A DNA stretch of 46,484 nucleotides from a bacterium (GTDB lineage: Bacteria > Hydrothermota > 32-111). Numbering within the stretch: the stretch's first letter is position 1; each line of letters opens with the position of its first letter. The position numbers and the translations under genes are program-made. This document shows positions 1 to 46,484 of this stretch, one piece after another. The stretch lies in assembly GCA_050239825.1 (NCBI GenBank), contig JBFXGO010000015.1, forward strand, positions 1 through 46,484, given 5' to 3'. Under the pieces are notes generated by a model, which did not search any database, was not told the origin of the DNA, and worked only from the letters and a program-made list of their open reading frames with translations.

Positions 1-355
1 ATCTAAAGAAGCATAATTAATTTTATATCATTATCGGGTCTTTTGCAAGTAATTAAGTTCTTTAATTGAAAAAAGGAGAATTATCGATTATCCTATTGAC
101 ACTCTTTCAAAGAAGCACCGTCCCCATTCACACCCATCAAATGCAGAACTTTTATGTCGCCCTTGTAATATAAAAAAAGGGAATAATATATAATTATATA
201 GGGGACGGTGTATCTCATTTATCTAATGAATTGCCAATAGCCCCCACATTATCCGAAGAAAAGAAATGATAAAAGCGGAGAGATTGCTTCTTCGACGATT
301 CAGTACAATAATGTGCTATGATAAAACTCTCATAATTATTTGTGTTTGTTAAGGA

Positions 356-417
356 GACTAAAATGCAGTGAGCTTCGAAAAAGTCGCGACTAAAATGCAG
401 TACATTGCAATTTAGTC
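356..417. promoter_or_regulatory. Operator-like repeats upstream of the AAA ATPase promoter
   Basis: GACTAAAATGCAGT at 356-369 and 388-401. The second copy forms a palindrome with TGCAATTTAGTC (406-417, 11/12 match) and abuts the -35 element. Confidence 0.55.
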
Positions 418-445
418 TTGACTTAAATTCTATTTTGATTACAAT
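418..445 (+). promoter_or_regulatory. Sigma70-like promoter, probably giving a leaderless mRNA
   Basis: TTGACT (418-423), 16 nt, TACAAT (440-445). The ATG at 452 is 6 nt downstream and has no RBS. Confidence 0.55.
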
Positions 446-451
446 GTTCTT

Positions 452-1666
452 ATGGAAATGGAAAGAAAAATATACAGACAAGCTTGGCATAAACTCGTTG
501 GCGATTCCAAGCCGATTTTTGTGACTGGTCCCCGGCAGTGTGGAAAAACCACTCTTGCTTTTCAGATTGCCAAGGAATATGATTCATTCAGCTACCTCAA
601 TTATGATGTAGAGGGTGAAATATTATTGAAAGAGCCGTTTTTCTATGAAAAGAAAAGACGGATAGGTTTTTCAAAACCTCTTGTAATTCTTGATGAAATT
701 CATAAATTCCGCAATTGGAAGGCATACATTAAAAAAGTTTATGACAGAGATCATAATGATTATGATTTTCTTGTCACAGGAAGCGGCAGGCTAGATTATT
801 ATCAGCGAGGCGGGGATTCACTTATTGGAAGATACGAAAAAACATTCATGTTTCCATTGTCTTTATCCGAGTTTTCTTCACAAAATGAAATAGAAGCGTT
901 TTTAAAAAATCCTCTCTCATTAAATATGAAATCGCATAACAAAAAAACATTCTCTTTGATGAATGACCTTATGAATTATTCCCCATTTCCAGAGCCTTTT
1001 TTTAAAGCATCCAAATCGTTTTACAGGAGATGGGTAGATTCGTCTTTTACAAGAGTTATAAAACAAGACATACAGGATAGTGGAGGAATTTCTGACATCA
1101 ACAAATTAATGGCGCTCATCAAAATTCTACCCGAGTATGTCGGCTCAACTGCAAGCTATTCCAATATTGCAGGAGTTCTTTTGGTATCCCCCAATACTGC
1201 TAAGAGTTGGCTTGATGTACTTGAGGCATTTCACATAATGTTCTCGATAATGCCCTACACGAGACTTTCGAGGGCAATCATAAAAGAAAGAAAGTATTAT
1301 TTTTATAACTATGCCGTATTGAAAGATGAAGGAAAATTATTCGAAAACTTCATTGCTTTCGAACTTTTTAGAATGGTGAAATATTGGAATATGCTTGGTG
1401 AAACTGAATTTGAATTAAGATACATCCGAAACAAAGATAATGAGGAGATTGATTTTGTAATACTGAGCGAGGGGAAGCCCTTCTTGATGATTGAGGCAAA
1501 AGTTGGAGATCCGAGTCCCTCAAAAAGTGTCTTTAAATTTCAGAACATTTTGAATGTTCCTGCCGTCATGCTAACAAAAGCGGCAGATGTTGAGGGTTTA
1601 ATAAAGAATGATAAGAACAAAATACTCGTGATATCCGCAGACAGATATATTTCCGGTCTTAGCTGA
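452..1666 (+). CDS. AAA+ ATPase (AAA_14) with DUF4143 and a C-terminal PD-(D/E)XK-like domain
   Basis: Walker A GPRQCGKTT, Walker B VILDEIH, VTGS motif, GKLFENF, C-terminal EIDFVI...IEAK. Confidence 0.9.
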   Translation: MEMERKIYRQAWHKLVGDSKPIFVTGPRQCGKTTLAFQIAKEYDSFSYLNYDVEGEILLKEPFFYEKKRRIGFSKPLVILDEIHKFRNWKAYIKKVYDRDHNDYDFLVTGSGRLDYYQRGGDSLIGRYEKTFMFPLSLSEFSSQNEIEAFLKNPLSLNMKSHNKKTFSLMNDLMNYSPFPEPFFKASKSFYRRWVDSSFTRVIKQDIQDSGGISDINKLMALIKILPEYVGSTASYSNIAGVLLVSPNTAKSWLDVLEAFHIMFSIMPYTRLSRAIIKERKYYFYNYAVLKDEGKLFENFIAFELFRMVKYWNMLGETEFELRYIRNKDNEEIDFVILSEGKPFLMIEAKVGDPSPSKSVFKFQNILNVPAVMLTKAADVEGLIKNDKNKILVISADRYISGLS

Positions 1667-1723
1667 GGGTTATTATTAGAAAGGGGCAATGCATCTCATT
1701 TATCTCACTAAGTAACAGGTGTT

Positions 1724-2929
1724 TTAATTTTTTGGGTTGCCGAATAGGGATGCGTGAATATATACTACACTAATGAAGTATGTGCGCTCCGGCGCGTATA
1801 AATCCTCATCCGCATCAAGCTCTGAGAGTATATTTCTGACTCCAAAGGTTATTCTTTTTGAATTGTCTCCGATAGAGAAAGAAGGGGAGATAATGTGAGA
1901 CAGACCTTTATCGAGAATATATATTTTATATGACGCAAGTACTCTAAGCTCCTTGTTCTCATAAAATGCAAAAAATTTGCCGGAATTGTGCTGAGAAATC
2001 TCTGTCTTTGAAGTTTTCAGTCCGATATCATAGGATATTTTATCTATTTTTCCTGAATAACTCACATTAAGCGAATAATACAAAGAGCTCATGTCATTGT
2101 AAGTATATACATCGTCAATATTGGAATAAATTTTCGCCTTGGCTTTCAATGAAAAATAATTTACTAATAGTGACCCAAAGTATATGGATGTGATTTTTTG
2201 ATTTTCCGCTCTTGTCCGCATAGATGAAAAGAGCTCTTCCTCATCTAAAAGGGGCTTCCTTTCAGCATCTACCAAAAATTCAAAACCGAAGTCAGATTTT
2301 TCTATGGGTTTTATATGAATAAACGGGAATATGTTTCTCGAATAGAAGAGTCCGTACCTGATGTTCTCCTTCTCAATAAAAAATCCGATATGTGAATTTA
2401 GCGGTTTGTCGGTTCTCTGCCAGTTTGAGAGTATTCCCCAGTTGAAACTCTCCTCAGGGAGTGTATAAGAAAAACGGGAAAGATTGTTGATGCGCATTTT
2501 TTGTGGAAAGACAACCGATGAGGCTTTTAGAGAAAACAGTCCCTTGCCTATGAAATTATCATACTTGAAGGAAGGGTTAATGATAGTTCCTGAAGATGAA
2601 TCTGAAGCATGTTTCAGGAGAATGTCAAAAGAGATTGAACTGTCTTTGAACTTGAAAGAGTTCACCCTATAGTCGACATCAAGAAATTTTCTGCTTCCGT
2701 GATTGAAGAGAGCAAATAATTTAATAAAAGATAATCCGTCAAGAGACGAAAAATAGAGGGAGAGATCATTGTAAGTTGATGCAGTTATCTCCGTAAAGGA
2801 ATATTCAGGGTAGTAAATTTCAATCGGCGCCGGAAGCTCCGAAAGCTCCGGAACCATCGGCTCTATGCTTATTTCTGCGGAAACAGAAAAAAAGCATACA
2901 AGAATCAGAACAGCTGCTGTTTTATGCAC
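1724..2929 (-). CDS. Hypothetical secreted protein, possibly an outer-membrane beta-barrel
   Basis: N-terminal signal peptide (MHKTAAVLILVCFFSVSA) and aromatic-rich beta-strand pattern. Overlaps the end of mtnA. Confidence 0.6.
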   Translation of the reverse strand: MHKTAAVLILVCFFSVSAEISIEPMVPELSELPAPIEIYYPEYSFTEITASTYNDLSLYFSSLDGLSFIKLFALFNHGSRKFLDVDYRVNSFKFKDSSISFDILLKHASDSSSGTIINPSFKYDNFIGKGLFSLKASSVVFPQKMRINNLSRFSYTLPEESFNWGILSNWQRTDKPLNSHIGFFIEKENIRYGLFYSRNIFPFIHIKPIEKSDFGFEFLVDAERKPLLDEEELFSSMRTRAENQKITSIYFGSLLVNYFSLKAKAKIYSNIDDVYTYNDMSSLYYSLNVSYSGKIDKISYDIGLKTSKTEISQHNSGKFFAFYENKELRVLASYKIYILDKGLSHIISPSFSIGDNSKRITFGVRNILSELDADEDLYAPERTYFISVVYIHASLFGNPKN

Positions 2930-3936
2930 TCAACCTCTGCTTTGACTATTCCCTTCTCGGTTATTATAGATGTTATATACTCCGCGGGTGTCACATCAAA
3001 TGCCGGATTGTAAACATTTTTCGCTATTGAAACTCTGCATTCCCCCACCTGCGTCACCTCTTCATTCTTTCTGAGTTCAATTTCTATATCTCTTCCGGAA
3101 TTGATGTTTTTGTCGAAAGTTGTGGTGGGGGCAACAATATGAAATGGAATCTTATGATGAAATGCCAGAAAGGCGCTTTCAAAAGTGCCTATCTTATTTG
3201 CAGTGTCACCGTTGAGTGCGATTCTGTCAGCGCCGACAAAGACAATGTCGATTTTCCTGTTTGAAAATAAATGCCCGCGCATATTATCAGTTATCAGTGT
3301 ATATGGAATATTCATTTTCTCGAGTTCATATACAGTGAGTCTGCCTCCCTGAAGAAGAGGCCTCGTCTCAGGCACATACACCTGGAATTTGACATTGTTT
3401 TCAAATGCCTTGAACATAACTCCGAGAGCTGTTCCAATCCCTGGTGTAGCAAGCATTCCTGTGTTGCATTGCGTTAGTACATTCATTCCGTCTTTTATCA
3501 GACCGCATCCGTTTTCAGCCATCTTATCGCATGTCATCACTTCATAGTCATAGAGAGCAAGGGCTTCATTCTCGATTAGCGACTTCAGATCCTGAGCGCT
3601 TTCTGTCTTCAAAGAATCCATGCTGCCTCTTAAATGCTCCAGAGCATTGAAGATGTTGACTGCCGTGGGCCTCGAGGTCTTCAATTTATCAATTGCTTCA
3701 TTCGCTTTGCGGAAGATGATATTATAATCTTTTTCTTCATAAATGTGTGATGCGACAGCAAAAAGTGCCGCAACTCCGATTGCCGGAGCGCCGCGCACCT
3801 TCAGCTCCTTTATCGCAAGGAAATAATCATCAAGTTTTTTCAGTTTAAGAAATGTCTCTTTATGCGGAAGCTCCTTTTGATTGATTGTTGTAAAAATGCC
3901 ATTCTCCCATTTAAAGTACGGATTCTTGAACATCAT
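2905..3936 (-). CDS. mtnA: S-methyl-5-thioribose-1-phosphate isomerase
   Basis: VRGAPAIG, SRPTAVN, TQCNTG, ETRPLLQGGRLT, GADRIALNGDTANKIGT, NPAFDVTP. Confidence 0.95.
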   Translation of the reverse strand: MMFKNPYFKWENGIFTTINQKELPHKETFLKLKKLDDYFLAIKELKVRGAPAIGVAALFAVASHIYEEKDYNIIFRKANEAIDKLKTSRPTAVNIFNALEHLRGSMDSLKTESAQDLKSLIENEALALYDYEVMTCDKMAENGCGLIKDGMNVLTQCNTGMLATPGIGTALGVMFKAFENNVKFQVYVPETRPLLQGGRLTVYELEKMNIPYTLITDNMRGHLFSNRKIDIVFVGADRIALNGDTANKIGTFESAFLAFHHKIPFHIVAPTTTFDKNINSGRDIEIELRKNEEVTQVGECRVSIAKNVYNPAFDVTPAEYITSIITEKGIVKAEVECIKQQLF

Positions 3937-3946
3937 GCTCCCCTTT

Positions 3947-5134
3947 TTATCTGGTCAGCTTTTTATATAGATTTAAAAGATTTTTTTCCTGAATCTCCCA
4001 AGAAAGATGCTCTTTTATTCTCTTCAAACCCTTTAATGCCATTGCCTCTCTCTTGTGAGGGTCGTCAAGAAGCGAGGATATCGCTTTGGCGAACTCCTCC
4101 GTATTATTGTCATCTATGTAGACAGCCGAATCTTCCGCCGAGTATCTTGCTTCTTTCAGGTTGAATGAGACAATCGGGTTTCCCGTTGCCATGAATTCCA
4201 TCACTTTGTTCATTGTTGAATGGTCGTTTAGTGGATTGTATGGGTCGGGAGAGGCGGCGACATCGGCAGTCGAAAGGTAATCCATAGCCGGTTCGTCGGG
4301 TATTCGCCCCGTAAAGCGGATAAATTTTTCCAATTTCAAATCAGAAGAGAGTTTTTTAATGTATTCAAAATCGTCTCCCTTTCCTATGAGAACGAAAAGA
4401 GTATCTCTTCTATTCATTGAATTCACAAAATAATCAATTGCCCTTATCAGATAGTCTACTCCATCCTGCACCCCCATTATTCCTATGTAGCAGACCATGT
4501 ATTTGAAATTCTCTTTGAGCTTATCGTTTACCCTTGTAAAGTGAAACTTTCTCAGGTCGGGCCCATTTCTCACAATATAGACATTCTTTTTGTTCCCTCT
4601 TTGCATTGCAATCTTTCTGTAAGATTCGTTTGTCGCAATAACAGCATTTGCAGATTTGTATGTGAGAAATTCAAAGACAAGCTGAATCCTATAAAATGCG
4701 TCCTTTCTCTCATCCCTGAAACGGGAGAGGTAGGATTCCGGAGTCAGGTCGTGTTGGTCAAATATTACCTTTTTTCCAAAAACTCTGTATAGAGAAAGTA
4801 TAGGGAAAAATATATCTGGGGGATTTGCCACATGAACAATATCAAAATTTTTATTCAAAAGTATTTTCAGAGAAAGAAAAAAAGTAAAGAAGATTGAAAG
4901 AAAATATTCTGCGAGATAATCTGTTTTTGACTGCGAATCAAGAGCGAGGGGATATCTGTAAACATCAATTCCTTCTACTACTTCAAAAACAGGCCTGTCT
5001 CTCTCTCTTCCCTTAGGGCAAATCACCGACACATTACAGCCAGCCTGTTTCAAAGACAAAGCCTCTCTATAAACCCTTCTATCGAAAGGGAAGGAGAGGT
5101 TCTCTATTATAAATAGAATGTCGCTTTTTATCAA
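3947..5134 (-). CDS. Glycosyltransferase family 4 protein
   Basis: FDRRVYREA, HVANPPD, FDQHDLTPE, STMNKVMEFMA (GT-B motifs). Start placed at TTG 5134, which overlaps the upstream stop (TTGA). Confidence 0.88.
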   Translation of the reverse strand: MIKSDILFIIENLSFPFDRRVYREALSLKQAGCNVSVICPKGRERDRPVFEVVEGIDVYRYPLALDSQSKTDYLAEYFLSIFFTFFLSLKILLNKNFDIVHVANPPDIFFPILSLYRVFGKKVIFDQHDLTPESYLSRFRDERKDAFYRIQLVFEFLTYKSANAVIATNESYRKIAMQRGNKKNVYIVRNGPDLRKFHFTRVNDKLKENFKYMVCYIGIMGVQDGVDYLIRAIDYFVNSMNRRDTLFVLIGKGDDFEYIKKLSSDLKLEKFIRFTGRIPDEPAMDYLSTADVAASPDPYNPLNDHSTMNKVMEFMATGNPIVSFNLKEARYSAEDSAVYIDDNNTEEFAKAISSLLDDPHKREAMALKGLKRIKEHLSWEIQEKNLLNLYKKLTR

Positions 5135-6264
5135 ATCGCCTCTAAAAGGCGGCCAAGCGCCCTCAGCATTGTGCCCTGTCCCCAATGCATCATATCAGTT
5201 TTGTTTTCACCTTTTTTGTACTTTCTGAAATAAAAGAAACCATCTTTATCCTGCATATTTTCAATAGTCCATAAAGCCACAGAGTGCGCCTTATCTATTT
5301 CTTTGAAATTGACAAGAGTCTCAATTGACTGTGATGCGCATTGAATGTCGATAGGGTATGTTTTGTCGAAATAGTATTTAGGGATATCTCCGTCAAAAAA
5401 ATTCTCTCTGTAATAAGAAAAACCTCTCTTTATGTTTTCATCAAATTCATTGTCTTTGCTTGCATCTCTGTACCTTTGAAAAGCATCAAGCACATATCCA
5501 GTGTGAAAATTGTCTATCCAATGCATATCCTTTCTCTGTCCGTACCACCATGCCCCTGACTTGTGCTGGTGTTTTGCAGTATACGCCATTGAAAGTTTGT
5601 CTAATTGCTGAGTGTTGACTCCGCAGATTTGTTTTGCCTGTGCAAGAAATGATGCTCCTATTACATTGGCATTGTGCACATTCTTCTTCTGGTATGGTAT
5701 GTAGCTTATGCAGAATGTGTTTTCACTGTCATATAAAGGGAGATCCTCTATTATGAACTTCGCGGTGTTTTTTATTGCATCAAGGTATAAATCTTTCTTT
5801 GTTTCATTATAATATTCGACGAGAATTGATCCTATTAGCCCTGTCCATACGACTGTCGGCATGCCTTTTGGCAGGTAGAAAACTCTTGAAGTATAGTCAA
5901 AATGGTTTCCCCAAGAATAATTTTTGAAGAATGAAGATTTGTTTTCCAACACCCACTTTACAAGCTCCTCACCCTCTTTGAGCAGGGAATTATCCTTCGT
6001 TTTTCTGTATTCAGCTAAAAGCCCGGATGCACAGAATGCAACGCCCTTAGTAGAACGGCTCTTTTTTATTCCGATAAGAGGCCTGATGTTAAAGGGCAGC
6101 CGCCGCACTGTCTGTTGAAGGCCTATTTGCAGGTATTTGTTTTTGAATGTGAAAAAATTGAGATATGAGTTTAATCCGTCAAATGGGTCAAATCCGGTGT
6201 AATCATTTTTTTGCAGGTGGGTATGCAGTTTTTCGTACGATTCTTTTATAAAATCAGAGTTCAA
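5131..6264 (-). CDS. Conserved polysaccharide-cluster protein (alpha/alpha-toroid-like, function unknown)
   Basis: YTGFDPFDGLNS, WIDNFHTGY and MHWGQ motifs. Lies between the oxidoreductase and GT genes with overlapping stop/start codons. Confidence 0.7.
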   Translation of the reverse strand: MNSDFIKESYEKLHTHLQKNDYTGFDPFDGLNSYLNFFTFKNKYLQIGLQQTVRRLPFNIRPLIGIKKSRSTKGVAFCASGLLAEYRKTKDNSLLKEGEELVKWVLENKSSFFKNYSWGNHFDYTSRVFYLPKGMPTVVWTGLIGSILVEYYNETKKDLYLDAIKNTAKFIIEDLPLYDSENTFCISYIPYQKKNVHNANVIGASFLAQAKQICGVNTQQLDKLSMAYTAKHQHKSGAWWYGQRKDMHWIDNFHTGYVLDAFQRYRDASKDNEFDENIKRGFSYYRENFFDGDIPKYYFDKTYPIDIQCASQSIETLVNFKEIDKAHSVALWTIENMQDKDGFFYFRKYKKGENKTDMMHWGQGTMLRALGRLLEAI

Positions 6265-8395
6265 TCTTCACTCCTCTGTCGGCTGATTCGATGGCTTTGA
6301 AAGTAAGCATAGAGACAAGCGAAAGATAATCCATCGAAAACGGATTCTTCTCATTTCCCTTGATTATTTCAAGAAGAGAGTGCATCTCCTGTTTGTGACC
6401 CTTGCCGGAATCCGCAAGATTTGCTTTGTAAGAGGAATTATTTTTAAAGAATGTCAGTGATTTGAAGTTATTGAGTACAGCCGACTGCATTGAAGACGAG
6501 ATTTCCAAAAATTCTTTGGGAAGAGTTTTATCGCCGAATGTAAAATAGAGAATGTCGGCGACAGACCCGTCCTCAAATTCGATGATTATATTCATATTAT
6601 CCTTGGTCTTCATATCAGCTCTCGAATTTCCCGTGAAGATTCCCGTGACGAATACAGGTCTTTTATCTATGATGTAAAGAGCTGTGTCAATAAAATGCCC
6701 TGCCTCCCCCACAACCCTGTTTCCCTCTTCAATGTCATTGTACCAGTTTGTCTTATCCATATATCCTGCATTTATCCTGTAGTACAGATGCTTGGGAGAA
6801 TTGATGCCGGAAAATGCCTGTTTTACTTTTTTTACAGCAGGCGAGAATCTTCTGTTGTATCCTATGAACAGATCGCCTGTTGATGACCTTCTTGCTTCGA
6901 CTATCTCTTTGAGTTCGGTTTCATCAAGAGCCAAAGGCTTCTCACAGTATACAAATTTATCTGCCTTAAGCCCCTTTATGATATTAGAAGCATGCGAAGA
7001 ATGACGCGTTAATACCATCAGAAGGTTGACATCTTTATCGGAGATGACCTCCTCGGGCGTTGTGGCGATTCTGGAAAAATTAAATTTTCTTCTGCTGTTC
7101 TCGGCTGAAAGCCCTGTAGCAGTGGAGAGAGAAACAAACTCAACTCCCGATTTGTTTTTTAATTCCGGAAAGAGCATTGTTTTCGCAAAATTTCCGCTTC
7201 CTATGACGCCTATTTTCACGGTTGAATTTGCAGTGGGTTTCTTGAAATCGAAAGTGCGCTTCAATTCTGCCGAAGGGTTGTATGAAAACACCACTGACAT
7301 GTACTTTGATTTTGATTCTCCTATGGAGTTATAAAAATCGGCAGATTTTGAAAAATCCATTGTCTCGGAAATTATATAATCTACATCAATCTTTCCGTCT
7401 TCAAGCATATCAATGAATGTTTTCATGTTTCTCTGCTCTGTGAACCTCACATAAGAAATAGGATAATCTATGGAGTGCTCTTCATAGAGAGGGTCATATC
7501 TTCCCGGTCCGTAGGAGCGCGACATAAAAATGTTCAGCTCCTTGTCATAGTACGGCTGCCACGGAATATCCATCGTAGTGATTCCGATGTCGACCAGACG
7601 CCCCTTGTCGCGGAGCATCTTCGGGGCTGATTCTATAGGTGAATTCGATTTTGTGCCTGACGCGAGAAATAGCGCATCAAGTCCGAATCCACCCGTCAGA
7701 GACATTGCGGTTTCTACCTGATCATCTCTTCCGGGAACCGCGCCGGCATTTGCTCCATGCTTCAATGAGATGTTTACCCTCTCTTCGTCAATGTCAATTG
7801 CAAGAACCCTTATTCCGCTCGCTCTTGCCACCTGAAGCATCAACTGTCCTATCAGTCCCATCCCAACAATTCCGATTGTTTCTCCAAACTGAAGATTTGC
7901 CTGACGGAGACCCTGAATCGCTATTGCGGCAACAGTGGCCATTGAAGCATTCTTCATATCAACCTTATCGGATAGTTTGACGCAGAGGTTTTCGGGGACA
8001 TAGTTGAACTCTGCATGGGTGGCGTAATTTCCGCCTCCTGCCGCAACCCTGTCTCCAATTTTAAGGTGCGACACATTTGAACCTGTTTCAACAACTACGC
8101 CTGACATTGCATATCCGAGAGGTGTCATAGAGTCAAGCTTATTCATCACCTTTCTGTATGCGGCCTGAAGACCAAGCTGTTTTACCGTATCCATAACCTG
8201 TTTAACCTGCTCGGGTTTTGCTTTTGCCTTTTCAAGAAGATTCATCTTGCCGTTCTCCACCTTCATTGACTCTGTGCCCATTGAAACGAGGGAGTAGGAT
8301 GTTTTTATTACCACCCCATCCTTTCTGCATGAAGGTGCAGGAACCTCTGCAACTTCAATTCTGCCTGATTTCATATTCTGTGAAATTGATAACAT
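6254..8395 (-). CDS. Bi-domain oxidoreductase (zinc-type alcohol dehydrogenase-like + Gfo/Idh/MocA), nucleotide-sugar related
   Basis: SLVSMGTE, GMGLIG, SRSYGPGRYD, GVIGSGNFA, VYCEKP, GYNRRFSP. ATG 8395 follows AAGGAG. Confidence 0.9.
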   Translation of the reverse strand: MLSISQNMKSGRIEVAEVPAPSCRKDGVVIKTSYSLVSMGTESMKVENGKMNLLEKAKAKPEQVKQVMDTVKQLGLQAAYRKVMNKLDSMTPLGYAMSGVVVETGSNVSHLKIGDRVAAGGGNYATHAEFNYVPENLCVKLSDKVDMKNASMATVAAIAIQGLRQANLQFGETIGIVGMGLIGQLMLQVARASGIRVLAIDIDEERVNISLKHGANAGAVPGRDDQVETAMSLTGGFGLDALFLASGTKSNSPIESAPKMLRDKGRLVDIGITTMDIPWQPYYDKELNIFMSRSYGPGRYDPLYEEHSIDYPISYVRFTEQRNMKTFIDMLEDGKIDVDYIISETMDFSKSADFYNSIGESKSKYMSVVFSYNPSAELKRTFDFKKPTANSTVKIGVIGSGNFAKTMLFPELKNKSGVEFVSLSTATGLSAENSRRKFNFSRIATTPEEVISDKDVNLLMVLTRHSSHASNIIKGLKADKFVYCEKPLALDETELKEIVEARRSSTGDLFIGYNRRFSPAVKKVKQAFSGINSPKHLYYRINAGYMDKTNWYNDIEEGNRVVGEAGHFIDTALYIIDKRPVFVTGIFTGNSRADMKTKDNMNIIIEFEDGSVADILYFTFGDKTLPKEFLEISSSMQSAVLNNFKSLTFFKNNSSYKANLADSGKGHKQEMHSLLEIIKGNEKNPFSMDYLSLVSMLTFKAIESADRGVKIEL

Positions 8396-8531
8396 ATAAC
8401 TCCTTATTTTAATAAACACTTTATTTTATCATTATTGAAATAAATATCAAGGGAGATTTAATAATTTATCTCTATTGACACTGCCGAAGACAAAATATAT
8501 CATTAAAGAAAAAGGAGGCGTTATAAAAAGA

Positions 8532-9641
8532 ATGTTAGTATTGGTATTTTTACTTCTCCTGTTTGTTTCATGCAATCTCGGTCCTTCCGCGGAATACGGA
8601 CCTGACGATACTGTTACAATCAGCGGAACATGCATTGATGCTGATTCAACAAACTATGACGATATGAAGGTGGGACTCTGGATAGCATCGCCCGAATCAT
8701 GGGTTACTGATTTCTTCGGACTAACACCGTCAACTTACACTGTGACTGACACGGACGGATACTATGAGTTTTTGAGAAAAGGGCGCGACTACACGGCAGA
8801 TAACGGAGCCACTTACAAAGTGGCTGTGATGAATTATAATACGAATCTTCCTTATGAACCTCACTCGAGGATAGATTTTTATCCTCTTCATCTGGAGAAT
8901 GATGTGCCGGATTTGAAGCTTTGGAATGCCGACTGCAGTTTCACTCTCACCAACGATATGGTTGATTTTTCATTTGAGGGAATAGATAAGATAGGAGAGA
9001 CAGAGGTTGACTCATACAGGTTTGAAGTGAAAGCAAAGATGGATGGAATAGGATACAATCTCTGGCAGGAAAAAATAGATGAGAATGATGTGATTTTTCT
9101 GCCGAGATATCTTTTTGGAGGCAATCAGTATCTTGGATGGCGCGTTGTTGCAGAGAAAAATGCCCCCTCAGACGCAGATTTCGGATATATTTATATGTCT
9201 GAGACAGACACATCCGCAATATCACTGACAGATTATACGATAGTATCACTGGGCAAAAACTGCTTCAGAGAGGCGGTTCCGGAGACTATCAAGACACTTA
9301 CCGACGGCGGTTTCGGACCATATCCGTCGTATGCTCTTTCAATAGCTTCAACAGACATTTCATGGCTGGTTCTTGATTTGGGACAGGTGTATGACTCAAT
9401 CTATGCTGTTGCAGTCTATGGAATAGGCCACTCTGGCGATACCGGTAAATACTATTTGATTTTTGACGACGATACGACAGACGGTTGGGGAGAGAAGGTA
9501 GATTCAGTCTCAATGAACGAGAATTACTTCTATTTTGAAAACATAAATAAAAGCGCAAGGTATGTGAGGATTGAGCTTAGTTCAATGTCGGGAATGGGTA
9601 TAGGATACTGCAGGGAAATAAGCGTCTTTAAGAAAAATTAA
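8532..9641 (+). CDS. Putative lipoprotein with a C-terminal discoidin/F5-8-like domain
   Basis: Lipobox-like LLLLFVSC; C-terminal WLVLDLG...ARYVRIE...EISVF; AGGAGG at 8513-8518. Exact start uncertain. Confidence 0.65.
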   Translation: MLVLVFLLLLFVSCNLGPSAEYGPDDTVTISGTCIDADSTNYDDMKVGLWIASPESWVTDFFGLTPSTYTVTDTDGYYEFLRKGRDYTADNGATYKVAVMNYNTNLPYEPHSRIDFYPLHLENDVPDLKLWNADCSFTLTNDMVDFSFEGIDKIGETEVDSYRFEVKAKMDGIGYNLWQEKIDENDVIFLPRYLFGGNQYLGWRVVAEKNAPSDADFGYIYMSETDTSAISLTDYTIVSLGKNCFREAVPETIKTLTDGGFGPYPSYALSIASTDISWLVLDLGQVYDSIYAVAVYGIGHSGDTGKYYLIFDDDTTDGWGEKVDSVSMNENYFYFENINKSARYVRIELSSMSGMGIGYCREISVFKKN

Positions 9642-9658
9642 TTTTCAAAGGAGGCAGA

Positions 9659-10249
9659 ATGAACAGTATTAAGTTTAATGTTGCTTATCCGCAGGATCTC
9701 TCCCGCGGAAAATTGTTGCTCAAAACATTTTTGGGATGGCTCTACATCGGAATTCCGCAGGGAATTGTCTTGAGCGTTCTCGGATTCATTGCAGGAATCA
9801 TGTCGTTTTTTGCATGGTGGGCAATACTCTTCACAGGTAAATATCCGAAAGGCATGTTTGATTTTGTTTTAAATGTTATGAAATGGGGCTACAGAGTGAC
9901 TGCATATATGGGGCTAATGACTGATGTTATTCCTCCGTATGCATTTGATAGCCCGGAAAGCCCTGTCAAACTCGAAGTAGTGTATCCGGAATCTCTCTCC
10001 AGAGGAAAACTTCTTCTCAAGACATTCTTCGGATGGCTATATGTGGGAATACCGCATGGAATAATACTCGGAGTACTCGGAACTCTCGCAGAATTGATAA
10101 TTTTCATCTGCTGGTGGATAATTCTATTTACGGGAAAATTCCCTGAGGGAATGTTCAAACTCGTTGTCGGATGTTTCAGATGGGCGACAAGAGTCGCTGT
10201 TTACTGCGGACTTATGACTGATGAGTATCCTCCATTCAGTTTGGATTAA
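9659..10249 (+). CDS. DUF4389 membrane protein with two tandem domains
   Basis: The segment YP..LSRGKLLLKTF.GWLY.GIP...W.ILFTGK.P.GMF...RV..Y.GLMTD..PP occurs twice. Confidence 0.85.
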   Translation: MNSIKFNVAYPQDLSRGKLLLKTFLGWLYIGIPQGIVLSVLGFIAGIMSFFAWWAILFTGKYPKGMFDFVLNVMKWGYRVTAYMGLMTDVIPPYAFDSPESPVKLEVVYPESLSRGKLLLKTFFGWLYVGIPHGIILGVLGTLAELIIFICWWIILFTGKFPEGMFKLVVGCFRWATRVAVYCGLMTDEYPPFSLD

Positions 10250-10280
10250 AATAGAATAATGTAAAAGACAATACAGTTAA

Positions 10281-10308
10281 AAAGAGACGCCCTTAAAGGC
10301 GTCTCTTT
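10281..10308. terminator. Bidirectional intrinsic terminator
   Basis: AAAGAGACGCC-cttaaa-GGCGTCTCTTT hairpin between convergent genes. Confidence 0.85.
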
Positions 10309-10351
10309 ATTCTTTATGAAATATTCCGAATAAATTATAATTCTCTCAAAA

Positions 10352-11161
10352 TTATATTGAAATTAGCTTTGCTTTAAAATTGTGCTTCAAAATACGACAG
10401 TCAATAAAATATATGCCGGACTTTAAAGAAACATTATTTAAAACCGCCTCCGAATTCTTAAAAATCATTTTATCCGAAACAACTTCTCTTCCCGACAAAT
10501 CATAAATCGATATCTCTGCGACTCCGCTTACGGGAGCATCAGTGTGAAAAAATATATCTTTATTATTCAAATAAGCAAAGATTTTGTATTTATTGAATTG
10601 CACCTCTTTTGATTCAGAGATGCCGACTGCAACTACTGTATCATTGTATAATTCTATGAAATTGTAAAGATAGTTTCCTGTTTCGGCAGTATCCGTAAAT
10701 TCTGTTATAACCATTCCCTCTTTAAAGCCCCCGCCGTAAAAAACTCCGGGCGAAGCACTGCTTGACGGAAGAACCGTAAATGTGAAGACATTTGAAGAGT
10801 CTCTCTGCATACACTTATCGCTGTTGAAAGAACGAGGCATTGTAGTATCCTGCAAAACTTTGAAACTGTCATAAAGGGAGTATGTCTCTCTTCCGTTATT
10901 CTGCGGAATGACTGGAGAGACAGAGTCAAGAAATATTACATTTGCGCCCAGAGTTACTCCCCAGAATGACTCAAACTCTTGCTGTGTCTTGTTCCCTCTG
11001 CAAATAATCAGATAATTGCCTTCGGGAATGAGTAGGTCTCCGAAAGTGTAAGTTATCGCGGAACTGTCCTGAACCAACTGCCAGCCGTTGAGATTTATGT
11101 CTTCGGATATGATATTCAAAGAGAGAATAAAGACTGAAACCAAAAAAAGAAAAATCTTCAT
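10352..11161 (-). CDS. Secreted protein with a lamin-tail-like N-domain and a T9SS type A-like C-terminal domain
   Basis: Signal peptide; INLNGWQL...YTFG..IPEGNYLII; C-terminal ISIYDLSGREV...LKSGIYFI. Confidence 0.65.
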   Translation of the reverse strand: MKIFLFLVSVFILSLNIISEDINLNGWQLVQDSSAITYTFGDLLIPEGNYLIICRGNKTQQEFESFWGVTLGANVIFLDSVSPVIPQNNGRETYSLYDSFKVLQDTTMPRSFNSDKCMQRDSSNVFTFTVLPSSSASPGVFYGGGFKEGMVITEFTDTAETGNYLYNFIELYNDTVVAVGISESKEVQFNKYKIFAYLNNKDIFFHTDAPVSGVAEISIYDLSGREVVSDKMIFKNSEAVLNNVSLKSGIYFIDCRILKHNFKAKLISI

Positions 11162-11252
11162 ATTTCCTCCTTTTTTGAAATTTTATACCAAAAAAACCAA
11201 AAAAACAAGACGCACCCCTTTACTTTTAACTGTAGTTTAATATCATTGTTGT

Positions 11253-12422
11253 ATGAAAATTCTTGACAGAATGATAATAAAGGAGTTCATACCCAATTTC
11301 ATATCATCCCTTGTGATACTTGTATTTGTTCTTATCTTGAACAGAATCTTTGAACTGATAAACATGATAGTCGCCAAGCATGTCGAAGTAATGATAGTCG
11401 TGAAGCTTTTTCTCTACAATCTTCCGTTTATAGTTTTTCTGACAATACCTATGGCAGTGCTTGTTGCATCAATAATAACATTCGGGCGGCTTTCGTCAGA
11501 CTTTGAAATTACGGCAATGCGCTCTGCCGGCATAAATGTAGTGAGGAATGTATTCTTCCTTTTCGGCTTTTCTGCGCTTCTCTTCGGGGTGGCATTCTTC
11601 TTTGCAGATGTTGTAGTGCCTCAGTCAAATCATAATGTGAGGAACATACTCTCGCAGATAGTAAAGATGAGGCCTGCGGTTTCAATTGAAGAGAAAGTTA
11701 TGAAATGGTCATACGACAACAAGACAAGATTTTATTTTGAAGAGATATATGAAGACAACACATTTTCAAATTGCAGGGTCTTTCAGGAAAATGCGGCAAT
11801 ATCCTGCAACAAAGGAAAGATAATTGCCGGAGAAAACGAACATGAGGTGTTCATAAAAATGAATGACGGAATGATGCTTGAGAATGAGAGCGGCGGGGAA
11901 TTCCGCACTACTGATTTCAAAGAGCTGATTTTGAAGCTGAAGATGTCCGAAACAATAGAGGAAAAATCCAGAAATGAGCGCGGAGACAGAGAGATGAATA
12001 TAGCAATGCTCATTGCAAACATCAAGGCGATAGAGGCATCGTACGAGGGTAAAAATGCAAGAGACCAGCAGGAGAGAAAGAAAAGGTCTGTTTACAGAAA
12101 TTTAACCGAGATACATAAAAAGTTTTCTATATCATTCGGAGTCTTTGCTTTTGTTCTCTTGGGTTCCATAATCGGAATATCTTTGAAAAAATCCTCCCTC
12201 GCTCTCGGTTTCACAATTTCTACAGTTCTGTTTGTCATCTATTACATGATGCTGGTGCTTGGAGAGCAGATGGCGGACAAGGGCGCCGCCAACCCGGCTG
12301 TTTCAATCTGGTTTCCCAACTATATAACTCTCTTGGTATGCGCAATCCTAATTTACAGGCTGATGAACAGGGTGGAGCCGATAAGCTTCGACTTTTTGGA
12401 GAGATTTAGGAGAGGAAAATGA
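11253..12422 (+). CDS. lptF: LPS export ABC permease, LptF family
   Basis: MKILDR start, FGRLSSDFEITAMRSAG, EIHKKFS, WFPN; 3+3 TM layout. F versus G assigned by gene order. Confidence 0.8.
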   Translation: MKILDRMIIKEFIPNFISSLVILVFVLILNRIFELINMIVAKHVEVMIVVKLFLYNLPFIVFLTIPMAVLVASIITFGRLSSDFEITAMRSAGINVVRNVFFLFGFSALLFGVAFFFADVVVPQSNHNVRNILSQIVKMRPAVSIEEKVMKWSYDNKTRFYFEEIYEDNTFSNCRVFQENAAISCNKGKIIAGENEHEVFIKMNDGMMLENESGGEFRTTDFKELILKLKMSETIEEKSRNERGDREMNIAMLIANIKAIEASYEGKNARDQQERKKRSVYRNLTEIHKKFSISFGVFAFVLLGSIIGISLKKSSLALGFTISTVLFVIYYMMLVLGEQMADKGAANPAVSIWFPNYITLLVCAILIYRLMNRVEPISFDFLERFRRGK

Positions 12423-13486
12423 AGATTCTTGACAGGCATTTGATGAAGAATTTTTTATTTTTCCTTTTTGCAGGCACACTGCTTTTCATATTTATATTCC
12501 TTATTGTGGATATGTCGGACAATCTCACATCATATATTGAAAGCGGAAGAAGGGGAAAAGAGATTTTTCTGATATATTTCTATCAGATACCTTCGCTTAT
12601 ACTGCTTCTGTTTCCCATAGGGGGGCTTGTTGCATTGTTCTTTACTGTGGGCATGATGGTGAGGAATAATGAACTGACTGCGGTAAAGGCGGCGGGAATA
12701 TCAATGTACAGATTCATGACTCCGATATTTATTCTCGTGTTTGCACTCTCCGTTATTCTATTTTTGTTTAATGAGACTGCGGTTGTGAAATCCAACAAAA
12801 GGTACAGGGAGATAAAAGAGCATGAGATATTTGCTCTTGTCAATTCACGCGATTTTGTGGTTTTTCAGGACAAAAGAACAATTTTCAAAGGAGAATTCTT
12901 TTCTGCTAAGACAGGCAAACTGTCAAAACCTGAGCTTTATTTTTTCAGGGAAGACGGGAGGATAGAGCGAAAGATAAAGGGAGAGACGGGATTTTACAAT
13001 AACGGGATTTGGTATTTTGAAAAGGCGACGGATATATCAATGAAGATGGGTGAAGAGAAGATTACTGCGCATGAGAGCATGGAGATGATTTCGCTTTTGA
13101 ATATCAAACCGGAGGAGATACTTATAGACAGGAATAATACAGACATATATTCCATAAAAAGCATTATGAATACGATAAATTCAATAAAAAAGAGCGGATA
13201 TGAGTACAGAAAACATTCTACTGAGATAGCATACAGATTCTACTATATTCTGGTGAATTTAATAATAATTCTTATCGGTTCAAGTTTTGTAATAAACATC
13301 AAAAATACGGGTATTGCATTCGGATTATCTTTGTCGATATTGATAAGTTTTATTTACTGGGGGTTTCTGCAGGGCTTCAGATCTGCCGCCGAAAGCGGAG
13401 GAGGGAATGCATTTCTGCTTCTTCTCGTTCCAAACATCATCTTCATTATAGTCGGTTCTATGCTGTTTGTATACGCAAGAAAATAG
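12419..13486 (+). CDS. lptG: LPS export ABC permease, LptG family
   Basis: NNELTAVKAAGIS motif; ATGA overlap with lptF; same topology. Confidence 0.8.
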   Translation: MKILDRHLMKNFLFFLFAGTLLFIFIFLIVDMSDNLTSYIESGRRGKEIFLIYFYQIPSLILLLFPIGGLVALFFTVGMMVRNNELTAVKAAGISMYRFMTPIFILVFALSVILFLFNETAVVKSNKRYREIKEHEIFALVNSRDFVVFQDKRTIFKGEFFSAKTGKLSKPELYFFREDGRIERKIKGETGFYNNGIWYFEKATDISMKMGEEKITAHESMEMISLLNIKPEEILIDRNNTDIYSIKSIMNTINSIKKSGYEYRKHSTEIAYRFYYILVNLIIILIGSSFVINIKNTGIAFGLSLSILISFIYWGFLQGFRSAAESGGGNAFLLLLVPNIIFIIVGSMLFVYARK

Positions 13487-13553
13487 AATCAGTGATTTCT
13501 GTTGTTTTTCATTGAAAAAAGAGAAAATTAGTTTATTATATAATAGTAAGTTC

Positions 13554-13889
13554 GGGGGCGAAATTGGTCTCGACAGGGAGAGCCGTTGTGCAGGGGAAGC
13601 ATGCCGAGATTGCTGGGGTCTCGTAAAACACCGGCAAAAAAACAAACGGCGAAAATCTCGCAATCGCTGCTTAATGCAGCAGGGTTTACCGCTTCTTGTC
13701 AGGAGTTTCGGATAAACCCTCATTAACCTGACTGCTGGCGCGCTCTGCCGCGAAGCGCGCACTAAGATTAGCGGCAAAACTCTCTTCAAGTTGCACTGCG
13801 CGCGGAGAGAGTAAACAGGCAGTGCTAAGCATGTAGAAGGACTGCTCCACTCTCTTTGGACGCGGGTTCAACTCCCGCCGCCTCCACCA
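13554..13889 (+). ncRNA. ssrA: tmRNA, tag (A)GENLAIAA
   Basis: 5' GGGGGCG pairs with 3' CGCCTCC-ACCA and includes the G3:U wobble; T-arm GCGGG-TTCAACT-CCCGC; tag ORF 13648-13674 ends ALA-like IAA-stop. Confidence 0.96.
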
Positions 13890-13894
13890 TCTAT

Positions 13895-14107
13895 AGGGAC
13901 GGTGGTTGAAATAGTTGCAATTTTTAAGTCTGATCATTCAAATCATCTCTATTAATGCTGATTTTAAGCGATGCTGCTGTTTTTTCCGTGCTCACTTTTA
14001 AATTTTTTATTGTCAAATTATAATTGGTCCATTAATCATACAATGTGCCTGTTAATAATATATCCAATGTGATTTTTGTCACTTCAACTATTTCAACCAC
14101 CGTCCCT
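13895..14107. mobile_element. MITE-like non-coding element with perfect 23-bp terminal inverted repeats
   Basis: AGGGACGGTGGTTGAAATAGTTG (13895-13917) and its exact reverse complement (14085-14107); AT-rich interior. Confidence 0.65.
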
Positions 14108-14176
14108 GTATAAGTAAGTATTGACAGGGTGGGGAATTTTTGCAATACTTAGCGATATTTTTTTACAGGAGGTTTG

Positions 14177-15019
14177 ATGACTTTAATTATAAAAAAAGAG
14201 ACGCATGGAAAGAATATTCATAAATTTGTCATCAAATCGCCTCTAATAGCCAGAAAGACCAAGCCGGGTCAGTTCGTTGTGATAAGAGCATTCGAAAATG
14301 CCGAAAGAATACCCATAACAATATCCGACACTGATAGAGATAACGGCACAATAACGCTTTTCATACAGGAAGTCGGCACTTCCACATCAAAGATAGGAAC
14401 ATTAAAGGAAGGAGAATCTTTTCTTGACATTGCCGGTCCTCTCGGGCGTCCTGCGCATATTGAGAATGTAGGGTCTGTCATAACAATCGGCGGAGGTGTG
14501 GGCAGCGCAATCACTTATCCGGAGACCAAAGCGTATAAAAATGCGGGGAATTATGTTGTTTCCATAATGGGATTCAGAAGCAGAGAGAATATTATTCTTG
14601 AAAATGAAATGAAGAAGGTTGCTGATGAAGTTTATATCACTACGGATGACGGAACATACGGTGAAAGAGGTTTTGTATCTGATAAACTGAAAGAAATAAT
14701 CGGCAGGGGCGGGAAAATTGATGAAGTGCTAGTCATCGGTCCTGCAATTATGATGAAAGTTGTTTCGGATATCACCAAAGAATACAAGATAAAGACTATA
14801 GCTTCTCTCAACTCAATAATGGTTGACGGAACCGGAATGTGCGGAGCGTGCAGGGTTGAGGTCGGAGGAAAGACTAAATTTGCATGTGTTGACGGACCCG
14901 AGTTTGACGCGCACGAAGTTGATTTTGATCTTCTGATGAAGAGAATAAATATGTATTCGGATGAAGAAAAGGAATCATTGGATAAATTCAAAAAAAGGCA
15001 AAATAATGGCGAAAAATAA
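14177..15019 (+). CDS. nfnA: Electron-bifurcating transhydrogenase NfnA / ferredoxin-NADP+ reductase small subunit
   Basis: PGQFV, ERIPITI, GPLG, IGGGVG, MVDGTGMCGACRV, ACVDGPEFD ([2Fe-2S]). Confidence 0.9.
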   Translation: MTLIIKKETHGKNIHKFVIKSPLIARKTKPGQFVVIRAFENAERIPITISDTDRDNGTITLFIQEVGTSTSKIGTLKEGESFLDIAGPLGRPAHIENVGSVITIGGGVGSAITYPETKAYKNAGNYVVSIMGFRSRENIILENEMKKVADEVYITTDDGTYGERGFVSDKLKEIIGRGGKIDEVLVIGPAIMMKVVSDITKEYKIKTIASLNSIMVDGTGMCGACRVEVGGKTKFACVDGPEFDAHEVDFDLLMKRINMYSDEEKESLDKFKKRQNNGEK

Positions 15020-16397
15020 AATCAGAATAGAGATGCCCAAACAGAGTGCCGAAGAGAGAAATAGAAATTTCGAAGAGGTTGCTCTTGGATATACTGAAGA
15101 GATGGCTCTTTTGGAAGCGGAAAGATGTTTGGAATGCAAGAATCCTTTGTGTGTCGAGGGCTGTCCGGTAAATGTCCAGATTCCTCAATTTATAAGACTC
15201 ATAAAGGATAAAAAATATACCGAAGCTGCCATGAAGATAAAAGAGACAAATTCTCTTCCGTCAGTGTGTGGAAGAGTCTGCCCTCAGGAAGATCAGTGCG
15301 AAGAAAAGTGCATACTTTCTAAAGCGGGAAAACCGGTTGCCATAGGCCGGCTGGAAAGGTTCGTGGGAGATTATATTTTAAATGAAACGAAAAACACCTG
15401 CTCAGTGAAAATTATGTCTGAAGATAAAAAAGTTGCAATAGTAGGTTCCGGCCCCGGCGGTCTTATATGCGCCGCAGACCTTTCTATGATGGGTTATGAA
15501 GTCACTATCTTTGAAGCTCTCCATGAAGCGGGCGGTGTTCTTGTATATGGCATACCGGAATTTCGTCTGCCCAAAAAAATCGTCAAATCTGAGGTTGAAT
15601 ACCTGAAATCAATCGGCGTTAAATTTGAAATGAATGTGATTGTGGGAAAGACCATCACACTTCAAGACCTTTTCGAAGCTGGATACAAAGCTATATACCT
15701 CGGTCTCGGAGCCGGTCTGCCTAAATTCATGAATATCCCGGGAGAAAATCTGCTTTCAATTTACTCAGCCAATGAGTATCTGACGCGCACAAATCTCATG
15801 AAATCATACAAATTTCCGGATTATGACACTCCGATAAAAAAAGGCAAAAGAGTGGCGGTTATAGGAGGAGGAAATGTTGCCATGGATGCTGTAAGGAGCG
15901 CTCTTCGATATGGCGCGTCCGAAGCCATGATTATTTACAGAAGATCAAAGGAGGAGCTTCCTGCAAGAGCCGAAGAGATTGAGAATGCAGAGGAGGAGGG
16001 AGTGAAGTTTCACTTTTTGGTGAATCCTCTGGGGTTTATTGGAGATGATGAGGGATTTGTGAGGCACATAAAGCTTCAGAAGATGGAGCTTAAAGAGGCG
16101 GATTCTTCAGGCAGGAGAAGGCCTGTTCCCGTTAAGGGAAGCGATTTTCTCTTTGATGTAGATGTGGTTGTAGTTGCAATAGGACAAACTGCGAATCCGG
16201 TTCTTTTGGAAGTTACACCTGAAGTGAAAACAAATAAATGGGGAAATATAGAGGTGTTTGACGAGTGGGGACAGACATCAATGAAGGGTGTCTTTGCAGG
16301 TGGAGATATCGTCACCGGTGAAGCCACGGTAATTCAGGCAATGGGAGCAGGAAAGAAGTCGGCTGTCGGAATAGATAAATACATTAAGTCATTGTAA
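15006..16397 (+). CDS. nfnB: NfnB (GltD-like flavoprotein with two [4Fe-4S] clusters)
   Basis: RCLECKNPLCVEGCPV, CGRVCPQEDQCE, GSGPGG, YGIPEFRLP, GGGNVAMD, FAGGD. Paired with nfnA; no GltB in the window. Confidence 0.88.
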   Translation: MAKNKIRIEMPKQSAEERNRNFEEVALGYTEEMALLEAERCLECKNPLCVEGCPVNVQIPQFIRLIKDKKYTEAAMKIKETNSLPSVCGRVCPQEDQCEEKCILSKAGKPVAIGRLERFVGDYILNETKNTCSVKIMSEDKKVAIVGSGPGGLICAADLSMMGYEVTIFEALHEAGGVLVYGIPEFRLPKKIVKSEVEYLKSIGVKFEMNVIVGKTITLQDLFEAGYKAIYLGLGAGLPKFMNIPGENLLSIYSANEYLTRTNLMKSYKFPDYDTPIKKGKRVAVIGGGNVAMDAVRSALRYGASEAMIIYRRSKEELPARAEEIENAEEEGVKFHFLVNPLGFIGDDEGFVRHIKLQKMELKEADSSGRRRPVPVKGSDFLFDVDVVVVAIGQTANPVLLEVTPEVKTNKWGNIEVFDEWGQTSMKGVFAGGDIVTGEATVIQAMGAGKKSAVGIDKYIKSL

Positions 16398-16416
16398 GAA
16401 ATTAATTTAAGGAATA

Positions 16417-16449
16417 AAAAAAAAGGGCGGCTTGTGCCGCCCCTTTTTT
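16417..16449. terminator. Bidirectional intrinsic terminator
   Basis: A-tract, GGGCGGC-ttgt-GCCGCCC, then T-tract, between convergent nfnB and gdhA. Confidence 0.9.
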
Positions 16450-16466
16450 ATGGTATGAAATTACTA

Positions 16467-17807
16467 TTATACATGCCCCTGATCAATCATTGAATCGGCA
16501 ACTTTAAGGAATCCTGCAATGTTTGCTCCATTGACATAATTTCCCGGTGTGCCGAACTTCTCAGCCGCATTGACGCAAGCTGAATGTATGTTGATCATTA
16601 TGTTATGCAATTTTTGGTCGACCTCTTCGCTTGTCCAGTTGTAACGCATAGAATTCTGTGACATTTCAAGACCGCTTGTTGCTACTCCGCCTGCGTTTGA
16701 TGCCTTTCCGGGCGAGAAGAGCACTTTTGCGTCTGTGAATGCGCTGATTGCTTCAGGTGTAGATGACATGTTCGAACCTTCAACTACGCATATGCACCCG
16801 TTTTTAAGAAGAGTTTTTGCCTCATCGCCATTGAGTTCGTTCTGTGTCGCGCAGGGAAGCGCTATGTCGACTTTCTCTTCCCAAGGTCTCTTTCCTTCTA
16901 CAAACTTTACCTTGAACTTGTCGGCATAATCCTTAACCTTGTCGCGTCCCGATGATCTCATTTCAAGCATATACTCTATCTTTTCTCCCTTGACTCCGTC
17001 TGCATCATAAATATATCCGTCAGGTCCGGAAATTGTTACAACCTTTGCCCCGAGCTGATTGGCTTTAATTGCCGCGCCCCATGCAACATTTCCAAAACCG
17101 CTAATTGCAACCTTCTTTCCTTCAAGCGACTGTTTCTTTGTTTTGAGCATTTCATTTGCAAAATAGACTACTCCGAATCCTGTCGCCTCTGGTCTTATCA
17201 GTGATCCGCCCCAGTTGCGGCCTTTTCCTGTAAGAACTCCGGTGAACTCATTCTTTAATCTCTTATACTGCCCGAACATAAAACCTATCTCTCTTCCGCC
17301 TACGCCGATGTCGCCAGCCGGCACATCTGTGTCGGGTCCTATGTGTCTGAAGAGTTCTGTCATAAATGACTGGCAGAAACGCATTACTTCACCTTCTGAT
17401 TTGCCTCTTGGGTCAAAATCACTGCCGCCCTTTCCTCCGCCCATAGGAAGACCTGTGAGAGAGTTCTTGAAAATCTGTTCAAAACCCAAGAATTTGAGAA
17501 TTGAAAGATTGACTGACTGGTGGAATCTTAGTCCGCCCTTATAGGGACCTATTGCTGAGTTAAATTCAATTCTGTAACCTCTGTTAACCTGAAAAGCTCC
17601 CTTATCATCTGTCCATGGAACTCTGAACATGATTGTTCTTTCCGGCTCGACGATTCTCTCAAGAATGCTGTTCTTCTGATACTTCGGCTCTTTGTCCATC
17701 ACTACTGATAGTGACTCGAGAACCTCTGTAGCTGCCTGCAAAAACTCCTTTTCCCAAGGATATTTCTGTTTCAGCTCATCAATGACCTTACTTACGTAAG
17801 AGTTCAT
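16467..17807 (-). CDS. gdhA: NADP-specific glutamate dehydrogenase
   Basis: GPYKGGLRF, MGGGKGGSDFDP, DVPAGDIGVG, RPEATGFG, GANIAGF. Confidence 0.97.
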   Translation of the reverse strand: MNSYVSKVIDELKQKYPWEKEFLQAATEVLESLSVVMDKEPKYQKNSILERIVEPERTIMFRVPWTDDKGAFQVNRGYRIEFNSAIGPYKGGLRFHQSVNLSILKFLGFEQIFKNSLTGLPMGGGKGGSDFDPRGKSEGEVMRFCQSFMTELFRHIGPDTDVPAGDIGVGGREIGFMFGQYKRLKNEFTGVLTGKGRNWGGSLIRPEATGFGVVYFANEMLKTKKQSLEGKKVAISGFGNVAWGAAIKANQLGAKVVTISGPDGYIYDADGVKGEKIEYMLEMRSSGRDKVKDYADKFKVKFVEGKRPWEEKVDIALPCATQNELNGDEAKTLLKNGCICVVEGSNMSSTPEAISAFTDAKVLFSPGKASNAGGVATSGLEMSQNSMRYNWTSEEVDQKLHNIMINIHSACVNAAEKFGTPGNYVNGANIAGFLKVADSMIDQGHV

Positions 17808-17928
17808 GCAAGACCTCCTATATCTGTTTTACTCTAACTAATGTAAATTACTTTAAGCAACTTAAATGCAAAAAGTTTTCAGAGAATATATTATATCATT
17901 TAATATTTAAGTCAAGAGGGGGAGGGGG

Positions 17929-17956
17929 TTGACAAGATTGAAAAATATGTTATATT
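17929..17956 (+). promoter_or_regulatory. Sigma70-like promoter of the rrf2-iscS operon
   Basis: TTGACA (17929-34), 16 nt including TG, then TATATT (17951-56). Confidence 0.6.
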
Positions 17957-17976
17957 TAACCAAAAAGGTATAATAT

Positions 17977-18405
17977 ATGAAGATAACAAAAAAAGTCGGT
18001 TGCGCAGTCTCAATACTCACGGTCATTGGAAGAAGAGGCGGAGATGTTGTGCCTGTTAAGTTGATAGCCCTTGAATCATCATTCTCTGAGCCATTCACCA
18101 GAAAAGTAATACATGACCTTGAAAGATTGGGATATGTAGCGAGTGTTATGGGGCCGAAGGGCGGGTATGCCCTTAAAAGAGACCCTTCCGACATAAATCT
18201 TGACCTTCTTTTAAATGATCTTGAGGACAAGAAAGAGATGATTGAATGCGTTTACAACAAATCATGCACAATGCACAAAGGGTGTATGATAAACTTCACT
18301 ATGCATAAATTGAACAGGGATGTCAGGAGTGTATTTAAAAAATATACAATAGAGGATTTTATAAAAGGAGTTGAAAATGGACAAGATTATTTACTTGGAC
18401 AATAA
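17977..18405 (+). CDS. Rrf2-family regulator (IscR-like)
   Basis: wHTH ending GPKGGYAL; C-x5-C-x5-C cluster motif; upstream of the cysteine desulfurase. Confidence 0.85.
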   Translation: MKITKKVGCAVSILTVIGRRGGDVVPVKLIALESSFSEPFTRKVIHDLERLGYVASVMGPKGGYALKRDPSDINLDLLLNDLEDKKEMIECVYNKSCTMHKGCMINFTMHKLNRDVRSVFKKYTIEDFIKGVENGQDYLLGQ

Positions 18406-19531
18406 CGCTACCACGAGAGTTGACGATTCGGTTGTCAGCGAGATGGCAAAATATTTTACGGAGGAGTATGGAAACCCTTCCTCATTATACACTTTGGGAG
18501 CAAAGGCGAGAGAGGCGATTGAAAATTCAAGAAAGAGAGTCGCGGGAATACTAAACTGTGAAGCGCGGGATGTTTTTTTCACAGGTTCGGGAACCGAGTC
18601 TGACAACATTGCAATAAAGGGCGTAGCGAGAAGATATAAAAACAAGGGAACCCACATCATCACATCCGCCATTGAGCATCACGCTGTCCTGAAATCAGTG
18701 GAGCAGCTATCGAAGGAGGGATTTACCTTCGACATTGCAAGAGTGGGTGAAGACGGAATAGTTGATATTGAGCATTTAAAATCACTAATAAAACCGGAGA
18801 CAATTCTTATATCTGTAATGTATGCAAATAATGAGACAGGAGCAATACAACCGATTGAAGAGATAGGAAAATTAGCGAAAGAGAAGGGAATATACTTTCA
18901 CACGGATGCAGTGCAGGCGGCAGGAAAGCTTTCACTCGATGTGAAGAAGCTGAATGTGGATATGCTCTCTCTCTCAGGGCATAAGTTTCATGCGCCCAAA
19001 GGCGTGGGAATACTCTACAAAAGAACAGGAATCAATCCTATTCCTCTCTTTCATGGAGGACATCAGGAATTGGCACTCAGGCCATCGACAGAAAACATTC
19101 CGTATATTGCGGGAATCGCGCTTGCTCTTGAAAATGCTGACAGAGAGATAGAGCAACATAAAAAGGTTCAGAGCGGTCTCAAAGAGAGGCTTAAAAAGGG
19201 TCTTGTGGGAAGCATAGATAAAATACTTGTCAACACGCCGGAAAAGAGCGTATTCAATACTTTAAATGTGTCATTTGTCGGGATAGAGGGAGAGTCGATA
19301 CTCTTCTCACTTGATGAATACGGCATTGCAGTCTCGACAGGCTCTGCATGCACTTCAGGAAGCCTCTCCCCAAGCCATGTTCTTCTCGCCATGGGCAGAA
19401 ACCACACGACAAGCCACGGGTCAGTGAGATTTTCGATGAGCAAATACACGACTGAAGAGGACATCGACTTCACTATCGAGAAGGTGAAATCCGTGGTGGA
19501 AAAAATCAGAAAAATTTCACCATACAAATAG
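18377..19531 (+). CDS. iscS: Cysteine desulfurase (NifS/IscS)
   Basis: YLDNNATT, GSGTESDN, HTDAVQ, SGHKFHAPKG (PLP lysine), STGSACTS. Confidence 0.93.
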   Translation: MDKIIYLDNNATTRVDDSVVSEMAKYFTEEYGNPSSLYTLGAKAREAIENSRKRVAGILNCEARDVFFTGSGTESDNIAIKGVARRYKNKGTHIITSAIEHHAVLKSVEQLSKEGFTFDIARVGEDGIVDIEHLKSLIKPETILISVMYANNETGAIQPIEEIGKLAKEKGIYFHTDAVQAAGKLSLDVKKLNVDMLSLSGHKFHAPKGVGILYKRTGINPIPLFHGGHQELALRPSTENIPYIAGIALALENADREIEQHKKVQSGLKERLKKGLVGSIDKILVNTPEKSVFNTLNVSFVGIEGESILFSLDEYGIAVSTGSACTSGSLSPSHVLLAMGRNHTTSHGSVRFSMSKYTTEEDIDFTIEKVKSVVEKIRKISPYK

Positions 19532-19539
19532 GAGAGATC

Positions 19540-19929
19540 ATGTATAGTCAAACAGTGATGGACCATTTCAGGAATCCGCATAATGTGGGCAAAATGGAGA
19601 ATCCGTCCGGCGTTGGAAAGGTCGGAAATCCTCAGTGCGGCGATGAGATGGTGATATATATCAAGGTGGAGAACAATGTGATTGTTGATGTCTCTTTTGA
19701 AACATTCGGCTGTGTTGCGGCAATTGCATCATCTTCAATTACAACAGACATGATAAAAGGAAAGACTCTTGAAGAGGCTCTTGCTCTCTCAAATAAAGAG
19801 GTGGCGGACAAATTAGGCGGACTTCCTCCGGTCAAGATGCACTGCTCAGTGCTTGCCGAGGACGGAATAAAAGCCGCAATAGATGACTATAAAAAGAGAG
19901 AGGAAGAGAAGAATGAGCAAAAAATTTGA
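19540..19929 (+). CDS. iscU: Fe-S scaffold protein (NifU-N/IscU)
   Basis: DHFRNPHN, GNPQCGD, FGCVAAIA, LPPVKMHCS. Confidence 0.93.
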   Translation: MYSQTVMDHFRNPHNVGKMENPSGVGKVGNPQCGDEMVIYIKVENNVIVDVSFETFGCVAAIASSSITTDMIKGKTLEEALALSNKEVADKLGGLPPVKMHCSVLAEDGIKAAIDDYKKREEEKNEQKI

Positions 19930-20659
19930 CTCACTGGAAAAAATAATCAAGAGACTCAGAAAAGAGTGCCCGTGGGACAAGAAGCAGACCCATAAGACTC
20001 TGCGAAAGTATGTTATTGAAGAGGCGCATGAGCTGACTGACGCGATTGACAAGGGTGACGATGAAAAAATAAAAGATGAGCTTGGAGATGTTCTGCTTCA
20101 GGTAATGCTTCATTCGGCAATTGCCGAGGAGAGAGGAAAATTCACGATAGACGATGTTATAGAGAATCTTGAAGAGAAGATGAAGAGGCGCCATCCCCAT
20201 ATATTTTCAAACGGCAAGGCAGATACTGCCAAGGATGTTCTGAAAAAATGGGTGGAGATAAAGAAGCTTGAAAAAAAGCACAAATCTGTGATGGATGAGG
20301 TGCCCAAATATCTTCCGGCATTGATTCTCTCGTCAAAAATCCAAAGGAGAGCATCAACAAAAAGATTCGAATGGGAGGATATAGGCGGAGTATTTGAGAA
20401 GATTGACGAAGAGGTCAATGAAATAAAACAGGCAAGGAACAAAAAGGAGAGGGAGGATGAGGTGGGTGATTTGCTCTTTACAGTGTCGCACCTTGCTAAT
20501 CGGCTTGGCGTTGACGGTGAGATGGCTTTGAAGGGAGCGACTCTCAAATTCGCCAAGAGATTTAAAAAGATGGAGCATTTAATAGAGAAGGACGGAAAGA
20601 ATCTTGAAAGCATGATTCTTCAAGAGATGGACGAGTATTGGAATAGAGCGAAAAGATGA
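19913..20659 (+). CDS. mazG: Nucleoside triphosphate pyrophosphohydrolase
   Basis: CPWDKKQTH, EEAHE, ELGDVLLQV, RRHPHIF, second domain EVGDLLF. Confidence 0.93.
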   Translation: MSKKFDSLEKIIKRLRKECPWDKKQTHKTLRKYVIEEAHELTDAIDKGDDEKIKDELGDVLLQVMLHSAIAEERGKFTIDDVIENLEEKMKRRHPHIFSNGKADTAKDVLKKWVEIKKLEKKHKSVMDEVPKYLPALILSSKIQRRASTKRFEWEDIGGVFEKIDEEVNEIKQARNKKEREDEVGDLLFTVSHLANRLGVDGEMALKGATLKFAKRFKKMEHLIEKDGKNLESMILQEMDEYWNRAKR

Positions 20660-21004
20660 AAATTTACAAATTTACAAGACGATGTGCTGGAAGTGTGTGA
20701 AATGACAGGGGCAAAACCTATTCTTGATAATTTTCATGACCTTCTTAATCCATCAAAAGAGAGATTTCCTAAACTTCTAAAAACCGCATCGGAGTACTGG
20801 AATATAAAAAAAGACGGTATAATAATGACAGATTATTCCTCTCAGGAGAGAGGAAAGAGGCGGGGAAGCCATGCGAAGACTCTTGACTTGAATGACTTTA
20901 AAGAGTATATAAATAATACAAAGAAGAGAGATTTTGATATAATGCTTGAAATAAAGGATAAGGAGAAGAGTGCTTTGAAAGCAATTGAATCTTTAAGGAG
21001 ATAG
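20656..21004 (+). pseudogene. uvsE: UV damage endonuclease remnant (C-terminal third only)
   Basis: ILDNFH, DYSSQ...RRGSHA and DFDIMLEIKDKEKSALK match the UvsE C-terminus; the N-terminal two-thirds is missing. Confidence 0.75.
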
Positions 21005-21012
21005 GAGAATTG

Positions 21013-21948
21013 ATGCAGGTCTTTCTTAACACATTCGGCGCAGTATTCACACTCTTTTTTATAGGAATAATCGGCTGGTGGGTTGTATCAAGAAAAGTGA
21101 TGCAAAGCTCCGTCTTCTCGGTTCTCTCCGCAATATCCCTTGAAGTGGCTCTTCCTGCAATGATTTTCTCCGATGTAATTAGAAAGTTTGATATCAATGT
21201 CTATCCCAATTGGTGGGCATTGCCATTGTGGTGGCTTGGTTTCACTCTCTTTCTTTTCATCCTCACAATGGCATTCTCTGTTTTTTCATCAAAAGAAAGT
21301 ATTTCGGAATTCAGAATATCCCTATTCTTTCAAAACGGTATATTTTTTCCGCTTGCAATATTTTCAACAATCCCCGAATACTCTCATCTTGTTATAGATG
21401 TCTTCTTTTTCACAATGTTCTATGCGGCTCTACTTTTCAACACATACTATCTCTTCTTTCCCCAAGCAACGAAAAAATTTGATTTTAAAAAGGTCTTCCA
21501 TCCTGTTTTGATATCTGTTCTTCTGGCAATATTTATTGTTCTCGCAGGTTTAGCAAGGTTTGTTCCAAAACCTGTGATAACAGCTCTCTCAATGGTCGGC
21601 GCAATGTCCGTGCCGCTTCTGATGTTAATACTCGGAGGCAACATCTATGTTGATTTTTCAAAAAAAGAGAGAGTGGAAAAGATGGAGACTGCAAAGTTTG
21701 TTCTTATAAAGAATTTTCTCTTTCCTTTGATTACTCTGATTTTTATATACTTTATCAGACCTCCGGAGAATGTTGGATTGATACTGCTTCTTGAATCGGC
21801 AGTTCCGCCTATTACAGCAACACCCATTCTTGTAGAGAGAGCCGGAGGAAACAAATCCGTCGCAAACCAATTCCTTCTTTATTCATTCATTCTCTCTCTC
21901 TTTTCGATACCGCTCATGATAATGCTGTTTAATTTAATCATAAAATGA
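21013..21948 (+). CDS. AEC (auxin efflux carrier / malate permease) family transporter
   Basis: About 10 TM helices; VALPAMIF, FQNGIFFPL, SVPLLMLILG, ESAVPP. Confidence 0.85.
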   Translation: MQVFLNTFGAVFTLFFIGIIGWWVVSRKVMQSSVFSVLSAISLEVALPAMIFSDVIRKFDINVYPNWWALPLWWLGFTLFLFILTMAFSVFSSKESISEFRISLFFQNGIFFPLAIFSTIPEYSHLVIDVFFFTMFYAALLFNTYYLFFPQATKKFDFKKVFHPVLISVLLAIFIVLAGLARFVPKPVITALSMVGAMSVPLLMLILGGNIYVDFSKKERVEKMETAKFVLIKNFLFPLITLIFIYFIRPPENVGLILLLESAVPPITATPILVERAGGNKSVANQFLLYSFILSLFSIPLMIMLFNLIIK

Positions 21949-21955
21949 GGAAATT

Positions 21956-23143
21956 ATGAAAAACAAACTCAAGGGAAATGTATTTCTTCTATCAATGGTT
22001 TCGCTCTTTACAGACACTTCTTCGCACATGATCTATCCGCTTCTTCCGGATTTTCTTGAAAAGATAGGAGCAAGCAAAACAATAATAGGAATAATTGAAG
22101 GAATCGCTGAAGCGGTTGCCTCACTTCTTCGCTCCGTTTTCGGAACTTTATCCGATAAGATGAAAAAGAGAAAGGAGTTTGTATTCTGGGGCTATGCTCT
22201 CTCTGCAATCACGAAACCTTTTCTCTTCATAGCTAATTCATGGATTATAGTTTTGCTTGTCAGATTTTCAGACAGGATAGGCAAGGCTGTGAGAACTCCT
22301 CCCCGCGACGCAATACTCTCAACATCCGTTGAGTCATCGAAACAGGGCACGGCATTCGGTTTTAACAGGGCTATGGACCGTCTCGGCGCAATCTGGGGTC
22401 CTATTCTTGCTTTCATAATTCTTGCTCTTTTCACTGATAAAGAAAGAGGCATGAGATATGTATTTTTGCTCTCATTGATTCCCGCATTAATAGCTTTAAT
22501 TTTTATTCCATTTGTGAAAGAGACCGGGGAGTTCATAAAAAAACAGAAAGAGATGAAGTATGCGGGTCTTAAATCAAAGAGGTTCATTCTCTTTTTGACC
22601 GCATGCATTGTCTTTTCATTGGGCAACTCTTCAAATTCATTTTTGCTTCTGAAGGCAAAAGAGACAGGGCTCACAAACATTGCTTTGATACCTTTGCTTT
22701 GGATAGTGTACAATATATCATCATCTTTCTTCTCAATAGTTCTCGGCCGGCTGTCAGACAAGATCGGCAGAACAAAAATCATCGCATTCTCTTTCCTCTT
22801 CTACGGCATTCTGTATGTGGGATTTGCATTTGCAGATAAACTTTACATGATATGGATTTTGTTCTTCCTATACGGAATCTACTATGGGCTTTCGGAAGGA
22901 ATATACAGAGCTTACATAGCGCAGATTGTTGAACCGGACAACAGGGGAACGGCATTTGGAATTTTCAATACGGGTATAGGACTGGTTCTTCTCCCTGCAT
23001 CAGTAATCACCGGAGTTGTGTGGGACAAATGGGGAAGCGTCTGGGCATTCAACCTCTGCGCAGTATTCAGCTTCATCGCCCTCATCATATTCGGAGTTCA
23101 TCTGTTACTGGAGCGAAGAAATCGCTTGATGAAGCGGTCATGA
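21956..23143 (+). CDS. MFS transporter
   Basis: 12 TM helices; GTLSDKMKKRK and GRLSDKIGR (motif A); RIGKAVRTPPRDA. Confidence 0.92.
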   Translation: MKNKLKGNVFLLSMVSLFTDTSSHMIYPLLPDFLEKIGASKTIIGIIEGIAEAVASLLRSVFGTLSDKMKKRKEFVFWGYALSAITKPFLFIANSWIIVLLVRFSDRIGKAVRTPPRDAILSTSVESSKQGTAFGFNRAMDRLGAIWGPILAFIILALFTDKERGMRYVFLLSLIPALIALIFIPFVKETGEFIKKQKEMKYAGLKSKRFILFLTACIVFSLGNSSNSFLLLKAKETGLTNIALIPLLWIVYNISSSFFSIVLGRLSDKIGRTKIIAFSFLFYGILYVGFAFADKLYMIWILFFLYGIYYGLSEGIYRAYIAQIVEPDNRGTAFGIFNTGIGLVLLPASVITGVVWDKWGSVWAFNLCAVFSFIALIIFGVHLLLERRNRLMKRS

Positions 23144-23167
23144 ATCAGCATTAATTCTTTTGCCGCA

Positions 23168-24614
23168 GTCATTTTGAACGCCTCTATTCAATGTTCTCCT
23201 GTGAAGAATCTGTCATTCCTGTCATACAGAACTCCGCCCCGCTTATCTTTATAGTGAAGTATCTATCAGCATTTGACCAGTGATATTGGATTAGTGATAT
23301 ATTTTGATTAAGATTTTGTCTTTACAAACAGACTCGAAAATTCCAGTGCAATCATCACTCAATATACTGATGAGTAATATTTATTCTTTTCAGTAATCTT
23401 CACAAAGTTCTGGTACAACCCGTTCTTTTCTATCATGGAGTCGCAGACTCCATTACACCCAAGCCAATGTGGGGACATTCCTTCGGTGTGTCCCCACTGC
23501 AACAATCAATTAATTAACTTATTGAAAGAGAAAGCTACAAGTCGGCGAGGACGCTCCGCACAGACGCCCATCAAGTGGTTTGGGGACATTCCTACGGTGT
23601 GTCCCCACAACATCCCATCTTGATAAAGCGGCGAAGCGAAGTGTGTGAGCCGACGCTACGCTATTCATCAGCCCCCTTATATTTCTTGATTAGCGACCAG
23701 TGATTTTGGACTAAGGATAGCCTTTGAGTAAGACTTTGTCTTTACATTAATCTTCACAAAGTTCTGGTGCAACCCGTTCTTTTCTATCATGGAGTCGCAG
23801 ACTCCATTACACCCAAGCCAATGTGGGGACATTCCTTCGGTGTGTCCCCACTGCAACAATCAATTAATTAACTTATTGAAAGAGAAAGCTACAAATCGGC
23901 GAGGACGCTCCGCGCAGACGCCCATCAAGTGGTTGACCCCTTGCTCCGCTATCCCATCTTGATAAAGCGGCGAAGCGAAGTGTGTGAGCCGACGCTACAC
24001 CCGCCATCAGCCCCCCAAAATCAGCTCTGAGCCGTGAGCCATGTGCCTTGAGCTTAATACGTGGAGCTGATTAAATAACTTGCCTTTACAATTCCGAGGA
24101 AAAATTCCAGTGCATCTCCGCACTGCTATTCAATGTTTTTCCGAGGACAATCAAGTCCATTCTTATTGAAAGTGAAAGCTACAAGTCGGCGAGGACGCTC
24201 CGCGCAGACGCCCATCAAGTGGTTGACCCCTTGCTACGCTATCCCATCTTGATAAAGCGGCGAAGCGAAGTGTGTGAGCCGACGCTACACCCGCCATCAG
24301 CCCCCCAAGCATTTCTTGACTCGTGACCAGAGATGTTGGACTAGTGATAACCTTATCCCATCTTGATTAAGCGGCGAAGCGGAGTGTGCGAGCCGACGCT
24401 TCGCTATTCATCAGCCCCCTAAAAACCAGCTTTTTGAAACCACCGTCCCTGAGAAAAAAACTATAAACCATACCCCGTCCCCAGTGTTAAGTTCAATAAA
24501 GAAGGGGGGTTAAAAGATCCTGATTTTATTTGCATTTTACTGGTTTACTCGCTCACCAGTTTACCATTCCGTCTTTCTGAACACTTCTTATCACTGCTCT
24601 CGCGTGAAGAATCT
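23168..24614. repeat. Mosaic palindromic repeat block L (non-coding)
   Basis: Long-hairpin units at 23518-23676, 23872-24016, 24162-24306 and 24355-24419 (partial); GGGGACA/TGTCCCC hairpins near 23469, 23581 and 23823; 21-nt boxes; heptamer tracts. Confidence 0.92.
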
Positions 24615-24615
24615 A

Positions 24616-25407
24616 TCAGCTATTTTGACTTACAAGCGCACTGACAATTTTTTTTGCATCAATAATCTTATTCTTCTCATCTTCGTCAAATAAAAACGGA
24701 CCTAATTGGTCTGCGAACTTTTTCAATTCAGAATCTGTGAATTCATTGAATCTTTTTAGAAGCACTTCACACCATACCTCTTTATATCCATATCCTTTAA
24801 GCACTTTTTTATCAGGTTCAGTTTTCTTTGACAGCAGATAAATGATATCATAGATGTGTCTTCCCCTCGGCTTTTTGTGAATAGCGTCAATTTTATCAGC
24901 CATTAAAATGCTTTCATCAAGGCAGTTTGCAATAAATGTCTCCCCGTAACCGTTTATTACTCTTTGAGAATTATTTATTTTCCATTCCGGCACTGCGGTT
25001 TCAAATTTTATCACAATTACTCCTCTTCTGCTTCCTGACAATCCATACGCTTCTTCAATGTCAGTGAAATGGATTCCTGCAGTAAATAGATTCTCTCTCT
25101 TATCAAAATCTAACTTAGTTTTGATATTATATTTTTGAAGTTCGCCTGCTATCCTGTTGATTGAAACTTGAAAAGCATCCATATTCAATTTTACTGAATA
25201 AAAATCAAGGTCCTCTGAAAATCTCTTCGTTAAATTGGCAAGGCGCAGATATGTGCCTCCTGTAAAACTGAAAGTATTGCTGTTTCTATCGGAAAACAAA
25301 ATTTTCAAAATAAGAATCTGAAGATACTCTCTTAAAATGCCTCTCGTCTTCTCTTGAGGCATCCCCCTCTCTTTTGCATAATCAACAAGGTTTTCATAGG
25401 TCAGCAT
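24616..25407 (-). CDS. abiEii: AbiEii-family nucleotidyltransferase toxin (type IV TA)
   Basis: FTGGTYLR...RFSEDLDF, KFE, ADKIDA, RHIYDI; ATG 25407 follows GGAGG. Confidence 0.9.
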   Translation of the reverse strand: MLTYENLVDYAKERGMPQEKTRGILREYLQILILKILFSDRNSNTFSFTGGTYLRLANLTKRFSEDLDFYSVKLNMDAFQVSINRIAGELQKYNIKTKLDFDKRENLFTAGIHFTDIEEAYGLSGSRRGVIVIKFETAVPEWKINNSQRVINGYGETFIANCLDESILMADKIDAIHKKPRGRHIYDIIYLLSKKTEPDKKVLKGYGYKEVWCEVLLKRFNEFTDSELKKFADQLGPFLFDEDEKNKIIDAKKIVSALVSQNS

Positions 25408-25984
25408 ATAACCCTCCAATATTGACTTTCATTAAATCAGCATATTTTTTTAATGATTTTCTTGATAGTCCTTTCATCACTTTTGAATCTGCCCTGTCGA
25501 TTTCGGAGAGCTTGTTCAGATATAAAAAATCAACAACTGCCTTTTCCGGCTCTGCAATGTGAATTTCAAATCCTTTCTCTCTGAAAAGATAATAACCTGT
25601 GAAATACTCCTTTTTGACGGTTCTGTATGAGAAAGCTCCATAATCGTTCTTGAAAAAGCGTGTCGCTTTTGTTGTAACAGATGTGACAGAGATTGCAATT
25701 TCAGGAATGATTCCATGCATTGACAAAACTGTTTCCAAAGAGATATATGAAGGACTGTATAGTTTGTTTGCCACATACATATCGGGAATGATTGTTTTTT
25801 CAGGATATGAAATCTGGTAAAGCCCTCTCTTCAATCTGATGATTTTCTTTGATTCTATCCAATTGTAAACCAATCTTGCAATGCTCTCTTCCTTCTCTTT
25901 TGGAAACAGCTTCATAAGGTCTTCGATTGAGAAGATATTTAGCTTGCTCTCAACTGCAAATTTCAAAAGTTCATTGTATTTCAT
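25394..25984 (-). CDS. abiEi: AbiEi-like antitoxin / regulator
   Basis: RLKRGLY, PSYISLE, SVTT, IAEPEKAVVDFLY; overlaps abiEii. Confidence 0.85.
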   Translation of the reverse strand: MKYNELLKFAVESKLNIFSIEDLMKLFPKEKEESIARLVYNWIESKKIIRLKRGLYQISYPEKTIIPDMYVANKLYSPSYISLETVLSMHGIIPEIAISVTSVTTKATRFFKNDYGAFSYRTVKKEYFTGYYLFREKGFEIHIAEPEKAVVDFLYLNKLSEIDRADSKVMKGLSRKSLKKYADLMKVNIGGLYADL

Positions 25985-26047
25985 TTCAGTTAATCCTATA
26001 TTTATTCTATTTACTGAAATGATATACCGATTTCACAAAATTGTCAA
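25981..26047 (-). promoter_or_regulatory. abiE promoter with an inverted-repeat operator
   Basis: Minus strand: TTGACA (26047-42), 17 nt, TATCAT (26024-19). Perfect 10-bp IR TCATTTCAGT (25981-90) / ACTGAAATGA (26013-22). Confidence 0.7.
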
Positions 26048-26096
26048 CCCCCCACTTTAATCTCCTGATTCCGGACTTTCGATTAGCAATTTCTTC

Positions 26097-27105
26097 GTCA
26101 TCTTGAACTCCGCAGTAGTTATCTCTACTGTGAAGTATCTGTCAGCATTTCGACCAATGATTTTGGATTAGTGATATATTTTTTCCCGTCATACTGAACT
26201 CCGCAGTAGTTATCTCTATAGTGAAGTATCTATCAGCATTTGACCAGTGATATTGGATTAGTGATATATTTTGATTAAGATTTTGTCTTTACAAACAGAC
26301 TCGAAAATTCCAGCGCAGTCACCACTCAATATACTGCTGATTAATATTTTGTCTTTTCAGTAATCTTCACAAAGTTCTGGTGCAACCCGTTTTTTCTATC
26401 ATGGACGCTCGCGTCCATTACACCCAAGCCAATGTGGGGACATTCCTTCGGTGTGTCCCCACTGCAACAATCAATTAATTAACTTATTGATACTCGAAAG
26501 CTCAAAGTCGGCGAGGACGCTCCGCGCAGACGCCCATCAAGTGGTTGACCCCTCGCTTGGCTATCCCATCTTGATAAAGCGGCGAAGCGAAGTGTGTGAG
26601 GCGACGCTACGCCTGCCATCAGCCAGTAAATCAGCCTTGAGCCTTGAGCCATGTGCCATGAGCATAATACGGGGAGCTGATTAATATTTTGTCTTTTCAA
26701 TTCCGAATGAGAAGCCTGTCCACAGCGCTCGTCTTTTCAATGCTTCTCATGAGGACAATCAATTAATTAACTTATTGAAAGTGAAAGCTCAAAGTCGGCG
26801 AGGACGCTCCGCGAAGACGCCCATCAAGTGGGCGACCCCTTGTTACGCTAACCCATCTTGATTAAGCGGCGAAGCGGAGTGTGTGAGCCGACGCTTCGCT
26901 ATTCATCAGCCCCCCAAATCAGCCCTGAGCCTTGAGCCATGTGCCATGAGCATAATACGGGGAGCTGATTAATATTTTGTCTTTACAATTCCGAATGAGC
27001 GCTACGCTATTCAGCCGCCCCCCAAAAACCCAGCTTTTTGAAACCACCGTCCCTAGGAAGTATCGTCTTGAACGGCTCTTATCGATGTTTTCGTTTGAAG
27101 GTTCC
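26097..27105. repeat. Mosaic palindromic repeat block R (direct-repeat counterpart of block L)
   Basis: 26188-26624 resembles 23221-23676; long-hairpin units at 26483-26624 and 26771-26915; shares the 25-bp CCAGCTTTTTGAAACCACCGTCCCT (27030-54) with 24426-50. Confidence 0.92.
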
Positions 27106-27135
27106 GTCAGCATTTTGACTAGTGATTTTGGACTA

Positions 27136-27262
27136 GTGACCCGTGATGTTTTTTTCGCAACTATTTTTTACCCTTGCATTTTGTATGTTTCGTGATAAAA
27201 TACCAAAAAAGGGCGAACGGAAGGAGATTTTGATGGATAAGAAACTCAATAAAAACCATCTG
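27136..27262 (+). promoter_or_regulatory. Portable promoter/RBS module B, copy 1
   Basis: TTGCAT (27174-79), 16 nt including TGn, TAAAAT (27196-201), AAGGAG, ATG 27233; near-identical to copy 2. Confidence 0.75.
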
Positions 27263-27393
27263 AAAAACTTGATGAAACTAATACACCATACCCATTCTGA
27301 ACGCCTCTATGCAATTCTCTATTGTGAAGAATCTATCAACAATGAAACAAAAACAACACAGTCCCTCAAATCTTAATTAACAAAAGGAATTTT

Positions 27394-28405
27394 ATGAGTG
27401 GTTTAGTACCTCGGAATTCACAAATAATTATTTACAACACAGAAGACGGAAGAGTCAAGCTTGATGTGAGGTTCGATGGAGATACCGTCTGGTTGACTCA
27501 GCAACTGCTTGCCGAGTTGTTTGATACGACAAAACAAAACATTAGTCTTCACCTGAAAAATACTTTTAAGGAAGGAGAGTTGGTTGAAAAATCAGTTGTC
27601 AAGGAATTCTTGACTACTGCAGCGGATGGAAAACAATATAACATCAAATACTATAACTTAGATGCCATTATTTCAGTAGGTTACAGAGTTAATTCCGCCC
27701 GTGCAACACAGTTTAGAATATGGGCAACGCAGAGACTAAGAGAGTATATTGTTAAAGGATTTGTTCTGGATGACGAGCGGCTCAAAAATCCCGATTTGCC
27801 GTTTGATTATTTTGAGGAACTGACCAGAAGAATTCAGGATATCCGCACTTCAGAGAAGAGGTTTTACCGTAAGATAACAGAGATTTACTCACTCAGCGTG
27901 GATTACGACCCGACAAGTGAAATGAGCATCAATTTTTTCAAAACAGTGCAAAACAAAGTTCATTGGGCTATAAACGGTAAAACAGCCGCTGAAATAATCT
28001 CCGAAAGAGCCGACAGCAAGAAATAGAATATGGGTCTGACAAACTGCGCGTGGAAGTGTTCCAAGAAAGAGTGATGTGACAGTTGCTAAAAACTATTTAA
28101 CTGAAAGCGAATTAACAGCTCTTAATAATTTAGTGGAACAATACTTGATTTTTGCAGAAGGCAAGGCAATGCGCAGAATTCCGATGAAAATGAAGGACTG
28201 GGTGGAAAAATTGAACGGTTTTTTAAAATTGAATGACAGAAATATTTTGGAAGATGCCGGGAAAATATCACATGAATTGGCTGTGGAAATGGCAGAGAAG
28301 GAGTATGACAAATTCAACAAAAAGCGTCTAAAGAAACAAATCAATATTGAAAACGATTTTGACAAAGCAATTAAGATGATAGAGAAAAAGAAGAAGAAAA
28401 AATAG
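27394..28405 (+). pseudogene. rhuM: RhuM-family (virulence_RhuM) DNA-binding protein, disrupted
   Basis: VWLTQ, YNLDAIISVGYRVNS, ATQFRIWAT, IRTSEKRFYRK, VAKNYL. In-frame TAG at 28024-26 plus a +1 frameshift near 28047. Confidence 0.85.
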
Positions 28406-28589
28406 TATAAAAATGTTTCCCCATAACCCTTATAAGCGTGGTAATATCTATGCTTATCATCGCTTGCTTCTCTCTTCTGATAATGGATTGGCGACTAGTG
28501 ACCAGTGATGTTTTTTCCCGTAACCCGCAACTTGAAACTGAGCTTTGCTCCGCAATCTCTTTGCTTCTATTTATCGCATTACCTCCTTA

Positions 28590-28632
28590 TTGACAGAAAA
28601 ACAAAATATGATTATTATTAATAATCAGGAGG
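28590..28632 (+). promoter_or_regulatory. Promoter and RBS of the BRO-N gene
   Basis: TTGACA (28590-95), 17 nt, TATTAT (28613-18); AGGAGG 28627-32. Confidence 0.65.
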
Positions 28633-28638
28633 AAAATC

Positions 28639-29502
28639 ATGAAAACCAATAAAGAAATTAATTCATTGGCTGTCTTTGAAGAATTCAAAATTCGCAGGCA
28701 TTATGATGAACAGTCAGAGAAATGGTATTTTTCTGTGATTGACATCATCGCGGTGCTGACAGAACAAACTGATTTCAAAAAAGCGCAAAGTTATTGGACG
28801 ACGCTTAAAGGTAGATTAAAGAAGGAATCAAGTGAGATTGTCACAAAATGTGACAAACTGAAAATGCAATCGGCAGACGGAAAAAATTACAAAACGGATG
28901 TTGCAGATGTCGAGACAATTCTAAGATTAATCCAATCGATTCCAAGCAAAAAGGCCGAACCTGTAAAGCTTTGGCTTGCAAAGGTGGGTTATGAAAGAAT
29001 GCAGGAGATGACAGATCCTGAAAAAGCAATGAACCGTTCAAGGAATTATTGGAAAAAACAGGGAAGAAGCGACAAATGGATACAACAGAGAATGATGGGG
29101 CAGGAGATAAGAAACAAATTGACAGACTATTGGAAAACTCATGAAGTTACAAAAGAAGAAGAATACGCAATTTTGACTAATATCATTCATGAAGAATGGA
29201 GCGGTTTATCGGTAAAGGATCATAAAAACCTAAAAAAACTGACCACTCAGAACTTGAGAGATCACATGACTGATGCTGAATTGGTCTTTACAGCTTTGGC
29301 TGAGCTTTCCACTCGTCAAATTGCTGAAACAATGAAGGCGAGAGGGCTCAAGGAGAATAAACTTCCAGCTAAGAAAGGCGGAAAAATAGCAAAAGATGCC
29401 AGAAAAGCGCTTGAACAGAAAACAGGTAAACGCGTCATCACTGATGAAAATTATTTGTTACCGAAAATAGAAGAATCAAATCGGAAAAAAGTAAAAAAGT
29501 AA
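28639..29502 (+). CDS. BRO-N domain (phage antirepressor-like) protein
   Basis: IRRHYD...WYFSVIDII, LKMQSADGKNYKTDVA, LIQSIPSKKAEP, NLRDHMT. Confidence 0.85.
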   Translation: MKTNKEINSLAVFEEFKIRRHYDEQSEKWYFSVIDIIAVLTEQTDFKKAQSYWTTLKGRLKKESSEIVTKCDKLKMQSADGKNYKTDVADVETILRLIQSIPSKKAEPVKLWLAKVGYERMQEMTDPEKAMNRSRNYWKKQGRSDKWIQQRMMGQEIRNKLTDYWKTHEVTKEEEYAILTNIIHEEWSGLSVKDHKNLKKLTTQNLRDHMTDAELVFTALAELSTRQIAETMKARGLKENKLPAKKGGKIAKDARKALEQKTGKRVITDENYLLPKIEESNRKKVKK

Positions 29503-29793
29503 ATCACTGAGATTGAAAAACATTAGAATTTAAAAATAAAAAGTATAAACCATACTCCGTCCCCAGCATAAGTGTAATTAAAAATACCCCTTAGGTTATG
29601 AAATCCTGAAGAATCTATCACATCTTTACCAGCCTACCAGCTCACCAGCGTACTAGTCCACCAATACGCCACCGTCCCTGAAATTGTCATCGTGAACGCC
29701 TCTATACTTATGACTACAGTGAAGGATCTATCAACCCAGTTGTCGCGAGCGAAGCAATCTCTATGCTTCTCTTCGGATAATGGATCGGCGACC

Positions 29794-29922
29794 AGTGACC
29801 CGTGATGTTTTTTTCGCAACTATTTTTACCCTTGCATTTTGTATGTTTCGTGATAAAATACCAAAAAAGGGCGCACGGAAGGAGATTTTGATGGATAAGA
29901 AGTTTGGGAAAAACCATCTTAA
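29794..29922 (+). promoter_or_regulatory. Portable promoter/RBS module B, copy 2
   Basis: TTGCAT (29832-37), 16 nt, TAAAAT (29854-59). ATG 29891 opens a 24-aa ORF whose stop overlaps the ORF6N start. Confidence 0.75.
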
Positions 29923-29961
29923 AAACATAACAAAAATAATACTCCAGCACCGCTATATTTT

Positions 29962-30918
29962 ATGAAAAAAGTAAAAAGCAATTCCATAACTAAAGAACTA
30001 ACGACCTTGAATGATATTGAGAGTAAAATTTTCACAATTCGTGATAATCAAGTAATGCTTGACAGCGATTTGGCTCGCTTATATGGAGTAGATATAAAAA
30101 GATTGAATGAACAGGTAAAGAGAAACCTAAAGCGATTTCCTCAAGATTTCATGTTTCAACTTACAAAGGAAGAATCTTTATCTTTAAGGTACCAATTTAG
30201 CGCCTTAAAGGAGAAGGAGATTTTAAGGTCGCAAAATGCGACCTTAAAGCCGAAAAGAGGAACGCATAGAAAATATTTACCGTATGTATTCACCGAACAA
30301 GGAGTAGCAATGCTGTCAGCAGTTTTGAACAGTGACAGAGCAATTGCAGTAAGCATACAAATCATGAACGCTTTTGTTGCGATGAGACACTTCATATCTG
30401 CCAATGTTCAGGTGTTTCATAAACTTGAAAGTGTCGAAAAGAGACAACTGGAGTTTGAGCGGGAAACAGGTAAGAATTTTGAAAAAGTATTTAATGCTAT
30501 AGAGAGCAAAGAAATAACTCCCAAACAGGGAATTTTGTATGACTGAAAGGTTTTTGAAGCTTATAAATTTATTGTTTCAATAATTAAGTCGGCGAATAAA
30601 ACGATACTGCTGATTGATAATTATATAGACGAAACAACATTGACAATGCTATCAAGTAAGAAGAAAAATGTTGAGATAAAAATATGCACTGAAAAAATAG
30701 ATAAAAAACTGCTTCTTGCGGAGGAGCTGTTCAATAAGCAATACGGAAAACTCAAAATAATGAAATTCAAAAAATCGCATGACAGATTCATCATTATAGA
30801 TGAAAAGACAGTTTATCATTTTGGAGCATCGCTTAAAGATGCAGGCAAGAAGTGGTTTGCCTTTTCCAAAATGGACATAAGCGCAATAGAACTTTTAAAT
30901 AATCTTCCGAAGTCATAA
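29962..30918 (+). pseudogene. ORF6N-domain protein with a PLD-like C-terminal domain, split by one in-frame TGA
   Basis: QVMLDSDLARLYGV, RFPQDFMFQL, PYVFTEQGVAMLS. After TGA 30544-46 the same frame continues through LIDNYID and SHDRFIIID to 30918. Confidence 0.85.
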
Positions 30919-30946
30919 AACATATCCCGCCGCTCTTTCTTCTCTG

Positions 30947-31051
30947 AACTATTAACTATCAACTATAAACTATTAACTGTCTTTTCTTGCCCCCGGCTCA
31001 TAGCACATGGCTCACGGCGTCTTTGTAACCCGTAACCCGTAACTCGTAACT
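30947..31051 (-). repeat. Inverted copy of the heptamer module of 42.4/46.0-46.3 kb, followed by a (GTAACYC)n tract
   Basis: The reverse complement of 30947-31025 aligns with ~46187-46265; GTAACCC GTAACCC GTAACTC GTAACT at 31025-51. Confidence 0.85.
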
Positions 31052-31150
31052 ATTTTTTACCCTTGCATTTTGTGTCTTTCGTGATAAAATAATTAGAGCT
31101 TCAGGGCACACGGAAGGAGATTTTTCGATGAGCAAGAAGTTTGGAAAAAA
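31048..31150 (+). promoter_or_regulatory. Portable promoter/RBS module B, copy 3
   Basis: TTGCAT (31063-68), 16 nt, TAAAAT (31085-90), CGGAAGGAG, ATG 31128. Confidence 0.72.
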
Positions 31151-31162
31151 GAGCAAAAAACA

Positions 31163-31759
31163 ATGGCTAATCAAACACTGATAGATTATATTATTCATGG
31201 ACGGGAAGAAAGAAATCTAGAATATAAAGAGTCAATAGATTGGAATACCTTTGAAAATAAAGAAAGGATTATCAAAGCTTGTTTAGCTATGGCTAATTTG
31301 CAGGATGGAGGGATTATCGTTCTCGGTATGAAAGAAGTGAGTAAAGATGTTTGGGAGCCCCAAGGAATGACTTCAGATCATTTTGATACATATTCTCAAG
31401 ATGATGTATCAGAGAAAGTCAATGAGTATGCAGATCCATCTATTCAGATTAAACTTTCTAAAATTCAACACGATAATAAAAATTTCATTGTAATTGAAGT
31501 TGCTGAGTTTAGAGAAATTCCTATTATTTGCAGAAAAACTGGAACTACTTTAAAAAAAGGTGGCATTTATATACGTCCAAAATCTAAAAATGAAAGTGTA
31601 ATAGTTCCAAATGAATCTGAACTGCGAGAGATTTTAGATAAAGCTGTTGAGATAAAACTTGAAAAGCTCAGAATTAGATGCTCCATGATTGCAGAGACAA
31701 AAGAGGTTGATAAGTTATCAAAAGAAAAATATAACGACGAAGTAAAGGATTTATTATGA
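31163..31759 (+). CDS. Schlafen/AlbA_2-domain protein
   Basis: EERNLEYKE, AMANLQDGGIIVLG, FIVIEV, IYIR. Confidence 0.85.
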   Translation: MANQTLIDYIIHGREERNLEYKESIDWNTFENKERIIKACLAMANLQDGGIIVLGMKEVSKDVWEPQGMTSDHFDTYSQDDVSEKVNEYADPSIQIKLSKIQHDNKNFIVIEVAEFREIPIICRKTGTTLKKGGIYIRPKSKNESVIVPNESELREILDKAVEIKLEKLRIRCSMIAETKEVDKLSKEKYNDEVKDLL

Positions 31760-32469
31760 ATGAAATACTTGAAGAAATAAAAAAAGGACCTTATTGGCAG
31801 TTTAGATTCTATCCAGCTGAAATTAAGAATTCAGAAAAAAATGTAATACCCTCTTTAAAAGAATTAAATGAACTAATTGAAACATCTCAAGTAAGATTGC
31901 GCGGATGGTATTTCCCACACATAAATCATGAGAAATTTAAACCAAAAGAAAACTATTATGAAATTGATACAAAATATCTGGAAACAAAAGAGTTTTGGAG
32001 ATTTTATCAAAGCGGACAGTTTATAATGTTTACAAGTATTTATGAAGACGTCTTAGTAAAACAAAAAAGAATACCATATTGGCCACCATTTAATTCAAAT
32101 AATCCAAAAGGATATGTAGAATTTTTAATTTCTATTTATCTCATTACAGAATTTTATTTATTTACGAAAAGAATTTTAGATAAAGTTCCTCAAATTCAGG
32201 AATTAAACATAGAATTGAGCATAAATAACATAGAAGGGTATGAATTGTTTTCAGGAGAATTTAAAAGAGAGCTTTTTAACAGTTATACAAGTTCTTCTCA
32301 AATTATTAGAATTCCACTTAAAACTTTGAAACGAGAGACATTAATAAGTAGTTACAGTAAAATTGCTTTGGATGATGTTAAATATATATTTGAAAGATTC
32401 AATTGGCTAGAACAACCGACACTGGTCTTTGAAGAAGAACAGGCAAAATTGTTAGAGAGAAGACTATAG
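31756..32469 (+). CDS. Hypothetical protein, translationally coupled to the AlbA_2 gene
   Basis: ATGA overlap; 237-aa ORF with LRGWYFPH and [11 protein letters not shown]. Confidence 0.75.
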
Positions 32470-32477
32470 GAGAATCT

Positions 32478-35400
32478 ATGACTGAAAATTCAGTTTTTAT
32501 TACTAATAGTCAAACAAAACAGCTAAAGAAAAGATTAATTGATTTGATTAAAAGCAGTTCAGAACTAAAATTTTTGGTGGGCTTTTTCTATTATTCCGGA
32601 ATTAGAGAATTATATGAAGGGCTTAAAGAAAATTCTTCTATTTGTATGAAGGTCCTTGTTGGTTTATCGGTTTCTAATGATGCCTTTGGACTTGTAGAAT
32701 ATGGTGAAAATGTTAAAGAACTAACACTTGGAGAAAGAGTACAAAGGTTTTATCAATCGATTGAAAATTCAGTAAATTCTGATGATTTTGATACAAAGGA
32801 ATTTTATGAACAAATTAAGTTTTTTATTGAGATGATACAAGATGGGAAATTGATTATTAGAAGGACAAAAGAACCAAATCACTCAAAACTATATTTTTTT
32901 AATTTAACAAATAGTTTGGTCAAGCCCAAATTGTTTATTACGGGAAGTTCAAATCTTACAAAAGCTGGGCTTTCTACACAGAGAGAATTTAATGTAGAGC
33001 TTAGCGATTTTGGTACGATTGAAGCAGAGTTATATTTTAATTCTCTCTGGGATGAGTCAGACAAAATTACAGAGACGGAAAAATATAAAAAGGATTTAAT
33101 AAGAATTTTGCAGAGAAAAACTCTTATAACTGAAATTACTCCTTATGAAGCCTATGCAACCATAATAAAGAATTATTTAGATGTTTTTACTCCAAAAGAT
33201 AGTGATGGTAGAGTTCATAATTTATTAGAAAGCGCTGGCTACAAACCATATACTTATCAAATAGATGCAGTGAGTCAAGCTTTAGAAGTTATCAAAGAAT
33301 ATAATGGTGTAATACTAGCTGATGTTGTTGGATTGGGTAAAACAGTTATCGCCTGTGCGATAGCGAATCTCTTAAATGAGCGTAGAGGATTAATTCTATG
33401 TCCTCCAGGATTAATGGGTGATAATAGTGAATCAAGTGGATGGAGAAAATATACGAAGGAATTTGATTTGCACGGTTGGCAAGTTCGCTCTATTGGCGAT
33501 TTGGAAAATACATGGGCCTATATAAAAGAACAGGATGGATATAATACTGTAATCATTGATGAAGCACATAGATTTAGAAATGAAGATACAGAAAGTTATG
33601 AAACACTATTAAATATCTGTAAGGACAGAAAGGTAATACTTCTGACGGCTACTCCATTCAATAATTCTCCTGCAGATATTTTTGCTTTACTTAAACTGTT
33701 TGTGGTACCCGGGAAATCAAAACTGACTCTTGAAGATGATTTGGATATTACATTTAGAATCTATCAGAATGTTTTTGATAAGCTTTCCTTTATTAATAAG
33801 AATCATAATTCCTCTAAAGAAATAAACAAGAAGAAATCCGAGTCGATTTATAAAGCGTTGTTTGATGAAAACTCAATAGATTTATCAAAAGTAAGAAAAA
33901 AATCGCATTATATTTCCAAGCAAATTAGGCAAGTGATTGAACCTGTTTTGATTCGCAGAAACAGAAAAGATTTAAAAGAAGATCCATTCTATAAAAAGGA
34001 AAAAATAGAGTTATCCATTCTTAAAGATCCTGAAGAAATCTTTTTCAAATTATCCAAAGAGCAATCGGAGTTTTATGACAAAGTAATAAATGAATATTTT
34101 TGCGAGGGAGGAATGTTCAAGGGTGCCATCTACAGACCGTTCTTTTATGAGAAAGAGTTAAAAAAGAGTATTGGCAATAAAAGGAAAAAAGAGAAAAATG
34201 GTTCTGATGATAACAGAGACATGCAGATGCAAGTCAATCTATATGATTTCATGAGAAGATTGCTTGTAAAGAGGTTTGAAAGCTCTTTTGGTGCGTTTGA
34301 AAAGAGTATTAGTAATTTTGAGAAAATACATCTTTCAATTTTGGAATTCATAATAAATTCGGATTTCAAATATATACTGGATAGACAATTCATTGAGAAA
34401 ATACATGAATTAGATTACGAACAAATCTCTATTGAGTTAGTAAAATACATAGAAAAAATTAAAGATAAGAAAGAAATCGTTAATCCTAAAAAGTATAGAG
34501 TATATAATGTAAAGGAATTTTATAGAAAAGAAGAATTTATAAAAGATATTCAAAATGACATATGCTTATTCCAAATAATAAAAAAAGAATTAAAGCAAAT
34601 GGAATTGGTAAACAATGATCCTAAAGTTACAGAAATTTACAATGAGATTGAAAGATTGATTAAGAATAACAAAAATGCCAAAATTGTATTATTTACTGAG
34701 TACATTGATACCGCAAAGCACATTGAAGCAAAGTTTAAGAGCGAAGGAAACAACACTCATTATGTTGTTAAAGATGAACTAAACAAATCAAAAGTTGAAG
34801 AGATAATCAAAAATTTTGATGCATCCTCAAAAATTCAAGAAAATAATTATAATATTCTTATCACAACAGATAAAATGTCTGAAGGATTCAATTTAAATAG
34901 AGCTTTTGCAGTTATAAATTATGATATTCCATGGAATCCAACGCGAGTAATACAAAGGGTAGGCAGAATAAATAGAATAGGAAAGAAAGTCTTTGATTAT
35001 CTTTATATCTATAATATATTCCCTTCAGAAAGGGGTGCAGACATAATTAAGAGCAGACAGATAGCTCAAAATAAAATGTACATGATTCACAACACTCTTG
35101 GTGAAGACTCTAAAATATTTGATGTGGATGAAGTTCCTGAAGCATCAAAACTTTATAAAAAAATTCTGCAGAACCCAAATGAAATTGAAGATGCAGGCTT
35201 TTATACTAAATTAAGGCGAGAGTATGCGGAAATGAAAGAGGATGATATCCTAGTTGAGAAAATCAAGAATATGCCTATTCGTATTAAAGTTGCGAAAAAA
35301 TATGATAACTATTATTTGGATACATTTATTAGGAAGGGAAAAGGTTTCTTCATTAGAAGCGTTGAGGGTGGAAAGAACGGTGTTGTCGATAGTGCTATGG

Positions 35401-35825
35401 AAGATATAATTCATAGAGTTAAATGTGAAAAAGATGAGCATAGTTATGAGATAAGCGAGAAATTTTGGGAAAATTATGAAAACACAAAGAATCCCAAAAA
35501 GAAAACTGAAGAAGTTCCAGAAATGAAAAAGATTGAGACCGAAGCGTATAACAATTTAAAATCAATTTTAGAGATTGACAGTGAGAAACTTTTACCTCTA
35601 AAAGAAGATTTAAGAAAATTGCTTCGAAATATAGAAGAATACAAAACATTGCCATTATATTCTTTAAGAAGAATAAGAAACATCGTAATTACAGATGATA
35701 ATGATAAACTTGCTAAAGAAATAAAAACTGTACTTGATAGAATCAACTTAGGTTCGTCGTTATCTGTTGACAATTCTATAAAAAAAGAAGTTATAATAGC
35801 TGTGGAGAATAGAAATGATATCTGA
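32478..35825 (+). CDS. PLD-nuclease / SNF2-family helicase fusion (restriction-associated)
   Basis: HSKLYFF...GSSNLT (PLD-like), [45 protein letters not shown]. Confidence 0.9.
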
Positions 35826-38800
35826 TCAAAACATTAAAAACGCTCTTGAAGTTCTTATTCAAAATTATTCTGACACAAATTTGTATAAGTTTCTTGAATT
35901 AAAGACTGAGCATATTAGAAAGAAGAAAAATGATTTCACGAGCATTGTTGATAAAGACTTTCTACAATCATTAAATCAGATTGCTGAAATTGAACTGGAA
36001 AATGAGAAAAAAATGTTCGTTATAACCGGAGAGATGAAAAAAGAGTTAAACGAGAGAACGGGAAAGAAAAAACAATATGATGTAGCTAAAGACATCCTAA
36101 AAAGTAACCATAGTTATGATTGCGGCATTTTCGTTTTTTATGACGGAGATGGGAATTTCAGATTTAGTTTAATATTTAAAGAATATTTAGGGGTAAAAGT
36201 AGATGTAAGCACATTTAAAAGATACACATACTATGTCTGTAAGGAATTTACCAATAAAACTTATTTGCAACGAATAGGCAACAGCGATTTCTCCTCATTT
36301 GCCAAGATTAAAGAGGCGTTCTCGGTTGAAAAGGTCACAAAAGAATTTTATCAGGATATTGCCAACTGGTATTTTTGGGCTGTTTCGCATTGTCAATTCC
36401 CCAAAGATGTAGAAGCAGAAGAAAACGGCCGCAATATTGCAGTTATTCGCCTCATCACCAGAATTATTTTTATTTGGTTTATGCGAGAGCGAGGACTCAT
36501 TAATAAAAGCTTGTTTGAAAAACAGCAAATACAAGATATTTTAAAAAATTTAAACAATGACGAATCAAGTTATTACACAGCGATATTGCAAAATTTATTT
36601 TTTGCGACGTTAAGCACTAAAAAAGGAGAAAGGCAGTTTGGTAGCAAGACAAAAGGCCACAGAGGTTATAACCCAGATTTTGGCAATCAATATGTTTTCC
36701 GCTATCAGGAAATGTTTAAAAATTCTGGAAATATAAAAGATTATTTTGGCGATATTCCTTTTTTAAATGGAGGCCTTTTTGAATGTTTGGATGATAAGAA
36801 GAACGGAATTATCATTGACGGATTTTCGCGAACAAAGAAAAACCAACCGAAAGTACCCAATTTGCTATTTTGGGGTGCAGAAGAAACAATTGATTTGAAC
36901 AAAACCTATGGTACAAAAAGTAAAACATACAAAGTACGAGGACTCTTAAATATTTTGTCGTCTTTTAATTTCACGATTGACGAAAACTCGCCTGATGACG
37001 CCGATATAGCACTTGATCCGGAGCTTTTGGGAAGAGTATTTGAAAATCTACTGGCCAGCTTTAATCCTGAAACATCCACCACCGCTCGTAAAGCCACAGG
37101 CAGTTATTACACTCCGCGCGAAATTGTGGATTATATGGTCACTGAATCCTTGAAAGCTTATTTTCAAACGCACTTGAACAATATTGAAAAAATTGATGAA
37201 AAATTGGAGAAGCTTTTTTCCAACGAATTTTCAGTAAATCCTTTTAATGCTAACCAATCTAAAAAATTGGTTAAGCTAATTGAAAACGTCAAAATTGTTG
37301 ATCCAGCTGTTGGCTCCGGTGCTTTTCCTATGGGAGCTTTAAATAAGCTGGTGTTTATACTAAACAAAATTGATCCGGGAAATAAATTATGGAAAGAAGC
37401 GCAGTTAAAGGCGGTTGATGCCATACCCGATCCAAGCGCTAGAAGAATCGCAAAAGAGCGGATTGAAGAGTTTTTTGAAGGTAAAAATGCGGACTATGGT
37501 CGAAAACTATATTTGATTCAACGTTGTATTTACGGTGTAGATATTCAGCAAATTGCCGTGGAAATAGCCAAACTTCGTTTTTTTATCTCACTTTTAGTAG
37601 ATGAAAAGATTGATAAGGAAAAAGATAATTGGGGAATAGAACCGTTACCAAATCTTGATTTCAAAATCATGCAGGGGAATAGCTTGATTTCCGAATTTTT
37701 GGGTATTGATTTTGATGATGGCAAGTATAAACAAGAACAATCGGGAATGCTTTTTGATCAGGATGACGATTCACTTATTAAGGAATTTGAGCAAAAGAAA
37801 ATAGATTTTCAAAACGAAGCGGATAAAGATAATAAAATCAAACTTAAGCAAGATGTGGAAGATTTGATGATTCGTATTTTCGAAAATAAGGTCATAAAGC
37901 AAAAAGGTGATTATTTTAGACAATTGAAAGAGATTGAAAAAAAATATTCTATATTACACAATCAAAAACAGCGGGATGAGATTGTGGCACAAGAAAAGCA
38001 AAAACTCTCCAAAAAATCTGGCTTTGACCTGGAAAATATAGAAAAACAATTGCGCGAATTTACCAGCAAAAAGAAAACAAGACCGTTTTTTCCTTGGAAA
38101 CTATATTTTGCGGAGGTGTTCGAAAAAGAGGGATTTGATGTTGTGATTGCTAATCCGCCGTATATAGGAGAGAAAGGACACAAAAATATATTTAAAGAGG
38201 TTAAGAATGGTGGTCAAATTGGCAAATTCTATTTGGGCAAAATGGATTTTTCCTACTTCTTTTTTCATCTTGCTTTAAACCTTGGTAATCCTGAAGCAAA
38301 AATTGCTTTTATCACTACAAATTATTACCCTACTGCACTTGGAGCAAAGAAATTACGCGAGGATTTTAGAAATAGAACTATTTTAGAAAAACTAATTAAT
38401 TTTAATGAATTAAAGATATTTAAGTCTGCTACTGGTCAACACAATATGGTAACGCTTCTTTCTAAAGGACAAGATGCTAATTATTTTACCAAAACATGCA
38501 TAACTAAAAGGACGGGTGAAGCGAATTCCGGAATATTAAACTCAATTGTCAGTTGGCATGATAGTATGACAGAATATTATACAATTAAACAAAATGATTT
38601 ATATGATGGCAAAGAAGATTATATTCGTTTACCCGGTAATTCTATGATTTCAGATGATCCAGTGCAAAATATTTTAGATAAAATAAAAAAACAAGGGGAA
38701 GTTTTGGGTATCATATGTAATGTCAATAATGGTGTTTTTGCGGGTGCTGACAGTTTGAGCCTAAACAAAAAACAAGAATATAATATTCATAATGCTATAG

Positions 38801-39567
38801 AGGGGGAAGGAATATTTGTGTTAACTAACGAGGAAGTTGTTAATAAAAAATTTACTAAAGAAGAACTAAAATTAATTAAGCCGTTGTATAAAAACTCAGA
38901 TATTAAAAAATATTATACTAACTCAAAAAATGAGCTAAACTTAATAAATTTAAGATACACAGATAGACCTAATTTAGAAAGTTATCCTAATTTTGAAAAG
39001 CATTTATTGAAATTTAAAACTTTATTGAGCAAAAGGCCAGAAACTGGCACTTTAGAATCAGCATTTAAAAACGGTTATTGGTATGTTATGTCTACAAGTC
39101 GAAAAGTGGATATGGAACATGCAAAAATTGTATTTCCTCAAAGAAGTTGCGAAAATACCTTTGGGTATAACGAAGATGTGTGGTATGCCATGTCTGATGT
39201 ATTTTTTATTACTGATAAAAAAGAAAATGCTTTAGTAAAGCTGAAATATATTTTATCTATATTAAATTCAACATTGTTTTATATTTGGTTATATTATAGA
39301 GGAAAAAGAAAAGGTGAAACACTTGAATTAACAGGAACACCAGTTTCTGAAATACCAATAAAAACTATTTCAGAAAAGGATCAAAAACCCTTCATCAACC
39401 TCGTTGATCTAATCCTTGCCATCACCAAATCTGCCGACTACCTGCAAAATCCGGACAAGCAGGCGAAAGTGAAAGAATACGAAAAGCAGATTGATGAGCT
39501 GGTTTACAAACTCTATGAGTTGACGCCGGAGGAAATTGAGATTGTGGAAGGTTCCACAAAAAAATAA
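35815..39567 (+). CDS. Type IIG/Eco57I-like N6-adenine DNA methyltransferase with a TaqI_C-like target recognition region
   Basis: [31 protein letters not shown] (motif I), GVDI, IANPPY (motif IV), C-terminal [16 protein letters not shown]. Confidence 0.92.
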
Positions 39568-39584
39568 TGACCAAAGATAAAATG

Positions 39585-40262
39585 GGAACGGTGCTTGACA
39601 TCTTGACTCTTATAAAACGAATTCGGAGAATATAGAAAGGAGGAAAAGAAATGGCAACAGAAATTGTTAAAAGCATTATGGAATTTTTGAAAATAGTTAT
39701 TCCAATGACCATCACAGCATACTTAGGATATTTATACGCTGTAAAGAAAGATAAGGAAGAAAGAAAAAGAAAATATGAAGAAATGCAATTAACTGAATTT
39801 TACTCACCAATATTAGCTTTACGAAGAAAAATATTATCCTATGGTGAAATGCGAGAAGAAGTATATAGTGCGATGGATAAAACATGGAGGAGCAAATGCA
39901 AAATGACAAATATAGAAAATATTGAATATGAGAAAGAATTTAAGGATTATGATAAAGGGATTGTATATCAGAATGATAAATTTAGAAATATAGTATTCCC
40001 ATTATACAATGATATGATAGAAGTATTTTCAAAAAAATATTGGTTAGCCGAACAAGAAACAAGCTTGTATTATAATAAATTAATCAAGTTTCATGAAATG
40101 TGGAGTATATATTTCCAAAAGGCTGTTCCGGGAGAAGCAATGAGTGAAATTGGGATTACGGAAAGCGAATTATTACCATTTTATGAAAATGTTGAAAAGG
40201 TGTTCAATGAACTTAGATTAAGAATATCAAAAAAAGATAGGAACGGTGCTTGACATCTTGAC
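39585..40262 (+). repeat. Perfect 23-bp direct repeats flanking a single gene
   Basis: GGAACGGTGCTTGACATCTTGAC at 39585-39607 and 40240-40262. Confidence 0.92.
39651..40253 (+). CDS. Hypothetical protein with an N-terminal TM helix
   Basis: AGGAGG RBS; hydrophobic IVIPMTITAYLGYLYAV followed by a helical domain; stop codon lies inside the 23-bp repeat. Confidence 0.75.
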   Translation: MATEIVKSIMEFLKIVIPMTITAYLGYLYAVKKDKEERKRKYEEMQLTEFYSPILALRRKILSYGEMREEVYSAMDKTWRSKCKMTNIENIEYEKEFKDYDKGIVYQNDKFRNIVFPLYNDMIEVFSKKYWLAEQETSLYYNKLIKFHEMWSIYFQKAVPGEAMSEIGITESELLPFYENVEKVFNELRLRISKKDRNGA

Positions 40263-40406
40263 AGAAACAAGACGCCATGGGCAGTGTGCCTTGAGCCGTG
40301 GGCAAGATAAAAAGAGTAAGAAGAAACAAAAGAAAAATTATGATAAAAGGAGCCATGTTGACAAAAGAGATTGGGTGGATAGAATTGAAGAAATCAGGAG
40401 GTAGAG
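40263..40406 (+). promoter_or_regulatory. Portable promoter/RBS module A, copy 1
   Basis: Heptamers, A-rich tract, GGAGCCATG-TTGACA (40358-63), 16 nt, TAGAAT (40380-85), AGGAGG. Confidence 0.8.
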
Positions 40407-41522
40407 ATGGCTGTAAATGGTAATAAGAATCAAAGTAAATATAACTTGACAGACGATTTGCTTAAAACCTTTGTTGTAATTATATTAGGTTTTATTCTTT
40501 GGCTTTATCCCTTTTTATTTCCTAAAACAATTTTAATAATTGTTAACGACATTATAAGTCCTATAATATTAAAACTTATCACTATTGGATTTGTAATTCT
40601 TTATTACTTCATTATTCAATTCAAATACGGTAAAAATATAGTTTATGAACTAGCTTTTAAAATAATATTTTTTCCTTTATATATTTTATATAAAATAGTA
40701 GAAATCATGTTTTCAACATTTGATATTATTAATAAAATATTAAATCTACTTCAAAAGCAATTATCTTGGGTTGTTATAGTATTTTTTGTATATGTAGAAT
40801 TTCTTTTAATATTTCATGACTGCAACATTTATCTTTATATAGTTTTTTTAGTTTTCAGTTTATTCATTTTAGTCTGGTTATTTATTTGGCTTATGAATTG
40901 GGTTTTTAAGCCATTTAAGTCAATAGCAAAGCAGATTATGACAATGTTCTTGAAAATATACAATTCTATTGTTGATATTACTCTTAAAAGTAGCAATGGA
41001 GAAAAAAAACTCAATGAGGTTGAAAATTACATAAAAAAACTAGTTGAGTTCAAGGTAAAATTTACACGAATCAGCGTTGAGAGAATGACTGCTATAGCTT
41101 TTGGACTATTCTATTTCTTAAACATCTCATTAATTGTGATTCTTTACGCAATGCTATATTTGTCTTTAAACAAATTATCGATGTTTTTTATCAAAGACAC
41201 ACATTCTTTACCTATTGACTATGTATTGTGTAGCATAACTACGTTACTTGGTAATACTCCTTATAGCCTTGAACTCCTTACAGGAATTTCGAAAACCCTC
41301 ATCCTAACCGAATTATTTGTAGGTATAATGTTAATGATAATATTACTTGCAATTGCATCATTATTAATGAAAGAACATTCGAGGGAAATTCACTCGGATT
41401 TAGAAGCACTTATGCAAAAGAAAATTGAAGAGTTAAATTATAAAAAGAATAACATTATTAAAGAAATATCTACATCTGATGCGAAAGAATTGAATCTTTT
41501 GGAAAAGAAAGAAAAAGAATGA
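40407..41522 (+). CDS. Multi-pass membrane protein with a C-terminal ion-channel-like TM-pore-TM unit
   Basis: Several TM helices; LYAMLY...DYVLCSITTLLG...KTLILTELFVGI resembles Ion_trans_2. Confidence 0.6.
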   Translation: MAVNGNKNQSKYNLTDDLLKTFVVIILGFILWLYPFLFPKTILIIVNDIISPIILKLITIGFVILYYFIIQFKYGKNIVYELAFKIIFFPLYILYKIVEIMFSTFDIINKILNLLQKQLSWVVIVFFVYVEFLLIFHDCNIYLYIVFLVFSLFILVWLFIWLMNWVFKPFKSIAKQIMTMFLKIYNSIVDITLKSSNGEKKLNEVENYIKKLVEFKVKFTRISVERMTAIAFGLFYFLNISLIVILYAMLYLSLNKLSMFFIKDTHSLPIDYVLCSITTLLGNTPYSLELLTGISKTLILTELFVGIMLMIILLAIASLLMKEHSREIHSDLEALMQKKIEELNYKKNNIIKEISTSDAKELNLLEKKEKE

Positions 41523-41627
41523 TTGTATTGAACGGCATTTTTATATGACATGTAATTGTTAGTTTAATACTGAAACGAAAAAGGTAAAAATAATAGAAAT
41601 GATTAATTGGTAAATGAGAAAAAGCAA

Positions 41628-42368
41628 ATGAGAAAAGCAATAGTAAAAGAACCATGTAGGCTTTGTAAAAATAACACAGAATTATGTGAATCACATATTT
41701 TACCTGAATTCATGTATACGGAATTGTATGATGAGAAACATCGATTTGTAGAAATTGATGTCGAAAGAAAGAAAGAGCGATTTGGACAGAAGGGAATTAG
41801 AGAATACCTATTCTGTAAATCGTGTGAAACTTTAATGAGTAAGTATGAGAATTATGCATCCGATGTGTTGAGAAGAAATATTTACTGCAATGCTTCAACT
41901 AAGAAAATGTACAGGGGGAAAGTAATTTATGAAGTATTGGAACTCAATTATAATAAGTTGTTAAAGTATTTTTTAATAGTAGCATACAGGAGCGCTATTT
42001 CAAGTAAAGTATTTTTTCAAAACTGCAAATTGGATAGCTTTAAATTGAATACATTGGAAGTATTAATAAATGATGTCAAAAAAGAAGTACCAAGAAATAA
42101 ATATCCACTAATTGTTATTAAATTAATAAATAGAGTATTTAAAGGAAAAACAGTTTTAAGGGAGCCATCAATATATAATTTACCTAATCATTTAGATAGT
42201 GAATTTTATAGGTTATTCAATGGGAACTTTATTTTTATGCAAGGATTGCAAATAAAAGAATTTAGAAAATATATGAATGATTTCTCTCTGAAAGAGAATG
42301 GGAGTATTCTAATACCAGAATTTGATTCTATAACATCACCCGAGATAAAATCCTTATTTGGAGCATGA
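41628..42368 (+). CDS. HNH-like zinc-binding endonuclease
   Basis: CRLC...ESHILPEF...LFCKSCE pattern. Start is ATG 41628 or TTG 41607. Confidence 0.7.
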   Translation: MRKAIVKEPCRLCKNNTELCESHILPEFMYTELYDEKHRFVEIDVERKKERFGQKGIREYLFCKSCETLMSKYENYASDVLRRNIYCNASTKKMYRGKVIYEVLELNYNKLLKYFLIVAYRSAISSKVFFQNCKLDSFKLNTLEVLINDVKKEVPRNKYPLIVIKLINRVFKGKTVLREPSIYNLPNHLDSEFYRLFNGNFIFMQGLQIKEFRKYMNDFSLKENGSILIPEFDSITSPEIKSLFGA

Positions 42369-42376
42369 GGGCTGAT

Positions 42377-42628
42377 GGGGACGATAGGTTTTGTCAATAC
42401 TTTCAAGCGAGACAGGCGAAGACGCACCGTGAGCCTTGAGCCGTGAGCGAGAAAAGAAAGTTAATGGTTTATAGTTGATGGTTAAGAGTTAACAAGACGC
42501 TGTGAGCTATGTGCCTTGAGCCATGGGCAAGAAAAGACTAAGAAGAAACAAAAGAAAGATTCTGATAAAAGGAGCCATGTTGACAAAATGGAATGGGTGG
42601 ATAGAATAGAGAAAAATAGGAGGTGATT
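42377..42628 (+). repeat. Module A copy 2 (55-bp head, one ~80-bp unit, promoter, RBS)
   Basis: Head GGGGACGATAGG...GCACCGTG (42377-431); TTGACA (42580-85), 16 nt, TAGAAT (42602-07); AGGAGG 42618-23. Confidence 0.88.
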
Positions 42629-42910
42629 ATGGCGGATTATAAGATTGACGGGAAGTATTTAAAGGACAGGCACGGGAGCAAAATCGGAGAGTTTGACAGG
42701 CGTTCGTTTAGAGACAGTCATGGAAGTAAAGTCGGAGAGGTTGACAAAAATTATATCAGAGATTCTCACGGACATAAAATAGCTGAATTGGACGGAAGGT
42801 ATGTCAGGGTTGATGGTAAAAAAGAAACCGATTTAGACCACATTCAAAAAATGATTGATGGTCCCGGCGGCATCTCTCTTGTCGGTTTCTGGGTGTTGTT
42901 TATAAGATAA
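42629..42910 (+). CDS. Small beta-repeat protein (16-aa D..G.K(I/V)(G/A)E.D repeats) with a hydrophobic C-terminus, paralog 1
   Basis: YLKDRHGSKIGEFDRR / SFRDSHGSKVGEVDKN / YIRDSHGHKIAELDGR; strong RBS. Confidence 0.75.
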   Translation: MADYKIDGKYLKDRHGSKIGEFDRRSFRDSHGSKVGEVDKNYIRDSHGHKIAELDGRYVRVDGKKETDLDHIQKMIDGPGGISLVGFWVLFIR

Positions 42911-42928
42911 AAAAAAAAGGAGGAAAAG

Positions 42929-44563
42929 ATGACATCTTTGTATCTATCGAAATTAAATTCAAAAGAAAAAGAATCTTTAGTAAATGAATTGCATAGTATT
43001 CAAAAGGGAAAATGTTTTATTTGTGGTGAAGATATTGATTTAAATATACACGAAGGAAATTATGATATAGATCATGTTGTGCCACTAAAAATGAAAGGTC
43101 CAGATAATCCCAATAATTTTGCATTAACACATAGCAGTTGTAATAGATCAAAACAAGCTTCAGATTTAAATGTCGCGCGTATTTTAAAGGGATTTGAAAT
43201 GTTGAGAAACAAACTGACTGTTGAAAACAGAGAGCCTAATTTAAACGATATTTTAGACCAAAACATGGGAGGAAAATATTCTATTAAATTTAGAATTGAA
43301 AATAATTATATTAAATATAGTCTTCCTGAAAGTGGGAAGAATGAAGTTCTAAGTGAAAGAATATTTGAGGATAAGTTAAGTGGGTTCAAATATTTTTTTG
43401 CAGTTTTACCAATAGAATACATTTTTCATGATGACAAAATTAATCCTAGGTCAATAGGGGCAAATATCTCAAAATTAGTTCATGAATTCTACTTAAAAAG
43501 ACCTCAGCTTCACATTCAACTAAGTTGGATTGATATGACAGAAAACAAAATAAAAGTTAAAGTCTTTGACGGACAGCATAAAGCTTCAGCACAAATAATG
43601 CTCGGTGTTAGAGAATTGCCTTTGAGAGTGTTTATAGATCCAAATATAGATATTTTACTTACTACAAATACTAATGCTGGCACAACTCTTAAACAAGTTG
43701 CATTTGATAAATCAGTACAAAGACATCTAGGGAGTTCCCTTTACTTTGAACGAATTGAGCAATATAGAATAGATCATGAGATAGAAGATGAAAATTATAA
43801 TTTCTCTGAGAGGGATTTGTTAAATTATTTCAAAGGTGAATCCAAAGAAGTAAAAAAATATATTCTTGATTCTGTTAGAGATTCAATATCTCATAATGTT
43901 GATAATAAATTGAAGGATTATATTGATTTTGGTGGTAGAGCTAATGATAAACCATTTTCATATAGTACTATTGAGAAGACATTTTATTCGTTTTATATTT
44001 ATCAAGAGGTTTTAGATACTCCCATCAATCATAAGATGGAAGTTGGTGAAAATCCTAGAAACTTGGAAAAAGAACAAATAATGCAACTTATGAATATAAT
44101 CGCAGATGAAATATATATAAACAAGTATGATTCTGATAGAGGTACATCTCAAATAGAAAATAAAATTCAGAAAGGTGAAGATATCCCATTAGCTCATTTG
44201 ATAGCTTATAGAATGGCTAAAGAAGAAATTGCCTACAATTGGTTAAAATACATTTTACAGATTGCTCAGAATTTTTTTATTACGACTGGTGTACCTATCA
44301 ATGAGAAAAAAATCTTTCAATACAAGTTTCCAGAGCAATTATGGCAAAATATTACAAACTTTATAAGAAATTTCAGTAATTTGCCATTATGGGTAAATAA
44401 AGAAATGTCAAAAACTATTTTTGGCGGCAAACCAAATAATGCGTATTGGCAAACAATTTTTGAAACAGGTAAATCTCCTCAAAATATAAAAGTTCTCGTG
44501 GAACCAATAAATTTAATGAATTTAATAAAAGGCGATGAATCAGAAAATATTATTGGGAATTAA
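42929..44563 (+). CDS. HNH endonuclease fused to a DGQH(R/K) ParB/DndB-like domain
   Basis: CFIC...DIDHVVP...G...NNFALTHSSCNRSK; INPR...VFDGQHKASA. Confidence 0.8.
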   Translation: MTSLYLSKLNSKEKESLVNELHSIQKGKCFICGEDIDLNIHEGNYDIDHVVPLKMKGPDNPNNFALTHSSCNRSKQASDLNVARILKGFEMLRNKLTVENREPNLNDILDQNMGGKYSIKFRIENNYIKYSLPESGKNEVLSERIFEDKLSGFKYFFAVLPIEYIFHDDKINPRSIGANISKLVHEFYLKRPQLHIQLSWIDMTENKIKVKVFDGQHKASAQIMLGVRELPLRVFIDPNIDILLTTNTNAGTTLKQVAFDKSVQRHLGSSLYFERIEQYRIDHEIEDENYNFSERDLLNYFKGESKEVKKYILDSVRDSISHNVDNKLKDYIDFGGRANDKPFSYSTIEKTFYSFYIYQEVLDTPINHKMEVGENPRNLEKEQIMQLMNIIADEIYINKYDSDRGTSQIENKIQKGEDIPLAHLIAYRMAKEEIAYNWLKYILQIAQNFFITTGVPINEKKIFQYKFPEQLWQNITNFIRNFSNLPLWVNKEMSKTIFGGKPNNAYWQTIFETGKSPQNIKVLVEPINLMNLIKGDESENIIGN

Positions 44564-44636
44564 TAGATGGGGATGTGCTTACAATATTAGCATTTTCGTA
44601 TTGAATGAAAAGCATTTTTGGAAATAGGAGGAAAAA

Positions 44637-44713
44637 ATGGAAACGGATAAAAAGACAACTTCGAAAAAATATAATATTGTTGATGATTTATTAAGAACTT
44701 TTGTTGGAAAAAT
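44637..44713 (+). pseudogene. 5' stump of a paralog of the 40407 membrane gene
   Basis: AGGAGG and ATG, then SKKYNIVDDLLRTFV, matching QSKYNLTDDLLKTFV. Runs into the module A head at 44714. Confidence 0.7.
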
Positions 44714-44887
44714 GGGGACGATAGGTTTTGTCAATACTTTTAAGCGACGCAGGCGAAGACGCACCGTGTGCCATGAGCCGTGGGCAAGAAAAGACAGAGA
44801 AGAAACAAAAGAAAGATTCTGATAAAAAAGGAGAAATGTTGACAAAATGGATTTGAAGGATAGAATAAAGAAAAATAGGAGGTGATT
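44714..44887 (+). repeat. Module A copy 3 (55-bp head, promoter, RBS)
   Basis: Head 44714-768; TTGACA (44839-44), 16 nt, TAGAAT (44861-66); AGGAGG 44877-82. Confidence 0.88.
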
Positions 44888-45172
44888 ATGGCGGATTATA
44901 AGATTGACGGGAAGTATTTAAAGGACAGGCACGGGAGCAAAATCGGAGAGTTTGATGGAAGGTGTTTTAAGGATATGACAGGAAAGAAAGTCGGGAGTAT
45001 CGACCATGAATTTGTTAAAGATGACGGAGGAAGAAAAGTGGCAGAGATTGATGTCGACATTATAAAAATCAGAAATAAAAAATATGACTTTGATGATTTA
45101 AGAAGGAAAATTTACGGTGACGGCATTATGTCTCTGATAGGCTTTTACGCTTTGTTTGTTGATGAGAAATAG
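44888..45172 (+). CDS. Small beta-repeat protein, paralog 2
   Basis: First 23 aa are identical to the 42629 protein; the rest is diverged but alignable. Confidence 0.75.
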   Translation: MADYKIDGKYLKDRHGSKIGEFDGRCFKDMTGKKVGSIDHEFVKDDGGRKVAEIDVDIIKIRNKKYDFDDLRRKIYGDGIMSLIGFYALFVDEK

Positions 45173-45180
45173 GAGAATAT

Positions 45181-45924
45181 ATGAACTTCATTGATTCCGA
45201 TAATGAAATTATTGATGCATCTAAATTTATAGAAATTTGGTCAAAAAAATACTACCAATATACAAATATAACTGATAAATACTATTTTGACATTTTAAAA
45301 GATATTGCAGAACGAACAGATGCAACTATGATTTTAACGAGAATCGGGGCATGGAAAACTAATTCATTGAGTACTAATTCAAACAGATATAGTGAAGAAC
45401 GAGAAATCTACAGGTGTAGTTGCGAGAAGCCGGCAGTTCTATGTCTTACAGGAATGTGGAAAAAGGGAACATCATCAGGATATGAAGTATGGATAAAACT
45501 TAGTGAACGATTTTATAACGATATAGAAAGAATTAAGATTGACTCTGATGCTGAAGAAATCATTAATAAGATAAGTGAAATGAGGTATTCAGGTCCAAGG
45601 GGGAAAAATATTAGGTTTGGGAAAATATATTCCTATACCTACCTTCACTTCTTGGCGCCTGATAAGTATTTCATACTGGATAAATTTAACAAAATAGCAC
45701 TAGAGTTCTTAAAACAGCCTTCAAAACCTTCATTACCATTCTCCAATGAAATGAAAGTGAATACTTTTGAAGATTATCTTGAATATAATGAAATGATAAA
45801 AACCATTCAGAAAAATGCAAGGGAAGAAAATAACAGAAATGTCGATAAAGCACTTTGGTCATTTGGTCATTGGTTAAAAGATCAAAAAGAAAGAAAAGAG
45901 AAAATTGTTTGCTGTAAAACATAG
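45181..45924 (+). CDS. Hypothetical protein, HhH DNA-glycosylase-like
   Basis: GAWK...FGKIYSYTYLHFLAPDKYFILD...YLEY...RNVDKALWSFG pattern. Confidence 0.55.
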   Translation: MNFIDSDNEIIDASKFIEIWSKKYYQYTNITDKYYFDILKDIAERTDATMILTRIGAWKTNSLSTNSNRYSEEREIYRCSCEKPAVLCLTGMWKKGTSSGYEVWIKLSERFYNDIERIKIDSDAEEIINKISEMRYSGPRGKNIRFGKIYSYTYLHFLAPDKYFILDKFNKIALEFLKQPSKPSLPFSNEMKVNTFEDYLEYNEMIKTIQKNAREENNRNVDKALWSFGHWLKDQKERKEKIVCCKT

Positions 45925-45932
45925 GGGCGGGA

Positions 45933-46360
45933 GGGGGCGATAGGTTTTGTCAATACTTTTAAGCGAGACAGGCGAAGACGCACCGTGCGCCTTGAGCGAG
46001 AAAAGGCAGTTAATAGTTTATAGTTGATGGTTGAGAGTTGACAAGAAGCCGTGAGCCATGAGCAAGAAAAGAAAGTTAATGGTTTATAGTTAATAGTTGA
46101 GAGTTGACAAGAAGCCGTGAGCCGTGTGCCTTGAGCCGTGAGCGAGAAAAGAAAGTTAATGGTTTATAGTTGATGGTTGAGAGTTGACAAGAAGCCGTGA
46201 GCCACGCACCTTGAGCCGGGGGCGAGAAAAGGCAGTTAATGGTTTATAGTTAATAGTTGATAGCTGAGAATCGAAAGCGTAGAATACAAAACTGATAAAA
46301 GGAGCCATGTTGACAAAATGGATTGAAATGAATAGAATTAGAGAAAAATAGGAGGTGAAG
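45933..46360 (+). repeat. Module A copy 4 (55-bp head, four tandem heptamer-built units, promoter, RBS)
   Basis: Head 45933-987; unit periods 66, 80 and 80 bp; TTGACA (46310-15), 17 nt, TAGAAT (46333-38); AGGAGG 46350-55. Confidence 0.88.
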
Positions 46361-46484
46361 ATGGCTTTATATGTTTTTCATGAAGAATCTATCCTGTTAA
46401 AAATCGTGATAAAAATGACCCACCGTCCCCCATATAAGTAATTAATTTATAGATGGTTGGGAGGGGTGAAGAAAGAGGTGATTG

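Follow-up and report, generated by a model that had tools for sequence, protein, structure and literature searches.

Mosaic intergenic repeats are known from several bacteria, among them NIME of Neisseria, BOX of pneumococcus and ERIC. Abundant, lineage-specific, intergenic and clustered hairpins have also been described as REP and BIME elements with their RAYT (TnpA-REP) transposases, and as TIRtrons with TIRYT (PMC3733652; PMC6006769). A REPtron is expected to have the tetranucleotide GT[AG]G 0-2 nt 5' of the hairpin foot (PMC6006769). In sedentary chromosomal integrons, one strand of each attC site folds and works, the arrays are polar and the folding strand sits mostly on the leading-strand template (PMC5371416). 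The heptamer d(GCGNAGC), finally, has an extraordinary stability in its DNA form and a lower one in its RNA form (PMC13037366).

The repeats considered here lie in a window of 46,484 nt (the whole stretch analysed, contig JBFXGO010000015.1), and they form a genus-restricted, mosaic, non-coding family of head-to-tail hairpins, bearing C-GNA-G motifs, in an uncultured WOR-3 bacterium. The unit is modular and ~300 nt long with mosaic module content, and arrays are built of modules in head-to-tail order on one strand. About 133 core matches (131-133) in 47 arrays were counted in the bacterium's own genome (G000), where 85 repeat clusters together occupy 45,345 bp, or about 2% (2.1%) of the sequence. 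Restriction to the genus is seen in matches to 3 of 41 related genomes, G000 included; a scan of the genome collection gave nine loci, six from one WOR-3 MAG and three on contigs in MAGs labelled otherwise, and a metagenome scan with a two-decamer pattern of variable gap and low specificity gave one core-model match (L147) among the 116 matches listed. As in NIME, BOX and ERIC, the units have modules in fixed relative order, variable module content, hairpin-forming potential and an intergenic position; however, there is no sequence relation to them, and the arrays here are long (up to six cores) and oriented against neighbouring genes. The relevant features of the window are as follows.

23216-24455, + strand: repeat array 1, modules D3, L, X, A, core, A, L, X, A, core, H, B, core, L, partial core, R
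23470-23497, + strand: small hairpin module with TTCG loop
23503-23675, + strand: core copy 1, apex swapped for a small hairpin with TACG loop
23581-23608 (TACG), 23824-23851 (TTCG) and 26435-26462 (TTCG): further small hairpins
23858-24014, + strand: core copy 2, the reference copy (core column c = 23857 + c)
24149-24304, + strand: core copy 3
24350-24418, + strand: partial core, limited to the 3' half (model positions 90-158)
24423-24450, - strand: R module, a stand-alone copy of the terminal inverted repeat flanking the Y1 transposase gene G000:C5:4330-5109
24616-25419, - strand: AbiEii, of the toxin-antitoxin pair between arrays 1 and 2
25394-25984, - strand: AbiEi, of the same pair
26096-27059, + strand: repeat array 2, modules D3, L, D3, L, X, A, core, H, X, core, H, X, R
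26468-26624, + strand: core copy 4
26756-26913, + strand: core copy 5
27027-27054: second copy of the R module

The two arrays share one orientation, and beyond array 2 pieces of L and D3 run on to 27338. The preliminary description had taken the repeats to be non-coding, and this holds: the longest ORF of array 1 has at most 62 aa, and the lengths of copies differ by amounts other than multiples of three (81, 103, 118, 128, 129 and 145 nt).

Comparison of 26 diverse core copies predicts a long-range hairpin of ~100 nt, P1 to P4, with 21 pairs, of which 14 have changes on both sides. Its cells are paired in 94.3% of cases vs 78.2% in shuffles (0 of 500 shuffles reach the observed value), those with double changes number 84 vs 24.7, and slid controls of the fold reach 21-46% paired. 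In core copy 2 the elements are placed as listed below.

23895-23900 / 23988-23993: helix P1, 6 bp, followed by a 4x4 loop
23905-23913 / 23975-23983: helix P2
23914-23916 / 23972-23974: 3x3 loop
23924-23932 / 23954-23963: helix P4
23933-23953: apex

Tandem G.A pairs, the GNA/GAA 3x3 loop and a G.U/G.T wobble are conserved non-Watson-Crick features of the core. Selection on the sequence for a single-strand fold is supported.

The preliminary description had observed that substitutions between copies fall on the N of C-GNA-G motifs, which it read as d(GCGNAGC)-type mini-hairpins on both strands. All ten motif positions in its five pairs are correct, with the letters as claimed, as is the loop-breaking C-ACA-G at 23559-63.

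23913-17 cgcag vs 26812-16 cgaag: motif pair 1
23637-41 cgaag vs 24380-84 cggag: motif pair 2
23943-49 gctccgc vs 24233-39 gctacgc: motif pair 3, GNA read on the minus strand
23655-61 gctacgc vs 24398-404 gcttcgc: motif pair 4, GNA read on the minus strand
23480-86 ccttcgg vs 23591-97 cctacgg: motif pair 5, GNA read on the minus strand

Six C-GNA-G-type sites occur in the core consensus, four of which extend to the complete heptamer GCGNAGC (- strand: columns 50-56, 86-92 and 137-143; + strand: columns 113-119). The heptamer reaches 7.6 per kb inside arrays vs 0.22 per kb outside, and 344 of its 802 genomic occurrences lie in the arrays, which make up 2.1% of the genome. By covariation, most sites are strands of a long-range helix or of an internal loop. 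The motifs at columns 50-56 and 119-123 are opposite strands of P2, in which N53 is the pairing partner of N121 (AU 9, UA 8, CG 3, GC 1 and CA 5 in 26 copies), and columns 56-60 face 114-118 as the GNA/GAA internal loop, one N being the centre of the 3x3 loop. The motif at columns 137-143 falls beyond the hairpin, its N belonging to a GTAG tag with neighbouring bases more variable than N itself, and the C-GGA-G of the partial core has no pairing partner. Just two of the motif sites are true terminal loops, one in the core apex (86-92) and one in the small hairpin. Mini-hairpins of the d(GCGNAGC) type on both strands are thus not supported, a local hairpin being plausible at these two places alone. 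A pairing of GCGAAGC (113-119) with GCTNCGC (86-92 or 137-143) would leave the central bases mismatched (A116 vs A140 or C/A89).

Variability of the N columns, taken from 97 unique near-full core copies of G000, ranges from 0.47 (column 89), 0.37 (58) and 0.13 (121) to 0.06 (53), 0.03 (140) and 0.00 (116); in the motif at column 140 the variation lies instead in the "G" position, column 141 (0.35), and in the closing base (0.34). Across the 7 motif sites of 6 module consensuses, N columns have a mean variability of 0.18 vs 0.096 in other columns (rank test p 0.027), variability of at least 0.1 is found in 4/7 N columns vs 136/510 others (Fisher p 0.09), and in the core only, 3/6 N columns are polymorphic vs 32/151 others (p 0.12). 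Set against the G and A columns of the loops, the comparison by which the preliminary description proposed to judge its claim, N gives p 0.053 in the bacterium's own genome. With the small hairpin counted in, N is variable at 4 of 8 sites in G000 and fixed at columns 116 and 140. In G000 several motifs have N as their one variable loop base; the signal is modest, and in relatives the G and A vary too: columns 114-118 read CTAAG in 5 of 25 rows, and all positions of columns 87-91 are variable. The preliminary description had named such variation, or an RNA with UNCG loops, as what would speak against it; the first is seen in relatives, and the sequence also admits a UNCG reading.

Recombination or gene conversion has reshuffled the differences between copies, most of which are polymorphisms with two alleles. 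Core variation amounts to 35 mostly two-allele sites reshuffled across about 97 copies, with all four allele combinations seen in 546 of 595 site pairs and a mean r2 of 0.019 beyond 5 nt; the variable sites are near linkage equilibrium and reflect few events rather than many independent substitutions. Within columns 38-136, 1 of 56 Watson-Crick-paired columns is polymorphic vs 11 of 43 others (p 0.0004), so polymorphisms, those at the variable N bases included, are almost confined to unpaired positions. Cytosine deamination in loops was rejected as the source of N variation, since the observed changes are transversions (C/A and T/A).

The small hairpin (about 25-27 nt) has 48 copies in which the loop is TTCG (29) or TACG (19), all other differences totalling 3. 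In relatives 3 copies have TTT in place of TTC and 1 has TTG, the middle base remaining T, with the exception of one TACG copy at locus L011, on a MAG contig from outside the genus. Since the middle base of GNA on the minus strand is the N of UNCG on the plus strand, the pattern cannot tell DNA from RNA. UUCG-type loops occur on the + strand at three different hairpins, that in the middle of module A carrying G(UUCG)C and the apex of metagenome copy L147 gC(UUCG)Gc. The small hairpin is stabler as RNA on the + strand than on the - strand (-19.5 vs -16.9 kcal/mol, a gap quoted as 2.5 kcal/mol) and equally stable on both as DNA; its wobble is on the opposite strand in G001. UNCG-capped RNA hairpins, which are mentioned in PMC13037366, offer a likeness in the + strand UUCG or UACG of 48 copies with only N varying, but fold programs prefer a triloop to a UUCG tetraloop here and there is a stem mismatch beside the loop.

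The folding strand is probably the + strand of the window. Wobble cells outnumber A.C cells on it by 57 to 14, an asymmetry that rests mainly on G50.U124 (25/26) and G46.Y128 (13/26) and without both falls to 19 to 14; at the second conserved wobble site G.U alternates with G-C, and one divergent subfamily has tandem U.G/G.U pairs. In the folding with DNA and RNA parameters that had been proposed as a check, the + strand's minimum-energy fold is the covariation fold under both, whereas that of the - strand differs. Fold energies are weakly better than those of shuffles (z -0.3 to -2.7, single-copy scores not being significant), and for 40 cores z is -2.7 on + and -1.3 on -. Choosing the strand from folding energy was rejected, the differences being small.

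What the hairpins are for may be read in several ways. That predicted local d(C-GNA-G)/d(GCGNAGC) mini-hairpins on both DNA strands are the functional units, N being free because the loop tolerates any base, draws on the fourfold heptamer per core and its crowding in arrays, on the greater stability of such heptamers as DNA than as RNA (PMC13037366), and on both true terminal loops reading C-GNA-G on the - strand. The heptamer is indeed shared with the d(GNA) hairpins of that source and of PMC3201870, but most instances here are strands of a long-range helix or internal loop, and the covariation-backed pairs exclude mini-hairpins at columns 50-56, 56-60, 113-119 and 119-123. With N53 pairing to N121, N116 and N140 invariant beside a varying column 141, G and A varying in relatives and the internal loop gone from divergent subfamilies, this proposal appears largely refuted by covariation and by relatives, and we hold it highly improbable. 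The claimed "DNA signature" fails taken alone, as the same base is free in GNA and UNCG loops and most motifs are not loops; motif readings of this kind call for a covariation check first. An improbable alternative is that the palindromes are double-strand features, the ends of miniature transposons or protein-binding sites, with matched arm changes expressing a shared binding specificity. Module A, whose perfect 13-bp terminal inverted arms come in two co-varying alleles plus recombinant copies with mismatches, would suit this, as would the miniature elements bounded by Y1 inverted repeats in the genome. Yet a search found no parent insertion sequence carrying module A or core arms, nor any full-length element, inverted pairs being all hairpin-sized or neighbouring units; the core arms are not mirror copies, the asymmetric loops and wobble are conserved, and the orientation bias needs a strand-specific process.

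A stronger but still doubtful contender treats the units as genes, or co-transcribed parts, of a putative structured non-coding RNA from the + strand, in which the hairpins, with their G.U pairs and their sheared G.A and UNCG-type loops, would be characteristic of RNA and N would be the base left free in UNCG loops and in an internal loop. The G.U conserved in 25/26 copies and its G-C alternation at the second site, the tandem U.G/G.U, the UUCG or UACG of all 48 small hairpins with the loops of module A and L147, the RNA stability and z-scores favouring +, and polymorphism that avoids helices all agree with it. On the other side, no Rfam family matched the repeats even at E up to 5 (in the whole window the sole gathering-score match is tmRNA, and in 23000-27400 the best E-value, 0.12, is a chance-level snoRNA match); sigma-70-like sites number 11 vs 9.5 expected from shuffles and terminator-like sites 3 vs 3.4, without excess; for 15 of the 17 arrays set between genes of one direction, the + sense opposes both flanking genes; the single hairpin of canonical terminator type (module B, 24125-24108) belongs to the - strand; fold programs give the small hairpin a triloop; and free module shuffling is unusual for an RNA gene. 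Unlikely, in its fuller form, is that the ~300-nt units are about 130 tandem genes of a putative new WOR-3 class of structured, protein-binding ncRNA, read from the + strand against neighbouring genes, the core having tandem G.A, the GNA/GAA loop, the invariant G.U and UNCG caps. We tentatively prefer a REP/BIME/NIME-like family that would spread and be homogenised as DNA, its hairpins retained for a strand-specific process that depends on them and acts on single-stranded DNA. The best candidate for its agent is one of the four RAYT-like Y1 (HUH) transposases, the terminal repeat of one of which caps many arrays, and transcription across arrays would be a side effect. G000 has four Y1_Tnp genes, each flanked by its own 25-36-nt inverted repeats and best matched in NCBIfam by REP-associated tyrosine transposase (56.6-73 bits, below the 80-bit cut-off), together with miniature derivatives bounded by such repeats, and 12 of 17 copies of the C5-type inverted repeat abut core arrays. 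On the minus strand, 63 of 97 cores have GTAG 1 nt 5' of the hairpin foot (P1) and 32 have ATAG or TTAG. None of the four Y1 genes is flanked by a core hairpin, however, and so they do not make a REPtron with it; the tag is on the strand opposite to that favoured by wobble pairs. Where REP is a 20-40-bp palindrome with a fully paired basal stem of 7-20 nt, in a hairpin that is short or else long and bulged, arranged in inverted dimers (BIME/REPIN) (PMC3733652; PMC6006769), the family here has ~100-nt composite hairpins in ~300-nt modular units, a 6-bp P1 followed by a 4x4 loop, and arrays running head to tail on one strand. The head-to-tail layout is unusual for REP, and UUCG-type loops, tandem U.G/G.U and strand-biased stability are RNA-typical. 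The family is a large repeat system of an uncultured phylum, marked in both structure and orientation, and its host, with four RAYT-like enzymes and hairpin repeats over 2% of the genome, is a usable test case for repeat spread and for DNA vs RNA function.

That orientation is seen in arrays lying between same-direction genes, 15 of 17 of which point against those genes, and relative to local GC skew, against which 40 of the 47 arrays run, as do 110 of 126 core matches. If GC skew marks replication, the + strand here would likewise be on the leading-strand template, a likeness to attC (PMC5371416) that is an analogy of polarity alone; the units here hold no genes, a single gene pair standing between two arrays. 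Local GC skew tracks local gene direction, and therefore polarity is not assignable to replication and replication polarity was rejected as demonstrated. The sole array with an inferable replication side, C3:15988-16484 to the left of dnaA, follows gene direction, not replication.

The five pairs of C-GNA-G motifs singled out in the preliminary description, whose ten coordinates and C-ACA-G exception all proved exact on re-reading, lie inside two repeat arrays on the same strand.

Repeat arrays in the window
23216-24455, plus strand, repeat array 1
26096-27059, plus strand, repeat array 2

Between them, on the minus strand, is an AbiEii/AbiEi toxin-antitoxin pair. Array 1 has no ORF longer than 62 aa, and an Rfam search of the array region at E up to 5 matched no family. 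Units run head to tail with a period of ~290-355 nt. For their ~157-nt core module (reference copy 23858-24014; core column c is window position 23857 + c) nhmmer gave 131-133 matches, spread over 33 of the 67 contigs that make up this 2.1-Mb genome; 99 are near-full and 97 unique. Clusters formed by the core and the other modules (D3, L, H, X, B, A, a 27-nt small hairpin, and R, the solo terminal inverted repeat of a Y1 transposase gene on contig C5) number 85, of which 47 have at least one core, and as a whole they take up 45,345 bp (2.1% of the genome). The modules keep a constant relative orientation and combine freely. By DNA search the core was found in 3 of 41 related genomes including this one, all three of the genus, and in none of the 38 outside it. 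In G002, another genome of the genus, synteny with the window ends at the stop codon of an MFS gene (window 23133), past which there is no core array, so the arrays occupy flexible DNA. A D3 copy lies ~1 kb past that gene. This is a new family within an already known class of elements.

RNAalifold folded the 97 core copies into one long-range hairpin.

Parts of the core hairpin (RNAalifold, 97 copies; N, middle base of C-GNA-G)
Columns 38-43 with 131-136, helix P1
Between P1 and P2, 4x4 loop with tandem G.A pairs
Columns 48-56 with 118-126, helix P2, with a G50.U124 wobble
G57-N58-A59 opposite G115-A116-A117, 3x3 loop
After the 3x3 loop, helix P3
Columns 67-75 with 97-106, helix P4
Columns 76-96, C-rich apex

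The proposal that the repeats form a folded single strand is supported. An alignment of 26 diverse copies drew 5 of them from the window, 4 from elsewhere in this genome (a divergent subfamily among them), 16 from G002, G001 (the third genome of the genus) and allied contigs, and one from a metagenome. In it, 14 of the 21 predicted pairs stay paired despite changes on both sides. Paired cells reach 94.3%, a level that none of 500 shuffles attained (shuffled value, 78.2%); double-change cells number 84 vs. 24.7 after shuffling, and slid controls are 21-46% paired. Within the hairpin, polymorphism affects 1/56 paired columns vs. 11/43 non-Watson-Crick columns (p 0.0004). The 3x3 GNA/GAA loop is absent from divergent subfamilies.

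That the folding takes the form of local C-GNA-G mini-hairpins on both strands is very improbable, since the motifs map largely to other parts of the structure. Columns 56-60 (23913-17) are one side of the 3x3 loop, with N58 opposite A116, and columns 119-123 (23637-41, 24380-84) are a strand of P2. There N121 is the partner of N53, which belongs to a previously unlisted minus-strand GCGGAGC (columns 50-56); no other pair covaries as strongly (AU 9, UA 8, CG 3, GC 1, CA 5). The hairpin does not include the minus-strand GCGNAGC at columns 137-143 (23655-61), whose GTAG is 1 nt away from the P1 foot. Just two motifs sit at hairpin ends: the small hairpin is capped by CC-GNA-GG (23480-86) as its terminal loop, and the minus-strand GCGNAGC at columns 86-92 (23943-49), in the apex, may be a real 2-bp triloop. 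The preliminary description placed substitutions between copies on the N base. In this genome N does vary at columns 58 (C 61, A 32, G 3, T 1) and 89 (C 51, A 41, T 5) and, to a small degree, at 121. It also varies among the 48 small hairpins, of which 29 have a TTCG and 19 a TACG loop, with 3 other differences. N is fixed at 116 and at 140, unlike the variable columns 141 and 142 (variability 0.35 and 0.34). Both G and A vary in relatives, an outcome named beforehand as refuting the claim. Over seven sites the excess at N is modest (p 0.027 against other columns, 0.053 against G/A columns, 0.09 by Fisher test; core-only, 0.12). Polymorphic core columns (35/157) almost all have two alleles, all four allele combinations occur in 546 of 595 column pairs, and mean r2 beyond 5 nt is 0.019, so the variation stems from a few old differences reshuffled among copies rather than from many independent hits. 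The variable N bases are a subset of a wider pattern of varying unpaired positions. Within the window the motif observation is real, and genome-wide it holds in part, but it is statistically weak and explained by the larger fold.

Whether the folded strand is DNA or RNA is harder to judge. We tentatively favor, at somewhat below even confidence, a REP/BIME-like repeat that works at the DNA level and is linked to Y1 enzymes. Pointing to DNA-level biology are the mosaic construction, the four RAYT-like Y1 genes of the genome (all with inverted repeats and miniature derivatives of their own), the position of R beside arrays (12/17 copies) and the GTAG on the minus strand 1 nt from the hairpin foot (63/97 copies). 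A structured RNA is a possible, if less probable, explanation, to which UUCG-type loops on the plus strand of three hairpins lend an RNA-like feature; another is that the plus strand of the small hairpin gains 2.5 kcal/mol in stability over the minus strand as RNA, whereas as DNA the strands are equal. The plus strand is favored by G.U over A.C cells (57 to 14, mostly from two conserved sites and 19 to 14 without them), by tandem U.G/G.U pairs in one subfamily and by the module H stem (three wobble positions and one conserved C.A), but the G001 small hairpin carries its wobble on the opposite strand, which counts against a clear strand call. A further point for the plus strand is that its minimum-energy fold, unlike that of the minus strand, equals the covariation fold under DNA and RNA parameters alike. 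Action as duplex palindromes we consider unlikely.

Array polarity is strong. The plus sense lies on the strand with negative local GC skew in 40/47 arrays (p 1e-6) and 110/126 core matches. Arrays flanked by same-direction genes mostly oppose gene direction (15/17), and 14/17 in convergent or divergent settings follow skew. Assignment of this polarity to replication was not accepted, because local skew tracks the direction of local genes and the single array with a known or inferable replication side follows genes and not replication. Published precedents exist for either arrangement: for IS608 the active strand lies on the template of lagging-strand synthesis (PMC5027513), and for attC sites of chromosomal integrons the strand that folds lies on the leading-strand template (PMC5371416). 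Module D3 (~81 matches genome-wide) is strongly biased with local skew, opposite to the cores (65 vs. 8; isolated copies alone, 13 vs. 3), and in the window lies at gene boundaries (23167-23274, 24570-24624, 26096-26241, 27290-27344, 29686-29733).

Several further features were observed. The terminal repeat of the Y1 transposase gene on contig C14 also occurs, in inverted copies, at both ends of a ~210-bp miniature element (13895-14107), which begins 6 nt past the tmRNA gene (13554-13889); similar inverted-repeat pairs occur on C14, C41, and C47. Small-hairpin copies at C7:59637-59828 and C27:45379 begin directly after a sequence like a tRNA T-arm/acceptor end (GTTCGAATCCCT) and may have inserted at tRNA-like 3' ends. 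The large loop of the module H hairpin consists of four tandem 7-nt repeats of type NTGAGCC (24027-24054, 26637-26664, 26925-26952). By eye, TTTACA and CAGTGC recur with a spacing of exactly 17 nt, itself of differing sequence, in modules B/X (24085-24113, 26288-26316) and at L147, a metagenome locus with a distant core copy; the module B hairpin, followed on the minus strand by a T run (24125-24108), has a terminator-like look. Downstream of the arrays, a gene run resembling a defence island (31163-44563) holds three ORFs without Pfam match, a Schlafen/AlbA_2 gene, a 1115-aa SNF2 helicase with a PLD domain, a 1250-aa Eco57I/MmeI-type methylase and an HNH protein. The adjacent ORFs 27394-28026 and 28076-28405 match the first and last parts of the RhuM profile (positions 1-147 and 166-250) and look like a split or frameshifted gene.

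Follow-up and report, generated by a model that had tools for sequence, protein, structure and literature searches.

Spacers in the tail of a defence-island array of an uncultured WOR-3 bacterium: a probable mosaic of transposon ends, heptamer repeats and a re-used promoter block

The window analysed here is the whole of contig JBFXGO010000015.1 (46,484 nt, forward strand, positions 1-46,484) from the metagenome-assembled genome GCA_050239825.1. This genome of 2.1 Mb, G000, was compared within a set of three genomes of its genus and 11 further genomes of its family, and its strain is present in one sample only (one holder run). Towards the end of the window, a helicase gene and a restriction-methylase gene are followed by a row of small genes and repeat-bearing spacers. 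In genus g5, homologous pairs of these two genes carry other downstream genes. The features of the locus, with one related element from elsewhere on the contig, are as follows.

13896-14106, no strand assigned: 211-nt MITE-like pair of type F heads, directly 3′ of the tmRNA gene
32478-35825, +: SNF2/PLD helicase (Pfam, NCBIfam, PADLOC)
35815-39567, +: type IIG restriction-methylase (Pfam, NCBIfam, PADLOC); the array starts 16 nt past its stop
39584-39607, +: head type B, copy 1, read as a solo TIR of a TIRYT element
39651-40253, +: cargo 1, 200-aa protein of no family, its stop codon inside the next head
40239-40262, +: head type B, copy 2
40266-40406, +: GC-rich heptamer block, A-rich tract and promoter/RBS block (TTGACA at 40358, TAGAAT at 40385, AGGAGG)
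40407-41522, +: cargo 2, 371-aa multi-pass membrane protein of no family
41607-42368, +: cargo 3, 253-aa protein, HNH_5-like by predicted structure only
42377-42414, +: head type A, copy 1
42415-42628, +: heptamer arrays (GTGAGCC-type, then AGTTAAT/GGTTGAG-type), A-rich tract and promoter/RBS block
42629-42910, +: cargo 4 gene 1, Bflower_2 small membrane protein
42929-44563, +: cargo 4 gene 2, 544-aa HNH protein
44569-44596, +: degenerate B-like head (GGGGATGTGCTT...), 5 nt past the HNH gene stop
44637-44713, +: 5′-end remnant of a cargo-2 paralog (11/23 residues identical, E = 5e-6)
44714-44887, +: head type A, copy 2, with short heptamer block, A-rich tract and promoter/RBS block
44888-45172, +: cargo 5 gene 1, Bflower_2 paralog
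45181-45924, +: cargo 5 gene 2, 247-aa protein
45933-46360, +: head type A, copy 3 (GGGGGCG variant), with heptamer units and promoter/RBS block
46361-46441, +: 26-codon ORF after the last promoter block, overlapping the inverted head
46406-46430, -: inverted head-like element (GGGGACGGTGGGTCATTTTTATCAC), near the contig end

A preliminary description of this DNA had seen one recurring module in four spacers (40240-40406, 42377-42628, 44714-44887 and 45933-46360). Alignment confirms that these are real repeats, that they share the order of head, heptamer arrays, A-rich tract, TTGACA-16/17-TAGAAT, AGGAGG and ATG, and that they separate unrelated AT-rich genes. The earlier description also placed the heads correctly, 8 nt past the stops at 42368 and 45924, with the TGA at 40251-40253 lying inside a head. 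Nevertheless, the idea of a single module fails, as the spacers are built from three repeat classes that are dispersed independently of one another. The 9-nt core by which the head was originally defined is not enriched genome-wide either (59 matches against 65 in a reversed-sequence control); genuine repetition is confined to the heads of 24-38 nt. The array contains two kinds of head rather than one: type B, GG(G/A)AACGGTGCTTGACATCTTGAC, at 39584 and 40239, and type A, GGGG(A/G)CGATAGGTTTTGTCAATACTTT(T/C)AAGCGA, at 42377, 44714 and 45933. Further heads lie at 44569 (degenerate, read by eye from the sequence and missed by the regex census) and, inverted, at 46430. Type B copy 2 and positions 39574-39607 form a 34-nt direct repeat that is 88% identical, and the second TTGAC of copy 1 coincides with the -35 box of a putative weak promoter (TTGACT-17-GAGAAT, 39603-39631).

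Genome-wide, the head family of G000 comprises about 72 classified copies in 10 subtypes, a figure that joins a 61-copy census, with one type B copy, to the 12 type B copies of a separate count. Although 86% of the genome lies within ORFs of at least 150 aa, 59 of the 61 census copies are intergenic. Heads are found in core contexts, such as 3′ of the tmRNA gene, 3′ of tRNA-Ser and in the gap separating tRNA-Ala from the 23S rRNA gene. Another sits in inserted DNA of about 250 nt, at a place where the two neighbouring genes are just 8 nt apart in the genome G001. Four 211-nt MITE-like head pairs occur. The type F pair 3′ of tmRNA places the head family in a housekeeping context.

The heads accompany genes of the Y1 (HUH) family, as had been proposed when a co-occurring HUH gene was suggested. 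G000 has four full Y1_Tnp genes, each lying between inverted repeats; these are of the head type (GGGACGG core) at three of the genes and a different GC-rich repeat at the one on contig C18. Across the family, inverted repeats of at least 18 nt flank 15 of the 23 Y1 genes with usable flanks, and 10 have the GGGAC[GA]G core. Partial Y1 genes also lie directly 3′ of heads: one of the TTGTAAAT type on contig C56, and one on C57 (G000:C57:29928) that is identical to type B copy 1 of the array. The Y1 proteins match Pfam Y1_Tnp and carry HYH and Y-x-x-x-NP motifs, with an HTH_23 domain in two of the four full proteins of G000; against NCBIfam they score best with REP_Tyr_transpos, reaching 57-73 bits where the cut-off is 80. 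The heads are of the already described TIRYT/TIRtron kind, as terminal inverted repeats (TIRs) of tyrosine-transposase elements. Type A would belong here on the strength of its core similarity and positional behaviour. The earlier claim of a new capture platform is not upheld, since the heads are known TIRYT-associated TIR repeats that stand beside tmRNA, tRNA, rRNA and conserved genes as well.

The other two classes have distributions of their own. Heptamer arrays occur at 60 loci (99 regex matches against two in the control), only 11 of which have a head upstream; in the spacer at 45933-46360, heptamers make up four tandem units of 66-80 nt. The promoter/RBS block is restricted to the genus, with six, three and two copies in its three genomes and none in the 11 other family genomes or in the control. 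As originally described, the array contains four TTGACA-16/17-TAGAAT matches, each 11/12 (at 40358, 42580, 44839 and 46310) and each followed by AGGAGG and then ATG. These are consensus promoter and RBS signals of putative activity. The rule that the block ends in ATG-GC holds for five of nine copies, two of the five being paralogs. Two of the six blocks in G000 precede no real gene (ORFs of 15 and 26 codons).

The cargo varies. Its content is strain-specific, as had been stated, and unrelated between congeners; none of the other 13 family genomes has a homolog of cargo 2. The protein earlier called channel-like is this multi-pass membrane protein, for which Pfam, NCBIfam and PADLOC give no family. 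Of two supposed HNH proteins, the domain is confirmed at 42929-44563, and the 253-aa protein resembles HNH_5 by predicted structure only (TM 0.79). For the 247-aa protein, the glycosylase-like assignment is weak: the TM of its model to HhH-GPD is 0.46, below the threshold. In the fifth slot, past 46360, there is just the 26-codon ORF, which runs into the inverted head. Units 4 and 5 share a tract of 100% identity that extends from the -10 region to codon 23 and takes in the first 68 coding bases of the two Bflower_2 paralogs; past it, identity drops to about 55%. Because the identical tract crosses the ATG into both paralogs, it points to gene conversion and not to a junction at ATG-GC.

Taken together, the spacers are probably mosaics that combine three repeat classes, each dispersed independently, without a novel integron-like gene-capture system. 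We consider it rather likely that the classes are TIRYT/TIRtron element ends, seven-base tandem repeats and a re-used promoter block, and the locus is reasonably read as the variable tail of a defence island with BIME-like mosaic spacers in an uncultured WOR-3 bacterium. The genes studied here all point one way and would form the distal tail of an accessory/defence island that is particular to the strain and at least 23 kb long. By comparison with a congener, the island has an MFS transporter gene on one side and mazEF on the other. Solo TIRs would settle in intergenic DNA just 3′ of stop codons throughout the genome, perhaps spread in trans by Y1 enzymes. Degenerate heptamer arrays of variable copy number would form the second ingredient, and a sigma-70 promoter and Shine-Dalgarno block of about 90 nt, re-used before unrelated accessory genes within the genus, may drive each unit. 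Units would then be duplicated, truncated and reshuffled as repeated spacers undergo ordinary homologous recombination and gene conversion with one another, to which transposase-type adjacent deletion at a head may also contribute. Some observations count against the mosaic: a head lies 0-16 nt from the stop codon in all units, the search turned up no TIRYT gene cognate to head A, and five of the 72 classified heads and four of the six promoter blocks fall within 6.9 kb.

The close fit of heads to stop codons and their enrichment in the array would also be expected if a TIRYT enzyme excised and inserted units of one or two genes with a 3′ head, the head acting as the counterpart of attC and the promoter block giving expression. 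The proposed role of heads as breakpoints stands in part: the cargo-2 paralog remnant is cut precisely at the first base of head A at 44714, and the 200-aa unit is bracketed by direct type B heads, both of which would also fit site-specific events at heads; cargo swapped at a head was found in no relative. Y1/HUH genes with the same ends are available in trans, heads separate unrelated small genes in arrays of G001 (C93 and C2) and on the metagenome contig L089, and cargo differs between congeners. Against this, solo heads lie between conserved or housekeeping genes and also form MITEs, no Y1 gene was found on this contig, and three head subtypes alternate within one array although each has its own Y1 gene elsewhere. 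None of the cargo genes was seen at a second head-bounded place, two promoter blocks precede only short ORFs, and the homogenised tract passes the ATG, as fits homologous recombination. Heads, moreover, have no secondary structure on folding (energy about 0) such as known Y1 enzymes or IntI recognise. Given the remnant and the bracketed unit, we leave a small chance that HUH enzymes move genes at heads; a whole cassette platform of this kind, and an attC-like part for the head in it, are quite unlikely.

It is also unlikely, if conceivable, that the repeats are kept by function and not mobility, the promoter block putting several defence genes under common, possibly phase-variable control, with the heptamers perhaps as protein-binding iterons or copy-variable spacers. 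Between species, the block is about 85-90% conserved against about 78-80% for coding DNA; it stands solely before accessory genes, and the heptamer arrays upstream of its -35 box range from none to four units of 66-80 nt. Promoter-near heptanucleotide repeats are reported to cause phase variation in Haemophilus (PMC8262952, PMC12721329). However, no regulator was identified, conservation is focused on the -35 box, -10 box and RBS while the spacer between the hexamers varies, most heptamer loci are not beside this promoter, and two blocks have no gene behind them. Finally, repeated spacers could have led an assembler to chain unrelated metagenome pieces into an unreal order: the source is a MAG, the contig ends inside or beside repeats, and independent Logan contigs of the holder run break at spacers after 42402. 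Yet one 11.3-kb contig spans 38500-42402, crossing spacers 1 and 2, the unique parts are evenly covered (depth about 14-20), every head-cargo junction sequence is unique and another species has comparable arrays, so that an artefact is very improbable.

The mosaic reading can be set beside several known systems. With integrons (IntI, attI and attC-bounded promoterless cassettes), the locus shares a co-directional row of unrelated small accessory genes, strain-specific cargo and a recurring short element a few bases past each stop. It is no integron, as had been recognised from the start: the best integrase match lies outside this contig and scores 94.7 bits, where the cut-off is 265; no attC-like core pairs (RYYYAAC...GTTRRRY) and no hairpin were found, the units have their own promoters, and what recurs is a transposon end spread over the whole genome. 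As in the REP/BIME/REPIN and RAYT (TnpA-REP) systems (Bertels and Rainey 2011, PMC3116915 and PMC3337134), short repeats lie just 3′ of genes, are linked to a single-copy Y1 gene that they flank and form mosaics with other motifs. REP elements are reported to be targets of IS110-family elements (PMC8450116 and 10.64898/2026.03.19.712850), and here an IS110-type transposase adjoins head A in four contigs. The heads differ from REPs in being non-palindromic and without a GTAG tag, and the Y1 proteins fall short of the RAYT cut-off.

Closely similar promoter-plus-RBS segments before non-homologous genes, within and between related genomes, recall the promoter re-use and putative mobile promoters of PMC3575422. 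By contrast, the present block is limited to one genus, clustered (four of six copies in one array) and physically linked to transposon-end and heptamer repeats. STRR are heptanucleotide tandem repeats of heterocystous cyanobacteria. Promoter-proximal heptamer repeats are also reported at Haemophilus hmw genes (PMC8262952). Both resemble the present arrays in being degenerate, 7-nt periodic, intergenic and variable in copy number; they differ in sequence and phylum, and here the heptamers are built into 66-80-nt higher-order units.

The closest likeness is to TIRtrons/TIRYT elements (TIR-associated tyrosine transposases), subclass 2.1 in Quentin et al. 2018 (PMC6006769). That paper and Di Nocera et al. 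2013 (PMC3733652) describe them with the TIR motif GGGGWSAS, a C-terminal HTH and dispersed TIR families. Common to them and to the present genomes are Y1/HUH genes that resemble RAYT, encode about 260-300 aa and in part have an HTH at the C-terminus. Non-hairpin inverted repeats starting GGGGAC... flank the genes in both, and gene-less copies occur intergenically as singles, pairs and clusters. The cores found here, GGGGACGG or GGGGACGA, match seven and six of the eight positions of that motif. Unlike those elements, head A stands without a cognate gene found, at least 10 subtypes share one genome, and the heads are joined with heptamer arrays and a promoter block before successive defence genes.

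The genome of the window (G000, an uncultured WOR-3 bacterium) is 99%-complete and comprises 2.1 Mb in 67 contigs at 40% GC, with the window being contig C28 in its entirety. Backbone genes, such as LptF/G, GDH, IscS/NifU and a tmRNA, occupy positions 1-23143. Accessory content starts at about 24.6 kb and includes an AbiE pair, a split RhuM, Bro-N, ORF6N, a Schlafen-type protein, an SNF2/PLD helicase and a type IIG restriction-methylase; from 39584 to the contig end, AT-rich ORFs follow one another in series on the + strand, with repeated spacers between them. In the congener G002, mazEF and housekeeping genes lie about 260 nt after an MFS gene, the counterpart of which stops at 23143 in the window, and the mazE homolog of G000 is at the start of contig C12 (G000:C12:1-14 being the far edge of the insertion). 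Thus, relative to G002, positions 23144-46484, from the MFS stop to mazE, constitute an insertion spanning 23 kb or more, and the array forms the distal end of a strain-specific island that is no smaller. In the features listed here, heads are 24-38-nt repeats with lettered subtypes.

Features of the window
1-125, reverse strand: contig start, within a multi-copy element opened by a type D head
13554-13889: tmRNA gene
13896-14106: 211-nt MITE-like element with inverted type F heads, directly 3′ of the tmRNA gene
26467-26999: 287-nt tandem repeat (1.9 copies, 89% matches), also at 23500-23700
27394-28026 and 28076-28405: two ORFs of one RhuM-family gene
39584 and 40239: type B heads
42377, 44714 and 45933: type A heads
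42629-44563, + strand: unit 4, a Bflower_2 small membrane protein, then a 544-aa HNH protein
44569: degenerate head
44888-45924, + strand: unit 5, a Bflower_2 small membrane protein, then an unrelated 247-aa protein
46430: inverted head

The element at the contig start is identical over 122-125 nt across five contig ends (C28, C3, C9, C13 and C41), with a 99-nt copy, 98% identical, on C23; it probably represents an insertion sequence, or a larger repeat, that was left unassembled. The 287-nt repeat is a member of another dispersed GC-rich family, which also terminates contigs C30, C39 and C51. The two RhuM ORFs match the N-terminal and C-terminal portions of the Pfam model, respectively, and the gene at 27394-28405 is probably broken. 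In G002, the roughly 260 nt of the empty site contain a head-like GGGGACGGGG behind a terminator hairpin. A search of 24000-46484 against Rfam, with E up to 1, returned no match.

The preliminary description of the array had proposed a single repeated module in which a head, heptamers, an A-rich tract, a promoter and an RBS lead to an ATG-GC start. All the repeat families that it described were recovered by a repeat finder. The predicted promoters and RBSs are also in place, as four TTGACA-16/17-TAGAAT matches (11/12 each) followed by AGGAGG and ATG, and the heads do start 8 nt beyond the stops at 42368 and 45924, with the stop codon at 40251-40253 lying within another. The heads are real repeats; the one consensus given for them divides into two types, B and A, and the 9-nt core alone is not enriched genome-wide, with 59 matches vs 65 in a reversed-sequence control. 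The ATG-GC junction is found in only 5/9 copies of the promoter block, and the tract of identity runs across the ATG.

The module also fails to hold as one unit. Arrays based on the heptamers occur at 60 loci, with 99 regex matches vs 2 in the control; 53 of these loci are intergenic, and a head lies at most 350 nt upstream in only 11 of the 60. The promoter/RBS block has a narrow distribution of its own.

Copies of the promoter/RBS block
G000: 6 copies, four in the array plus one each on C24 and C44
G001 (congener): 3 copies
G002 (congener): 2 copies
11 other family genomes: 0 copies
Control: 0 copies

Since heads, heptamer arrays and promoter block are distributed separately, the module amounts to a BIME-like mosaic in which three independent repeat classes are combined. 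In an alignment of the block, the -35 box, the -10 box and the RBS are invariant, with a variable spacer between the hexamers. A homologous region in front of non-homologous genes is the pattern of a mobile or re-used promoter, and in sequence the 11 copies before unrelated ORFs in three genomes conform to it. The spacers of the array could also be read as a common regulatory or phase-variable control region; behind two of the six G000 blocks there are only 15- and 26-codon ORFs, and we regard this reading as unlikely. A small upstream ORF within the block (ATG TTG ACA AAA...) was considered and set aside, its length varying from 6 to >20 codons with the copy.

The heads are far more widespread than the array. 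Widening the core yielded 72 classified copies in ten subtypes in G000, every subtype starting with (A/G)GGGACG(G/A) and continuing into its own tail of about 18 nt. Head A is present in 8 copies in G000, 3 in G001 and none in the rest of the 272 genomes of the phylum; beyond the genus, it was found at 4 loci among genome contigs and 6 among metagenome contigs. Head B has 12 copies. Beyond the window, none of the head A loci found in the phylum, genome-contig and metagenome-contig searches carries its cargo. Of 61 heads classified together, 59 are intergenic, while long ORFs cover 86% of the genome, and the usual position is a few to 100 nt past the stop of a co-directional gene. Folded as single-stranded DNA, both strands of the heads give about 0 kcal/mol with z above 0, with neither hairpin nor self-complementarity.

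Heads extend beyond accessory-gene settings. G000 has four 211-nt MITE-like pairs with ends as in the Y1 gene of contig C14; besides that behind the tmRNA gene, there are copies of 210-212 nt on C14, C41 and C47, with ends matching the terminal inverted repeats (TIRs) of this gene, which is of the TIRYT type (a Y1/HUH gene with TIRs, also termed TIRtron). A complete TIRtron (L074, G000:C5:3241-6579), with a 259-aa Y1 gene and 34-nt inverted repeats, is placed in an rRNA operon spacer, with tRNA-Ala on one side and the 23S rRNA gene on the other; a further TIRtron lies behind tRNA-Ser. One type B head is within an insert of about 250 nt at a site where the flanking genes are only 8 nt apart in G001. 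A 7-kb unit between inverted type B heads on G000:C18 was rejected: its right-hand genes are contiguous with the flank in G001, and its right-hand head belongs to an insert, about 250 nt long, between genes. On a metagenome contig (L089, oriented 859-1000), A, TTGTAAAG-type and B heads stand in tandem over about 130 nt behind one gene, forming a BIME-like cluster.

The Y1 genes tie the head family to transposon ends. Four full Y1_Tnp genes are present in G000 (30-47 bits to Pfam Y1_Tnp, cut-off 23), all with the HYH motif, three with Y-x-x-x-NP and two with a C-terminal HTH. Inverted repeats surround all four; they are head-type in three (26-34 nt) and of another GC-rich kind, recognised by eye, at the C18 gene. 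Of two partial Y1 genes at contig ends, one, at C57, directly follows a type B head, with 29 nt the same as in the array, and the other directly follows a TTGTAAAT-type head. Among the 14 family genomes, 23 Y1 genes have usable flanks; 15 of these show inverted repeats 18 nt or longer, and 10 of these 15 have the GGGAC[GA]G core. Head A shows a likeness to the TIR of G005:C102, a contig of a family genome, but no Y1 gene flanked by head A was found in G000, 13 relatives and 6 metagenome contigs.

Head A has a recurrent neighbor. Four contigs, drawn from three sources, have an IS110-family transposase gene with its end about 75-110 nt away, in constant relative orientation, and a transposase-less form, head A plus 75 nt, occurs on G000:C47 and on L087, a contig outside the window's genome.

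Contigs with an IS110-family gene beside head A
G000:C44:7066-7957
L092, metagenome contig
L094, metagenome contig
L047, on G008:C63, a contig of a family genome

Head A looks like the preferred target of this IS110-family element, or part of its end; REP-type repeats of other bacteria are known IS110 targets (PMC8450116; 10.64898/2026.03.19.712850). L087 (JBFXJF010000028.1) is binned as a Vulcanibacillus MAG and also contains an ORF of the kind found in the WOR-3 GC-rich repeat; the contig may really come from a WOR-3 genome and have been mis-binned.

How the array came about can be weighed against its assembly, its cargo and the edges of its repeats. The stretch was found, as Logan contigs, in one landfill-metagenome run, which is probably the sample of origin. 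One of these contigs bridges 38500-42402; the others break at the spacers, as might be feared of an assembly artefact. Depth is even, at about 14-20, across the unique parts. Even depth and the bridging contig argue against a gross artefact and are silent on rare rearrangements, and we consider an artefact very improbable. The listed joints have a short side of 21-39 letters located in repeats, and so provide no evidence of circles or deletions.

Cargo content is strain-specific: homologs of the 371-aa membrane protein are missing from the family genomes other than G000, 13 in number, and most genes in comparable arrays of G001 are without a G000 homolog. The 247-aa and 253-aa proteins show likeness to clusters of other phyla, and a weak HhH-GPD-like fold is predicted for the former. 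Units 4 and 5 may represent a conflict system in which a small partner is conserved and the effector exchanged. At the DNA level the two units are identical from the -10 region to codon 23 and then drop to about 55% identity, the two Bflower_2 proteins being 54% identical overall. Because this sharp edge lies within coding sequence, it points to gene conversion or homologous crossover and not to a site at the ATG. Heads also mark some edges: the 200-aa unit lies between 34-nt direct repeats containing head B, and a paralog of the 371-aa protein survives as a 25-codon remnant (11/23 identical, E 5e-6) that is cut off precisely where head A begins, at 44714, with the rest of that gene found nowhere in the genome. 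We infer that the remnant was left by an adjacent deletion, of the transposase type, at a transposon end.

On balance, the array is probably a variable defence-island tail whose spacers are a mosaic of TIRYT-type ends, heptamers and a re-used promoter, and which would be reshaped chiefly by homologous recombination, with events at heads now and then. An HUH-driven cassette platform, which the head-bounded 200-aa unit and the remnant's edge would also fit, appears quite improbable. In its explicit form, solo TIRs of the TIRYT class would act as attC-like 3′ tags on defence-gene units; a Y1/HUH enzyme in trans would excise single units as single-stranded DNA and re-insert them at other heads. 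Each captured gene would be self-expressing by virtue of the promoter block travelling with it. We give this form an equally small chance. If it were true, it would provide an HUH-driven, promoter-bearing integron analogue in WOR-3 bacteria, a function for the TIRYT class and a second gene-capture platform, different in mechanism.

The mosaic reading removes a tempting false lead, as an integron can be mimicked where transposon ends, tandem arrays and a re-used promoter accumulate in a defence island. The main use of the finding is a well-populated TIRYT system in WOR-3: an uncultured phylum has a rich TIR-repeat system in which the heads fall into at least ten subtypes, MITE-like derivatives are present, one copy sits in an rRNA operon spacer and heads serve as apparent IS110-family landing pads. 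G000 is consequently a suitable genome for testing TIRYT enzyme action.

The likeness to an integron is confined to layout, and the array is rejected as one. Integron cassettes are mostly promoterless and share a common Pc, whereas here four near-consensus promoters are predicted, one per unit. Moreover, as had been expected, there is no IntI (the best whole-genome score to TIGR02249 is 94.7 bits vs a cut-off of 265, for a Xer-like gene on another contig) and no attC-like site, with 0 RYYYAAC...GTTRRRY core pairs in 39501-46484 vs 0.97 expected from shuffles; together with the lack of a head hairpin, these differences decide the matter. As for the REP/RAYT system, its REP-associated tyrosine transposase model (NF047646) is the top NCBIfam match of all four Y1 proteins, yet at 57-73 bits, under the cut-off of 80, and REPs are palindromic, 20-40 nt long and carry a 5′ GTAG tag, whereas the heads of G000 are not palindromic and have no GTAG. 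The TIRtron/TIRYT arrangement was named by Di Nocera et al. (PMC3733652), who give GGGGWSAS as the motif of its TIRs and describe TIR families of moderate abundance, and Quentin et al. (PMC6006769) assign it for the most part to subclass 2.1, with a C-terminal HTH. GGGGACGG agrees with the motif at 7/8 positions and GGGGACGA at 6/8. G000 is alike in its Y1 protein with HUH and Tyr, its non-hairpin TIRs and its dispersed gene-less TIR copies, and in these respects its heads and Y1 genes match the arrangement named TIRtron/TIRYT.
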